Notes: generated by a model not told the origin, from the letters alone. Counted from the first letter of the stretch, positions 1 through 64,000 are shown. The stretch is 64,000 nucleotides of DNA from Octopus sinensis (GCF_006345805.1 NC_043009.1:930001-994000); one strand, 5' to 3'. A program made the numbers and translations.

Positions 1-159
1 CTGATATAATTCCAAACTGCAATCAGCAGTAGTACCATGGAATTAAGAAGAATTTTGATAGCTTATGGTCTAAAGTTCAATTCCTGCCACAGAAAAAGCC
101 AGCTGTGACAAGGTCATTCTCTTAGCTCTTTAGCATTCAGATTACTGCCGAATGACTGA

Positions 160-590
160 GGACTAGCAGGCCAAGAGGCTGCACCTGACTCCAATCTGAT
201 CTGGAGAGGTTTCTACAGCTGGATGCCCTTCCTAATGCCAACTACTCTGAGAGTATTGTGGGTGCTTTTTATGTGTCACTGGCATGGGGGCCAGTCAGGC
301 GGCACCGACCATGTTCAAATGGTGCTTTTTACGTGCCACCAGCAAGGGAGCCAGTCAGGAGGCACTGGCATCAACCACACTCGAAAGGTACTTTTTATGC
401 GTCACTGGCACAGGAACCAGTCAGGCAGCACTAGCATCGACCACACTCAAATGGTGCTTTTTATGTGCCACCAGCATGGGATCAGTCAACTAGCACTGGC
501 ATCGACCATGCTCGAATGGTGCTTTTTGTGTGTCACCAGCATGGGAGCCGGTCAGGCGGCACTGGCATCGACCACGCTTGTATGGTGATG
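160..590 (-). mobile_element. RTE-tail short element with an internal ~66-bp minisatellite (5 units)
   Basis: gtttctacagctggatgcccttcctaatgccaac core, then a repeated ggtgctttttatgtgccacc...ggcatcgaccac unit. Confidence 0.8.
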
Positions 591-1370
591 ACATTGTAGG
601 GTAGGTGTGAGAAGCCAATTTTTGACAGTTTGAACATACAACAAGTAGAATATTTGGACTGGATATGGCCAGTTTAAATGCAAAAGGGTCAAGTTATAAG
701 CTAAGAGTTCTTTGCTTGGCAGCCACATGTTTTCAGGTTCAGTCTCACCATGTGGCAACTTGAGCAAGTGTCTTTTACTATAGACTTGGGCTAACCAATG
801 CCTTGAGAGGGATACTGAGTGGAAGCTGTGTGTGTGTTTGTCCACCACCACTTGATAATTGGTGTTAGTTTGTTTACATCCCCATAGCTTAATGTTTCGG
901 TAAAAGAGATCAATAGAATAAGTCTCAGACATAAAAAGTAAAATGATTTGTTCAACTAAGTCCTTCAGAGTGGTGCCTCAGCATGGCCGCAGTCCAATGA
1001 CTGGAACAAGTTAAAGATAAAAGGCAAAGATTCATCCACTTAGCAAAACAGGAGTTAAGAGTTGAGTATCAGAGATGGTCACTTTTTTTTCCTTTTTTTT
1101 TTCCTCAGCTTTATATAGATTGAAACATAACGATTGGATGAATTGATAAGGTGTCATCCTACAGGCAGATTGTATAGTACCATTGATGCTGTACTCTACC
1201 CTTGACATAGAGTATACCAACATAAAATTTTTGTGAGGAGTGTGAGGTGTTGGTGATTAAAGAGAAATATTATGCCCAGGTGCACATATATATATTATAT
1301 ATATATACACACACAACATAATATTTCATTAGTCACATTGCTTGTAATTAGATTTTCCCTAATTAACACA

Positions 1371-1554
1371 TAAAAAAAGCACCCACTACACTCACGGAGT
1401 GGTTGGTGTTAGGAAGGGCATCCAGCTGTAGAAACATTGCCAGATAAGACCGGAGCCTGGTGCAGCTTTCTGGCTTCCCAGATCACCGGTCGAACCGTCC
1501 AACCCATGCCAGCATGGAGAACGGACGTTAAACGACGATGATGATGATGATGAT
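1371..1554 (+). mobile_element. RTE-tail short element (SINE or truncated LINE)
   Basis: Matches the 3' tail of both RTEs; ends ggacgttaaacgac(gat)n. Confidence 0.85.
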
Positions 1555-1582
1555 ATTATACACACAAACATACACACACACA

Positions 1583-1740
1583 CATCATCATCATATTTAT
1601 GGTTGCCTTCCATGCTGGCATGGATGGGTTGGACAGTTTGACAGGCTCCGATCATTTGGAGACCCACATCCTGCTCTAGTGTCTCAGTTTTGGCATGGTT
1701 TCTATGGCTGGCTGCTCGTCCTAACACCTGTGCACCTACA
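1583..1740 (-). mobile_element. RTE-tail short element, tail-to-tail with 1371-1554
   Basis: (cat)n...ccttccatgctggcatggatgggttggacagtttgacagg. Confidence 0.8.
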
Positions 1741-1944
1741 GGTGAAAATCAGAGCAGCAAGAAATTAACGTGAGCAAAATAAAATTATTAATCTCTACTA
1801 TGGTACTGAATAGCCTTTTGTCTCACAGTTAACATTAAACAGGCAAATATATATATATATATAAGAATAATGGAAAATGGAGACAAACGCTCAAGATGTT
1901 ATCTAAATCATTCATATCACTTTATTACCAACATGTTTCGATAG

Positions 1945-2150
1945 ATCATCATCATCATCATCATCACCGTTTAACATCCGCTTTCCATGCTAGCATGGGT
2001 TGGATGATTTGACTGAGGTCTGGCAAACCAGATGGCTGCACCAGGCTGCAATCTGATCTGGCAGAGTTTCTACAGCTGGATGCCCTTCCTAACACCAACC
2101 ACTCCGAGAGTGTCGTGGGTGCTTTTTACATGCCACCGGCACAAGGCATT
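1945..2150 (-). mobile_element. RTE-tail short element
   Basis: (cat)n cgtttaacatccgctttccatgctagcatgggttgg...gtgctttttacatgccaccggcaca. Confidence 0.85.
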
Positions 2151-2890
2151 GCATTAAAATAAACCCCAGAGGAAGAATAATTTGGAAAAATGCATCAATC
2201 TTATCAAGGAGGAGATTATTGTTTTCCATACACACATTATATATTATATATTGTAGTTTCTTCCATCTGTAAAAATGACTTATTAACGAGCATTGTTGTT
2301 TATAATCTCCTCCCTGATGAGACTGATGCATTTTACCAAATTATTCTTCCTCTCAGATTTATTTTAATGCATCCATCGAAACATATGTCGGGGGTTATAT
2401 GGTGATGTAAAGGATTTAAATAACATCTTGACCGTTTGTCTCCATTTCCCATTATTCTTATGTTCTCCAAAACACATCTTACTTCTCCTCGGAACTAACA
2501 CCCATGCAAGTATGATTACTAATTCCTTAGGCGCGTCTGTGACATTTGGCTCCCCTGGTAACTATTCCTCTGGATCTTCCCTTGTCAATTGTACATATAT
2601 ATCTATATGTTATACTCTATTTTAATCCAACTATGCTTAGCAATAGTCAGTTCAGTTAATGTTTAAAGTTATCATAAATTGAAGTTAATTAATTAGGATA
2701 CACAAAATGATCTCAGCTATAAAATTAGGCAATCAAATATCAATTAGAACTGATCTGAAAAAAGAAAAAAAGAACCCCCAAATTATTACTTGCATTTAAC
2801 TAAAAAACAAACTTCCACTTAATAAATATTTGTTTGTTTAAGACAAGGAACAAAACTGCTATTTTTTTAAGAAGAAAGAAGGAATAACAG

Positions 2891-2926
<36 letters not shown>

Positions 2927-3917
2927 CACTCATTTTTTTTTTCTTGTCAAGGATATAAGCAACATAAGTGGAGAATTAAAACCATCTTGAGGTTTTGCCT
3001 GAGTAGGAGAGGTTAATTCATGCTTTATGGTACATGCCAATTCGTACTTAGAATTTCTTTTATTTTCCTACAACCACATGATACACCATATCTGATGGCA
3101 TATAACACGCACACTTTACCCAAGAAAATGCCCCCTCCCCACTCAAAAAAATAACCCTTGGTCTTATATGTGATGTTTGTCCTTATATTACGTGCTTAAA
3201 ATGAAGTAAAAGTTATTTGTCCTGAACATGTGCAGCTGAAATTGGAGTACATCGAATGGACCCATGAGTCTTTTATGCCATCAAATACAGTAATTTCACA
3301 CACAAATGCTTTGTTACAATTCACTCTCTTTCCATACACACACACACACACACAAATGTAAGCATACCAACCAATCCACTCATTGTGTCAGACTTAAAGA
3401 AACACATTATAACCAGTGTGTGTGTGTGTGTAAGCAATTGGTGAAGAAAATAAAGGCAGAATTGATGAAGACTTTGAATAGAACCAGTACAAAAAGAAAA
3501 GATAATGTTTAACAACAACAGAAGTGTATACATTGGTGAAGAAGATCAATTGTATTTACAGGTTTGTTGTGGGTGGGGAATATGTCACCATCAGATTTGT
3601 GTGTTTTATAATAATAAGTTCACCTAAAATACAGAATCCAACAATGTTTGCATAATCGCATCACATTAAATTTTTTTTCTAGTCCACGTACAAATTGCAC
3701 ATGTGTGTGTGTGTGTGCGTGTGTGTGTGTGTGCAAGAGTGTGTGCATTGTTGTGTTGTGCATGTGTATGTGAGAGGACAATGAAGGTAAGTGAAGACAA
3801 ACAGACAGACAGACAGAGTGAGAGAGAGAGAGAGAGACGGACAAACAGACAGACAGACAGACAGATAGACAGACAGACCAATAAAACTAATGTATGTGTT
3901 CCTCGTTAATATTGTTG

Positions 3918-4369
3918 TCATTTTGATTCACCTGTATTGCTAGTAGTGTTATTGTTGCTAGTACGCTCTTGACTTTTAACTGGCTGCGGTGAAGCAGTCG
4001 CTGTAATTGCAGAAGAAGAAAGTTTGCTGGCAGCCGCTGCAGTGGCAGCCTGAATGACACTGACCCCCTGTGCAGGGAGGGCCTGGCCAGGTGTCATTGT
4101 GGCTAGTTTCATACCGGCCGACGGAGTTATGATCCGAGCATAGACTGGTGGTGGTTTGCCCTTGCCAGCAAACTTCCCTTGGACTTTAGCTGTTTGTAGT
4201 AACTGTGCTGATGACAAGACTGTGGTTCCCGACTGTTGCAAAGCTGGTTGTGAGATCAAGATTGTTGTTTGGCCGGCTTTCACACTGGATGGCTGTGAAA
4301 GTACAGTTCTTACAACCTGGATATTTTGCGTTGGTTTTCCACTGTTGCTGCTCACGATTATAGGTGTTG
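3918..4369 (-). CDS. NFRKB: NFRKB last coding exon [12 protein letters not shown]...TGESK-stop
   Basis: ttgtag acceptor at 4370-4371; TGA at 3918-3920. Confidence 0.85.
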
Positions 4370-5902
4370 CTACAAGATAATAATAAAACAGTAAATGAGC
4401 ACAATCAATAAATATCAAAGCAAATAAATCAAATGAAAATAAAAAAAAAAGCAACAACAATATAATAAATAAATACAAGTTTATAATTTTTCCCACTATC
4501 AATATCATCGTTAGAGGTGAAAAGACTTTCAACTACAATTTGATTGGAGATCCAATGAAGCAAAAAATATAATCTAGATGTAAATATCAAAATATCTTTT
4601 ATCTCAAAAAATCCACCCATCCATCCACCCACTTTCTCTGCTCACTATTCTTGGAAAGGTTGTGGGAGCAGAGTTCTCAAGCACCGCCTCTATATATGGT
4701 CCTATCAGGAGCAATCAGCATTACACTTTTCAGCTGGATTCTCAAGTGTGACCAACTGAGACTATCGATATTACCCAACCATCTCGTTTGGTCTACTTCG
4801 TTTGGTCTCCTGCTGGTTGGCTCAGCTTCAAGAATTCCTCTTGTGATGTTTTCCTGTGCAAATTCTAATAACATGTCCGTAGTCCCAGACCTGTGACCTC
4901 AACACATGAAGCTAATGGAAACGTGGGACCAAGACCACCAGAAGACTCTAGTCGGAGGCCAAGTAGCCTCCAGGCACAGAGGAGGAGTTGAACTAAACCA
5001 ATACTACACCCTATTGAAATTTTACAGTGTTACCAAATACGTGACTACCTGATGGAAGCTAAATACCAAAGGGACAAGGTGTTTGATTACCAAGGTAGGG
5101 ATACAATTTCAAATTTATTGGTTTCAAATTTTGGCACAAGGCCAGCAATTTCGTGGGCGGGGGGAGCGAACTTATAATCTTGTTAACAACAACAACTCGT
5201 ACTAGTCATTTAGACATTTCATTTATTCCATTGGACATTAGGTTAATTATGGGCTCCAATTTAGGCACACAGACAGCAATTTTGATGGAATGGGACCAGT
5301 CAAAATGATTGTGGCCCTATGCTTGACAGATATTTTATTTGACTGACCCTAAAAGGATGAAAGGCAAAGTTAACCCTGGTGGTATTTGAACTCAGAATGT
5401 AAGGAACCAGAAAAACGTTTTTTCCAATGCTCTAATGATTCTGCCAGTTTGTCATTTTAAGAGAAACACTAATTTCAAAAACCTTACAGAAAAACTGTTG
5501 AGTTTAGTTACCTTGACTGACTGTAGGTGTCACTGTGGTGTCAGCAGAGCCAACTTTGACACTTGTTCCTGTCGCTGGTTGATGGAGTATGAACTGAGCA
5601 GGAAGCAGCCCAGCTTGAGCTGCAGTCACAACTTTGGCTTGGGAAACTCCGGACAAACCTTTAAAACACACAGCAAAAATATAAATAGTGACAGTTACTT
5701 CCAGTTTCCTTTTGTAGATGCATTTATAGCATGCATGCAAGGTCCAAAATTGTACAAAAAAAAAACAAACAAAAGACACAGACAGGGAAAATGGAAGAAG
5801 TCTTTGAGGTTTCAAGCCCAAACTCTTCTATAGAAAGGAATAAGGAGAGAAAACAGATGCAGAGAGGAAAAATGTGTCTGGACTAAAAGTTGTATATGTT
5901 GA

Positions 5903-5940
<38 letters not shown>

Positions 5941-8900
5941 CAGACAAAAAAAAAATAATAATAATAAACATAGATTTTTAAAGACTATGTCAGTGTAAAA
6001 TATAATGATCCTAATCATTTTAATGTCTGCTTTTCTATGTTTCCATGTCTTCTTGAGCTGTAACAGCATTCAGCTGTTCAGTTCACTGCATTGAGAGTTC
6101 AGAATAGTTTCAAGGGATGATCAGAGTCTAGGAAACAAAGTTCCTGTCTGTATTTGTAAGCCACCATACATGACCTGTGGCAAGATGTCCTTGTGTTATG
6201 CCTTTTCACTGCAGGATGTCTGCAGACGTGATCGAAGCTTGCGGATTCCAGAACAGAGGCCACCTGGAATTCACCATTGCCCTCCAGTTAACTGGCTTGC
6301 AGTCCTAGCACTGCCGGTGTCAGACCTGTCCTCCTTGGGTGGCTCTACCAGGGACTTGAGGCCCCCAATGGCATAACTCTGACACTCACTTGTTTAACCT
6401 TCCCACCACAACGAGGTCAAGAGTTTACATGAGTCAGATGGAATTTATTAAAGCAGATTGTCTACAACTGAATGGCCTTCCTATCACCAACCTTCACTAG
6501 TTTCCAAGTATGATAATATTTGCCCATGACCAGACATGTTTACACAGAAGACTGGAAATGCAGGACTCTGCTTGTACCAATGTGAAAGTCACCTACAACT
6601 CCTTGTCAATCCAAGGAGACACACACACACATATATATACATATATAATATATTTATTCGGATGAATTTATCTTCAGCCTTTAATAGGAATTTTTTCCAT
6701 AGATTTCTAATGTCTTTTCCTCATACGCTATTTACGAGTTTCTAAATCATATAGGTATGAAAGTATGTAAAGAAATAATCAATATAATATAAATTTATGA
6801 AACAAAGTTAAATAAATTTCATCAAATATATGAAATGAAGTAGAATGGATGTTAAAATGGATTATCCTTTTATTTCATATTCCCAGATAATTGTTTCTGA
6901 CAAAAGGACCAAGGTTTTGATAAAGAGGACATCATAAAAGTCAAATTTGTACTCTTCAGTAGATGAGATTTAAAGAATAATAAGCAGAAAGATGTTTAAT
7001 ATATACCTACAATAACTAAGAAAAAATTCTATGTATATTTTAAACATCTTTTTGTTTATTTTATTTCAAATCTCACCTACTGAAAAGTACAAATTCGACC
7101 TTTATGATGTTCTCTTTATTGAAATTTTGGTCCTTTTGTCAGAAACAATTGTCTGGGAATCTCTCTCTATATAAACGGCAGTTTGTCTGTGTGTGTTTCT
7201 GTGTGTCTGTTAGCTTGTACCCTCACCCTGACCACGGCTTTCAACCGATTCTGATGAAACTTAACACACACATAGCCCAATGTCATAATTCAAAACTAAT
7301 GCAGAGAAAATTTTGAAAAGTTTCCCCAGTTCTGAAAAAAAATCAATAAATTCGACATGGGGTCGAGAATCAGAAACACAAACCACAGACTGTCTAGGGG
7401 ACGCAACTCGACCGTTTTAACTCTCAAAAAAAATTTACCAAAATTTTTTTTCCATTTTTTTGGCTATAACTCTCTAAAAATGCTTTATAGTTATTTCCCT
7501 TACAAACCCGAGCAACGCCGGGCGATACTGCTAGTATGAAATAAAAGCATAATCCATTTTAACATCCAATCTGCTTCATTTCATTTATCTAATGAAATTT
7601 TTTGAACTTTGTTTAATAAATTAAGTCTTATATTATTTCTTTATATATATATATATATAAATAAAATAATAATATTAGGGAGTATAACTCCAAACTTACA
7701 GAGAAAAATTCAATTTAGTATTAAATCAAATTTCACAATATAAATATGTAATATATATAGATTAGAGAAAAACCACTATTATGCAATTCAAACAATGATA
7801 GACATAAACCAAATCATAAATAAAAAATAAAATATATTTTTTTTAAACATATAACTAGATCACAAAAAGTATAAAAATGAATAATCAATATACATATATA
7901 TATATAATTGTTTGAATTGTATAATAGTAGTTTTTCTCTTATTTTATAATATATCAGCTGCGAATGATCCGTGTATCTTGTTTTTGTCCTGTTTGCCAAT
8001 TGTTGTTGTACTCTCGCCTATTTCCCCGCATGTTGTGTCTTGTTGGTTTCCGTCTGTTCTGTTCTACCTTTGATTTTTAGATATGTATATATATATATAT
8101 GATCACAGAGTACCAAAAGCACAAGTTCCACTACAGTGGACATGTCACAAGGTTCACAGATAACAGGTGGACCTCTGCAGTAACTGAGAGTGGTTGCAGA
8201 GAATCTGCCTCAACAAACTCTGTCCAATTCTTTCAAAAATGGTAAAGTGGACATTAAAAAAAATGATATTGAGATTTCTTTATATTCGAGTGAACGTTTT
8301 TATAATCTTTACTTCAAATATGTTAGCAGTAACGTGCATATCTAATATTCATCACCTGGAAAAAAAGTACATGGCTACAACTGAAGTACAATTTAAAATC
8401 AGTTCAGCTGAGTCACTGCAAAAGTGAAAGTTAAGAGAGGGGGGATGGAAAGGGGAGAAGGGAGAGGATTGACTTACCTGGTCGGAGGGTGATGTTCCCA
8501 GGAGCCAGGTGTGTAACTACGATGCCACCTTGACCAGGGGAGACAACCTTTGGCTGACTGACAACTTGTAAAGGCTGCTGGCTGAGCAAAGTGCTGGCAG
8601 AGGTTGTAACAGCAACCGTTTTCAACTGTGACATTACAGTGGCTGACTGCAATGCCGAGCTAAGTACTGTCGTTGTCCCTGAATTGGCTGTCACTGAATG
8701 AAAGAAAGAATTCAAACAGAAAATTGGTGAGTTTTAAATAAAAGATTCTGAAAAATTCTTCATATTTTCAGATTTCAATTTTAACCTTTTTCATCCTATC
8801 CTGTCAGAGACTGTGTCTGATTTTCTAAAGTGTTCTAAATTAAAATCTTGCCTCAAAAGTTTGGTTTTGTCTCAATTTGGAAAATAATAAAGAATTTAGA

Positions 8901-9406
8901 AAAAAAATAACTTTCTCATTATTAAAATGGTGTTTGGAACACAAATTAAAATGGAATTTTGATGAAAGGTTTGAATTCACATCACTTTAAGACAGAACTG
9001 ATGGGGAGAAGCGATTTCATGCAGGCTGGTATTAAAAGGATTAACCTTTTAGCATTTAAACCAGCCATATTCTACCTGTTTCGTGTTTACACCAGCCCCC
9101 CCCCCCTACACCTACCCTACAATGTCATTCTAAAAATAAACAATCACATCATTGAAATTTCAAAGCTATGAGATAATCCAGGATTAACTCAAAACAATGT
9201 GGATAAATAAACATTATATTTAACAGAAAGGTTACTCTCTTTACTCTTGTACTTGTTTCAGTCATTTGACTGTGGCCATGCTGGAGCACCGCCTTTAGTC
9301 GAGCAAATCGATCCCAGGACTTATTCTTTCTAAGCCTAGTACTTATTCTATCAGTCTCTTTTGCCGAATTCTAAGTTACGGGGACAAACACAGACACACA
9401 CACACA

Positions 9407-9452
<46 letters not shown>

Positions 9453-12400
9453 TATATACAATGAGCTTCTTTCAGTTTCCATCTATCAAATCCACTCACA
9501 TGGCTTTGGTCGGCCTGAGGCTATAGTAGAAGACATTTGCCCAATGTGCCACGCAGTGGGACTGAACCCGGAACCATGTGGTTCGTAAGCAAGCTACTTA
9601 CCACACAGCCACTCCTACACCTATTAATTCTACAGCTTACCTGTTGAGCTTGTTGGTCTGGTCATCTGGGCAGAATCTGTGAGAGTGACCACAGAAGTGT
9701 TACTACCCTGTGGTATGATATTAATTGTTGGCAATGCTCCCTGAGCAGTCTGAATGACATTCACCGATGGACGCGATTTCCCGTCAATCTGCAAAATTCC
9801 TTTGGTCGTTTGTACAGCTTTCCCAGTCAACTGAACTGGTTTACCACCAGACATTGGCTGCAAAATATTGCTACCTACAAAAACAAAGAAACAAGTTAAT
9901 AATTAACAACATGCTTTAATTAAAATGAAAGAAAATAAATCAGGTGTGGCTTTGTGGTCAGGGTATTCACCTTGTGATCACAAGGTTGTGAGTTTGATAG
10001 CTGACAGGACATTGAGTCCTTGAGCAAGACACTTTATTTCACATTGCTCCAGTCCATTGTGGAGTGTAATGTGCCACAAGCAGGCTGTTCTATTGATTGG
10101 ACCAACTGAAACCCTTGTCATTGCAACCAACAGTGTTAGTAAAAGAAAGAAAAAGAGGGTTAAATGTCTTGCAAGGTTCAGTTCCGTCCCTCTGCATTTC
10201 AAGCTCAAATCCTGCCACTGTTGACTTTTGCTATTAAAACCGTCTTCAGTGGTAAAATGGTTTAAGGATTGAATTATTCAACTAGTTCTGCTCTGTAGTA
10301 AAGATTGCTTGCTAACATTACATGGCAGTCCTGGTTTAGGACGAATGTTGCTGTAATTTAGCCCCAGGAGGCATCGTCTCCAGCTGGCTGTATGACACGA
10401 TCTGTGTCCTTACATTTTCGAACAAGGGAATCTAGCAGATCGTATCGTATAGCCAGCTGGAGACGTTGTCTCCTGGGACTAAATTACAGCAACATTCGTC
10501 CTAAACCAAGACTTCCATGTTATGTTGGCAAACAATCTTTATTACAAAGTACTGTTGCTCGATATTTCACGTGAGATTTAAAAACAGTAATTTCTAAAAA
10601 ATTTTCTGTACAAATTTCTGGAATAGTGTTAATGTACAACAGCAATAAAATTTGAAATAATGATAATTCTTTAAAAATAAAAGTGACTATGACAGCTCCT
10701 ACTACTATTAACCTCTATTTTTAATCAGTCCAACTTCTAATTTCTTTAATTATTCAGTGTCCCATATGACAACAGCCGCCACAGGTTTAGCATCAACTTT
10801 GACATGCTTGCATGGCTTGGGTGAAATTCATTGAGATTTTTCACAAGTGGATGCTCTTCCTGTTGCCAACCTTCATCAGTTTCCAAGCAGGCTAATATAT
10901 TTTCCTAGTCCAGACATGTTTTCACATAAGATTGTATATAACTGACACTACTTGTATAACAGTGATGTTCATTTACAATTAGTAGTGTGTAATATCACAA
11001 GGAAACACAGACATACACACATGCAGGATTCCTTTCAGTATCCATCTACCAGTTTCACTCACGATGCTTTAACTAGCTCAGGGCTACAGCAGAAAGAGAC
11101 TTGCCCAAGGTTAGGGTTAGGACTGAACTTGAAACCACAAGACTGTGAAGCAAACATCAGGTCCACACAGTGATGCAGATAATTATAATAATTCATTATT
11201 ACCTCTGCCTTAGCAAAAGCAGAGGTATTGTTTTCAGTGATGTTTGTTTGTTTGTCCATGGACAAGATATTTTAAGAACCGCTTGATGGAATCGGATGAA
11301 ACTTTCAGGGATGTTTGGCCTCATGACTCGCATGGACTGGTTAGAGTTTGGGACCAATCCAGTACCAGACAAGGATTTGAGATTATTTCTTATATTTACT
11401 TTACATGATTACGATCTTATGTTTGCTTTCAAGTCTTTCTCAATTATCTCCCTTTAGGCTGTTTCCAAAGTTTTCTTTTTGTTTCTCTATAATTAATTTT
11501 ACTCGCGTCTCTATCTTAGTAGAAACTGATGGATAAAGAAATCAAACTACATAAACAAATGACAGCAAAACCATTCAGAAATTAAATAACACTAACATAT
11601 TTTTATAATATATATATTACATATTATACATACATATTAACACTTTACAGTATACTTACATATATGCATACATCTATACATGGATCTAAAACAACAGGAA
11701 GGCCAGAATTGAAGAGAAGAGAAAACGAAAAAGCCTCACGTTATTCATTTAAAAATTCCAGAGTAGAACTGATTATTATGACCTCCACCTCTGAAACTAT
11801 TTTGAATGGGGAATTGGTTAAGTTTGGCTTCTTTTAGATAAGGATAAACTATTTATTACTGTTACTACATTTTCTACAGCCACCTTCACATTCCATGACT
11901 ACCATTGGGATCAATCAGGTACTGGACAAGGATTCTGGATTATTTTTCCGGTTTTTTTTTACTTAATTTTTGAGAGCGGTAGGGTTCATTTTTAGTACTC
12001 CCATTAGTGAGAGCAGTCGGGTTCATTTCAGATATTCTCATTTTAAAAATCATCTCTGGCTAATCGTTGAGAGGATGTTGGTGCTGCCTTGGCAGAGGTT
12101 TGCATTCTCTGAGTGCTGTTGTTGTTATTATTACCTCCGCCTTAGCGAAGGCAGAGGTATTGTTGGTTTGTTTATCTGTGGACAAGATATCTCAAGAACT
12201 GCTGGATGGCCTTGTGACTGGCACAAACTGATTAGATTTTGGGATCGGTCCGGTACCGGACAAGGATTCTGGATTATTTTCCAGGTTTTTTTTTTTTACT
12301 TAATTGCTGAGAGAAGTCAAGTTCATTCTATTTCAAATATCCTCATTTTAAAAAGTCATCTCTGGCTAATTGTTGAGAGGACATTGGTGTTGCTTTGGTG

Positions 12401-14143
12401 GAGGTTTGCACTCCCTGAATGCTCTAGTTTATTTTATTCGTTTCAGTTGTGACTGTGGCCATGCTGGAGTACTGCCTTGAAGGATTGTAGCCAAACAAAT
12501 CGACCCTGGGACCTATTTTTTAGGTCTAGTATTTATTCTATCAATCTATTTTGCTGAACTGCTAGTTACGGGGATGTAAACACACCAACACTGGTTGTTA
12601 AGCAATGATGGGGTGGTCAAATACAGACACATACACACAGATATATATATATATAAGGGCTTCTTTCAGTTTTCTCTACCAAATCTATTCACAAGGCTTT
12701 GGTCAGCCTGAGGCAATAGAAGACACTTGCCCAAGGTGCCATGCAGTAGTACTGAACCTGGAACCATGTGGTTGAGAAGAAAGCTTCTTATCACACCACC
12801 ATGCCTGCACCTATTAGTCTACCTTTTATCTTTTACATGTATCAGTCATTAGACTGTGGCCATGCTGGGGCATCACCTTGAAAAATATTTAGTCAAACAA
12901 ATTGACCCCAGAGCTTCTTTTATTTTCCAAAGTCTGGCACTTATTTTATTGGTCCCGATTGCCAAAGAACTCAGGGGACATAAACAAACCAACATAAAGA
13001 GGCATACGCATACACAAAGACATACACAAACAACATATACAACAGTCTTCCATACAGTCTCTGTCTACCAAATTCACTCACAAGGCATTGGTCAGCCCAG
13101 GTCTATAGAAGACACTTACTCAAAGCACCACCTACTGGGATTGAACCCAAAGCCATACGCTTACAAAAGAAAACATTTTTTTCATCACACAGCCATACCT
13201 GCACCGAAAACATTACAATATACAATACACATTTGTGACGTGTGTAGAGAGCTGAAGTTATTTTTATGCATAGGGTGTGTGCATTAGTAAACCATGTCGT
13301 GCATTAAATACATAAAAGAGTTTCATACTCTCTCGGAAATGACATTGTCAAGTCAGATTAATAATCTGACACTTAGATATTACCATGAAACCATATTCTG
13401 GGTGTAATAATTTCATTTCTGGGAGGCAGTGGGGAGGTGTATTTGTTTGGTCCGGGGTGGCATCCCAACCTTTTTTGCTGAACACCCAAAAGCCTTGGAT
13501 ATTCACTATTAGGTTGGTGCATAATTATTGCGGCTTTTATCCAACAATTTTTATTCAACAAAAACAATAACAAAAACATCTTTAAATGATTATTCTGGAG
13601 CATATTCACCATTCACTTCAATTACTGCTTCCCATTTGCTTGGCAGACAGTCGGACCATCATTTAAAGATGTTTTTGTTGAAAAAAAAGCTGCAATAATT
13701 CTGCACCAACTTCCTCCAACTTTCATTCCCTTCTTATTTTATTTAGTTTACAACAGAAGGTGTGTGTGGGGCTTAGTGGTTAGGGCTACCTGACACATGA
13801 TCAGAAGGCTGTGAGTTTGATTCCCAGCATTGCATTCTGTTCTTTATTTCATGTTGCTCCAGTCTCCACTCAGCTGGCAAAAATGAATCGTACCTGTAAT
13901 TCACCAGGGGCCAGCCAGCCTTGCCACGTTCTGTGTCCCATGCTGAATCTCACTAACAACTACATTAACTGTACGGCTGTTCTGTGGAATGCTCAGCCAT
14001 TTGCTTGTTAATTTCACAAGCAGGCTGTTCTGTTAATCACATCAACTGGAACCTTTGTCCTTGTAATTGATGGTGTCTTAGCTAATTTACAGATAAAAAT
14101 CTAATAGTATTTAATAATCTATACATATAAGGCTGAAGTTGTG

Positions 14144-14174
<31 letters not shown>

Positions 14175-17100
14175 ATGTGTGGCAGGTTTGGTAGCCTTCA
14201 ACTACCACTATCTCCTCCAAGACCTTGCAGTGCAAGTTGACCAAAATTCAGAGTACGATAGAAGAAGGCTTGCTCTTCATTCTGTAGAAGAAAAAATTCA
14301 AATTGGACCATGTTAAGACCAAAATTTATTTACATCAAAAAGGTGCTTTTTTTTCTATGAAAATCCTTATTTTTTAACAATTTTTTCACTGCTGTGTTGC
14401 CATTTTTCGGTGTATTTCAACCAGAAAAATGTTCGCTTAAAGAGAATAACAAGCTACATAATGCAAAATTTTTACTTTTCAAAAAAGATTGAAACTATGT
14501 TAAAACTTTGTTAATGCGACATCAAAGTCTGACATTTTAAGTGCAACTAAAAAACAAACCTGAGCAACGTCGGGCTATACTGCTAGTAATAAATACTAGT
14601 AAAAATTTATTATATCATCATCTTAAATTTTTTATGAATATAATAATAGCACAAATTTAAAACTAATGCATCGTTCATTGTTCCCTTCATAGTTTTTAAC
14701 ATCCTCTGAAGGTGAAATATGAATAGGAGTGAAGGATAAAGACCCTTCCCAAGTCATATAGACTCATAGCACTGGTTTCTTGGTTTCCATGGTGTATATA
14801 TTGCCCATCCCCTGGACGGGATGCCAGTCCATTGCAGCATTATGCATTTTTGCCAGCTGAGTGAACGGGAGCAAAGTAAAATGAAGTGTTTTGCTCAAGA
14901 ACCCAACGCATTGCCCAGTAGCAGAATCGAAACCACAATCTTACAATCATGAGTGCAATACACTAACCACTTAGCCACGTGGCTCCAGTGAAATACAATC
15001 TCCTTTGGGAACCACTCGTCTGGAAAAAGGTGTAGTACCCATGACTTTTTTAGGCTGCCTGAGACTGGTAAGATTCATGCATTTAACATTCAAATCAAAT
15101 TCTACTCCGAAACAGGTGTAGAGAATTGCAGAGGGGCCAGCATCTTCAAAAGACCAGGAGTAATACTGCAGGGGTGGGGGGGTGACAAGAAGAGGTGCAG
15201 AGACAAAAGAGTCAGGAGAGCTTAGTGAAGGTGGGACAAGCCTAACCAACCCAATAGAGTAGAGGCTGCAATAGTAAAGGTAGAAAAGGCAGAGGGAGGA
15301 GACACAGTACGTCTGTGGGTCAGAGTTTAGAGTGTTTTAATCAGTCGAGCAGCCTCTTTCTCACTGAATGCAATCTAGGAAATGTGTGTGTGTTTCAGTG
15401 TGTAGTAACAGCAGCATCCCACAGCATGGAAACAGTATTCTGTTGTGGATCATAACTGAACTTTGAAGTGACTAAACACATGCATAGACTTCTCACTTGA
15501 TTATCCATGCCAGTACTCTACATAAATACACACACACAATCACAAAATTACATACACACACAAAGTTTGAATTATAATAATTATTTCTACTTGAAAATTT
15601 TGTGGGGTGGGGTGGGGCTAAGTGATTACATCAACCCCAGTGCATAACTGGTACTTATTTCGTCAACCTCGAAAGGATGAAAGGCAAAGTCAACCTCCAA
15701 GGAATTTGAACTCAGAACATCATGGCAGATAAAATACTGCTAAGCATTTTGCCCGGTGTGCTAATTATTCTGCCAGCTCACTGCCTTAGTCTGAATTATA
15801 ATAATGGTTTCAAATTTTGGCACCAGGCCAGTAAGTTTAGGGGAGCGGTTTTTGTTGTTTATATGAACAACCGTGCCCCCAGCTCTTAGGTGGTACTTAT
15901 TGTATCTACCTTGAAAGGATGAAAGGCAATGTCAAACTCAGCAAGATTTGAACTCAGAACATAAAGAGCCAGAAAAAATACCACTGAACATTTTGTCTGG
16001 CACCATAACAATTCGGTCAGCTCACCATTTTAACAGAACTTGTAATCATTATTTTCTTCCAAATGTCATAATTTGAAACATAGTGTGTGGTTAAAAAGTT
16101 TGTGTTGGCAACTATGTGGTTTTGGGTTCAGTCCCACAGCCTGGCAGCTTGGGTAAGTACCTTCTAATATGGCCCCAGGCTAACCAATGTTTTGTAAGTG
16201 GATTTGGCAGATGGAAATTGTGTGGAAGTCCATCATATAAATAGACACACACACACATATGTGTGTGCATATGTGTGGTTTGTTTATGTCACCGTGACTA
16301 AGCAATTCGGCAAGAGTGACCAACAAAATAAGTATCAGATTTTTAAAAATTATATGTGTATGGACGAGGACAGCTGCGTATGGATAAGGGCAGCTGTGTA
16401 TGGATGAGAACAGCTGCATATGGACGAGAACAGCAGCATATGGATGAGGGCATCTGTGTATGGATGAGGACTGATGTGTAAAGAAGTGCTGATCTTTAAC
16501 TATGGAGTGAACCTGTAAAAGAGGAAGACATGGGACAAGGTGGTGAACCATAATATTTGAACATTGAGCCTCATGGAGATGATGACAAACGACTGAGCCC
16601 TTTGGTGATATGCCGTGCTCGAGAAGACTCGTCAAGCCAATTGAAATCATAGTTGTAGGCAATGCCAGTGTCAAGTAAAAAGCAGCCATTACACTCTTGA
16701 AATGGTTGGTGTTAGGAAAGGCATTCAGCCATAGAAACCCTGGCAAATCAGACTGGAACTTGGTGCAGCTCTGGCTCACCATTTCCAGTCAAACCATCTA
16801 ACCCATGCAAGCATGGAAAGCAGACGCTAAATGATGAGGATGATGATGGTAAGGACTGGGGACAGTTTGTTTGACTAAACCCTTCAAGGCAGTGCTCCAG
16901 CATGGCCACAGGCCAACGACTGAGATAAGTAACAGGAAAAGTAGCCACAGAAGTAAAACATAATGTTGGATTTAGACCTGGATCTTTAATCCCACCATGC
17001 CAACCACCTTTGAATATTGACAAACAGAGAGTTGTCTACATGCTTGTTAGACTAGTTAGGAATATTTGCCAAACACCTTTAAACAGCACCCAACTATCTT

Positions 17101-17208
17101 TTTAAAAAGAAGGGTCACAGTGGATAATGTTATCCAGGGTACACAATGCCTGAAGAAAGAAAGTAGATGCACAATTAGAGCTAACCTGGGCTTTCTGTAT
17201 GCTTGTGT

Positions 17209-17262
<54 letters not shown>

Positions 17263-20200
17263 GCTCTGTGCCCATACATGTATGTGACCATGCTAGCATA
17301 GAAAGTGGATGTTAAACGATGAGGATGATGATGATGGTGATAATGTGTGTATCTGTACCTTTGTGTGGGTGTCTGTGTGTATATGTGTTTGGCTGTGTGT
17401 ATGTGCATGTGTGTTTGAGTGTCTGTGCATGTTTGCATGCACGTGTGTGTGAAGTGTATGTGTATATGCTTGTGTGCATACGAGTGTGTATGTGTTCATG
17501 TTGTCAATGTAGATATGTACATGTCTGTGCAGCTGTGTCCAAGTGTGTGCATATGCATGTGTGTGCATGTGACTGCAAGTGTGTATGCGTATGCATGTGA
17601 GTGTGTGTGTGTATGCATGTGAGTGTGTGCGTGTGTGTGCATGTTTGTATAAACAATAAAAACAAAAAACAGCATGAGCATTACCTTGAATTTTTATGGT
17701 TGTTGGACCCGCAGACCCTGAAGTATTTTTCTGTGCAGCTCCGGTCAATAAGTTGCCAACTGACACCATTTGTGGACCGGAGACAAGTCTCGCAACCATG
17801 GGCGTGGCAGTAGTCGCAGTTGACACCGAGGTTCGGTTGGCTGTACTGAGAATGGTTTGTCCAGTCATCAGGGACTTACTACTATTCACACAAACAGCCG
17901 ACGTCACGTTGTGCTGTTGGTAAGGTAATAATTCCGGCTTGGATGTTATCACAACGGTAGCTTGGTGCAGTGAAGAGCCAGATACTGCCCCGCCAGATTT
18001 GGTCACTATCTGACCAGGCAAAAGGTTCAAAGAGACCGGTTTGGCAGTGGCGGTCGAAGTCCGTACCTGGCTAGCAACGGCGGGTGAGCCACTAGTTCCT
18101 GTGGCTTGAGAAGGCACGATGGCAAAAGTCAAAGGTTTCGACAAAGTCGACGCTGACGCTGCTATGGTTCCTTGCACATGCGTTCCGGAAGCTTGCGTCT
18201 GTGCTTTCGTAATTTCAGAAATTGGTATGGTGGTCAGAGTGCCGCTATTACCAATACTGGTCACCGAGTTGCTGCTACCAATGCTTGGCGCTTGAGCAAG
18301 ACTAAGATTAATCGTTGCAGGTTTAGCTGCACTCAGATTAGATTTTGGGCTTCCTTGTAAAGTTCGCGTTGTACTTGTAGCTACACGTGCATTTTGTGTG
18401 GGTTTGGGGGCCCTTGAGACCACGAGGTTTGGCATCGTAGGGATAACAGGTTCTTCAGGGTGTGCTGTACTGTCAGAGCTAGATACTGTGATGGAAGGCG
18501 AGGACTTTGAATTCTGTGCAGTTGATGATGATGCTGTTGTTATTGCTGTACTTGTAGGAACCATTTCTTTAGATTTCTGAAAAGAAGAAAAAAAAAGATA
18601 AGATTATATATTCTATCTTGTTGTACCCCAATCTTACATCTCTTCTTTTCTCTCTCTCTTTATTTCTTTCTCTCACCTTCCAGGTGAGTAAGCTATGTAT
18701 TCACCTCTTCAGCAAAACATCTGCTCCTCTCCCTCTATCATAGTTTCTTATTCCTCTAGTCTATACCCAGCTTAGTTGATGAAATTTTATCTTGCAAGCA
18801 CTTGGTGACCTCACCAGTACTGGTGCCACATAAAAAGCAATCAGTACACTCTGTTAACTGGTTGGCATTAGGAAGGGCATCCAGCTCTAAAAGCTATGCC
18901 AAAGTAGACACCTTCCCAAGCTTTTTGGCTTATTTGTGCTTGTCAAACTGTCCAACCCATGCCAGCATGAAAAAAAGGGCATGATGATGATTGATTGATT
19001 GATACATACATACATATTTATACACACACACACACATACACACACACACATAACATTGATAAATATTACCTTTTGGTATTAATAATGCTTCTGTTGCAAT
19101 TATTAAAAAAAAATAATTTTGTGTCATGAGGGCAAAGGGCCGATACCTTTGGCAATATGTCATGTAGGAGACACCTGTGCCAGTGGCACGTTGGGCCTCA
19201 AGGAGGTGATGAGTGACTGATACCTTTGGCAATATGTCATGCTTGAGAAGACCCGTCAAACCAAGTGAAACTGTAGACGCAGCTGATGCTGGTGTCACGT
19301 AGGAGACACCTGTGCCAGTGGCACGTTGGGCCTCAAGGAGGTGATGAGTGACTGATACCTTTGGCAATATGTCATGCTTGAGAAGACCCGTCAAACCAAG
19401 TGAAAATGTAGACGCAGCTGATGCTGGTGTCACGTGGGAGACACCTGTGCCAGTGGCACGTTGGGCCTCAAGGAGGTGATGAGTGACTGTTACCTTTGGC
19501 AATATGTCATGCTTGAGAAGACCCGTCAAACCAAGTGAAACTGTAGACGCAGCTGATGCTGGTGTCACGTAGGAGACACCTGTGCCAGTGGCACGTTGAG
19601 CCTCAAGGAGGTGATGAGTGACTGATACCTTTCGCAATATGTCATGCTTGAGAAGACCCGTCAAACAAAGTGAAACTGTAGACGCAGCTGATGCTGGTGT
19701 CACGTGGGAGACACCTGTGCCAGTGGCACGTTGGACCTCAAGAAGGTGATAAGTGACTGATACCTTTGGCAATATGTCATGCTTGAGAAGACCCGTCAAA
19801 CCAAGTGAAACTGTAGACGCAGCTGATGCTGGTGTCACGTACGAGACACCTGTGCCAGTGGCACGTTGGGCCTCAAGAAGGTGATAAGTGACTGATACCT
19901 TTGGCAATATGTCATGCTTGAGAAGACCCGTCAAACCAAGTGAAACTGTAGACGCAGCTGATGCTGGTGTCACGTGGGAGACACCTGTGCCAGTGGCACG
20001 TTGGACCTCAAGAAGGTGATAAGTGACTGATACCTTTGGCAATATGTCATGCTTGAGAAGACCCGTCAAACCAAGTGAAACTGTAGACGCAGCTGATGCT
20101 GGTGTCACGTAGGAGACACCTGTGCCAGTGGCACGTTGAGCCTCAAGGAGGTGATGAGTGACTGATACCTTTCGCAATATGTCATGCTTGAGAAGACCCG

Positions 20201-23200
20201 TCAAACCAAGTGAAACTGTAGACGCAGCTGATGCTGGTGTCACGTGGGAGACACCTGTGCCAGTGGCACGTTGGACCTCAAGAAGGTGATAAGTGACTGA
20301 TACCTTTGGCAATATGTCATGCTTGAGAAGACCCGTCAAACCAAGTGAAACTGTAGACGCAGCTGATGCTGGTGTCACGTACGAGACACCTGTGCCAGTG
20401 GCACGTTGGGCCTCAAGAAGGTGATAAGTGACTGATACCTTTGGCAATATGTCATGCTTGAGACGACCCGTCAAACCAAGTGAAACTGTAGACGCAGCTG
20501 ATGCTGGTGTCACGTGGGAGACACCTGTGCCAGTGGCACGTTGGGCCTCAAGAAGGTGATAAATGACTGATACCTTTGGCAATATGTCGTGCTTGAGAAG
20601 ACCCGTCAAACCAAGTGAAACTGTAGACGCAGCTGATGCTGGTGTCACGTGGGAGACACCTGTGCCAGTGACACGTTGGGCCTCAAGGAGGTGATGAGTG
20701 ACTGATACCTTTGGCAATATGTCATGCTTGAGAAGACCCGTCAAACCAAGTGAAACTGTAGACGCAGCTGATGCTGGTGTCACGTAGGAGACACCTGTGC
20801 CAGTGACACGTTGGGCCTCAAGGAGGTGATGAGTGACTGATACTTTGGCAATATGTCATGCTTGAGAAGACCCGTCAAACCAAGTGAAACTGTAGACGCA
20901 GCTGATGCTGGTGTCACGTAGGAGACACCTGTGCCAGTGGCACGTTGGGCCTCGAGGAGGTGATGAGTGACTGATACCTTTGGCAATATGTCATGCTTGA
21001 GAAGACCCGTCAAACCAAGTGAAACTGTAGACGCAGCTGATGCTGGTGTCACGTAGGAGACCTGTGCCAGTGGCACGTTGGGCCTCAAGGAGGTGATGAG
21101 TGACTGATACCTTTGGCAATATGTCATGCTTGAGAAGACCCGTCAAACCAAGTGAAACTGTAGACGCAGCTGATGCTGGTGTCACGTATGAGACACCTGT
21201 GCCAGTGGCACGTTGAGCCTCAAGGAGGTGATGAGTGACTGATACCTTTGGCAATATGTCATGCTTGAGAAGACCCGTCAAACCAAGTGAAACTGTAGAC
21301 GCAGCTGATGCTGGTGTCACATGGGAGACACCTGTGCCAGTGGCACGTTGAGCCTCAAGGAGGTGATGAGTGACTGATACCATTGGCAATATGTCATGCT
21401 TGAGAAGACCCGTCAAACCAAGTGAAACTGTAGACGCAGCTGATGCTGGTGTCACGTATGAGACACCTGTGCCAGTGACACGTTGGGCCTCAAGGAGGTG
21501 ATGAGTGACTGATACCTTTGGCAATATGTCATGCTTGAGAAGACCCGTCAAACCAAGTGAAACTGTAGACGCAGCTGATGCTGGTGTCACGTAGGAGACA
21601 CCTGTGCCAGTGGCACGTTGGGCCTCGAGGAGGTGATGAGTGACTGATACCTTTGGCAATATGTCATGCTTGAGAAGACCCGTCAAACCAAGTGAAACTG
21701 TAGACGCAGCTGATGCTGGTGTCACGTGGGAGACACCTGTGCCAGTGGCACGTTGGGCCTCAAGGAGGTGATGAGTGACTGATACCTTTGGCAATATGTC
21801 ATGCTTGAGAAGACCCGTCAAACCAAGTGAAACTGTAGACACAGCTGATGTTGGTGTCACGTAGGAGACACCTGTGCCAGTGGGACGTTGGGCTTCAAGG
21901 AGGTGATGAGTGACTGATACCTTTGGCAATATGTCATGCTTGAGAAGACCCGTCAAACCAAGTGAAACTGTAGACGCAGCTGATGCTGGTGTCACGTGGG
22001 AGACACCTGTGCCAGTGGAACGTTGGGCCTCAAGAAGGTGATAAGTGACTGATACCTTTGGCAATATGTCATGCTTGAGAAGACCCGTCAAACCAAGTGA
22101 AACTGTAGACGCAGCTGATGCTGGTGTCACGTGGGAGACACCTGTGCCAGTGGCACGTTGGGCCTCAAGGAGGTGATGAGTGACTGATACCTTTGGCAAT
22201 ATGTCATGCTTGAGAAGACCCGTCAAACCAAGTGAAACTGTAGACGCAGCTGATGCTGGTGTCACGTGGGAGACACCTGTGCCAGTGGCACGTTGGGCCT
22301 CAAGGAGGTGATGAGTGACTGATACCTTTGGCAATATGTCATGCTTGAGAAGACCCGTCAAACCAAGTGAAACTGTAGACGCAGCTGATGCTGGTGTCAC
22401 GTAGGAGACACCTGTGCCAGTGGCACGTTGAGCCTCAAGGAGGTGATGAGTGACTGATACCTTTGGCAATATGTCATGCTTGAGGAGACCCGTCAAACCA
22501 AATGAAACTGTAGACGCAGCTGATGCTGGTGTCACGTAAGAGACACCTGTGCCAGTGGCACGTTGAGCCTCAAGGAGGTGATTAGTGACTGATACCTTTG
22601 GCAATATGTCATGCTTGAGAAGACCCGTCAAACCAAGTGAAACTGTAGACGCAGCTGATGCTGGTGTCACGTAAGAGACACCTGTGCCAGTGGCACGTTG
22701 AGCCTCAAGGAGGTGATGAGTGACTGATACCTTTGGCAATATGTCATGCTTGAGAAGACCCGTCAAACCAAGTGAAACTGTAGACGCAGCTGATGCTGGT
22801 GTCACGTGGGAGACACCTTTGCCAGTGGCACGTTGGGCCTCAAAGAGGTGATAAGTGACTGATACCTTTGGCAATATGTCATGCTTGAGAAGACCCGTCA
22901 AACCAAGTGAAACTGTAGACGCAGCTGATGCTGGTGTCACGTAGGAGACACCTGTGCCAGTGGCACGTTGGGCCTCAAGGAGGTGATGAGTGACTGATAC
23001 CTTTGGCAATATGTCATGCTTGAGAAGACCCGTCAAACCAAGTGAAACTGTAGACGCAGCTGATGCTGGTGTCACGTGGGAGACACCTGTGCCAGTGGCA
23101 CGTTGGGCCTCAAGAAGGTGATAAGTGACTGATACCTTTGGCAATATGTCATGCTTGAGAAGACCCGTCAAACCAAGTGAAACTGTAGACGCAGCTGATG

Positions 23201-26200
23201 CTGGTGTCACGTGGGAGACACCTGTGCCAGTGGCACGTTGGGCCTCAAGAAGGTGATAAGTGACTGATACCTTGGCAATATGTCATGCTTGAGAAGATGT
23301 CATGCTTGAGAAGACCCGTCAAACCAAGTGAAACTGTAGACGCAGCTGATGCTGGTGTCACGTAGGAGACACCTGTGCCAGTGGGACGTTGAGCCTCAAG
23401 GAGGTGATAAGTGACTGATACCTTTGGCAATATGTCATGCTTGAGAAGACCCGTCAAACAAGTGAAACTGTAGACGCAGCTGATGCTGGTGTCACGTAGG
23501 AGACACCTGTGCCAGTGGCACGTTGAGCCTCAAGGAGGTGATGAGTGACTGATACCTTTGGCAATATGTCATGCTTGAGAAGACCCGTCAAACCAAGTGA
23601 AACTGTAGACGCAGCTGATGCTGGTGTCACGTAGGAGACACCTGTGCCAGTGGCACGTTGAGCCTCAAGGAGGTGATGAGTGACTGATACCTTTGGCAAT
23701 ATGTCATGCTTGAGAAGACCCGTCAAACCAAGTGAAACTGTAGACGCAGCTGATGCTGGTGTCACGTACGAGACACCTGTGCCAGTGGCACGTTGGGCCT
23801 CAAGAAGGTGATGAGTGACTGATACCTTTGGCAATATGTCATGCTTGAGAAGACCCATCAAACCAAGTGAAACTGTAGACGCAGCTGATGCTGGTGTCAC
23901 GTAGGAGACACCTGTGCCAGTGGCACGTTGAGCCTCAAGGAGGTGATGAGTGACTGATACCTTTGGCAATATGTCATGCTTGAGAAGACCCGTCAAACCA
24001 AGTGAAACTGTAGACGCAGCTGATGCTGGTGTCACGTAGGAGACACCTGTGCCAGTGGCACGTTGAGCCTCAAGGAGGTGATGAGTGACTGATACCTTTG
24101 GCAATATGTCATGCTTGAGAAGACCCGTCAAACCAAGTGAAACTGTAGACGCAGCTGATGCTGGTGTCACGTAGGAGACACCTGTGCCAGTGGAACGTTG
24201 AGCCTCAAGGAGGTGATGAGTGACTGATACCTTTGGCAATATGTCATGCTTGAGAAGACCCGTCAAACCAAGTGAAACTGTAGACGCAGCTGATGCTGGT
24301 GTCACGTAGGAGACACCTGTGCCAGTGGCACGTTGAGCCTCAAGGAGGTGATGAGTGACTGATACCTTTGGCAATATGTCATGCTTGAGAAGACCCATCA
24401 AACCAAGTGAAACTGTAGACGCAGCTGATGCTGGTGTCACGTAGGAGACACCTGTGCCAGTGGCACGTTGGGCCTCAAGGAGGTGATGAGTGACTGATAC
24501 CTTTGGCAATATGTCATGCTTGAGAAGACCCGTCAAACCAAGTGAAACTGTAGACGCAGCTGATGCTGGTGTCACGTAGGAGACACCTGTGCCAGTGGCA
24601 CGTGGGCCTCAAGGAGGTGATGAGTGACTGATACCTTTGGCAATATGTCATGCTTGAGAAGACCCGTCAAACCAAGTGAAACTGTAGACGCAGCTGATGC
24701 TGGTGTCACGTAGGAGACACCTGTGCCAGTGGCACGTTGGGCCTCAAGGAGGTGATGAGTGACTGATACCTTTGGCAATATGTCATGCTTGAGAAGACCC
24801 GTCAAACCAAGTGAAACTGTAGACGCAGCTGATGCTGGTGTCACGTGGGAGACACCTGTGCCAGTGGCACGTTGGGCCTCAAGGAGGTGATGAGTGACTG
24901 ATACCTTTGGCAATATGTCATGCTTGAGAAGACCCGTCAAACCAAGTGAAACTGTAGACGCAGCTGATGCTGGTGTCACGTAGGAGACACCTGTGCCAGT
25001 GGCACGTTGGGCCTCAAGGAGGTGATGAGTGACTGATACCTTTGGCAATATGTCATGCTTGAGAAGACCCGTCAAACCAAGTGAAACTGTAGACGCAGCT
25101 GATGCTGGTGTCACGTAGGAGACACCTGTGCCAGTGGCACGTTGGGCCTCAAGGAGGTGATGAGTGACTGATACCTTTGGCAATATGTCATGCTTGAGAA
25201 GACCCGTCAAACCAAGTGAAACTGTAGTCGCAGCTGATGCTGGTGTCACGTGGGAGACACCTGTGCCAGTGGCACGTTGGGCCTCAAGGAGGTGATGAGT
25301 GACTGATACCTTTGGCAATATGTCATGCTTGAGAAGACCCGTCAAACCAAGTGAAACTGTAGACGCAGCTGATGCTGGTGTCACGTAGGAGACACCTGTG
25401 CCAGTGGCACGTTGGGCCTCAAGGAGGTGATGAGTGACTGATACCTTTGGCAATATGTCATGCTTGAGAAGACCCGTCAACCAAGTGAAACTGTAGACGC
25501 AGCTGATGCTGGTGTCACGTAGGAGACACCTGTGCCAGTGGCACGTTGGGCCTCAAGGAGGTGATGAGTGACTGATACCTTTGGCAATATGTCATGCTTG
25601 AGAAGACCCGTCAAACCAAGTGAAACTGTAGACGCAGCTGATGCTGGTGTCACGTAGGAGACACCTGTGCCAGTGGCACGTTGGGCCTCAGGAGGTGATG
25701 AGTGACTGATACCTTTGGCAATATGTCATGCTTGAGAAGACCCGTCAAACCAAGTGAAACTGTAGACGCAGCTGATGCTGGTGTCACGTAGGAGACACCT
25801 GTGCCAGTGGCACGTTGGGCCTCAAGGAGGTGATGAGTGACTGATACCTTTCGCAATATGTCATGCTTGAGAAGACCCGTCAAACCAAGTGAAACTGTAG
25901 ACGCAGCTGATGCTGGTGTCACGTAGGAGACACCTGTGCCAGTGGCACGTTGGGCCTCAAGGAGGTGATGAGTGACTGATACCTTTGGCAATATGTCATG
26001 CTTGAGAAGACCCGTCAAACCAAGTGAAACTGTAGACGCAGCTGATGCTGGTGTCACGTAGGAGACACCTGTGCCAGTGGCACGTTGGGCCTCAAAGAGG
26101 TGATAAGTGACTGATACCTTTGGCAATATGTCATGCTTGAGAAGACCCGTCAAACCAAGTGAAACTGTAGACGCAGCTGATGCTGGTGTCACGTAGGAGA

Positions 26201-29200
26201 CACCTGTGCCAGTGGCACGTTGAGCCTCAAGGAGGTGATGAGTGACTGATACCTTTGGCAATATGTCATGCTTGAGAAGACCCGTCAAACCAAGTGAAAC
26301 TGTAGACGCAGCTGATGCTGGTGTCACATGGGAGACACCTGTGCCAGTGGCACGTTGGGCCTCAAGGAGGTGATAAGTGACTGATACCTTTGGCAATATG
26401 TCATGCTTGAGAAGACCCGTCAAACCAAGTGAAACTGTAGACGCAGCTGATGCTGGTGTCACGTAGGAGACACCTGTGCCAGTGGCACGTTGAGCCTCAA
26501 AGAGGTGATAAGTGACTGATACCTTTGGCAATATGTCATGCTTGAGAAGACCCGTCAAACCAAGTGAAACTGTAGACGCAGCTGATGCTGGTGTCACGTA
26601 GGAGACACCTGTGCCAGTGGCACGTTGGGCCTCAAGGAGGTGATGAGTGACTGATACCTTTGGCAATATGTCATGCTTGAGAAGACCCGTCAAACCAAGT
26701 GAAACTGTAGACGCAGCTGATGCTGGTGTCACGTAGGAGACACCTGTGCCAGTGGCACGTTGAGCCTCAAGGAGGTGATGAGTGACTGATACCTTTGGCA
26801 ATATGTCATGCTTGAGAAGACCCGTCAAACCAAGTGAAACTGTAGACACAGCTGATGTTGGTGTCACGTAGGAGACACCTGTGCCAGTGGAACGTTGGGC
26901 CTCAAGAAGGTGATAAGTGACTGATACCTTTGGCAATATGTCATGCTTGAGAAGACCCCTCAAACCAAGTGAAACTGTAGACGCAGCTGATGCTGGTGTC
27001 ACGTAGGAGACACCTGTGCCAGTGGCACGTTGGGCCTCAAGGAGGTGATGAGTGACTGATACCTTTGGCAATATGTCATGCTTGAGAAGACCCGTCAAAC
27101 CAAGTGAAACTGTAGACGCAGCTGATGCTGGTGTCACGTAGGAGACACCTGTGCCAGTGGCACGTTGAGCCTCAAGGAGGTGATGAGTGACTGATACCTT
27201 TGGCAATATGTCATGCTTGAGAAGACCCGTCAAACCAAGTGAAACTGTAGACACAGCTGATGTTGGTGTCACGTAGGAGACACCTGTGCCAGTGGCACGT
27301 CGGGCCTCAAGGAGGTGATGAGTGACTGATACCTTTGGCAATATGTCATGCTTGAGAAGACCCATCAAACCAAGTGGTTGGTAAGCAAGCTATTTACCAC
27401 ACAGCCACTCCTACGCCTATAATGTTCAATATCATTTTACAGTTAAATCAAAGTAAAAAAAAAAAAACTTACAGATTTGCTAGATTTCGGTTTTTGTAAA
27501 GATTTCTTGGCTTTTACAGCTGCTCCCTGAGCTTGGTGAATTTTTTCTGAAATTATGAAGAAAAAGAAATGAGAAGCACAAAGCATTTACGAGAGTAAAA
27601 ATAATTTTCAAGGATAGCAGAAAGAAATAAAACATTGAAAATTTTACATGAAAAAGCACCCATGCTGGCGTTACATATAAAAGCACCTTGTACACTCTGT
27701 AAAGTGGTTGGCATTAGGAAAGGCATCCAGCCGTAGAAACAGACGACTGGAACCTAGTGCAGCCCTCTGGCTTGCCAGCTCCTGTCAAAGAGTCCAACCC
27801 ATGCCAGCATGGAAAACAAACATTAAATGATTATGATGATGGTGGTGATGATGATGGCATTAATAAACTGATGAAAAATTTTTTAATTATTTTTCATTTT
27901 TTTAACTTAAGATTCAGCAACTTCTTTGCGCATGGCCCACACGTATACCATATCAAACTTTATGGATAAAAATATCTGCATAAATCCTCTGATATTCATC
28001 ATTGGCAATGTTTGCAACACAAAAGAAAACCTGAAAGCTGTCATCTGCAGGCTGTTTCATTGACTAGATCATAGAGTGCCAGTTTTATACCAAATTTCAC
28101 AAATAAAACTTTGCTGGCACCACTGCTTCCTATGCTCAATGGCCTTCAAATACATAAAATTTGAAAAAATAAAGATCTCAGAAAACAGTTGAGGACCAGA
28201 TTTTTCCATTTCTTTGTGCTACCTCACTACACCTGTCTTGATAGCTGGAAAGGCCTTTTCTGTTTGTATTGTATTGTTTTAGTACTGTCTATGTATAATT
28301 ATTCCTTTTGCTTATTGTACAACCGTAAAGCATTTTCTATTGTGTATGTACCATTCCTTGCCTGTCGTATCGTCATTATTTCTTATTGTACACGCAATGT
28401 TATTTTGTCCTGTCCTTGCACACATTCATCAGCTTTTTCTGTAGCTCTATGCTCTGGTGCTCCTGTTAGATAACAGTGGTCTTGCTTTAAATAATGGGAA
28501 AACACTAATGGGAAAGTCAGCTGCAAATGTTCCTTGTAGCGTGTTTTTGTCCAGTTTTCCCTTCTCTATCTAACTTTTGATTATATATATATATATATAT
28601 ATATCATCATCGTTTAACGTCCGCTTTCCGCGCTAGCACGGGTTGGACGGTTCGACCGGGTCTGGGAAGCCAGGGGCCGCTCCAGGCTCCAGTCTGAATC
28701 TGGCAGAGTTTCTACGGCTGGATGCCCTTCCTAACGCCAACCACTCCGTGAGTGGATTGGGTGCTTTTTACGTGCCACCTGCACAGGGGCCGGAGGGTCC
28801 GGCATCGGTCACGATCGGTTCGAGCTTTTAACGTGTCAGCGGCACGGGGGCAACGAGGTCTGGGGTACTTTGGGGATCCAGGGTACTTTGGGGATCCGGG
28901 GTACTTAGAATGGGTAGGGAGTATGTGGAATTGCTGCAGAAAGCAGCCCGGGTCTTTGTAGTCACAGCATATCTCCAGAGATCTCGGTCCTTCGCCATTG
29001 CCTCAGTGAGGCCCAATGCTCTGAGGTCATGCTTGACTACCTCATCCCATGTCTTCCTGGGTCTACCTCTCCCCCTGATACCTTCAACTGTTTGGGAGTG
29101 GCACTTCTTCACACATCTCTCTTCATCCATCCGCAGCACATGACCATACCATCGCAAGCGTCGCTCTTGCACACCACATCTGATGCTTCTTATATCCAGC

Positions 29201-32200
29201 ATTTCTCTCAGGATGCTTACACTCTGTCTTGCGTGCACACTGACACTACACATCCAGCGGATCATGCTAGCTTCATTTCTTTCAAGTCTACGCATGTCTT
29301 CTGCAGTCACAGCCCATGTTTCATTACCGTGAAGCATGGCAGTTCGCACACATGCATCATACAATCTACCTTTTGCTCTGAGGGAGAGACCTTTTGTTGC
29401 CAGTAGGGGTAGGAGCTTTCTGAACTTTGCCCAGGCTATTCGTATTCTAGTGGTGATACTCTCTGTGCATCCACCTCCGCTACTAACTTGGTCACCCAGG
29501 TAGCGGAAACTATCAACTACTTCTAGTTTCTCTCCCTGGAGTGTGATGGAATCTGTTTTCTGAGTGTCTGTTGTGTCTATTGTCCCTGTGCATCTGCCGC
29601 ACATGAAAGCTATCTTCTCGGTTAATTTTCCTTTGATGTTGCTGCACCTCTTATGTGTCCATAACTTACATTGGGTGCATCTTATGGAGTTTCTACCTGT
29701 ACCTTTCCTACAGGTTGAGCAGGGCCACCTACCCGAGGGGGTGTATGCTGAGTACCTCTTGCTGCTTACTAATACTTTGGTCTTTGCTACATTTATTCTA
29801 AGGCCCTTTGATTCCAACCCTTGCTTCCACACCCGAAATTTCTCTTCTAGTTCCGGTAGTGATTCTGCTATGAGAGCTAGGTCATCGGCATAGAGGAGCT
29901 CCCAGGGGCATCCCGTTTTGAATTCCTCTGTTATTGCCTGAAGGACTATGATGAATAAAAGGGGACTGAGGGCTGAGCCCTGGTGCACACCTACTTCTAC
30001 CTGGAATTCTTCACTATATTCGTTGCCAATCCTAACCTTGCTGACAGCCTCTCTGTATAGAGCCTGTACAGCCCTTATTAGCCATTCTTCAATCTCCAGT
30101 TTCCGCATCGACCACCAGATAAGGGAACGGGGAACCCTGTCAAAGGCTTTCTCCAAGTCTACAAAAGCTATGTAGAGGGGTTTATCTTTAGCTAGGTACT
30201 TCTCCTGCAGTTGTCGGACCAGGAATATAGCATCAGTGGTGCTTCTACCTGGTACAAAACCGAACTGCATTTCATCTAAACAAATTCTCTCCCTAATGAG
30301 ATTGGTTATGACCTTCTCTGAGACCTTCATCACCTGGTCCAACAGTTTGATACCTCTGTAGTTATTTCTATCTAGAGCATCACCCTTACCCTTGTAGCAG
30401 TTGACTATGGTGCTGCTGCACCAGTCATTGGGTATGACTCCATTGTGAACTACCTGGTTTACAATGCGGGTGACTATGGCATAGCCCACATAGCCAGCTG
30501 TTTTAAGCATCTCAGCAGTGATTCCTGATAGGCCAGGGGCTTTGCCTGGTTTCATATCCTTAATTGCCTTATCTACAAGGGAGCTGTCTATTCGGGTAGC
30601 TGGTCCCTCTACTGGGTCAACATTTGGCAGGCTCTCCTCCTCCCATTCATTCTCCTCATTCAGCAGTCTTTCATAATGGCTTCTCCAAGCCTCTTTCTTT
30701 TCACTAGTAGTAAAAGCAAGTGCCCCATCATCCATGCGGACACATTTCTCTCCTATAACATCGCTATTTTCTCTGACACACTGTCTGGCAATCCGAAATA
30801 CTTCAGCTCTTTGATCCTCGCGACGCTGGACATTGGCAAACTTCTTCTTTTCTGCTACATCTTTGGCAATGTATACCTGCCGCCCAGCCTCCCTTTTGGC
30901 TATCTGGTACAGTTCCCTGCTGCCCCCATCCTTCCAGGCTTTCCAGGCCCGTCTCTTTTCACAGATGGCTTTATCTACTGCACTATTCCACCACCACGTA
31001 ATTCTAGGTCTGGAAGGGACTTTGCACCATCCACAGACTTGGTCTGTGGCACTCAGCAAGCTGTCCCGTAGGAATTCCCAGCTACCTTCTATGTCTGACG
31101 TCTGAAGCTCCTCCTCCCTCTCATCAAATTTCTTGATGAGTATGTCCCTAAATTTCTGACCGTGCGAAGGGTTCTTTAGCCTCCAAATCCTTCTTTTCTG
31201 GATTGGTTTGTTTCTTGGAGTCCATCTGGCCTCAAGCTTAAAGTCACTCATGATTAGTCTATGCTGAGGGATACATTCTTCACCCGGGAGGGTCTTTGTA
31301 TTCAAGAGCAACCCTGCATCCCGTTGTCTGGTGAGGATGAAGTCTATTTGGCTAGCGGAGTCTCCTGACTGATAAGTTATAAGGTGGCAGACTGGCTTCT
31401 TGAAGTTAGTGTTGCAGATTGAAAGGTTACATGCATCACAGAATTCCAGCAGTCTAGTTCCCTCATCATTTCTGGTGCCAATACCATAGCCACCATGTAC
31501 CCCAGTGAAGATACCCGATTCCCGCCCAACATGCCCATTAAAATCTCCACCTACAAAGATGAGGTCCTTGTTACTAGTCTTTGAAGTAGCCTGCAGAAGG
31601 GTATCATAAAAGTTGTCCTTCTGATCATTTGGTAGTCCCGCTTGTGGGACATAGGCTGAGATAATCATAGCTGTGCCACTCTGTAGGACCAACCTGAGCT
31701 TAAGCACTCTATCACAAACCCTGACAACCTCTATGACCTTATCCACCCATTCCTCCGCAAGGAGAATGCCTACACCCCCTACACCTTCCGCGTTACCTTG
31801 CCAGTAGAGTTTGTACCTAAGTGCCTTGTCCGTGAGGACCCTAGCCGAAGCATCTCTCCATCTTACCTCTTGTATGCAGCATACATCAACCTGTCTTCTC
31901 TCTAGCATCTCTACAATCTCACTAGACTTGCCTGTCAATGTACCAACATTGATAGTGCCAACTCTGAAAACTGGGAAGGAGATGTGGGGGGGATGGGGGG
32001 GATTCGTCGCCTGAGAAGAGGAGGGTTGTTGTGGTGGTGATAGTTTTCGTGGTATTTTTCTTTTGATCTCTCTTCCAACCTGACCACGCCGTGGGCAGGA
32101 GCTGGTGTTAGCAGTGGACATTCGTTATATATATATATATACATCATCACCCAATGTCCGTTTTCCATGCTGGCATGGGCTGGATGGTTTCACTGAGGTC

Positions 32201-32551
32201 TGGAGAGCCAACAGCTGCACCAGGCTCCAATCTGATCTGGCAAGGTTTCTACAGCTGGATGCCCTTCCCAACGCCAACCACACCAAGAGTGTAGTGGATA
32301 CTTTTTATGTGCCACTGGCAGAGGAGCCAGTCAGGTGGGCCTGGCATCGATCATGTTCGGATGGTGCTTTTTACGTACCAACAGCAGGGGAGCCAGTCAA
32401 GCAGACCTGATATCAACCACATTTGAATGGTGCTTTTTACATGTCACTGGCACAGGAGCCAGTCTGGGGGTACTGGCATCGACCATATTCAGTTGGTGCT
32501 TTTTACAGGAACCAGTCAGGCAGACCTGGTATCAACCATGTTCGGATGGTA

Positions 32552-32605
<54 letters not shown>

Positions 32606-35600
32606 ATATATAAATATATATAAATATATATACATACATACACACACACATATATATACAAACATACATATACATAAACACACACACACACACGACTTAC
32701 ATGGCTAATATAGCTACAGTAACCTCTTTTGTGATATAAAAGTGCTTGAACATCTATCCTATAATTTGCTTTACTTTTTCCACATTAGGTAATATTTCCC
32801 CATAGCCGAACATGGTTTTGCAGAATATTGGAAATGAATGATAAGGCTTGTATAAATAGACATTCATCTACAACTATCATATGATGCCAATACAAAGAGA
32901 ACACAAACAGGCTTCTTTCAGTTTCCATCAACCAGATCCACTCACTATGCCCAGTGCTATAGTAGAAGATGCTTGCTCAAGGGGCCACACAGTGGAGCTG
33001 TACTTGAAACCATGTGGTTTGCAAGCAATCTTCTTAACCATACTCTCTCACCTGTGCTTATAAATCTATCTATTGTCGGTGGGTGGACCCGATAAACAAA
33101 ACCAAAATGATATTTATAATGAAATAAATCCCCCCAAAAAATTTTAAATAAAAAAATACAATAATAAAAAACCCCCAGCAATTACCAAATTCTTGTTCGG
33201 TTCGACTTCGATGTAAATAGATCCATAATTTCCTGTTCACGTCGTACTTTACACACGGGTCTTTCTCATAATGTAATCGATCCAAAGCACCACTAACCAC
33301 TGTGTTTATCTGTAAACAAAACTAAATATGTCAACTTCCGGACCAGAAAAAGAACAATTTACAACAAATTCTCAACCAATAAATCAGTCAAACAATTTTG
33401 TTTTATAATTATATTTCAGAAATGATAATTTTGTTTTACTTGCCAAATAAACACACGCACTATATATTCGTTCTTCACTGCATGTGTGTGTGAGCTTGCC
33501 CACAACACTGTTTGTATTCATGCCCCTTATATAGTTGTTACCATTATTGTTGTTGTTCTTAGTGGTACCAATACTTGGTATGTTGATTATCCCTTTGCCT
33601 ACATTTTCTCTTTTGCTGTTGGCTTTTCCCCTACAAAATGGTGAATTATTATCCTAATTCTTTCTACTATAAGTACAAGGGCTGAAATTTTGGCTGGCGG
33701 GAACTAGATGATTATATTCACCTCAGTGCTCAACCAGTACTTATTTGAACAACTCTGAAAGGATGAAAACCAAAGTCAACCTCGCCTGCATTTGAACTCA
33801 GAAGGTAAAGCCAGAAAAATACTACTAAGCTAACGATTCTGCCAGCTTGCTACCTTAAATAGTAGTAGTAGTAGTATGTTTTGTCTTGGTATAAAAGATG
33901 GGCTACAGCAAATATTCTGCTCAGTACCACAGATTTGCTTGTCAGTTGTTTGACCGTAACCAGTTGAGCATGTCCCTTAGTGACTGACGATATGTGCATC
34001 TCTGATCACGAGCAGAAGTAGTGGGGGAGCATCATAGCCATGTGTTGAGAGGGATTCTTTGGGGTTTGAATAATTCACCTCTGGAAACATGGGTGTTTCG
34101 TTCAACATCCTTAAACAACCCTTATTCAAGGAACATCTGAGTGGGATGGGCTACTCGACCTGAGCAAAATTCTAATTGGGCCCCACCTGTAAGGCCATGC
34201 ACTGTTTATCTTGATATGAAATCATCATGTTACACACATTTGGTTGTGTACCCTTATTAGACAGGTAGTCACGATGGGTACACTGGGCTTTGTAGTATTT
34301 TACCCCCGTGTCACTTTGATGTTATGCACTACTCTCTCACTCAATAATAATAATTCTTTCTACTATAGGCACAAATTTGAGGGGACAGGGACTTGTCAGT
34401 TATATTCATCTCAGGGCTCAACTTTTACTTGTTTTATTGATCCTGAAAGTATGAAACACAAAGTCAGCCTCAACAGAATTCGATCTTGGAATGCAAAGAT
34501 GAATTAAATGCTACTAAGCATAGTGCAAATCTCCGCCAAGGCAACACCAACGTCCTCTCAACGATTAACCAGAGAGGATTTTTAAAATGAGAATATCTTA
34601 AATAAACTTGACTGTTCTCACTAATGGGAATACTAAAAATAAACCCAACAGCTCTCAAAAATTAAGTAAAAAATCAGGAAAAATAATCCAGAATCCTTGT
34701 CAGGTACTGGATCAATCCCAAAATCTAATCAATCCATGCCAGTCACGAGGCCTAACATCCCTGAAAGTTCCATCTGAATCCATCTCGTGGTTCTTGAGAT
34801 ATCTTGTCTACGGACAAACAAACAAACAAACATGACAGAAAACAATACCTCTGCCTTCGCTAAGGCAAAGGTAATAATAATAAATTTTTCTATAAGGTCT
34901 GAAATTTTGAGTGAGGGGCACAGTTGATTGCATCAACCCCAGTATTTAACTGGTACTTTATTTTATTGACCCAGGAAGGAATAAGAGGTAAAGTCGACCT
35001 CAGCAGGATTTGAACTGAAAATGTAAAGATCTAGAAGACATACTATAAATCATTTGTTTCCAAGACTCTAACGATTCTGCTAGCTTGCTGTATTTAGATG
35101 TGCTTACCTGTGCATCTGTAATGCCTGGCGCTAAGAACTGCGAATCCTTCAGCAACTCACAAATGTCCCCACGAGTTCCTTCACCGTTAGGTAAACGAGC
35201 AGCAGCATCTCGTACTATCAAAAAACAACAACATTACATTAATTATTATCATTTTCTTTCCAACAACGAGACATCCAATCAAAACAGCCACAAATCATAT
35301 CAATGATATATTTTCCTCTTTTATTTCTAGTAACAATGCACAGAATAAGGACAAATCATGGAACAATTTATCATTTTCGCTCAGATTAACCCTTTCATTA
35401 CCAACCCAGCTGAAACCGGATCTGGCTCTGAGTACAAATGTCCTTTTTTCATAAGTTTTGAATTAAAATCTTCCACCAAACCTTAGTCACAATTTAAGTT
35501 CCTAACACTAGCTTAATGATAACGAAGTTATTTTACTAAATTCTTTGTTATATTTAAAATTAATTGAAAGAAACACAGAGCAGCTCAAAATAAATACAGT

Positions 35601-38600
35601 GGCAAAAGGGTTAATCTTTCAAATATACAAGTAAATAGCAAATAGGTTATAATGTAGGAAAAGATGAATATAATCATGGAAACGAAGCCAAATCAGACTG
35701 GAACCTAGTGCAGCTCCCTGGTTTGCCAGCTCTGTTCAAACCATCCAACCCATTCCAGCATGGAAAACAGATGTTAAATGATGATGGTGATGGTGATGAT
35801 GATGATGATGACAATGATATATATATATATATATATGATGGACTTCCACAGTTTTCATCTAACAAATCCACTCACAAGGTTTGGTCAGCTTGGGGTTATA
35901 GTAGAAGACACTTGTCCGAGGGGCTGTGCAATGGGACTGAACCCAAAATCACACGGTTGGGAAGCAAGCTTCTTAACCACACAGCTGCAGCCGTACCTAT
36001 AGTGAAGCTATCATCATCATCATCACAATCATTTAATATCCGTTTTCTATGCTGGCATGGGTTGGATGGTTTGAGAGGAAGTGGCAAACCAGAGAATTGC
36101 ACCAGGTTCTATTTTCCACTTTGGTATGGTTTCTACGGCTGAATACCCTTCCTGATGCCAACATTGTGCACTGGGAACATTTTATGTGGTACCAACACCA
36201 GCTGGGTTGCCAAGTAACTTGCAAGACAAAGACCTCTCAGCTGGGAGAGAGAGAGAGTGGAACCATGGGAAGTAGCTTTTGAAACAAGCTATGTATTTGT
36301 TGAGATGAGAGTTCTATCCTAGGTAGTGTGACACTTGTGGAGTTTAAAACCTGCTAACAGAGAGTGACAGCAATCTACTTACCTAGCGTTAGAATAGTGA
36401 CATAAGACGGCCGATCTGACACCAGGAGAGCATGTTCCCGTGCTTTATTCATTGTGTTATCTTTACTGTACACTCCTTTCACCGGGCCAACCACCGAATC
36501 ATAGCCATGCATGTGATATGTGAAGCCAAGGTGGGGACATTCAAATCGTTTTCTTTCCTGGAAGTATGAACAAAAAGACAAAAAATTAACAATAGACAAG
36601 ACAAAAAAATTGTATAGAATAGTATGTGCAATAGAGGGGGGGGGGGGTAAGCACTCAGCAAGTTAAAAATCTTTGATGCAGGTTCAACTCCTGGTTGAAT
36701 CATTTCACTCCACTTACTAGATGAACCTGCAATTTGTCACCAACAAGGAGAAAAAAGTGGGGAGGAAGAGAGAAAGATACACAAAAACAGAAAGAGGGAT
36801 AGATAAAGACAGAAATTCTCCTCATTTAACGTCCACTTTCCATGCTGGCATGGGTTGGACAGTTTGACAGACACAGACAAGTCAGAAGACTACACTAAGC
36901 TCTGCTGTTTGCTTTGGCACTGTTTCCACAGCTGGATGCCCTTTCTAATGCCAACCACTTTACAGAATGTACTGAGAGCTAAAGAACTTGGATTTATATT
37001 TTTTATCACATTATAAACTAAGCAAATACCAGAGAAGTGCTCAGTGGTAAATAGTCATAAAGTATACTGAATATGTTGGATTGTGAAATCATTTATGCTA
37101 CAACAACACATCAGTTAACTAACTTGGGTACCTGGCTCTTTTCTGGACATGATAATTGTAATGAATTAAGATCAAAGACCGGATGTAAAATTAGACTTTT
37201 TTATGACTGTCATACTTGCTGCCCTTCAACCCTATCCTATGAACACCAACCATGCTCTCCAGCTCTCCAGCTCCTCAACTTCTTTCCTCCCTCTCTTCAG
37301 GATTCTGCAAATGTAATATCTATGTATGCTGTCTTCATACTCAAATCTCTTTTTACAATCACCATATTATACTTAACCCTTTAGCATTTAACCGGCCATA
37401 TCCAGCCAAAATATTCCGCCTCTTTTATGTTCAAACTGGCCTGATCCAACATCTCACACCTACTTGACAATGTTACAGCAAAAATAAACTATCGCATCAG
37501 TGAATTCTTGAAGCCACAAGATAATGGCTGATTAATCCAAGACAATGTGAATAAATAAGCATTATATTTGACAGAAAAATCTGAATGCCAAAGAGTTACA
37601 CATGGTACTTTCACATTTCTCTGTCCCCCTGAACTCTTCCTTACAGTAAATTACCTTGAACTTGGCATTCCCAACTTTAGTTCTTCCTTCATCATCATTT
37701 CAACACCCACTTTTCCATGTTTCCATGGGTCAGACACAGTTTACTGAAATGGGTTTTCTACAGCCAGATGCCTTTCCTGTCACCAAACCTCACCTATATC
37801 CAAGCAAGGTGATAGTGCTCTGTAGCCAGATATGTTCTCACAGAAGATTGGAAATGAATGACACTGCTTGTATGACAATAATATTCATCACGCAATGTTA
37901 AGACAAGGAGACACACACACAGAATGGGCTGCTTTGAGTTTCCTTCTACTAAATCCACTTATAAGGCTTTGGTCAGCCTGGGGCTATAGTAGAAGACATT
38001 TGCTCAAGGTACCACACAGTGGGACAGAACCTGAAACCATAACGTTGGGAAGCAAACTTCTTACCACACAACCTGCATCAACGCTGCTGGCAGTTTCTTA
38101 ATTGTCAAGATTCATAACCACCTCACCCCAGACCTTTTTAAAATCCCTGTTCCCCAAATCTTCAATATTTTTTAAACTGGAAATCAGAAGCCATCTCACT
38201 TAACAATGTTAAATGTTAGATACCTTTTGACTAACATACACATGAACGTAGCACTTGCACACTTCTTTGCCCCTCTGAAGTCTTCCTTACTGTAAATTAC
38301 TTCTCATTCTCTAGTGGGTGCTACCAACAGTTGAGTGGAATATTAACAGGCACTAAGACGGTCCTTACTTTTGCCAAAGTGCTTGTTGGGCCACATTTAA
38401 GTTAAAATTTTCACCTAGTTTACTGGGCCAACCAAGTACCTTGATAACTGTATTGGTAGCATGTCACTCACCAGAGATCAATTCATACTTTCCCTATCCT
38501 ATATCAGTCATTACCATCCTACACTAGAATTTACCTCCAATATTCTCTGAAAATTCCATTAATTTCCCAGACATTTCTGTCTTTATTAGTAACCTCCACC

Positions 38601-41600
38601 TCTCCACAGCAGTTTACTTCAAACACACTGACTTTCACTCCTAACCTGACTTTTCTTCATATCTGACTCCAAATTTACCACATCCTACTTACAATTCCTC
38701 CATCTCAAAATCAAGCAGATGAACCATTTCTTTCCATTTAACATGGTTGTCCTCAACATGTCATCAACCCCCCCCTTCCATCAAAGCCCAATCTATCAGC
38801 AGCCATACTGCTGTTCTCACTCTATGCTCTCATCCCCCCACCTTCCCTTCCCTATTTACTTTGACTCCACCTCACCCCACTCCCCACAACTCAGCTACTT
38901 CAATACATCTTCTTTAGTAACTTCTGCCTTACAATCCCCTTACTTCTATCTTTCCCAGAGTTTTCACTCCTCTCCTTCAAAAGGGATAAAAGTTCAGTGT
39001 GACATTCTAGTCAATATTTCCCACACCCAATCCAGCAAGAGATCAAGAATAAATGTACAGAATGTAGACAAGTTGTCTGAGAGACAAAGCAACAATTAAA
39101 TAAGCTTAAATATACCTGTTCTTTGAAGCTACTTTTTTCTTCTTCCGTCGTGGGTTTCACAACGTAATTAGTTTTCCTACAACACAAAAAGGAAAATCAA
39201 GACATTTTCTCAACAGGTAAAAAAAAAAGTGGTGGTGGCTACAACTTAGTAAATGGTGGATATTTTTAGATTGACTTTTTCTTTTATATTTTTTCATGTC
39301 AATAGGGAAGTGATTAAACTGTCCAATTTAGTTGTATTATGGAATTAGTACAGCAATTCTTTTTTTAATGCCAACACCACAACCATTAAATGGAAATGCT
39401 ATCTATTCTCAATAGAGCTGCATGCAATGAGCAGGGCAATATATTTTTTACCTTTTACTTGTTTCAGTCATTGGATTGCAGCCATGCTGGAGCACTGCCT
39501 TGGAGAGTTTAGTTGAACAAATTGACCCGAGTATTTATTTTTAAGCCTGATGGTATCTTTTGCCAAACCACTGATAAACTAATGGCTGTTATTAATAAAC
39601 TAACTGGCTTATTGGCCGTTGTTTATAAACTAATAAACAAATTACCGTTATAAGTAGCAACAAAGTAAACTGGAAAAACAAAACAAATGAAAAACAACTC
39701 TAAAACAGAAATAAAGTAAAGCTACATCAATACTTACACTCTGGGAGGAGGGGTTGTTCCTTGATTATTTTCGGGATTTTCATTTAATTTTCCATCTTTC
39801 TTCTGCAACCAAAACTTACACAATTGACCAAGCTCATCATCAGCGTCTCGACCATTGCCGATCCACCGCCATTGCTGAGCTCTTTCTTTATAGTCAATCA
39901 ATGGAATAAAATTATCGATTTGGAAGCCTGAAATCAATACAGGATGCACTCTATACAATTTATTACAGATTTTGCAATCATTTCTTGACCCTTTAACATT
40001 TAAAACAGCTATATCCGGCCAAAATATTTTGTTTGTTTTATATTCAAACTGGCCAAATACAGTCTCTCACACCTACCTTACAATGTCATACTAAAAGTAA
40101 ACAACCCCATAATTGAAACCTCAAAACTATGAGATAATGCACGATTAATTCAAAACAATATGAATACATAAGCAGTACATTTGACAGAATAATCTGAATG
40201 CTAAAAGGTTAAAGGTTGTATGAGTGGAAAAATTAGGCAGTTTTTGTAAGAAAAAAAAATTATATGATTCTATATTTGTGAGATGAGGAATTTATATTAT
40301 GTACATTGTGTACATTAGTCAAACTGATGTCCTCATCTTGGCTGTTACTTTTATACTACATTTCGGCTGTTGTATGCTCCAGCCTTCTTCAGGTGTCTTG
40401 AGACTCACTTTAGTGCCTTGCTTGGGACTGAACTCAGAACCTCATTTCAGAAATATAGAATTGTATTACACTGTGTAACAAATTTTTTATTTATTTATTT
40501 TATCTTTGGTCATTAAGTGTTATTTCCTATTTGCTTCAATCTAGAAATCAAAGGAAATGACTACTGTTCCCTTCAAACTTTACTTTTGTGATCAGGACAC
40601 CAAGGTTTTGAAACTGACCAATTTTCCACTTCATTTTAGTTGTTACTGCCTTCCTTGAGGATTTGTTGTTTATTACATTATTTTCTTTTTCTTTTAATCA
40701 TTGAATTTAATTTTATTAAACTATCAGCTGGATTTGATTGGATTACCCATTTTCAGTCTACTGCAGGACAAAGGCCTCAGTATGCCCTCTCCACCAACCA
40801 CAATCTGATGTGGAGGCCATGAATTTGAGTTCAAGATCATACTGGTTTGATGAGCTTACTCTGCCACACTGGTTCAACATGGCTTGGCAGAGGGATGCAG
40901 TTTTTATACTCATACTCGGGAGTAGATAAGTCGATTACATTGACCCCAGTACTCAACTGGTATTTATTTTGGTATTATTATTATTATTTAGGTCACTGCC
41001 TGGAATTGAACTCGGAATCCTGGGGCCAGCAGCCCGCACTCTTAACCACGTGTATATGGCATAGTGGTTAAGAGTGCTGGCGACTAACTCCAAGATTCCA
41101 AGTTCGATTCCTGGAGGTGGAAGAGGGGGAGGGGAGGAGAGAGCGAGGAGGAGGAAGTTATATATTTTAGCAACATGGAAAGGATGAAAGGTAAAGTCAA
41201 TTTCAACAGAATTTGAACTCAAAATGTAAAACCAGACAAAAGGCTGGAATGCTAACGATTCTGGCAGCTTCTTGCCTTTAAACAACAAACTTCATTTCTA
41301 GATTTTAAAACGTCAATTAAACATACAAATGAAACAGCCACTTACCATAAACATCACCTGAAAGAAACTTTAGCGCAGACACAACATTTTCAACCCAGTT
41401 ATTCTGTAGACTTATCCACTGATTAAGAGAACTTGTCGGGGATTCTTGCCACTCTTTCACTTTATCATCTAACTGAAAAATTATAAAAATACATCAAATA
41501 AATTAGGTACCTGAAAAATTATTCATTTTTGTAAAAATCTTCATAGTTTAGAACATCCAGTGGTTCTTCACCATTTTCATCTATGGACCCTTTTGATTAC

Positions 41601-44600
41601 TGTTTTATTCTGGTGGACCCCCACAGCCATTCAATGTTCAAAACCTAGTTTTATAGAAACTTCTTTCAAAACCCCTATTTTGTTTTTCACTCATTAACTC
41701 ATGTACGTTGGACTACAGCTGTTTCTTGCAATGAATACATTTAAAGCAGAATTTTTCCATGAACCCTAAATAAACTACTATGGATCCTTAATTTACTATT
41801 TTGCTTGTATGGACTCCTCCAAAATCTTATATGGACCCCCAGTTAAGAATCACTGGTTTAGAAGAACTGGAGTAATTATCTTTTACCTTGCTTCAGTCAT
41901 TAGACTGTGGCCATGCTAAGGCACTGAACTGAAGAATTTTTAGTCAAAGGAATCGGCCCCAATACTTATCATTTTAAGCCGGGTACTTATTCTATCAGGC
42001 TCTTTAGCCGAACTGCTAAGTTGTGGGGACATAAAGTGGTTGGCATTCGGAAGGGCATCCAGCAGTAAAAATCATGCCAAAATTAATCTCGCCTGTGCTA
42101 GTGCCATGTAAAAAGCACTGAGTCCACTCAGCAGAGTGGCTGGGGTTATGGAGGGGATCTAGCCATAAAGAATCTTGCCAAAACAGACAGAGTAGTATAG
42201 GATGGTTTTCCTACCTGGCCAGCCCCTGTGAACCATCCTACCCATGCATGCACAGAAGATGGATGATGATGATGATGGTTAACACACCAACAATGACAAG
42301 TGGTGGTGGTGGTGGTGGGGAGACAAACACAGACACAAAGACACACACACAGAACAGTCTTCTTTCAGTTTCTATCTACCAAATTCATTCACAGGGTTAG
42401 CATATGCAGATTCACACAAAAATCTCATAGACACAAAGTTATTACTATGAAAAGACATTACATTGTAACTGAACCAACAGGGAAATTTCTATATGGTTGT
42501 TTGTAATCCTTGGTGAAACAACTCCAGTTGTCTCAACACAACACATTGCTTATTAAGTGTCATCCAATCAATGAACACAATTCTATCATGTGACGCTTTT
42601 CGCTCCCACATTATTTATTATTTAAGCCTACATGGATTCATCGAAGGGGACACTTTATTAATTCTACCAGGTGACATTAGGTAATCATCAACTCAGTGTT
42701 GCGGATTTACTCTTTTTGTCGTAGCATGCTTACTCGGCCACAGACAGTTCGCCATTTTGCATCATGCACAATTGCACCTGGGTTTGCAATTGTTGCAATG
42801 TTTGTTTTGTTCATTAATAAAGTTATGATCCAAGCACATATCACCATTCATCCTACATTATAACACTAGAAATAATAGTCAAATCTCCCTCAAATAAACA
42901 TCCAACATGTTTTAAAAGAGACAGTGACCGAGACCTTTGGTGACAGGCTGCGCTTGAGAAGACTTGTCAAGCAAAGTGAAATCGCAGTTGTGGTCAACGC
43001 TTGTTTCATGTAAGTGGCACATCAAAAGCAGCCGTTACACTCTTGGAGTGGTGTTGGGAAGAGTATACAGTCATAGAAACCATGTCAAATCAGATTGGAA
43101 CCTGGTGCAGCCATTCAGCTTACCAGTTTCAGTCAAACTATCCAACCCATGCCAGCATGGAAAGCAGACACTAAATGGTGATATTGAAAAGAGAGAGACA
43201 TCATGGACAGTGCAGCAGTTCATGGCTGGAACACTTTGTGCTGTTGGCCTACCTAATGAAGCCTGACTACACATTAAACAAAATCAACATTGAAGACATT
43301 TCTTGAAGAATCGACGCAACAACAACATTTATCAAATCAGCATCCATCAGCATCCAGGTCCTTTTTATAGGACCAGAAGGATAATCCATCATATTTCTGC
43401 AACACCTGTATTTTTCTGAGATATCTTTAGTTAGTCATCCAGACTGGAGTGTTTTTCAAATATTGTAATAAAAATTTTTTTTATATATTTAGTATCAGAT
43501 AAAGTTGTATAAAAAAAGATTTTTGGTAATAAATCAAATAAAAAAAAATTGGGCACTAATGGGTTAAGGAAACTATTTTAAAGAATGTTCAAGACACTTA
43601 CCTTTGCTGTGGTCACTTTGGCATCAGGAAATTCACAAATGAGATCTCTTAGCAGACTGAAAAAACTGTCATACTGACCAAATGGTAACTTGGGTGGTAG
43701 AGTCCTGAAAGACAACAGGTACCTTCTCGTCAGATATCTCAAAAACCAACAAAAGTGCAATGGTGAACAAGTAATTTTTCAAGATAGAAAATGGATATTA
43801 TAAGACTAATTCCGAGGTCAGCGAACTGGGGTAAAAATGAAATTCTTGGGGGTAATGAGGACTCATTAGACATAAGTAAAATTATATAAGAAACGTGTTC
43901 CTTGTTATGACAGAAATTTTTCTTCTGACATGAGGAGGCAGTCTTACAACAACCTACCTCTGCAAACAAGGATTCTCCACTGTAATGAACATAAAATGGA
44001 GGCGCAATGGCCTAGTGGTTAGGGCAGCGGACTTGCGGTCGGAGGATCGCGGTTTCGATTCCCAGACCGGGCGTTGTGTGTGTTTATTGAGCGAAAAAAA
44101 CACCTAAAAGCTCCACGAGGCTCCGGCAGGAGATGGTGATCCCTGCTGTACTCTTTCACCACTCTAAAGGCGGTGCTCCAGCATGGCCACAGTCAAATGA
44201 CTGAAACAAGTACAAAAAAAAATAAATAAATAAAAATAAAATAAAAACAAAGCAGAGTAAGCAATCGGACCCTGAAGACTGTGTCCAAATTGCTCTGGCA
44301 TCAAAACACCCCAATTCTGATGTAATTGCAACAAAAATGAAACATCATTTCCCCAAAACCTGAAGTTAAAAAGTTTCTAGAAAAATCCTTTGTTTCATAA
44401 TGAGGATATTTATTTATTTTATCGTATTTGTTTCTTAATTTTTATATTTATAATTGTATTCTCCATATAAATAGGTTCAATAAACCTTTTGAATTCAAAG
44501 AATCTATGATTTTCTTCCTTTCATATCAAAGGGGTAATGTTGGCATAAATAAATATATTTTGGGGTAATTGGTTAAACAAGTTCCCCGACCCCCTGCTCT

Positions 44601-47600
44601 ACTCTGTAACTGCCAGTAAATATCAATTTGCATCTTTCTACACACTAGAATTGGCTTGAACATTATTGTCTTAAATATAAGCTGAAACGAATGGGTATCA
44701 TGTAAATGGGTATCTCACCAGGTAAAATAATCAAAAATCTACTTACTCTTGAAGGGGAAATTCAGGAACAACACATTCTTCCTCCCTTGCAAGCAATTCT
44801 GGTATTTCGATTCCGCTGACATCTTCTTGGTTGGCAACACTGCTCTTCTTAGCAATGCTGTCGACACGGTTTGCTTTTAATTTCTTCAGTTTCTCACCCT
44901 TTTTCTTCACCTTCTTCATAATTGCTGGATTTGATGCTGTCTCTTCAGAAACAGCTGTGAAAGTTAAAAAGACAAAAAATATAAATATAAGGGGACTACA
45001 TACGAGGAATGCGAGATGGACTTCATTTCCAGGTGGAGCCCTTTCAATTACTCCATTTTCCCAATGTCCTTAGGGAAGGCAGAAACATCACTGTGTGTGT
45101 GTGCGTGCATGTGTGTGTTTAACATCCATTTTCCATACTGGCATGGGTTGGACAGCTTGACAGGAGCTGAAAAGCCAGAGGACTGCACCAAACTCCACTG
45201 TCTGTTTTGGCATGTTTTTTTTTTTACATATATGTGAATGTGTGCATGTGTATATATATATACATATATGTATTTCAGGAGCAAAGGCCCATCCTCAGAA
45301 AAAAGCAGTCCAAGAAATGTCTAGTTAAATCAATTTCATTACTATATATAAACTGCTCGGCACCTGGCTAAGCAGCAACTCTCCAACTGTTGGTTCTGAT
45401 GCATTTTCTCATGGTGGTGGTGGTGATGGAAAATGGTATTAGCGGCATGTGTTATGATGTTGGTCGTGGTCACCGTAATGTCTATGTAGGAGCCACCAGC
45501 CCATCTCCGACTGACTGTTATTTTACAGGTTAAGGGGAGGATCAATATAGCTTCCTTGATATGAAGATTTCCAAGGTCAGTATGGAGCCGTCTTTGTTTG
45601 GTGGTGTGGCTGCTGCATTTGGTTGAGTGTTTGCGAGAGGAAGGCGTGTCAGTAGTGAGATATTCCTTCATTCAGGCGTGGAATAGTCAGACTCTGCTAC
45701 TGATGTAACAGTTACTGCATATGAAGCATTGCATTCCTGAATGAAGAGCACCTCACTACCAACACAGCTTCCTTCCACAAATACATGACCAAATAATAGT
45801 AAGAGTAATGGGTAAAGACCCCAGAATTGCACCTACAAAGTTCTCTTCTGAGGAACAAGTCTGGGCAAAGTTGTTTCTATGGAAGACCGACTGTCGCCCA
45901 TGGCAACCAGTCTCCCCTCTCCACACCACCGATGTTATCCAAGGGAATGGCAAAGGGGCTGATACAGCTTGGCACCACTGACATTGCAACTCATTTCTAC
46001 AGCTGAGTGAACAGGAGCAACGTGAAATAAAGTGTCTTGCTCAAGAACACAACACACAGCCAGGTCTGGGAATCAAACTCACTACCTCATGATTGTGACC
46101 CAGACTCTCTGACCACTGAGCCATGCCCCTTCACATGATGGAGTTGATAGTTGTTATGGTAACAATGGTAAAATATCTTAGCAACAATCAGAGAAATAAA
46201 TAATTACAAATATATTTACCAGAAGGAGACTTTGGCGTTGGTTTTCTAACGGCCTGGCATCGAGCCAGAATGTCTGAGAGTGTGATTGAGCTGATGTCCA
46301 GTTCAGGTTGTTCCTTCAAAATGGAAAAGAAAATCATTTAGCAATAATAACAATCATCATTGTCATCATCATCATTTAACGTCTGTTTTTCCATGCTGAC
46401 ATAGGTTGGATGATTCGACAGGAGCTGGCCAACTGAAGAACTGCTTGGCTTCCATGTCTGTTTCAGTCGTCTGTTTCTACAGCTGGATGCCCTTCCTAAT
46501 AGCAACCACTTTACAAAGTGTACAGGGTGCTTTTGACGTGGCACTAACACAAGTGCCTTTATGTGACACCAGCACGGGCACAGGTGCCTTTACGTGGAAC
46601 TGACATGGGCGCATTTACATGGCATTAATACAGGTGCTTTTATGTGGTACAAGCATGGAGGATGCTTTTACATGGTGCCGGTACATAATATTACAATGTA
46701 CTTGCTGTCTTATTATAAGACACACCTCAAAACTTTGGTCGGCACTAGGCTGTAGTAGAAGACACTTGTCCTAAGTGCCATGCAATGGGACTGAACCTGA
46801 AACCATGTAGATTGAGAAACTAACTTCTTAACCACACAGCCAAGCCTGCACCTACAAGGCACATGTGTACCTAAAGGCATGGCCATCACAAATTATCACT
46901 TCTCTGGAAATTTTAATCACTATGCCTCATCTTGTTAAATAAAACATCAAACTATGATTCTTAGGATAATTCCACAATAAACTAAAATAACAATAATTTA
47001 GACACAGGTCAACAATATTGGAGGATGGGCATAAGTGGTTAAACTGACCAATGTACTTGACTGATAGCACTTTGTAACACAGTTTTTGCTCTTGGGTACC
47101 AACTGTTATTTCCTATTCGCTTTAACCCTAGAAAGGATGAAAAATGAATAATATTTCCCTCAAACTTTGCTTTTGTTACATTTATTCAAACCCCAAAGAA
47201 TCCCTCTCATGGCTACGATACTCCCCCACTACTCCTGCTCATCATCAAAGATGCACATATCGTCAGCCACTAGAGGACATGCTCAAGAGGTTATGGTCAA
47301 GCAACTGAGAAGCAAATCTGTGGTATTGGGCAGAAGATTTGGTATAACGATATTTCTGCTTCAGCAACTCAGCACTGAAACTGTCTGAAACGTAATGAAA
47401 AATGAGTCAGTTTCAAAACATTGATGTCCAGGTCACAAAAGCAAAGTTTGAAGGGAACAGTAGTCATTTCCTTTGATTTTTAGATTGAAGCAAATAGGAA
47501 ATAACACTGACCAAAGACAAAAAAAAAGAGAATAATAATAATTTTGTTACACAGTTTAATTTATTTTACTGACCCTGAAAAGATGTAACACAAAGATGAC

Positions 47601-50600
47601 TTTGATAGGATTTGAACCTGGAAGGTAAAGTGCCAGAACAAATACTGTGAGACATTTTTGTATGATACTCTAATGATTTTGCTAACCTATTTCCCCTTTG
47701 TCTTTCAGATTTTGTAGCAACATCACCACCATCACCATCATCATCGTCTTCATTGTTTAATGCTTATTTACCATGCTGGCATGGTTGGACAGTTTGACAA
47801 GAGAGCAGTGAACTGCAGGACTGCAACAAGCTCCAAAGTCAGTTTGGAATGGTTTCTATGGATATCTTTTACTTATTTCAGTCATTAGAATGTGGCCATG
47901 CTGGGGCACCACATTGAAGAATTTTTAGTCAAGTGAATCATCTGCGATACATATTTTTTTTTTAACCCCATGATAATGGTTGTTCATCAGGCAACTAGGC
48001 CTCACCAGCAGTAATTGTCTCCGTGAAGAACCAGAGGAATTAACTGTACAAGTACAAATTTGGATAGGAAGACATAGTGGAAATGTTGGTATAACTGCCA
48101 AAACCGCAGTCTTCATGCCATTATGGTGATGCCTCGAACAAAGTTGGAAATATTTACATGCAGAATCTAAGAAATCTATCAAATTCCATGAAGTTTGTAC
48201 AGTGGCTTTTATGGTCGATTCCATGAGTAATAGTGGTTATTTACACCAACCCTGTGGCAGACCATCCTAGATATTGGCACTTTATATCCTTTCTACTATA
48301 GGCACAAGGCTTGAAATTTGGTGGGAGGAGGCTAGTTGATTACATTGACCCCAGTACATGTCTGGTACTTACTTTATCGACCCCTGAAAGGATGAAAGGT
48401 AAAGTTGACCTCAGCAGAATTTGAACTTAGAACATACAGATGAAATACTGCTAAGCATTTTGCCCAGCGTGCTAACAATTCTGCCAGCTCACCATTTATT
48501 GGTACTTTATATCAGCCTTGCAAGGAAGGAAGGCAAAGTTGACTTTGGCAGGATTTGAACTCAGAGCACAGGAAACCAGAACAAAATACCATGAGACATT
48601 CTATCTGAAGCTCTCGTGATTCTATCAATTTCCTGCAACTTGCTAAATCTGTAAGAATGTCATTTTTAGAATACTTACCCCATTTTCTGTTTTCCGTCGT
48701 TTATAATCTCTTAACATAGCTTTATAATCTTCATCAGAAAATTCTATGGGGCTTAAAGGACGCCTGACCGTTTTTCTTTGACCATTGCTATCTTCTGTAA
48801 ACAATAAGGATAGAATAAAAATAAAATGGGTTTCATCATTGGGGGTTGGGTATATAGTTAGTCTAATCTGCAACAGCAAAGAATAAATTACGTTTTGTAC
48901 CAGTTTCTAAACTTAGTTTTAACTTCAGAAATTTAAAAATAGTCTAACATAATGGCATGGTTCAAACAATACTAAAACTTCATGATGGCAAGACCAGGGG
49001 GTGGAGCAATTGCCCCAATTTTTGATCACTCACTCTGCATCCTTTGCTTGCTCTTCCCTCTGGTTAGGTAACCATGTGTCTCCTTTACAGCAGCATACCT
49101 GTTTCTGTCCTCTCTTTCTGGATAACCATGTTTCTCTTCTTCAGCAGCACACCCGTTTCTACACTCATCCTTCATCAATCTCTCTCTCTCTCCTCCTCTT
49201 ACTATTTCCCTCAGCTAGGTAACCCATGTATCGCCTTTACAACAGCACACCTGTTTCTGCACTCCTTCTTGTAAACTCTCTCTCTCTTTCTCTCTGGCTG
49301 GGTAACCTTGTACCTCCTCTACAGCAAAACATTTGTTTCTGTCCATCTCTCTGTTACATTCTAACCTTTCATCATCTAGCACAAGGCCACCTCCTCCAAT
49401 GCCCCTTCCCCTTTCAAAGATTCTTTGTCCAGCAAAGTTACTTGGGTGCCACTTAAAAAGCATCCAGTACACAGTGTAAAGTGGTTGGTGTTTGGAAGGG
49501 CATCCAGCTGTAAAAACTATGCTAAAACTGAACTCGCTTGTGTTGGTGCCATGTAAAAAGCACTCAGTCCACTTTGCAGAGTGGTTGGTGTTAGGAAGGG
49601 CATCCAGCTGTAAAATCCCTGCTAAAACAGACACAGAAGTCTGGTGCAGTCTTCTGCTTGGCCAGATCTTATCAAACCGTCCCATCCATGCCAGCATGGA
49701 AGGAGGACGTTAAACGATGATGATGATGATGTATAGCTCTGGTTAAATGGCATTGGAAATTGAAAGATACCTCTCCGACTGGATAGGATGCAGTTCTATC
49801 ACTAATAACCCCAACTCCAATTTGTATGGTACAATACCGTTTCCAGCAGCTGCATAGGCAGGGCCATGGCTGTGTGGTAATATAATTTATTGTGTGACTG
49901 CAAGGTTACAAGTTCTGTCCTGATGAATGTTACCATGGGCAGATGTCTTCCACTATAGACTCAAGCTGTTTTTAATGCCTTTTGTGGGTGAAACTGATAG
50001 CTGGAAACGGTACGGATGTCTATCAGAGCTCCTCCCACCATTTCACCTCAACCCCGCCCACTTCACATTTCCTTTTCCCCCTCTCTCTCTTATTCCCAGT
50101 TTGTGATGTATGAAGTTCACATTGTCTTGCATTCCTCCTCAGTTGCAGCTTTTTTTGGGGTTTTTTTTGCAAACAAAGAGGACATAAACTCTGCCATCTT
50201 TCTTTTATTTCTGTCTTGTTAATTTTAGCCTGAAAAACAACTCTGCCTGAAAAGTTGACTACTTCTCTCCCCATGACAATTCCACTGTGCATTTTCCAAA
50301 TGAGACATGTTTTGTCAGTTGCAGACCAACGCCAGTCTCTTTGGATTCTGTCTCATCTGATGTATCAACTGAACTTAATGCTGTGAGCCGTCTCCTTTAC
50401 TACGCCTAATCTGAAACTCTTCAACCAGGATTTGTACTGCGCCTTGAAAAGGAGGGGGTGAGAGGAGAGAGGAAGACAAGGAAAAGATGGAAGTGAGGAT
50501 GAGGAAGGAAAGAAGAGGGAATGGGGGGGGAAGGTGGGGGAGGAGGAGAGGAAGTGGCAAGGCAAGAAGAGGTGAGGAGGAAAGGTGGGTGGAAGGATGG

Positions 50601-53600
50601 AGGGGGAAGATGGGGAGGTGGAGAGGAGGGGAAGTGTGGAGGGAAGATGGGGATGGGGAGGAGAAAGAAGGGAACGAAATGAAATCAACCCCATAGAGAT
50701 TAACTGTACAAGCTGGTCTTAGCAAGATTTGAACACGTGATGCAAAACGCCAGAACAAATACCACAAGGGCATTTTCTCTGATGTTTTAACAATTGCCAA
50801 TTTGCCACTTTAGCCTAACTACTGATACTCACCGACAATTTCTCCGTTTGCTACTGTCCTAGTCGAGTAAGTAGCAACCACTGTTGATGCTGCCGGTTCA
50901 GGAGATGATGGTGGATATAAAGTCTGCAGCAAATGCTTCCGGCTTTTTTGAGCATCTGAAAAAAGTTTTAATTTGAAATCAAACTTCAGAATATCAAACA
51001 AAATGTAGAAGAATAATCAGGCATATTCTCCAAAGCACCAGGACAAACTGGATTATGCACTCCTAGATAGACTGTGAACAAAAACAAAACAATGAATGAT
51101 CACAGTTAAAAAAGCTTCGTTGAGAAATCTAATTAAATTAAATTATTTAAAAATGTTGGTTTCAAATTTTAACACAAAGCCAGCAAATTTGGGATGGGTG
51201 GGGGTAAGTCGACCCCGGTGCTTGACTAGTTCTTATTTCATTGACCCTGAAAGAATGAGAGGCAAAGTCGACCTCAGCAGAATTTGAACTCAGGATGTAA
51301 AGACATAAAATTCCACTAAGCATTTTGTCCAGCATACTAAAGATTCTTCTAGCTCACGACCTTCAAATTAATTAGAAATATTGATGGCAATCAAATTAAA
51401 TTTCATTAATCTGTTGGTGCCACAATAAAATTACCAAAGCCATGTAAATAGATTTGGTAAAATTCTATAAAAACTGGGTTTTTTTTTAATTATTTTCAAA
51501 ATTAATTTGAAATGAAAACAGCAGTGGCTGTGTGGTAAGTAGCTTGCTTACCAACCACATGGTTCTGGGTTCATTCCCACTAAGTGGCACCTTAGGCAAG
51601 TGCCTTCTACTATAGCCTTGGGCCGACCAAAGCCTTGTGAGTGGATTTGGTAGATGGAAACTGAAGGAAGTCCGTCGTATATATGTGTGTGTGTATATAT
51701 ATATATATATGTCTGTATGTATGTGTGTGTGTGTATATGTTTGTGTGTCTGTGTTTGTCCCCGAACATCGCTTGACAACTGATGGTGGTGTGTTTACGTC
51801 CAGTAACTTAGCGGTTCAGCTAAAGAGACCGATAGAATAAGTACTAGGCTTCCAAAGAATAAGTCCTGGGGTCGATTTGCTAGACTAAAGGTGGTGCTCC
51901 AGCAAGGCCGCAGTCAAATGACTGAAGCAAGTAAAAAAGTAAAAGAGAGCATGTTTCAACAAAAATATGGTAATCAAAGGGTTAAAATATCTACACTGTA
52001 CCAAAGGAAGCTTTTTCCAAAAATCTTGAATATAAAACAAAAACGTTAAATAATACATATTTTCATGAGGCTGTTGATGACATATTTGCTGGCACAAGTA
52101 AACCTTGAATCTATGACTCATTGCTTTGATGAAAAACAGGGTCGAATTTTTAGCAAGAGCTGGAAACTATAAACAAAACTTACTTGGATCTTCCACCTCT
52201 TCTTCTGAAGAAGAATCCTCTGCGTTGCATTCTTCCTGGACTGCTTTCAGAATTCTGGAAATGAGCAAAGATTGGTAAATTTGTAAGAAATAAATTTCCA
52301 AACAGACACACACAAACAAACAGACACACACGTATACATTAATCTTCTAGGTACGGAGTAGTAAAATCTTTACAAATCTGATGGGGAATAGTGTAAAGAT
52401 GCCTAAGTAGCACCCTCTGAATATCAATTTCTTTGCTTTATGTGTACATGTATACATGTAGATGAGGACACATGGCCAACAGCTTAGAGTGTTGGACTCA
52501 CAAGCATAAGATCACAAGTTCAACTTCTGGCTCAGGCAATGTATTGTGACCTTAGGCAAGACACTTCATCTCTTGTTGTTCCATTCACCTCAGTTGAAAA
52601 TGAGTACAAACAGCGGCAGGTGGCAGGTGAGGGATAAGGGGTTTAACCATGTGACAGGCTGGTGTCCTGCCCAGGACAAGGGTTGTCTTATATTTTCAGT
52701 TGCTTGATGACTCAAAAAAATCCAAGAGAAGCTCTAGCATAATGAACCTGCTGATTTGAGACAGAATGTATGTATAAATAAATACACCATTATTCAAAGA
52801 TGCGTCAAGGTTCAAATGGTCTCTGACTGCCTTAACTGTGACACCATGGCAATCTCTAGGATAGTTAATTACGTACAGTATGGTTTAAGAGCAAACTGAA
52901 GACCTGATAATTGAGTTCTTTGCAAGACCTACTATATAGGCTGTTTCTAAAGTGTTGACTGGCTATCTCTGTATCAGAGATTTTGAAAAACAAAAAAAAA
53001 ACAACATTAACCATGGCCATACAACAGCAATAGCCATAACAATACAGAACAAACGTCTGAGATATTTCACAGACACTTAAACCAACTAGAATTACCTGAT
53101 ACATTAAGGCAGCAAACTGGCAGAATCACTACTGCGTCACACAAAATGCTTAGCGGCATATCTTCCAGCTCTTTACATTTACTTCAAATCCCATTGAGGT
53201 CAACTTTGCCTTGCATCCTTTCAGCGGGTTGATAAAATAAGTACCAGTTGTGCACAGGAGGGCGACTACATTGAGTAACTGACCCACGAAAATTGCTGAC
53301 CTTCAGCCAATATTTAAAACTATTTATCTGATATATATATATGCCAAATATTGTAGAAGACTAGATATAGTCTATAACTGATTTAACTGGTACTTATTTA
53401 ACTCTAGTAAAAGAGTAAATTCAACCCTGAAATAATGGCAGACAAGTCAATAGTGAAATAATGAAATAAGCATAGCTCTGACACAAAGAAACTTGTGTGT
53501 CACAGAAATGTAACATTGATAGCATTAGTGTTGAAGTTAATTATGTAATTATTACTTTCAAGTAACAATACATTATTACTATGTATTATGCAAAAGTGTG

Positions 53601-56600
53601 CAGTTTAGTGGTTAGGGCATTTGGCTCGTGAGCATAAGGTTATGAGTTCAATTCCCAGCAATGTGTTGTGTCCTTGAGCAAGAGACTTCATTTCTTCTTG
53701 CTCCACTTGCAAAAATGAGTTGTACCTGTATTCCAGAAGGAGCCAACCTTGTCACACTCTGTTTCACACTGAATTTCCCTGAGAACTACATTAAGGGTAT
53801 GTGTGTCTGTGGAGTACTCAGCCACTTGCACATTAATTTCATGAGCAGGCTGTTCCATTGATCGTATCAACTGGAACCCTCGTCAGCATAACCAAGGGAG
53901 TGCTATAAGCTATGTATTATAAAGTAATAATCCCATGTGCTATAAGGCACAAGGCTTGAAACTTTGCAGGAAAGGGGATAGTCAATTACATCGCCCCCAG
54001 TGCACAGCTGGTACCTATTTCATCAACCCTAGAAAGATCAAAAGAAAAGTCAACCACAACAGCATTTGAACCTAGAATGTGAAGATAGATGAAATGCAGC
54101 TAAGCATGTTCTCCAGAAGGCTAATGATTCTGCCAACTTCCCACCTTACTGCATATTGGTTTCAAATTTTGGCACAAGGCCAGCAATTTCGGGGGAGGGG
54201 AGTAAGTTGATTACATCGACCCCAGTACTCAACTGGTACTTATTTCATCAACCCAGAAAGGATGAAAAAGAAAGTCAACGTCAGTGGCATTTGAACTCAA
54301 AACATTAAGATGGACAAAATACCACTAAGCATTTTGTCCGGCATGCTAATGCTTCTGACAGCTCACCACCTTTTACTACATTTTACAAAGTAATAACGGA
54401 CATTGATAACCAGCAACTAGCACTGAGACAAAAGTTATTTGTCCATTTTGGATATCTTAAAAGTATCTAATCTAGTCTTGTATTGTTGGCATCAACTTAC
54501 CTGCCACGTTAATAAGAAGAAATACTAAAAAGTCAAAGACAAGACACATGAATGCAAAACAACAGGAATTTGGTAACGCGAATCACTTCACCCTACCTGC
54601 AATACCGCTTGTTTACAACATGCTCGATACTTTGGTCAGCGGGTGGAGGAGGAGTGTAACAAAACTTTGGCAGTTCATCGGGTGGCAACCTTGATACCAT
54701 CTCAAACACATGCTGCAAATAAAACAAATGAGTCTTGAGAATTACAAATTTCAATAAAATCCCACACAACAATTGTGCATTTGTGCAACAAGTTGGGATG
54801 GTTTTGCAGACTTACACCTTTGCACCTGACTTCCTCCACAACTATTTCCTATTCGAACATGCCTTTCTCTATACGGAGTCAGTAAAAGTGCCACGTAAAA
54901 AGCACCCAATATACTTTGTAAAGTGATTAGCATTAGAAAGGGCTTTCACCTGTAAAAGACATGCCAAAGCAAACATTGGAGCTTGGCAGTTTTCTGGCCC
55001 ATCAGCTCCTATCAAACTGCCCAACTCATGCCAGCATGGAAAATGGATGATAAACAGCAACAATGACGAAGACGATAAATGCAAGTGTGTGTGTGTGTGT
55101 GTATACAGTAGTTGTCCCATCTTGCTGCACTCTGAATTCCAATTTCACCAAAATGGATTCTAAACAACAATGATCGATGGCGGTGGCATCGTCATCATCA
55201 TTTAATGTCTGCCTTCCATGCTGGCATGGATTGGACGGTTTGACAGGAGCCTACATGCACCAGGCTTCTGTGTCTGTTTCCACAAGGTTTTTACAGCCGA
55301 ATGCCCTTCCTAAAACCAACCATCCAGCAGAGTGAACCCATGATGATGATAACTCTGTGTGTGTGTGGTGTATATGCAAAATTTGTTCCGTCTTGCTGAA
55401 CTCTGAGTTCCTATTCCACCAAGGTCAACTTTTCCTTGAATCCTTTCAACACGAAAGACAATGTAGTGAATTGATGGCATTGTTAAATAAGGTACCTCAC
55501 AATATTTTTTGAACTGCCCATGTTCTGGGTACTTGAGTGGTAAATTTAATCCATCACTTATCTAATACATGGGTACCTTGAGTTGGAATCCAATCTGTTG
55601 CAAGCAATTGAGTCGGGCATCCAGCATAGAGATAAGTTTCTCCCTTCCTCCCACTAGTCTTGAAGGCTCTGAAAAAACAAGGAATCATAGGCACCACCCA
55701 TTGTTTTTTCTTTGTTCTGATAAAGCAGCATAAAAATACAAACTGTGAACCAGTGATTGGTCTGTTATGAAGTTTAAAATCAAAAATTAAAACAGCTCGC
55801 AAAATGCTGGATATAAAACGAAATACAATCTAACTGGTCCTACTTAAACCATTCTCACCCTCCCTTTACTTTCAAGTTGAACAATTGAAGAATTACAATT
55901 GACACTAAATACAAGGTATGTCTACCACAACTAAAGAAGACAGAGGAAGAGGACGGGGTTGTCATTGCTGCTGCAGTTGGCATTGTTTAACATCCATGTT
56001 CCATGCTGGTACGGGTCGAACAGTTTGAGAGGATCCAGTGGGTCCAAGAACTGCACCTTGCTCCACTATCTGCTTTGGCATAATCTCTACAGCTGGATGC
56101 CCTTTCAAATGCCAATCATTTTACAGAGTATACTGAATGGCTATTTTCCTGCCATCGGCACTAGTAAGGTTGCCATGCAGCACACAAGCCTACAAGACCT
56201 GAACAGGACTATGAAACCCAATGTAGTAATAATATGAAATAAAAATATAGAGGCTAACAACAATATCTTACCTGACGAGACAAAATAACATCCTTAAACA
56301 GTTTAGTATAATATCTCTGTTGCCTCATTTTATAGTCTCGAAATTTAAACTTTCGGTATAAATGAGGATATTTTAAAATTTCAGACGTAAAAGTTCCACC
56401 TACAAAAGACATGGTTCACAAATGTATTATTTCAAAAGTAAAAATGAAGAAAATTACAGCAGCAACAACAACAACAACAAGAAGCATGTGAAGGTTAAGT
56501 TTCCCCTGCTAAAGCAAGAGTCAGCCTCAAAGACCTCATAGCATTTTTCTCCGTATTCTTAACTCTTTCCATTCCTCTTGCCCTTATATATATATCCTCT

Positions 56601-58682
56601 GCTCTCATGCTTTGCCATGCCTTTCTTGCTCTTTCTCCCATATCCATCCCCATCACCCTCTCACCCAGTCCTTTTCATTTTTTCTCAGCACATCACTCAG
56701 CTCCCTTTTCCCAACATCCACTAGAAGCTCCATCCTCACCATCCGTTCCGCTTCCTTATCAACACTCCACTCGTCCACTGAATCAGTCTCCTTTCTTTTC
56801 TCTCCAGCCTTCTCTGCTGCTTCACATTAGTTATCTATGTCTTGCTCTGATAAACCACGGCACTTGACTATGCAGTATACAAAGGCATGTGGTGGAGCCA
56901 TTAAGAGCATTCAGCTATAAGGTCATGAGTTCAATTCCTGACAGCATGTTGTGTCCTTGAGCAAGACACTTTATTTCATGTTACTCCTGTTCACTCAGCT
57001 GGCAAAAATGGGTAATACCTGCACTTCTATGATCAACCTTGTTGCATTCTGTGCCACACTGAATCTTCCTGAGAACTGTTTGAAGGGTATGCATATGCAT
57101 GTCTGCAGAGGGATCAGCTATTTACACGTTAATTTCAAGAGCAAGCTGTTCCATTGATCAGATCAACTGGAACCCTCGTCATTGTAACAGAGTTTTCCAG
57201 TTTCAGTGATACTCCCCTTCTCATTTAGTGTGCCACTAAGTTCCCAGACGTTGCTCTATGCACATCTCAATCCTAGCCACTGTCACCAAGTCTGACCCAC
57301 CCCCTCCATGCAATGTGTCTCCTATGTAACAAAATACTTTCTCATGCCTTCCAACTTCATGTCGTTTCCAAGATCTCATTCAACATTCTCTCCTTCGACA
57401 GCATCCGCTTTGTAGCTGCTGTTACATAATAATCCTCATGCACCCCTACATTTTCAACAAGTCCACTCAGTACACATTGCATCGGTAATTGAATGATGTG
57501 ATAACACACACATACACACACACACACACACACGCAAATTTAAATAATACCATTTTGATACACAGTTAATGCAAATATAAATAAATAAATGAAAACAACA
57601 AACAAAATACAATGACTTAACCCTTTAGTACTCAACCCAGCCATATCAGATCCAAATATTCTACCTATTTTATATTCAAATTGACTAGATCAGACCCCTT
57701 ACACCTACAATACAATATAATTCTAAAAAATATACAATCACATCATTGAAATCATAAAGTTACAAAATAATGTAAGACAGCTGCTTGAAAACAATGTGAA
57801 TAAATAGTATTACATTTGACAAAATAATCCGAATGCTATAAGGGTTTAAAGTTATTTATTCTACCTTTTAGCTTCATGTGGAACTTTTTCACGGGGTTAC
57901 CAAATTTAAAATTTTCTCCGCTTAACAACCGCCTGTTAATAAAGAATTAATAACAAAGAAATGAAAGGGAAAAAGGGAAAGAGAGAGACATAGAACAGGT
58001 GAATTTATAGAGTGCAATAAGGAAGATTGAATTTTACTAGGATAATGATTAACTGTAGAAGTGTCATGAAGCAAAAAAAAAAAAAAAAGGAGTGGTTCTG
58101 GGTTCAGTCCCACTGTGTGGCACCTTGGGTAAGTGTCTTCTACTATAGCCTCAAGCCGACCAAAGCCTTGTCAGTGGATTTAGTAGACGGAAACTGAAGG
58201 AAGCCCATCGTATATATGTATGTGTGTATATGTTTGTGTGTCTGTGTTTGTCCTGCCAACATCGCTTGACAACTGATGGTAGTGTGTTTATGTCCCCATA
58301 ACTTAGCAGTTTGGCAAAAGAGACCGATAGAATAAGTACTAGGCTTACAAATAATATGTCTTGGGGTCGATTTGCTTGGCCGCAGTCAAATGACTAAAAC
58401 AAGTAAAAAGAGAGAGAAAAAAAAGGAGACAAGAGTGAAGGATAGTTTCAATTTCTAGTTTTAACTAATCCATTTCAGTTATATAGGATCTATGGGAAAT
58501 AATTATTCTATGGGAAATATTTATATCATAATATTTTCCCATAGCCAGACATGTCTTTATAGGAAATTAATGACACTGTTTGTATGAGAGTCACTGCCAG
58601 TTTCAAGTGATGTCAACACACAAGAAAACACAAACATACACATGCCCACACCTGCACACACAGATATATATATATATATATA

Positions 58683-58718
<36 letters not shown>

Positions 58719-59055
58719 ACAAGAAGTAAAAGGGATTAATAAATCCAAGCAGACATCTATAAAACGCTCAGTCTTAAACAAATTATAATTCTTCTTCATG
58801 TTCTTTTTGTATGCATTCATCTACTACAGATATTTTCTCTTCGAATTTAACCAATTTCAGACTGCCTTGATAACATGTTAACATATATATTTTCGGATAT
58901 ATTATTTTGCCTGATATTTTACACCTTTCCGGTATCTAAACATGCTGCTGCAACAGAAATGATCGTCGGTAATATATTGTGCATCCACCAATTAAAGAAG
59001 TGATTTTCTCCATTCTTATTTGTTGTTATATACATATATATATATATACATACGT

Positions 59056-59098
<43 letters not shown>

Positions 59099-59276
59099 CA
59101 TATATATATATATACGTACATATATGTATAAATATATATATATGTACATATATATATCATCATCATCATGTGACCAACCAGACCATCAGATGTTGTTACA
59201 CATCGCTGGTCACAATGCCTTCGCATTGTTTTAGCCTTTGAATGACGCCACCTCGCTGGCTAAGCAAGCAGGCCAC

Positions 59277-59307
<31 letters not shown>

Positions 59308-60136
59308 TATATATATATATATATATACATACACACATATATAAATATATATATATATACGTACATATATATATATATATATATATACATATATACATAT
59401 ACATACACATGCACAGACACATATATATATATACATACATATACTCTTTTACTCTTTTACTTGTTTCAGTCATTTGACTGCGGCCATGCTGGAGCACCGC
59501 CTATAGTCAAGCAAATCAACCTCAGGACTTATTATTTGGAAGCCTAGTACTTATTCTATCGGTCTCTTTTGCCGAACCACTAAGTTACGGGGACATAAAC
59601 ACACCACCATCGGTTGTCAAGCGATGTTGGGGGGACACAGACACACAAACACACGTACATGATATATATACATATATACGATGGGCTTCTTTCAGTTTCC
59701 ATCTACCAAATCCACTCACAAGGCTTTGGTCGGCCCAAGGCTCTAGTAGAAGACACTTACCCAAGGTGCCACGCAGTGGGACTGAACCCAGAACCATATG
59801 GTTGGTAAGCAAAGTTTCCATATAGCAATTCCATTCGCAAGGTTTTGATTGTTCCAGGGTTATAGTAGAACGTACTTGCCCAAGGTACCACACTGTGGGA
59901 CAGAACTCAAAGCCATGTGGTTTAGGAACAAACTTTTTAACCACATACCCACACCTTCAAAATTTGCAAAATTGTGAACTATGTCAAAAAATATTTTGGT
60001 AAGACAGCAGATAGCTCTCTGAAATTACAGGTATTTAGAAATAGATTTGGAAAACAAATTTTAATATTTGAAACACTTACTTGACAGTTATCTGTTTTTG
60101 TTCTTGATCATCAACAGGAAATGTAGGCAGAAATTT
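3918..60136 (-). CDS. NFRKB: NFRKB / INO80 complex subunit G orthologue, spliced CDS span (22 exons in window, 5' end outside window)
   Basis: Spliced translation matches known NFRKB motifs: FLPx[12 protein letters not shown] (DEUBAD), [98 protein letters not shown]. All introns are GT-AG and phase-compatible; total 3882 nt, divisible by 3, ending in TGA. Confidence 0.95.
4640..4990 (-). mobile_element. Degraded LINE RT C-terminal remnant
   Basis: Track ORF 4677-4874 [23 protein letters not shown]...APDRTIYR resembles the RRGRP..W.DNI...A.DR..W C-terminus of RTE/L2-type ORFs. Confidence 0.5.
5512..5658 (-). CDS. NFRKB: NFRKB exon (147 nt) [27 protein letters not shown]...VSQ
   Basis: ttttaaag/gtaact; phase 1-1. 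Confidence 0.8.
7160..7534 (+). mobile_element. Non-autonomous Helitron
   Basis: 5' TC after a host A, 3' CTAG before a host T, GC-rich hairpin CCCGAGCAACGCCGGG (7507-7522) about 10 nt from the end, no TSD. Confidence 0.8.
8478..8693 (-). CDS. NFRKB: NFRKB exon (216 nt) [16 protein letters not shown]...GNITLRP
   Basis: ttcattcag/gtaagt; phase 1-1. Confidence 0.83.
8785..9234 (+). mobile_element. Two abutting TTAA MITEs sharing the TTAA at 9041-9044
   Basis: TTAA|CCTTTT...AAAAGGA|TTAA|CCTTTTAGCATT... Confidence 0.6.
9240..9625 (-). mobile_element. Complete copy of the microsatellite-containing SINE
   Basis: Reverse complement of the 51522-51950 family. Confidence 0.82.
9641..9874 (-). CDS. 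NFRKB: NFRKB exon (234 nt) [19 protein letters not shown]...TRPTSST
   Basis: tttgtag/gtaagc; phase 1-1; composition like neighbouring tail exons. Confidence 0.83.
11196..12428 (+). mobile_element. Cluster of Helentron/HINE(DINE-1)-like elements (partial, partial, complete)
   Basis: TTATTA-CCTCYGCCTT-AGCG-AAGGCAGAGG 5' hairpin, TGTT microsatellite, 3' subterminal GGCAGAGG inverted repeat, ends CTAGT; head-to-tail copies at 11893-12116 and 12127-12428. Confidence 0.6.
14118..14586 (+). mobile_element. Non-autonomous Helitron (same termini, different interior)
   Basis: A|TC start, CCTGAGCAACGTCGGGCTATACTGCTAG|T end. Confidence 0.8.
14735..14985 (-). mobile_element. tRNA-derived SINE with a V-domain-like gcaatggactggcatcccgtccagggg motif
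   Basis: Head gctaagtggttag...gtggtttcgattc at the right end; a related copy lies at 45730-46130. Confidence 0.6.
16356..16850 (+). mobile_element. 5'-truncated, degraded RTE 3' fragment with a 20-bp tandem at its 5' end and a (GAT)n tail
   Basis: Encodes MDEDxCVKKC..[24 protein letters not shown] with stops, followed by the shared RTE tail. Confidence 0.85.
17205..17645. repeat. (TG)n and degenerate TG/ATG low-complexity tract just downstream of the large exon
   Basis: Visible; source of the His/Thr and Val/Cys pseudo-ORFs. Confidence 0.9.
17685..18576 (-). CDS. NFRKB: NFRKB large exon (892 nt), S/T/A-rich low-complexity region
   Basis: ttttcag acceptor, gtaatg donor; core of the 423-aa track ORF; phase 0 in, phase 1 out. 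Confidence 0.88.
19142..27376. repeat. 135-bp tandem satellite, ~61 copies, very homogeneous, derived from an RTE 3' end
   Basis: Unit ACCTGTGCCAGTGGCACGTTGGGCCTCAAGGAGGTGATGAGTGACTGATACCTTTGGCAATATGTCATGCTTGAGAAGACCCGTCAAACCAAGTGAAACTGTAGACGCAGCTGATGCTGGTGTCACGTAGGAGAC; the 45-aa period is visible in the ORF track. Confidence 0.98.
27473..27546 (-). CDS. NFRKB: NFRKB exon (74 nt) [25 protein letters not shown]
   Basis: tttcag/gtaagt; matches ERIHQAQAAAAKARKALQQKPK. Confidence 0.93.
28605..32124 (-). mobile_element. Near-full-length RTE-clade non-LTR retrotransposon (LINE), intact single ORF
   Basis: 1097-aa ORF, 3' UTR ending in (GAT)n, flanked on both sides by TT(AT)n tracts (28581-28604, 32125-32141) as a probable TSD. 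Confidence 0.95.
28828..32121 (-). CDS. RTE ORF: APE-type endonuclease + reverse transcriptase + PHD-type finger
   Basis: EN motifs [34 protein letters not shown]; RT motifs [39 protein letters not shown] (29881-29892), [15 protein letters not shown]. Confidence 0.95.
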   Translation of the reverse strand: MSTANTSSCPRRGQVGREIKRKIPRKLSPPQQPSSSQATNPPHPPHISFPVFRVGTINVGTLTGKSSEIVEMLERRQVDVCCIQEVRWRDASARVLTDKALRYKLYWQGNAEGVGGVGILLAEEWVDKVIEVVRVCDRVLKLRLVLQSGTAMIISAYVPQAGLPNDQKDNFYDTLLQATSKTSNKDLIFVGGDFNGHVGRESGIFTGVHGGYGIGTRNDEGTRLLEFCDACNLSICNTNFKKPVCHLITYQSGDSASQIDFILTRQRDAGLLLNTKTLPGEECIPQHRLIMSDFKLEARWTPRNKPIQKRRIWRLKNPSHGQKFRDILIKKFDEREEELQTSDIEGSWEFLRDSLLSATDQVCGWCKVPSRPRITWWWNSAVDKAICEKRRAWKAWKDGGSRELYQIAKREAGRQVYIAKDVAEKKKFANVQRREDQRAEVFRIARQCVRENSDVIGEKCVRMDDGALAFTTSEKKEAWRSHYERLLNEENEWEEESLPNVDPVEGPATRIDSSLVDKAIKDMKPGKAPGLSGITAEMLKTAGYVGYAIVTRIVNQVVHNGVIPNDWCSSTIVNCYKGKGDALDRNNYRGIKLLDQVMKVSEKVITNLIRERICLDEMQFGFVPGRSTTDAIFLVRQLQEKYLAKDKPLYIAFVDLEKAFDRVPRSLIWWSMRKLEIEEWLIRAVQALYREAVSKVRIGNEYSEEFQVEVGVHQGSALSPLLFIIVLQAITEEFKTGCPWELLYADDLALIAESLPELEEKFRVWKQGLESKGLRINVAKTKVLVSSKRYSAYTPSGRWPCSTCRKGTGRNSIRCTQCKLWTHKRCSNIKGKLTEKIAFMCGRCTGTIDTTDTQKTDSITLQGEKLEVVDSFRYLGDQVSSGGGCTESITTRIRIAWAKFRKLLPLLATKGLSLRAKGRLYDACVRTAMLHGNETWAVTAEDMRRLERNEASMIRWMCSVSVHARQSVSILREMLDIRSIRCGVQERRLRWYGHVLRMDEERCVKKCHSQTVEGIRGRGRPRKTWDEVVKHDLRALGLTEAMAKDRDLWRYAVTTKTRAAFCSNSTYSLPILSTPDPQSTLDPQSTPDLVAPVPLTR
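32142..32550 (-). mobile_element. RTE-tail short element with internal tandem units, adjacent to the RTE 5' end
   Basis: Same tail and repeated ggtgcttttta...ggcatcga units. Confidence 0.8.
33186..33309 (-). CDS. NFRKB: NFRKB exon (124 nt) [41 protein letters not shown]
   Basis: ttacag/gtaatt; near-identical conserved block. Confidence 0.97.
33885..34350 (+). mobile_element. Unclassified dispersed repeat ending in (AAT)n
   Basis: An inverted partial copy lies at ~47165-47360. Confidence 0.6.
34512..34880 (-). mobile_element. Complete copy of the same HINE-like family
   Basis: Reverse complement of 11196-11400 plus 11905-12116. Confidence 0.65.
35108..35214 (-). CDS. NFRKB: NFRKB exon (107 nt) [36 protein letters not shown]
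   Basis: tgatag/gtaagc; near-identical to vertebrate NFRKB as I recall it. Confidence 0.97.
35390..35610. mobile_element. piggyBac-type MITE with TTAA TSD
   Basis: TTAA|CCCTTT...AAAGGG|TTAA. Confidence 0.8.
36383..36557 (-). CDS. NFRKB: NFRKB exon (175 nt) [58 protein letters not shown]
   Basis: ttccag/gtaagt; highly conserved NFRKB block. Confidence 0.96.
37377..37595 (+). mobile_element. TTAA MITE, second family
   Basis: TTAA|CCCTTTAGCATT...AATGCCAAAGAG|TTAC; interior homologous to 39989-40208, 57621-57844 and 9045-9234. Confidence 0.75.
39116..39176 (-). CDS. NFRKB: NFRKB exon (61 nt) [20 protein letters not shown]
   Basis: ttgtag/gtatat; matches RTDYVVRPSTGEEKRVFQEQ. Confidence 0.92.
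39738..39927 (-). CDS. NFRKB: NFRKB exon (190 nt) [24 protein letters not shown]...QGTTPPPR
   Basis: tttcag/gtaagt; matches FSPFVEFKEKTQQWK. Confidence 0.93.
39989..40208 (+). mobile_element. TTAA MITE, second family
   Basis: TTGA|CCCTTTAACATT...AATGCTAAAAGG|TTAA. Confidence 0.75.
41346..41472 (-). CDS. NFRKB: NFRKB exon (127 nt) [42 protein letters not shown]
   Basis: tttcag/gtaagt; matches LEERVLDWQSSPASSLNSW; a second in-frame donor would end the exon at 41358. Confidence 0.9.
41558..41855. mobile_element. hAT (Charlie/MER5-like) MITE
   Basis: TIRs CAGTGGTTCTTCACC / AGTTAAGAATCACTG; 8-bp GTTTAGAA on both sides (left copy offset by 4 nt). Confidence 0.72.
42925..43185 (+). mobile_element. 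Short RTE 3'-end fragment (ORF end plus shared tail)
   Basis: gagacctttgg...cttgagaagacttgtcaagcaaagtgaaatc followed by the CCATGC/GCATGG tail. Confidence 0.8.
43602..43704 (-). CDS. NFRKB: NFRKB exon (103 nt) [34 protein letters not shown], winged-helix start
   Basis: tttcag/gtaagt; SFFSLL motif. Confidence 0.92.
43998..44250 (+). mobile_element. Chimeric SINE: tRNA(Arg)-like head fused to the tail of the CORE-like SINE
   Basis: A box TGGCCTAGTGG, B box GGTTTCGATTCC; at ~44165 it switches to aaaggcggtgctccagcatggccacagtcaaatgactgaaacaag and an A-rich tail. Confidence 0.72.
44747..44954 (-). CDS. NFRKB: NFRKB exon (208 nt), Lys-rich putative NLS segment [27 protein letters not shown]...PEFPLQ
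   Basis: ttcacag/gtaagt; open and phase-compatible. Confidence 0.85.
46220..46313 (-). CDS. NFRKB: NFRKB exon (94 nt) [31 protein letters not shown]
   Basis: ttgaag/gtaaat; resembles HPDLLTGDLTLNDIMTRV. Confidence 0.88.
48679..48794 (-). CDS. NFRKB: NFRKB exon (116 nt) [39 protein letters not shown]
   Basis: ttacag/gtaagt; resembles VELGDSDLKIMLKKHHEKRK. Confidence 0.88.
49055..49350. repeat. Degenerate minisatellite, 4 units of ggtaaccatg...tacagcagcacacctgtttctg
   Basis: Motif recurs four times with CT-rich spacers. Confidence 0.7.
49430..49730 (+). mobile_element. RTE-tail short element with an internal duplication
   Basis: Two successive gtggttggtgtt.ggaagggcatccagctgtaaaa blocks, then the tail and (gat)n. 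Confidence 0.8.
50450..50690. repeat. Purine-rich (GGA/GAA) low-complexity tract
   Basis: About 240 nt, mostly A/G on the plus strand, with many G runs. Confidence 0.85.
50833..50955 (-). CDS. NFRKB: NFRKB exon (123 nt) [40 protein letters not shown]
   Basis: tttcag/gtgagt; phase-compatible. Confidence 0.82.
51522..51950 (+). mobile_element. tRNA-headed CORE-like SINE with an internal (TA/TG) microsatellite; representative of an abundant family
   Basis: gtggctgtgtggtaag head, gggttca.tccc B-box-like motif, ccttgggcaagtgtcttcta CORE-like motif, A-rich tail; other copies near 665-1030, 9240-9625, 12440-12815, 12830-13205, 16085-16330, 35820-36000, 58095-58410, 59445-59950. Confidence 0.8.
52184..52254 (-). 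CDS. NFRKB: NFRKB exon (71 nt) [24 protein letters not shown]
   Basis: ttccag/gtaagt; matches KVLREVKEECGDTALSSDEE. Confidence 0.9.
53595..53905 (+). mobile_element. tRNA-derived SINE family (head ...tagtggttag...gagttcaattccc, then gtgtccttgagcaagacac)
   Basis: A/B-box-like head and CORE-like motif; homologues at 9945-10140, 13765-14070, 56890-57190. Confidence 0.75.
54157..54372 (-). mobile_element. SINE with a gtcgactttgcctttcatcctttcggggtcgataaaataagtacc-type central domain (Meta/Sauria-like); representative
   Basis: Many diverged copies, e.g. 5100-5450, 15590-16030, 33665-33855, 34890-35090, 48290-48640, 51150-51365, 53945-54150; the domain name is inference. Confidence 0.72.
54597..54712 (-). 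CDS. NFRKB: NFRKB exon (116 nt) [38 protein letters not shown]
   Basis: tttgcag/gtaggg; open and phase-compatible with both neighbours. Confidence 0.82.
56272..56399 (-). CDS. NFRKB: NFRKB exon (128 nt) [43 protein letters not shown]
   Basis: ttgtag/gtaaga; aligns to the DEUBAD C-terminal helices (GHFNPEVVKY...QQQYFHRLLKQILASR). Confidence 0.92.
57621..57844 (+). mobile_element. TTAA MITE, second family
   Basis: TTAA|CCCTTTAGTA...AATGCTATAAGGG|TTTAA. Confidence 0.75.
57865..57932 (-). CDS. NFRKB: NFRKB exon (68 nt) [28 protein letters not shown]
   Basis: cag/gt boundaries, phase 2 in, phase 1 out; matches LFSGENFRFGNP. Confidence 0.93.
59030..59440. repeat. Compound (TA)n/(CA)n microsatellite with a short LINE-tail-like insert at ~59160-59275
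   Basis: Visible dinucleotide tracts. Confidence 0.9.
60081..60136 (-). CDS. NFRKB: NFRKB exon (56 nt) [24 protein letters not shown]
   Basis: tttcag acceptor, gtaagt donor; resembles vertebrate QFLPQFPED. Confidence 0.88.
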
Positions 60137-60370
60137 CTGAAATTTTGTATAAAAATTCTAAATGAACTTATTGCTAAAAATGATATTTAGATATTATAAA
60201 CATGAATGCGAAAGCACTGGTGCTGGTGCTACATAGAAAACAGGCTTTCAAAAATGCATGCAGCTGCAGAAACCAAGCTAAAATAGACTACAGATCCTGG
60301 TGCAGCGCCTGGCCTTGCCAACCCCTGTCAAACTGTCCAACCCATGCCAGCATGGAAAATGGACAATAAA

Positions 60371-63300
60371 TCATCATCATCATCATCATCATCATCGTTT
60401 AACGTCCGCTTTCCATGCCAGCATGGGTTGGACGGTTCAACTGGGGTCTGGGGAGCCCGAAGGCTGCACCAGGCCAGTCAGATCTGGCAGTGTTTCTACA
60501 GCTGGATGCCCTTCCTAACGCCAACCACTCCGAGAGTGTAGTGGGTGATTTTATGTGCCACCGACACAGGTGCCAGACGAGGCTGGCAGACGGCCACGCT
60601 CGGATGGTGTTTTTTATGTGCCACCGACACAGGTGCCAGACGGGGCTGGCGGACAGCCACGCTCGGATGGTGTTTGTTACGTGCCCTCAGCACGGAGGCC
60701 AGTCGTTGCGGTACTGGCTACGATCACGTTCGGATGGTTTTCTTATGTGCCACCGGCACTGGTACCACAAGGATACAAATTCCATTGATGTTCATCTATT
60801 TTGATTTGGTTCGATTTGATTTGATTTGATTCGATTCGATTCTCACTTGCCTCAACAGGTCTTCACAAGTGTCACAAGAAGGAAGGTATGCACAGGTGGA
60901 CTGACTACGTCCCAGGTAGGGGCCACGGATTATGGCTTCACTAGTCTTGCTGGGTCTTCTCACGCACAGCATACTTCCATAGGTCTCGGTCTCTAGTCAT
61001 TTCCATTGTGAGACCTAACGTCCGAAGGTCGTGCTTCACCACTTCGTCCCAGGTTTTCCTGGGTCTACCTCTTCCACGGGTTCCCTCAACTGCTAGGGAT
61101 TGGCACTTTCTCACACACCTATCTTCATCCATTCTCGCCACATGACCATACCAGCGCAATCGTCTCTCTTGCACACAACAACTGATGCTTCTTAGGTACA
61201 ACATTTCTCTCAAGGTACTAACGCTCTGTCGAGTAAGTACACTGACATTACACATCCATCGGAGCATACTGGCTTCGTTCCTCACGAGCTTACGCATGTC
61301 CTCAGCAGTCACGGCCCATGTTTCACTGCCATGTAGCATAGCTGTTCGTACACATGCATCATACAGTCTGCCTTTTACTCTGAGCGAGAGGCCTTTAGTC
61401 ACCAGCAGAGGTAAGAGCTCCCTAAACTTTGCCCAGGCTATTCTTATTCTAGCAGTTACACTTTCAGCGCACCCGCCCCCACTACTGACTTGGTCACCTA
61501 GATAGCGGAAGCTATCAACTACTTCTAGTTTTTCCCCCGGAAAGTGACGGAAGTTGTTTTTGCAGATTTTCGGAGGTCAATGCTCCAGAGCATCTGCCAC
61601 ATACAAAAACTATCTTCCCAGTTAGCCTACCTTTGACATTGCTGCACCTCTTATGTGTCCATAGCTTACACTGGGTACATCTTATAGAGTTTCTACCTAC
61701 ACCTTTTCTACAGATCGAGCAGGGCCATCTTCCTGAGGATATTTGTGGATTTTCTAACTTTCTACTTATTAGTACTTTGGTTTTAGCTAGGTTGACTCTA
61801 AGGCCCCTCGATTCTAAACCCTCCTTCCACACCTGGAACTTCTCCTCCAGTTCTGATAGTGACTCAGCGATTAGAGCGAGGTCGTCAGCATAGAGGAGCT
61901 CCCAGGGGCAACCTGTCTTGAATTCCTCCACAATTGCCTGGAGGACTATGATAAATAGGAGGGGGCTGAGTACTGAACCCTGGTGGACCCCAACCTCTAC
62001 CTTGAATTCTTCTGTGTACATGCTGCCAACTCTAACCTTACTTACGGCATCTCTGTACATGGCTTGCACAGCCCTCACCAGCCATTCATCTATCCCTAGT
62101 TTCCTCATTGACCACCAGATGAGGGATCGGGGGACCCTATCAAAGGCTTTCTCCATGTCAACGAAAGCCAGGTACAGGGGCTTATCTTTGGCTAGGTATT
62201 TCTCCTGCAGCTGCCTTACCAGGAATATAGCATCAGTGGTGCTTTTCCCTGGGACAAACCCAAACTGCATCTCATCTAAACTAACTCTCTCTCTAATTAG
62301 TTGGGCTATGACCCTCTCCGTAACCTTCATTACCTGATCCAACAGCTTGATACCTCTGTAATTATTTGTGTCCAGGGCATCACCTTTACCTTTGTAGCAG
62401 TTGACTAGTATGCTGCTACACCAGTCATTGGGTATGACTCCTTCGTGTATCACCTGGTTGACTATACGGGTGACTAGGTTATAGCCGACACTGCCAGATA
62501 TTTTGAGCATCTCTGCAGTAATTCCTGATGGGCCTGGGGCTTTCCCTGTCTTCATGCTTCTAATTGCCTTAGCTACCACGGAACTATCAACTCGGATAGC
62601 TGGTCCCTCTGTTGGGTCAACATTCGGCAGACTCTCTTTATCCCATTCATTTTCTTTATTCAGCAACCTTTCATAGTGGCATCTCCAAACCTCTCTCTTT
62701 GCATCCTCATTTAGCGCAAGTGAACCATCATCCATGCGAACACACTTCTCTCCTACCACATCACGATTCTCTCTCACACACTGTCTTGCAACACGAAATA
62801 CCTCAAGTCTTTCATCCTCACGGCTCAGAACATTGGCAAATTTTTTCTTATCCGCTTCCCCTCTGGCTAAATAAACCTGTCTCCTAGCTTCCCTTTTGGC
62901 TGTCTGATACAATTCCCTGCTACCACCGTTCTTCCAGTCCTTCCAAGCCCGTCTCTTTTGTCTAATAGCCCTGTCAACCACAGTGTTCCACCACCATGTT
63001 ACTCTAGGTCGAGATGGTACTTTGCTCCATCCACAGATCTGGTCAGTGGCTGTCAGCAGGTTGTCCCGTAGGAATCTCCAGTTGTCTTCCACATTAAGTG
63101 AAGCTATATCCCCTTCTATTTCGTCAGAGGCTTCGAGTAGTATGTCTCTAAATCTCTGTCCATTTGCAGGATCTTTAAGCTTCCAGACCCTTCTCCTCCA
63201 AGCTGGTCTTCTTCTGGGCAACCATTTAGCTCTGATCCTGAAGTCGCTAACTACTAATCTATGTTGGGGAGTACATTCTTCGCCTGGGAAGGTTTTGGCA

Positions 63301-63930
63301 TTTATAATCAGCCCTCTTTCCCTTTTTCTGGCAAGGATGTAGTCAATCTGGCTGGTGTGTCTGCCAGAACGGTAGGTGACTAGGTGAGAGGTGGGTTTCC
63401 TGAAGTGGGTATTGCAGACCATAAGGTCATTTGCATCGCAGAACTCCAGCAGCCTGGTTCCTTCCTCATTTCGAAAGCCAAAACCGTAGCCTCCATGGAC
63501 GCCATGGAAGCCCCCGACATGTCGTCCAACATGTCCATTGAAATCACCTGCCACGAAGAGAAGGTCACTGTCATTTGTCAATGAGGTAGTCCGCAATAGG
63601 GTGTCATAGAATTGGTCTTTTTGTCCTTCCGGTAGCCCTGGTTGAGGGGCATATGCCGAGATGATGGTAGCTGTCCTATGGTGAAGAACTAATCTAATTT
63701 TAATTACTCTGTCACTTACTCTCGATTACCTTACCTACCCATTTCTCCGCAAGAAGTATACCCACGCCCCCGACTCCGTCAGTGTTCCCTGCCCAGAAAA
63801 TCTTGTACCTGTGTTCCTTGCCTGTGAGGAGCCTAGCAGAACCTCCTCTCCACCTTACTTCCTGGATACAGCATACATCCACATGTCTCCGTTCAAGCAG
63901 CTCTACAATCTCTCCAGACCTACCTTTCAA
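60371..63930 (-). mobile_element. Second RTE-clade LINE (different subfamily), 5'-truncated and frameshifted
   Basis: ORF pieces 63712-63930, 61515-63596 and 60941-61402 reconstitute EN-RT-PHD-C-terminus; YADD at 61881-61892; same 3' tail as the first RTE and a (GAT)n end; homology stops at ~63930, inside EN motif I. Confidence 0.93.
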
Positions 63931-64000
63931 ATGATGACGACAAAGATGACTATACTGATGACGAATTTGAGAGAGAGCAAAGAGATACCGGTCAACTGAT

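Follow-up and report, generated by a model that had tools for sequence, protein, structure and literature searches.

How does a gene intron come to hold 8.2 kb of a single unit repeated in tandem, and where did that unit come from? The 64,000-nucleotide stretch of the Octopus sinensis genome analysed here (the window) raises this question at positions 19142–27376, where 60 full 135-bp units and a truncated unit at each end followed each other head to tail and, over 8,235 bp, amounted to 61 copies of the repeat (Table 1). Tandem Repeats Finder (TRF) placed the repeat at 19158–27376 (period 135, 60.8 copies, 96% matches, score 15164). BLAST with one unit recovered the 60 full units between 19191 and 27299, of which 53 measured 135 bp, five 134 bp, one 133 bp and one 151 bp. 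The consensus of the full unit was TTGGGCCTCAAGGAGGTGATGAGTGACTGATACCTTTGGCAATATGTCATGCTTGAGAAGACCCGTCAAACCAAGTGAAACTGTAGACGCAGCTGATGCTGGTGTCACGTAGGAGACACCTGTGCCAGTGGCACG. The array was highly homogeneous, with 31 variable sites and a mean pairwise difference of 2.5% (97.5% mean pairwise identity), and its unit, above 100 bp in length, recurred head to tail across several kilobases. These results confirmed the array given by a first-pass annotation, which had also described the units as near-identical. Its unit translation, the C-termini of both LINEs, the ACGT motifs and the splice junction 27473/18576 were all found as quoted.

Table 1. Position and strand of the array, its parts and the surrounding features in the window.
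Feature	Position	Strand	Remarks
LINE 3' fragment, 5'-truncated	16500–16830	+	Nearest relative of the repeat unit within the window
Predicted NFRKB intron, 8,896 bp	18577–27472	-	Based on splice consensus and continuity of the reading frame
Old 3'-tail fragment of the same LINE/SINE family, then microsatellites	18808–18990	+	CpG observed/expected 0; context, separate from the array
First, defective unit (49 bp)	19142–19190	+	Unit positions 29–51 fused to 110–135
Full units (n = 60), 135-bp repeat	19191–27299	+	LINE-sense, antisense to NFRKB
Block duplication	19596–20675	+	Units m04–m06 versus m08–m10 differ by 1, 0 and 1 positions
17-bp micro-duplication, ATGTCATGCTTGAGAAG x2.1	23280–23314	+	Creates the single 151-bp unit
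Most homogeneous stretch, units m40–m51	24468–26084	+	Mean pairwise difference 1.3 positions
Last unit (77 bp)	27300–27376	+	Truncated within the former stop codon (unit position 77)
Head of a short interspersed repeat, right flank	27377–27420	-	Remainder of the repeat missing
Full-length RTE-like LINE, intact 1097-aa ORF	28600–32125	-	Endonuclease, reverse transcriptase, PHD-like Cys-rich motif
Second LINE copy, frame-shifted, runs past the window end	60400–63999	-	Unit positions 1–125 align to ORF end and UTR

The host gene is read on the minus strand. Its match to WH_2nd_NFRKB (4e-36), together with NFRKB_winged, confirmed the annotated identity as NFRKB, which we take to be a broadly expressed chromatin gene of the INO80 complex. 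No cephalopod was among the matches of the winged-helix query, the best of which was Lottia gigantea with 84% identity, and the search for homologues of the Ser/Thr-rich exon gave no match, low-complexity candidates having probably crowded out the true ones. The predicted intron opens at the donor CAAATCT/GTAAGT, closes at the acceptor TTTTCAG/AAATCT and is in phase 0 at both boundaries. The array was located where the annotation had put it, with the winged-helix exons on one side and the Ser/Thr-rich exon on the other; it starts 96 bp past the donor and represents 92.6% of the 8,896-bp intron, which measures approximately 0.66 kb without the array and 8.9 kb with it, a 13-fold enlargement. 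The NFRKB pre-mRNA would carry, from this point past the predicted donor, 61 antisense copies of a LINE tail.

The strand shared with NFRKB contains minus-strand ORFs of 302–739 aa, and the unit length equals 3 x 45, so that a 45-aa repeat encoding a repetitive protein or an exon could be imagined. We attach next to no probability to this reading. At least one open frame of the six is expected in about 50% of random 135-bp units ((61/64)^45 = 0.115 per frame). A strong donor terminates the upstream exon, and read-through meets a stop. Coding potential was rejected, the frame being broken by seven indel-bearing units and a search of 5.8 billion sequences having found no protein homologue of the array ORF. 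The array is without sign of function, and its effects so far are structural. It seems very unlikely that it represents a very recent, locus-specific, possibly copy-number-polymorphic expansion with a gained role; if it did, antisense LINE 3'-end RNA could feed piRNA/siRNA against the parent RTE subfamily, and the repeated hairpin-containing units near the donor could modulate NFRKB splicing or elongation.

The origin of the unit was visible in its sequence. It corresponds to a contiguous segment of a LINE 3' end, namely the last ~25 codons with their stop, followed by 57 nt of 3'UTR up to GTGGCACGT, a conserved 3'UTR motif of the LINE family which marks the UTR end of the unit. The BLAST match to the LINE fragment at 16564–16677 (E=7e-15) had 73.7% identity over 114 bp and 79% over the 80 bp of ORF end, compared to 54–68% between any two family copies. 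Four copies of the family aligned with unit positions 1–111 or 1–125, from the ORF end through the stop into the proximal UTR. The unit is thus significantly homologous to a specific part of the element, and these alignments bear out the annotation's derivation of the unit from the ORF end and proximal 3'UTR of the LINEs in the window. The source element is an RTE-like LINE, the clade name being taken from architecture and literature. A single 1097-aa ORF holds Exo_endo_phos and RVT_1 in an element of ~3.5 kb, the architecture of the RTE clade with an N-terminal AP-type endonuclease ahead of the reverse transcriptase, and is comparable to RTE-2_OV (1109 aa; endonuclease, reverse transcriptase and zinc finger; PMC9115989); an exact look-up of the 1097-aa ORF returned no record. 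At ~28600 the LINE tail is closed by (AT)n and at ~60370–60400 by (ATG/ATC)n, which are non-poly(A) simple-repeat 3' ends as in RTE elements. The simple repeat at ~28600 terminates the tail of the full-length copy, whose 3'UTR carries GGTGGCACGTAAAAAGCACC.

A CGA-to-TGA change of the unit was also present in the fragment at 16500–16830. Because this CpG-decay change puts a stop within the former reading frame of the unit, the progenitor LINE copy was already decayed and dead when it was amplified. We consider it likely, overall, that the tandem array is non-coding, that its unit came from an RTE-like LINE 3' end and that it was amplified from such a dead copy.

Joining these units required a junction. 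The 24-mer CCAGTGGCACGTTGGGCCTCAAGG spanning it (up to 3 mismatches allowed) occurred 60 times, always within the array, with 0 occurrences expected from shuffles. The junction, GGCACGT followed by TGGGCCTC, was absent from the remaining 55.8 kb of the window and is new compared to the LINE copies there, none of which has it. The LINE copies read ACGT, ACAT or GCAT before TTGGGCCTC-type codons and GGCAC(G/A)T before AAAAAGC in their UTRs. A microhomology of 3–5 nt at the junction is plausible, since the UTR motif GTGGCACGT is joined to the ORF where the LINE copies read ACGT, ACAT or GCAT; the ACGT microhomology put forward by the annotation stands at this strength. We infer its length from these copies, the true parent subfamily being absent from the window.

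The 3' region of this LINE family is prone to tandem duplication, since other copies contain 63–66-bp tandem repeats in their UTRs (261–587, 32301–32507 and 60544–60702). Expansion of a 135-bp repeat already in tandem inside the element found no support in the family copies of the window, a sample of four only, which show 63–66-bp repeats and no 135-bp junction. Two 6-bp hairpins flank the junction, but a special single-strand structure of the unit was rejected, the fold energy being equal to that of shuffles (z=0.04). A retrozyme or other ribozyme-bearing repeat found no support in Rfam, which at gathering thresholds gave 0 matches to any ribozyme or other RNA family in the whole window.

The variants recorded how the array grew. 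The units inside one duplicated block (m04–m06 or m08–m10) differ from each other by 3–8 positions, compared to the 1, 0 and 1 positions between the corresponding units of the two blocks, a value reached in 11 of 2000 permutations in a test chosen post hoc. This indicates the duplication of a 3–4-unit block by multi-unit unequal exchange or slippage. Shared variants were clustered along the array and, with the block duplication, point to unequal exchange or slippage at the DNA level. The run of 12 near-identical units m40–m51 is probably the latest expansion. Higher-order repeat organisation was rejected, as TRF detected no such period across the array save a local 151-bp row due to the 17-bp micro-duplication, and divergence scarcely grew with lag.

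The same variants bear on an origin by reverse transcription, in which the LINE enzyme would have switched template repeatedly at ACGT, or a small circular RNA would have been copied by rolling circle, in one event. Such enzymes are known to switch template at microhomologies, and the left end of the array looks like a 5' truncation. The variant spectrum is strand-biased, with 13 G>A sites against 2 C>T sites on the LINE-sense strand (p=0.017), as editing of first-strand cDNA would give; the G>A sites have, however, no deaminase-like sequence context. Non-adjacent units share high-frequency variants and a 3–4-unit block is duplicated, neither of which is given by independent copying errors. 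The obligatory LINE tail and simple-repeat end on the 3' side are absent, and the lack of any ribozyme or other RNA family in the window also speaks against this origin. We regard this origin as highly improbable. The G>A bias is not predicted by local amplification. Long-term transcription asymmetry was discarded as its cause, the rest of the window being almost without compositional skew.

Both edges of the array look remodelled. The first unit has lost 58 bp internally, between the direct repeats GTCATG and GTCACG, and the left end, which begins at unit position 29, cannot be the original 5' end of the founder. On the right the array meets the short interspersed repeat across the near-identical AACCA(A/T)GTG (AACCAWGTG). 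Other copies of this repeat lie at 9581–9624 (93% identity), 51520–51555 and 38044–38073; the label tRNA-derived was not applied, as a tRNA scan of the SINE-like heads recognised none. Insertion of the array into this repeat was rejected, the rest of the repeat having been sought on the left side of the array and not found. The left-flank sequence TGTGTCATGAGGGCAAAGGGCC was suspected by eye to be a relic of the founder LINE and was discarded, as local alignment of 19070–19141 with a unit dimer and four LINE ends gave scores within the range of shuffles. The tail at 18808–18990 was rejected as the missing half of the founder given its permuted order, its complete CpG depletion and its 72–84% similarity to other tails, and is treated as an independent old insertion upstream of the array.

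No parental LINE continued beyond the array on either side, including the right, where its 3' tail was expected and a different repeat was present. The flanks do not support the annotation's satellite birth in situ, which needs at least two later deletions because no parental LINE flanks the array. It is conceivable that a dispersed satellite family was born elsewhere and that a multi-unit piece of it was imported via eccDNA or microhomology, maybe growing further here. The unit positions at which the array breaks off against unrelated flanks, 29 and 77, are arbitrary, the parental LINE is missing, the right junction uses a short homology, and euchromatic satellites have spread in such a way in Drosophila (PMC7403614). 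A linearised circle should, however, give the same register at both ends, which positions 29 and 77 do not show, and the right-flank repeat is truncated with its remainder absent on the left, so that no simple insertion took place. No further copy of the junction exists in the remaining 55.8 kb of the window, and unit patterns gave 0 matches in metagenome (two scans) and viral contigs (one scan), collections which say little about the source organism. Import appears unlikely to us, and we favour amplification at the NFRKB site.

The amplification looks recent, unlike its source sequence, which had already decayed. No interspersed repeat has inserted within the 8.2-kb array, compared to 19 loci with LINE tails and as many as 23 SINE-like ones in the other 55.8 kb of the window. 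Counting ~30–40 of these loci as real insertions, ~4–6 would be expected in the array and the Poisson probability of finding none is ~0.003–0.02. This absence and the mean pairwise difference of 2.5% underlie the recent date. The CpG observed/expected ratio of the array, 0.47, was mildly higher than in the rest of the window (0.36). The qualification "very young" given by the annotation fits the amplification and not the source, since the progenitor had already decayed to the CGA-to-TGA stop and CpG is only mildly higher.

Could the array, or its length, be an assembly artefact? Copy number is often imprecise in assembled arrays. Five of the six deletion-bearing units lost one base in a homopolymer of 2–3 nt, the sixth lost two (AC), and there were no small insertions in the units, a pattern like that of long-read consensus errors. 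Against this, the variants at 31 sites are distributed in a structured, non-random way, with a block duplication and variant clusters, and the array passes cleanly into unique flanks on both sides, with neither gaps nor N. An artefact is accordingly highly improbable.

We propose the following sequence of events. A first tandem duplication would have connected the UTR motif to the ORF again through 3–5 nt of microhomology ((C)ACGT), by template switching during replication or by microhomology-mediated end joining. The dimer may then have grown to ~61 units by unequal exchange between sister chromatids or homologues and by replication slippage, often in multi-unit register. Short-homology deletions would later have trimmed both edges.

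The term "rare" in the annotation was overstated, as reviews list satellites derived from LINE ORF ends and 3'UTRs (PMC9659126, PMC12628747), known LINE-derived cases being found in chicken (CR1) and cetaceans (L1). In cephalopod genomes, the literature search found no description of satellite DNA. The locus offers a well-resolved passage from LINE ORF end and 3'UTR to tandem array, with exact unit bounds, an identifiable founding junction, stepwise block duplication and remodelled edges. Should the array be locus-specific and vary among individuals or between sister species, the early growth of a satellite could be timed with it, and it could show whether a 13-fold intron enlargement beside a splice donor costs an INO80-complex gene.

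In the chicken CR1 satellite, as here, the unit is a LINE ORF end plus 3'UTR amplified head to tail; the LINE clade (CR1 versus RTE-like) and the phylum differ, and here one 8.2-kb intronic array is known. The common satellite of cetaceans likewise made an L1 3'-terminal segment tandem, but it occurs in many species as an abundant family in heterochromatin, whereas the NFRKB array is one euchromatic intronic array with 97.5% identity (PMC9659126). In the satellites from the hypervariable 3'UTR of plant Ogre LTR-retrotransposons (PisTR-A), the source 3'UTR already bears short tandem repeats, and one breakpoint of the NFRKB unit similarly lies at the repeat-prone UTR motif of the LINE family. 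Unlike PisTR-A, the 135-bp unit spans the ORF–UTR boundary and needed a new junction, and is not a pre-existing UTR repeat that expanded (PMC7004042, PMC9659126). The Drosophila euchromatic satellites formed via microhomology and circular DNA share the short euchromatic arrays and the junction microhomology; they have spread, whereas the NFRKB array was seen at one locus within the window (PMC7403614). Tandems produced by double insertion of a transposable element also draw their satellite substrate from such elements (PMC5932611), but the NFRKB array is not a product of this process because its unit has no LINE tail. The known route of satellite origin is unchanged by this array, which is a clean new example of it.

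The tandem array of 135-bp units that the first-pass annotation had placed at 19142-27376 was recovered with the same coordinates by Tandem Repeats Finder and by BLAST with one unit. Tandem Repeats Finder gave a period of 135 over 19158-27376 (60.8 copies, 96% matches, score 15164), and BLAST delimited 60 full units across 19191-27299, with lengths of 135 bp (53 units), 134 bp (five), 133 bp (one) and 151 bp (one). Together with a partial unit at each end, the array covered 8,235 bp. A 24-mer spanning the unit junction, searched in the window with up to three mismatches, occurred 60 times, always within the array, and never in shuffles. The GC content was 51%, against 41% for the whole window. 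It is very unlikely that the array is an assembly artefact.

The array lies in an intron of NFRKB, as first annotated. Minus-strand exons matched the Pfam domains WH_2nd_NFRKB (4.4e-36) and NFRKB_winged (9e-13 and 5e-11). The nearest database protein was that of the limpet Lottia gigantea, 84% identical across the second winged-helix domain; the protein database matches included no cephalopod NFRKB entry. This match places the source among the molluscs, and its repeat content suggests a cephalopod. We infer the 27473/18576 splice junction, in phase 0 on both sides, solely from consensus sequences. The resulting intron would measure 8,896 bp. The array, antisense to the gene and starting 96 bp past the donor, makes up 92.6% of it. 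Stop-free minus-strand stretches within 33073-52346 also look like NFRKB exons.

Coordinates of the array ends, the neighbouring LINE and repeat, and NFRKB features in the window
Feature	Position	Strand	Details
First unit, partial	19142-19190		49 bp
Last unit, partial	27300-27376		77 bp
Interspersed repeat head	27377-27420	minus	93% identity to 9581-9624
Full-length RTE-like LINE	28600-32125	minus	endonuclease, reverse transcriptase, PHD-like motif
Intact LINE ORF	28828-32121	minus	1097 aa
Upstream exon end / putative donor	27473	minus	CAAATCT/GTAAGT, phase 0
Ser/Thr-rich exon start / putative acceptor	18576	minus	TTTTCAG/AAATCT, phase 0
NFRKB exon candidates	41493-41320, 40066-39737, 35233-35003, 33321-33073	minus	Pfam NFRKB matches
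NFRKB exon candidates	52346-52170, 48906-48646, 45069-44746	minus	stop-free stretches only, outside Pfam scan

The LINE family of the window has a single ORF with an AP-endonuclease, a reverse transcriptase and a Cys-rich PHD-like motif, and its tails terminate in simple repeats. This agrees with an octopus RTE-clade element whose 1109-aa ORF contains an endonuclease, a reverse transcriptase and a zinc finger (PMC9115989), the likeness being one of architecture and not a phylogenetic placement. The full-length copy, which may be active, lies 1.2 kb away from the array, in sense orientation within the neighbouring NFRKB intron, and its 5' end adjoins another element's tail (32130-32507).

Read on the plus strand, the unit is TTG GGC CTC ... 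AAG TGA: 25 codons that include an internal TGA, then a stop, followed by 57 nt terminating in CCTGTGCCAGTGGCACG. The proposed homology to the RTE ORF C-terminus and 3'UTR held: positions 1-111 matched the 5'-truncated LINE fragment 16564-16677 (73.7% identity, E=7e-15, BLAST), positions 1-125 aligned with the ORF end and UTR at ~60,900-61,020, and further alignments were found with the copies at 42923-42981 and ~28,930-29,017. Over the 80 bp of the ORF end, the unit was 79% identical to the 16564 fragment, whereas the family copies of the window were only 54-68% identical to each other; the unit is thus a family member, but its own subfamily parent is absent from the window. At the D-R-D site the LINEs read GAC CGA GAC/GAT and the unit GAC TGA TAC. 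This CpG transition, also carried by the 16564 fragment, makes a stop, so that the progenitor copy was already dead prior to amplification. A 20-bp minisatellite (6.3 copies, 16355-16480) lies directly upstream of that fragment. The unit has a 45-aa open frame on the minus strand, but by our own calculation a random unit has a ~50% chance of such a frame, which is not significant; it is broken in seven indel-bearing units and has no homologue, and a coding repeat is hardly credible.

Each unit ends in ...GTGGCACG and the following one starts with TTGGGCCTC. At the corresponding breakpoints the LINEs read GGACGT/TAGGTCTC, GAGCAT/TGGGCCTC or GAACAT/TGAGCCTC on the ORF side and GGCACGT/AAAAAGC or GGCACAT/AAAA on the UTR side. 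Because the two sides read alike, the ACGT-mediated duplication first suggested is plausible, in the form of a UTR motif that would have been rejoined to the ORF at a 3-5 nt microhomology, (C)AC(G/A)T; we infer this from the LINE copies in place of the actual parent. Two 6-bp hairpins adjoin the junction, but the fold of the whole unit is no more stable than that of shuffles. The UTR junction motif is also the boundary of 63-66-bp tandem repeats found by Tandem Repeats Finder in other LINE 3'UTRs (261-587, 32301-32507 and 60544-60702). At these loci and at 49445-49628 the repeats were variable, with 2.5-4 copies anchored on GGTGGCAC(G/A)TAAAAAGCACC, and one LINE tail among them showed tandem duplication of a 100-bp unit (x1.8). 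As read from its copies, the 3' region of the family is generally prone to tandem duplication and has repeatedly been made tandem.

Ten units were identical to the consensus. The mean distance to the consensus was 2.3 positions and the mean pairwise distance 3.4 of 135 (2.5%). Four common variants were clustered (position 4 G/A, 13 G/A, 21 G/A and 111 A/G). Numbering full units in order, m04-m06 recurred as m08-m10 with 1, 0 and 1 differences, against 3-8 between units within each block, a match reached by only 11 of 2000 permutations in a test picked post hoc. Units m40-m51 were near-identical (mean pairwise difference 1.3), and a 17-bp micro-duplication was present. Together these features point to growth by DNA-level unequal exchange or slippage, which would have expanded the array in steps of one or several units. 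One burst of independent copying errors does not fit them. Six units had small deletions (20811-21077, 23389-23522, 24468-24602 and 25412-25814), five of a single base within a homopolymer run of 2-3 nt and one of two bases (AC), with no small insertion in any unit; these could be long-read consensus errors instead of real variants.

The variants were strand-biased (Fisher p=0.017 on sites). Across 19191-27299, plus-strand G>A occurred at 13 sites (65 cells) and C>T at 2 (4 cells); A>G occurred at 4 sites and T>C at none. At the CpG positions of the unit, G varied at 3 of 4 and C at 0 of 4. Compositional skew was nearly absent from the rest of the window. The surplus of G>A over C>T on the LINE-sense strand, and a left end resembling a 5' truncation, would suit an array made by reverse transcriptase, an extremely unlikely origin given that the LINE tail is missing, variants are common to several units, a block is duplicated and no deaminase-like context surrounds the G>A sites.

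The array contained no interspersed repeat in its 8.2 kb. The remaining 55.8 kb held 19 LINE-tail loci and up to 23 SINE-like repeat loci; taking ~30-40 as real insertions, ~4-6 would be expected in the array (Poisson P(0) ~0.003-0.02). Amplification is recent compared with most of the transposon activity at the locus. The very young age initially claimed is borne out to this extent, near-identical units included, but its CpG argument is weak, with an observed/expected ratio of 0.47 for the array against 0.36 for the remainder of the window and 0.41 and 0.50 for the two LINEs.

The first unit begins at unit position 29 and has lost 58 bp between GTCATG and GTCACG; the left flank (19070-19141) showed no similarity to the unit or the LINEs beyond chance. 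The last unit ends at position 77, fused across AACCA(A/T)GTG, found in both partners, to the head of a different, SINE-like interspersed repeat. The remainder of this repeat was absent from both sides of the array, and no LINE tail lies 3' of it. A partial tandem duplication of the same repeat occurs at 59694-59922 (119 bp x1.9), and ARAGORN recognised no copy as tRNA-like. The LINE tail fragment at 18808-18990, upstream of the array and fully CpG-depleted, is best interpreted as an old, independent insertion. With an unrelated left flank, another repeat on the right and the LINE tail missing, birth in place from a resident LINE is not demonstrated. It would require later deletions at the edges, which is not far-fetched since one deletion, from the last unit to the neighbouring repeat, would suffice to take away the LINE tail along with the repeat body. 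The main alternative, import of a ready-made member of a dispersed family, is unlikely: the register of the array differs between its two ends, and the target repeat is not split in any simple way.

The first-pass observation is confirmed; support for its interpretation is partial. The array has the three defining features, tandem structure, transposable-element homology and a new junction; as it is known here from one window, "satellite" in the strict sense of genomic abundance is unproven. Our literature search found no description of cephalopod satellites. The array is a clean, datable example of LINE-end tandem amplification, and would be of more interest if locus-specific and polymorphic. 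It is a new example of a mode of origin already known, since satellites derived from the untranslated regions and ORF ends of LINEs are listed in reviews (PMC9659126, PMC12628747). It works like these LINE-derived satellites and like those derived from the 3'UTR of the plant element Ogre, with which it shares the link to a repeat-prone UTR (PMC7004042).
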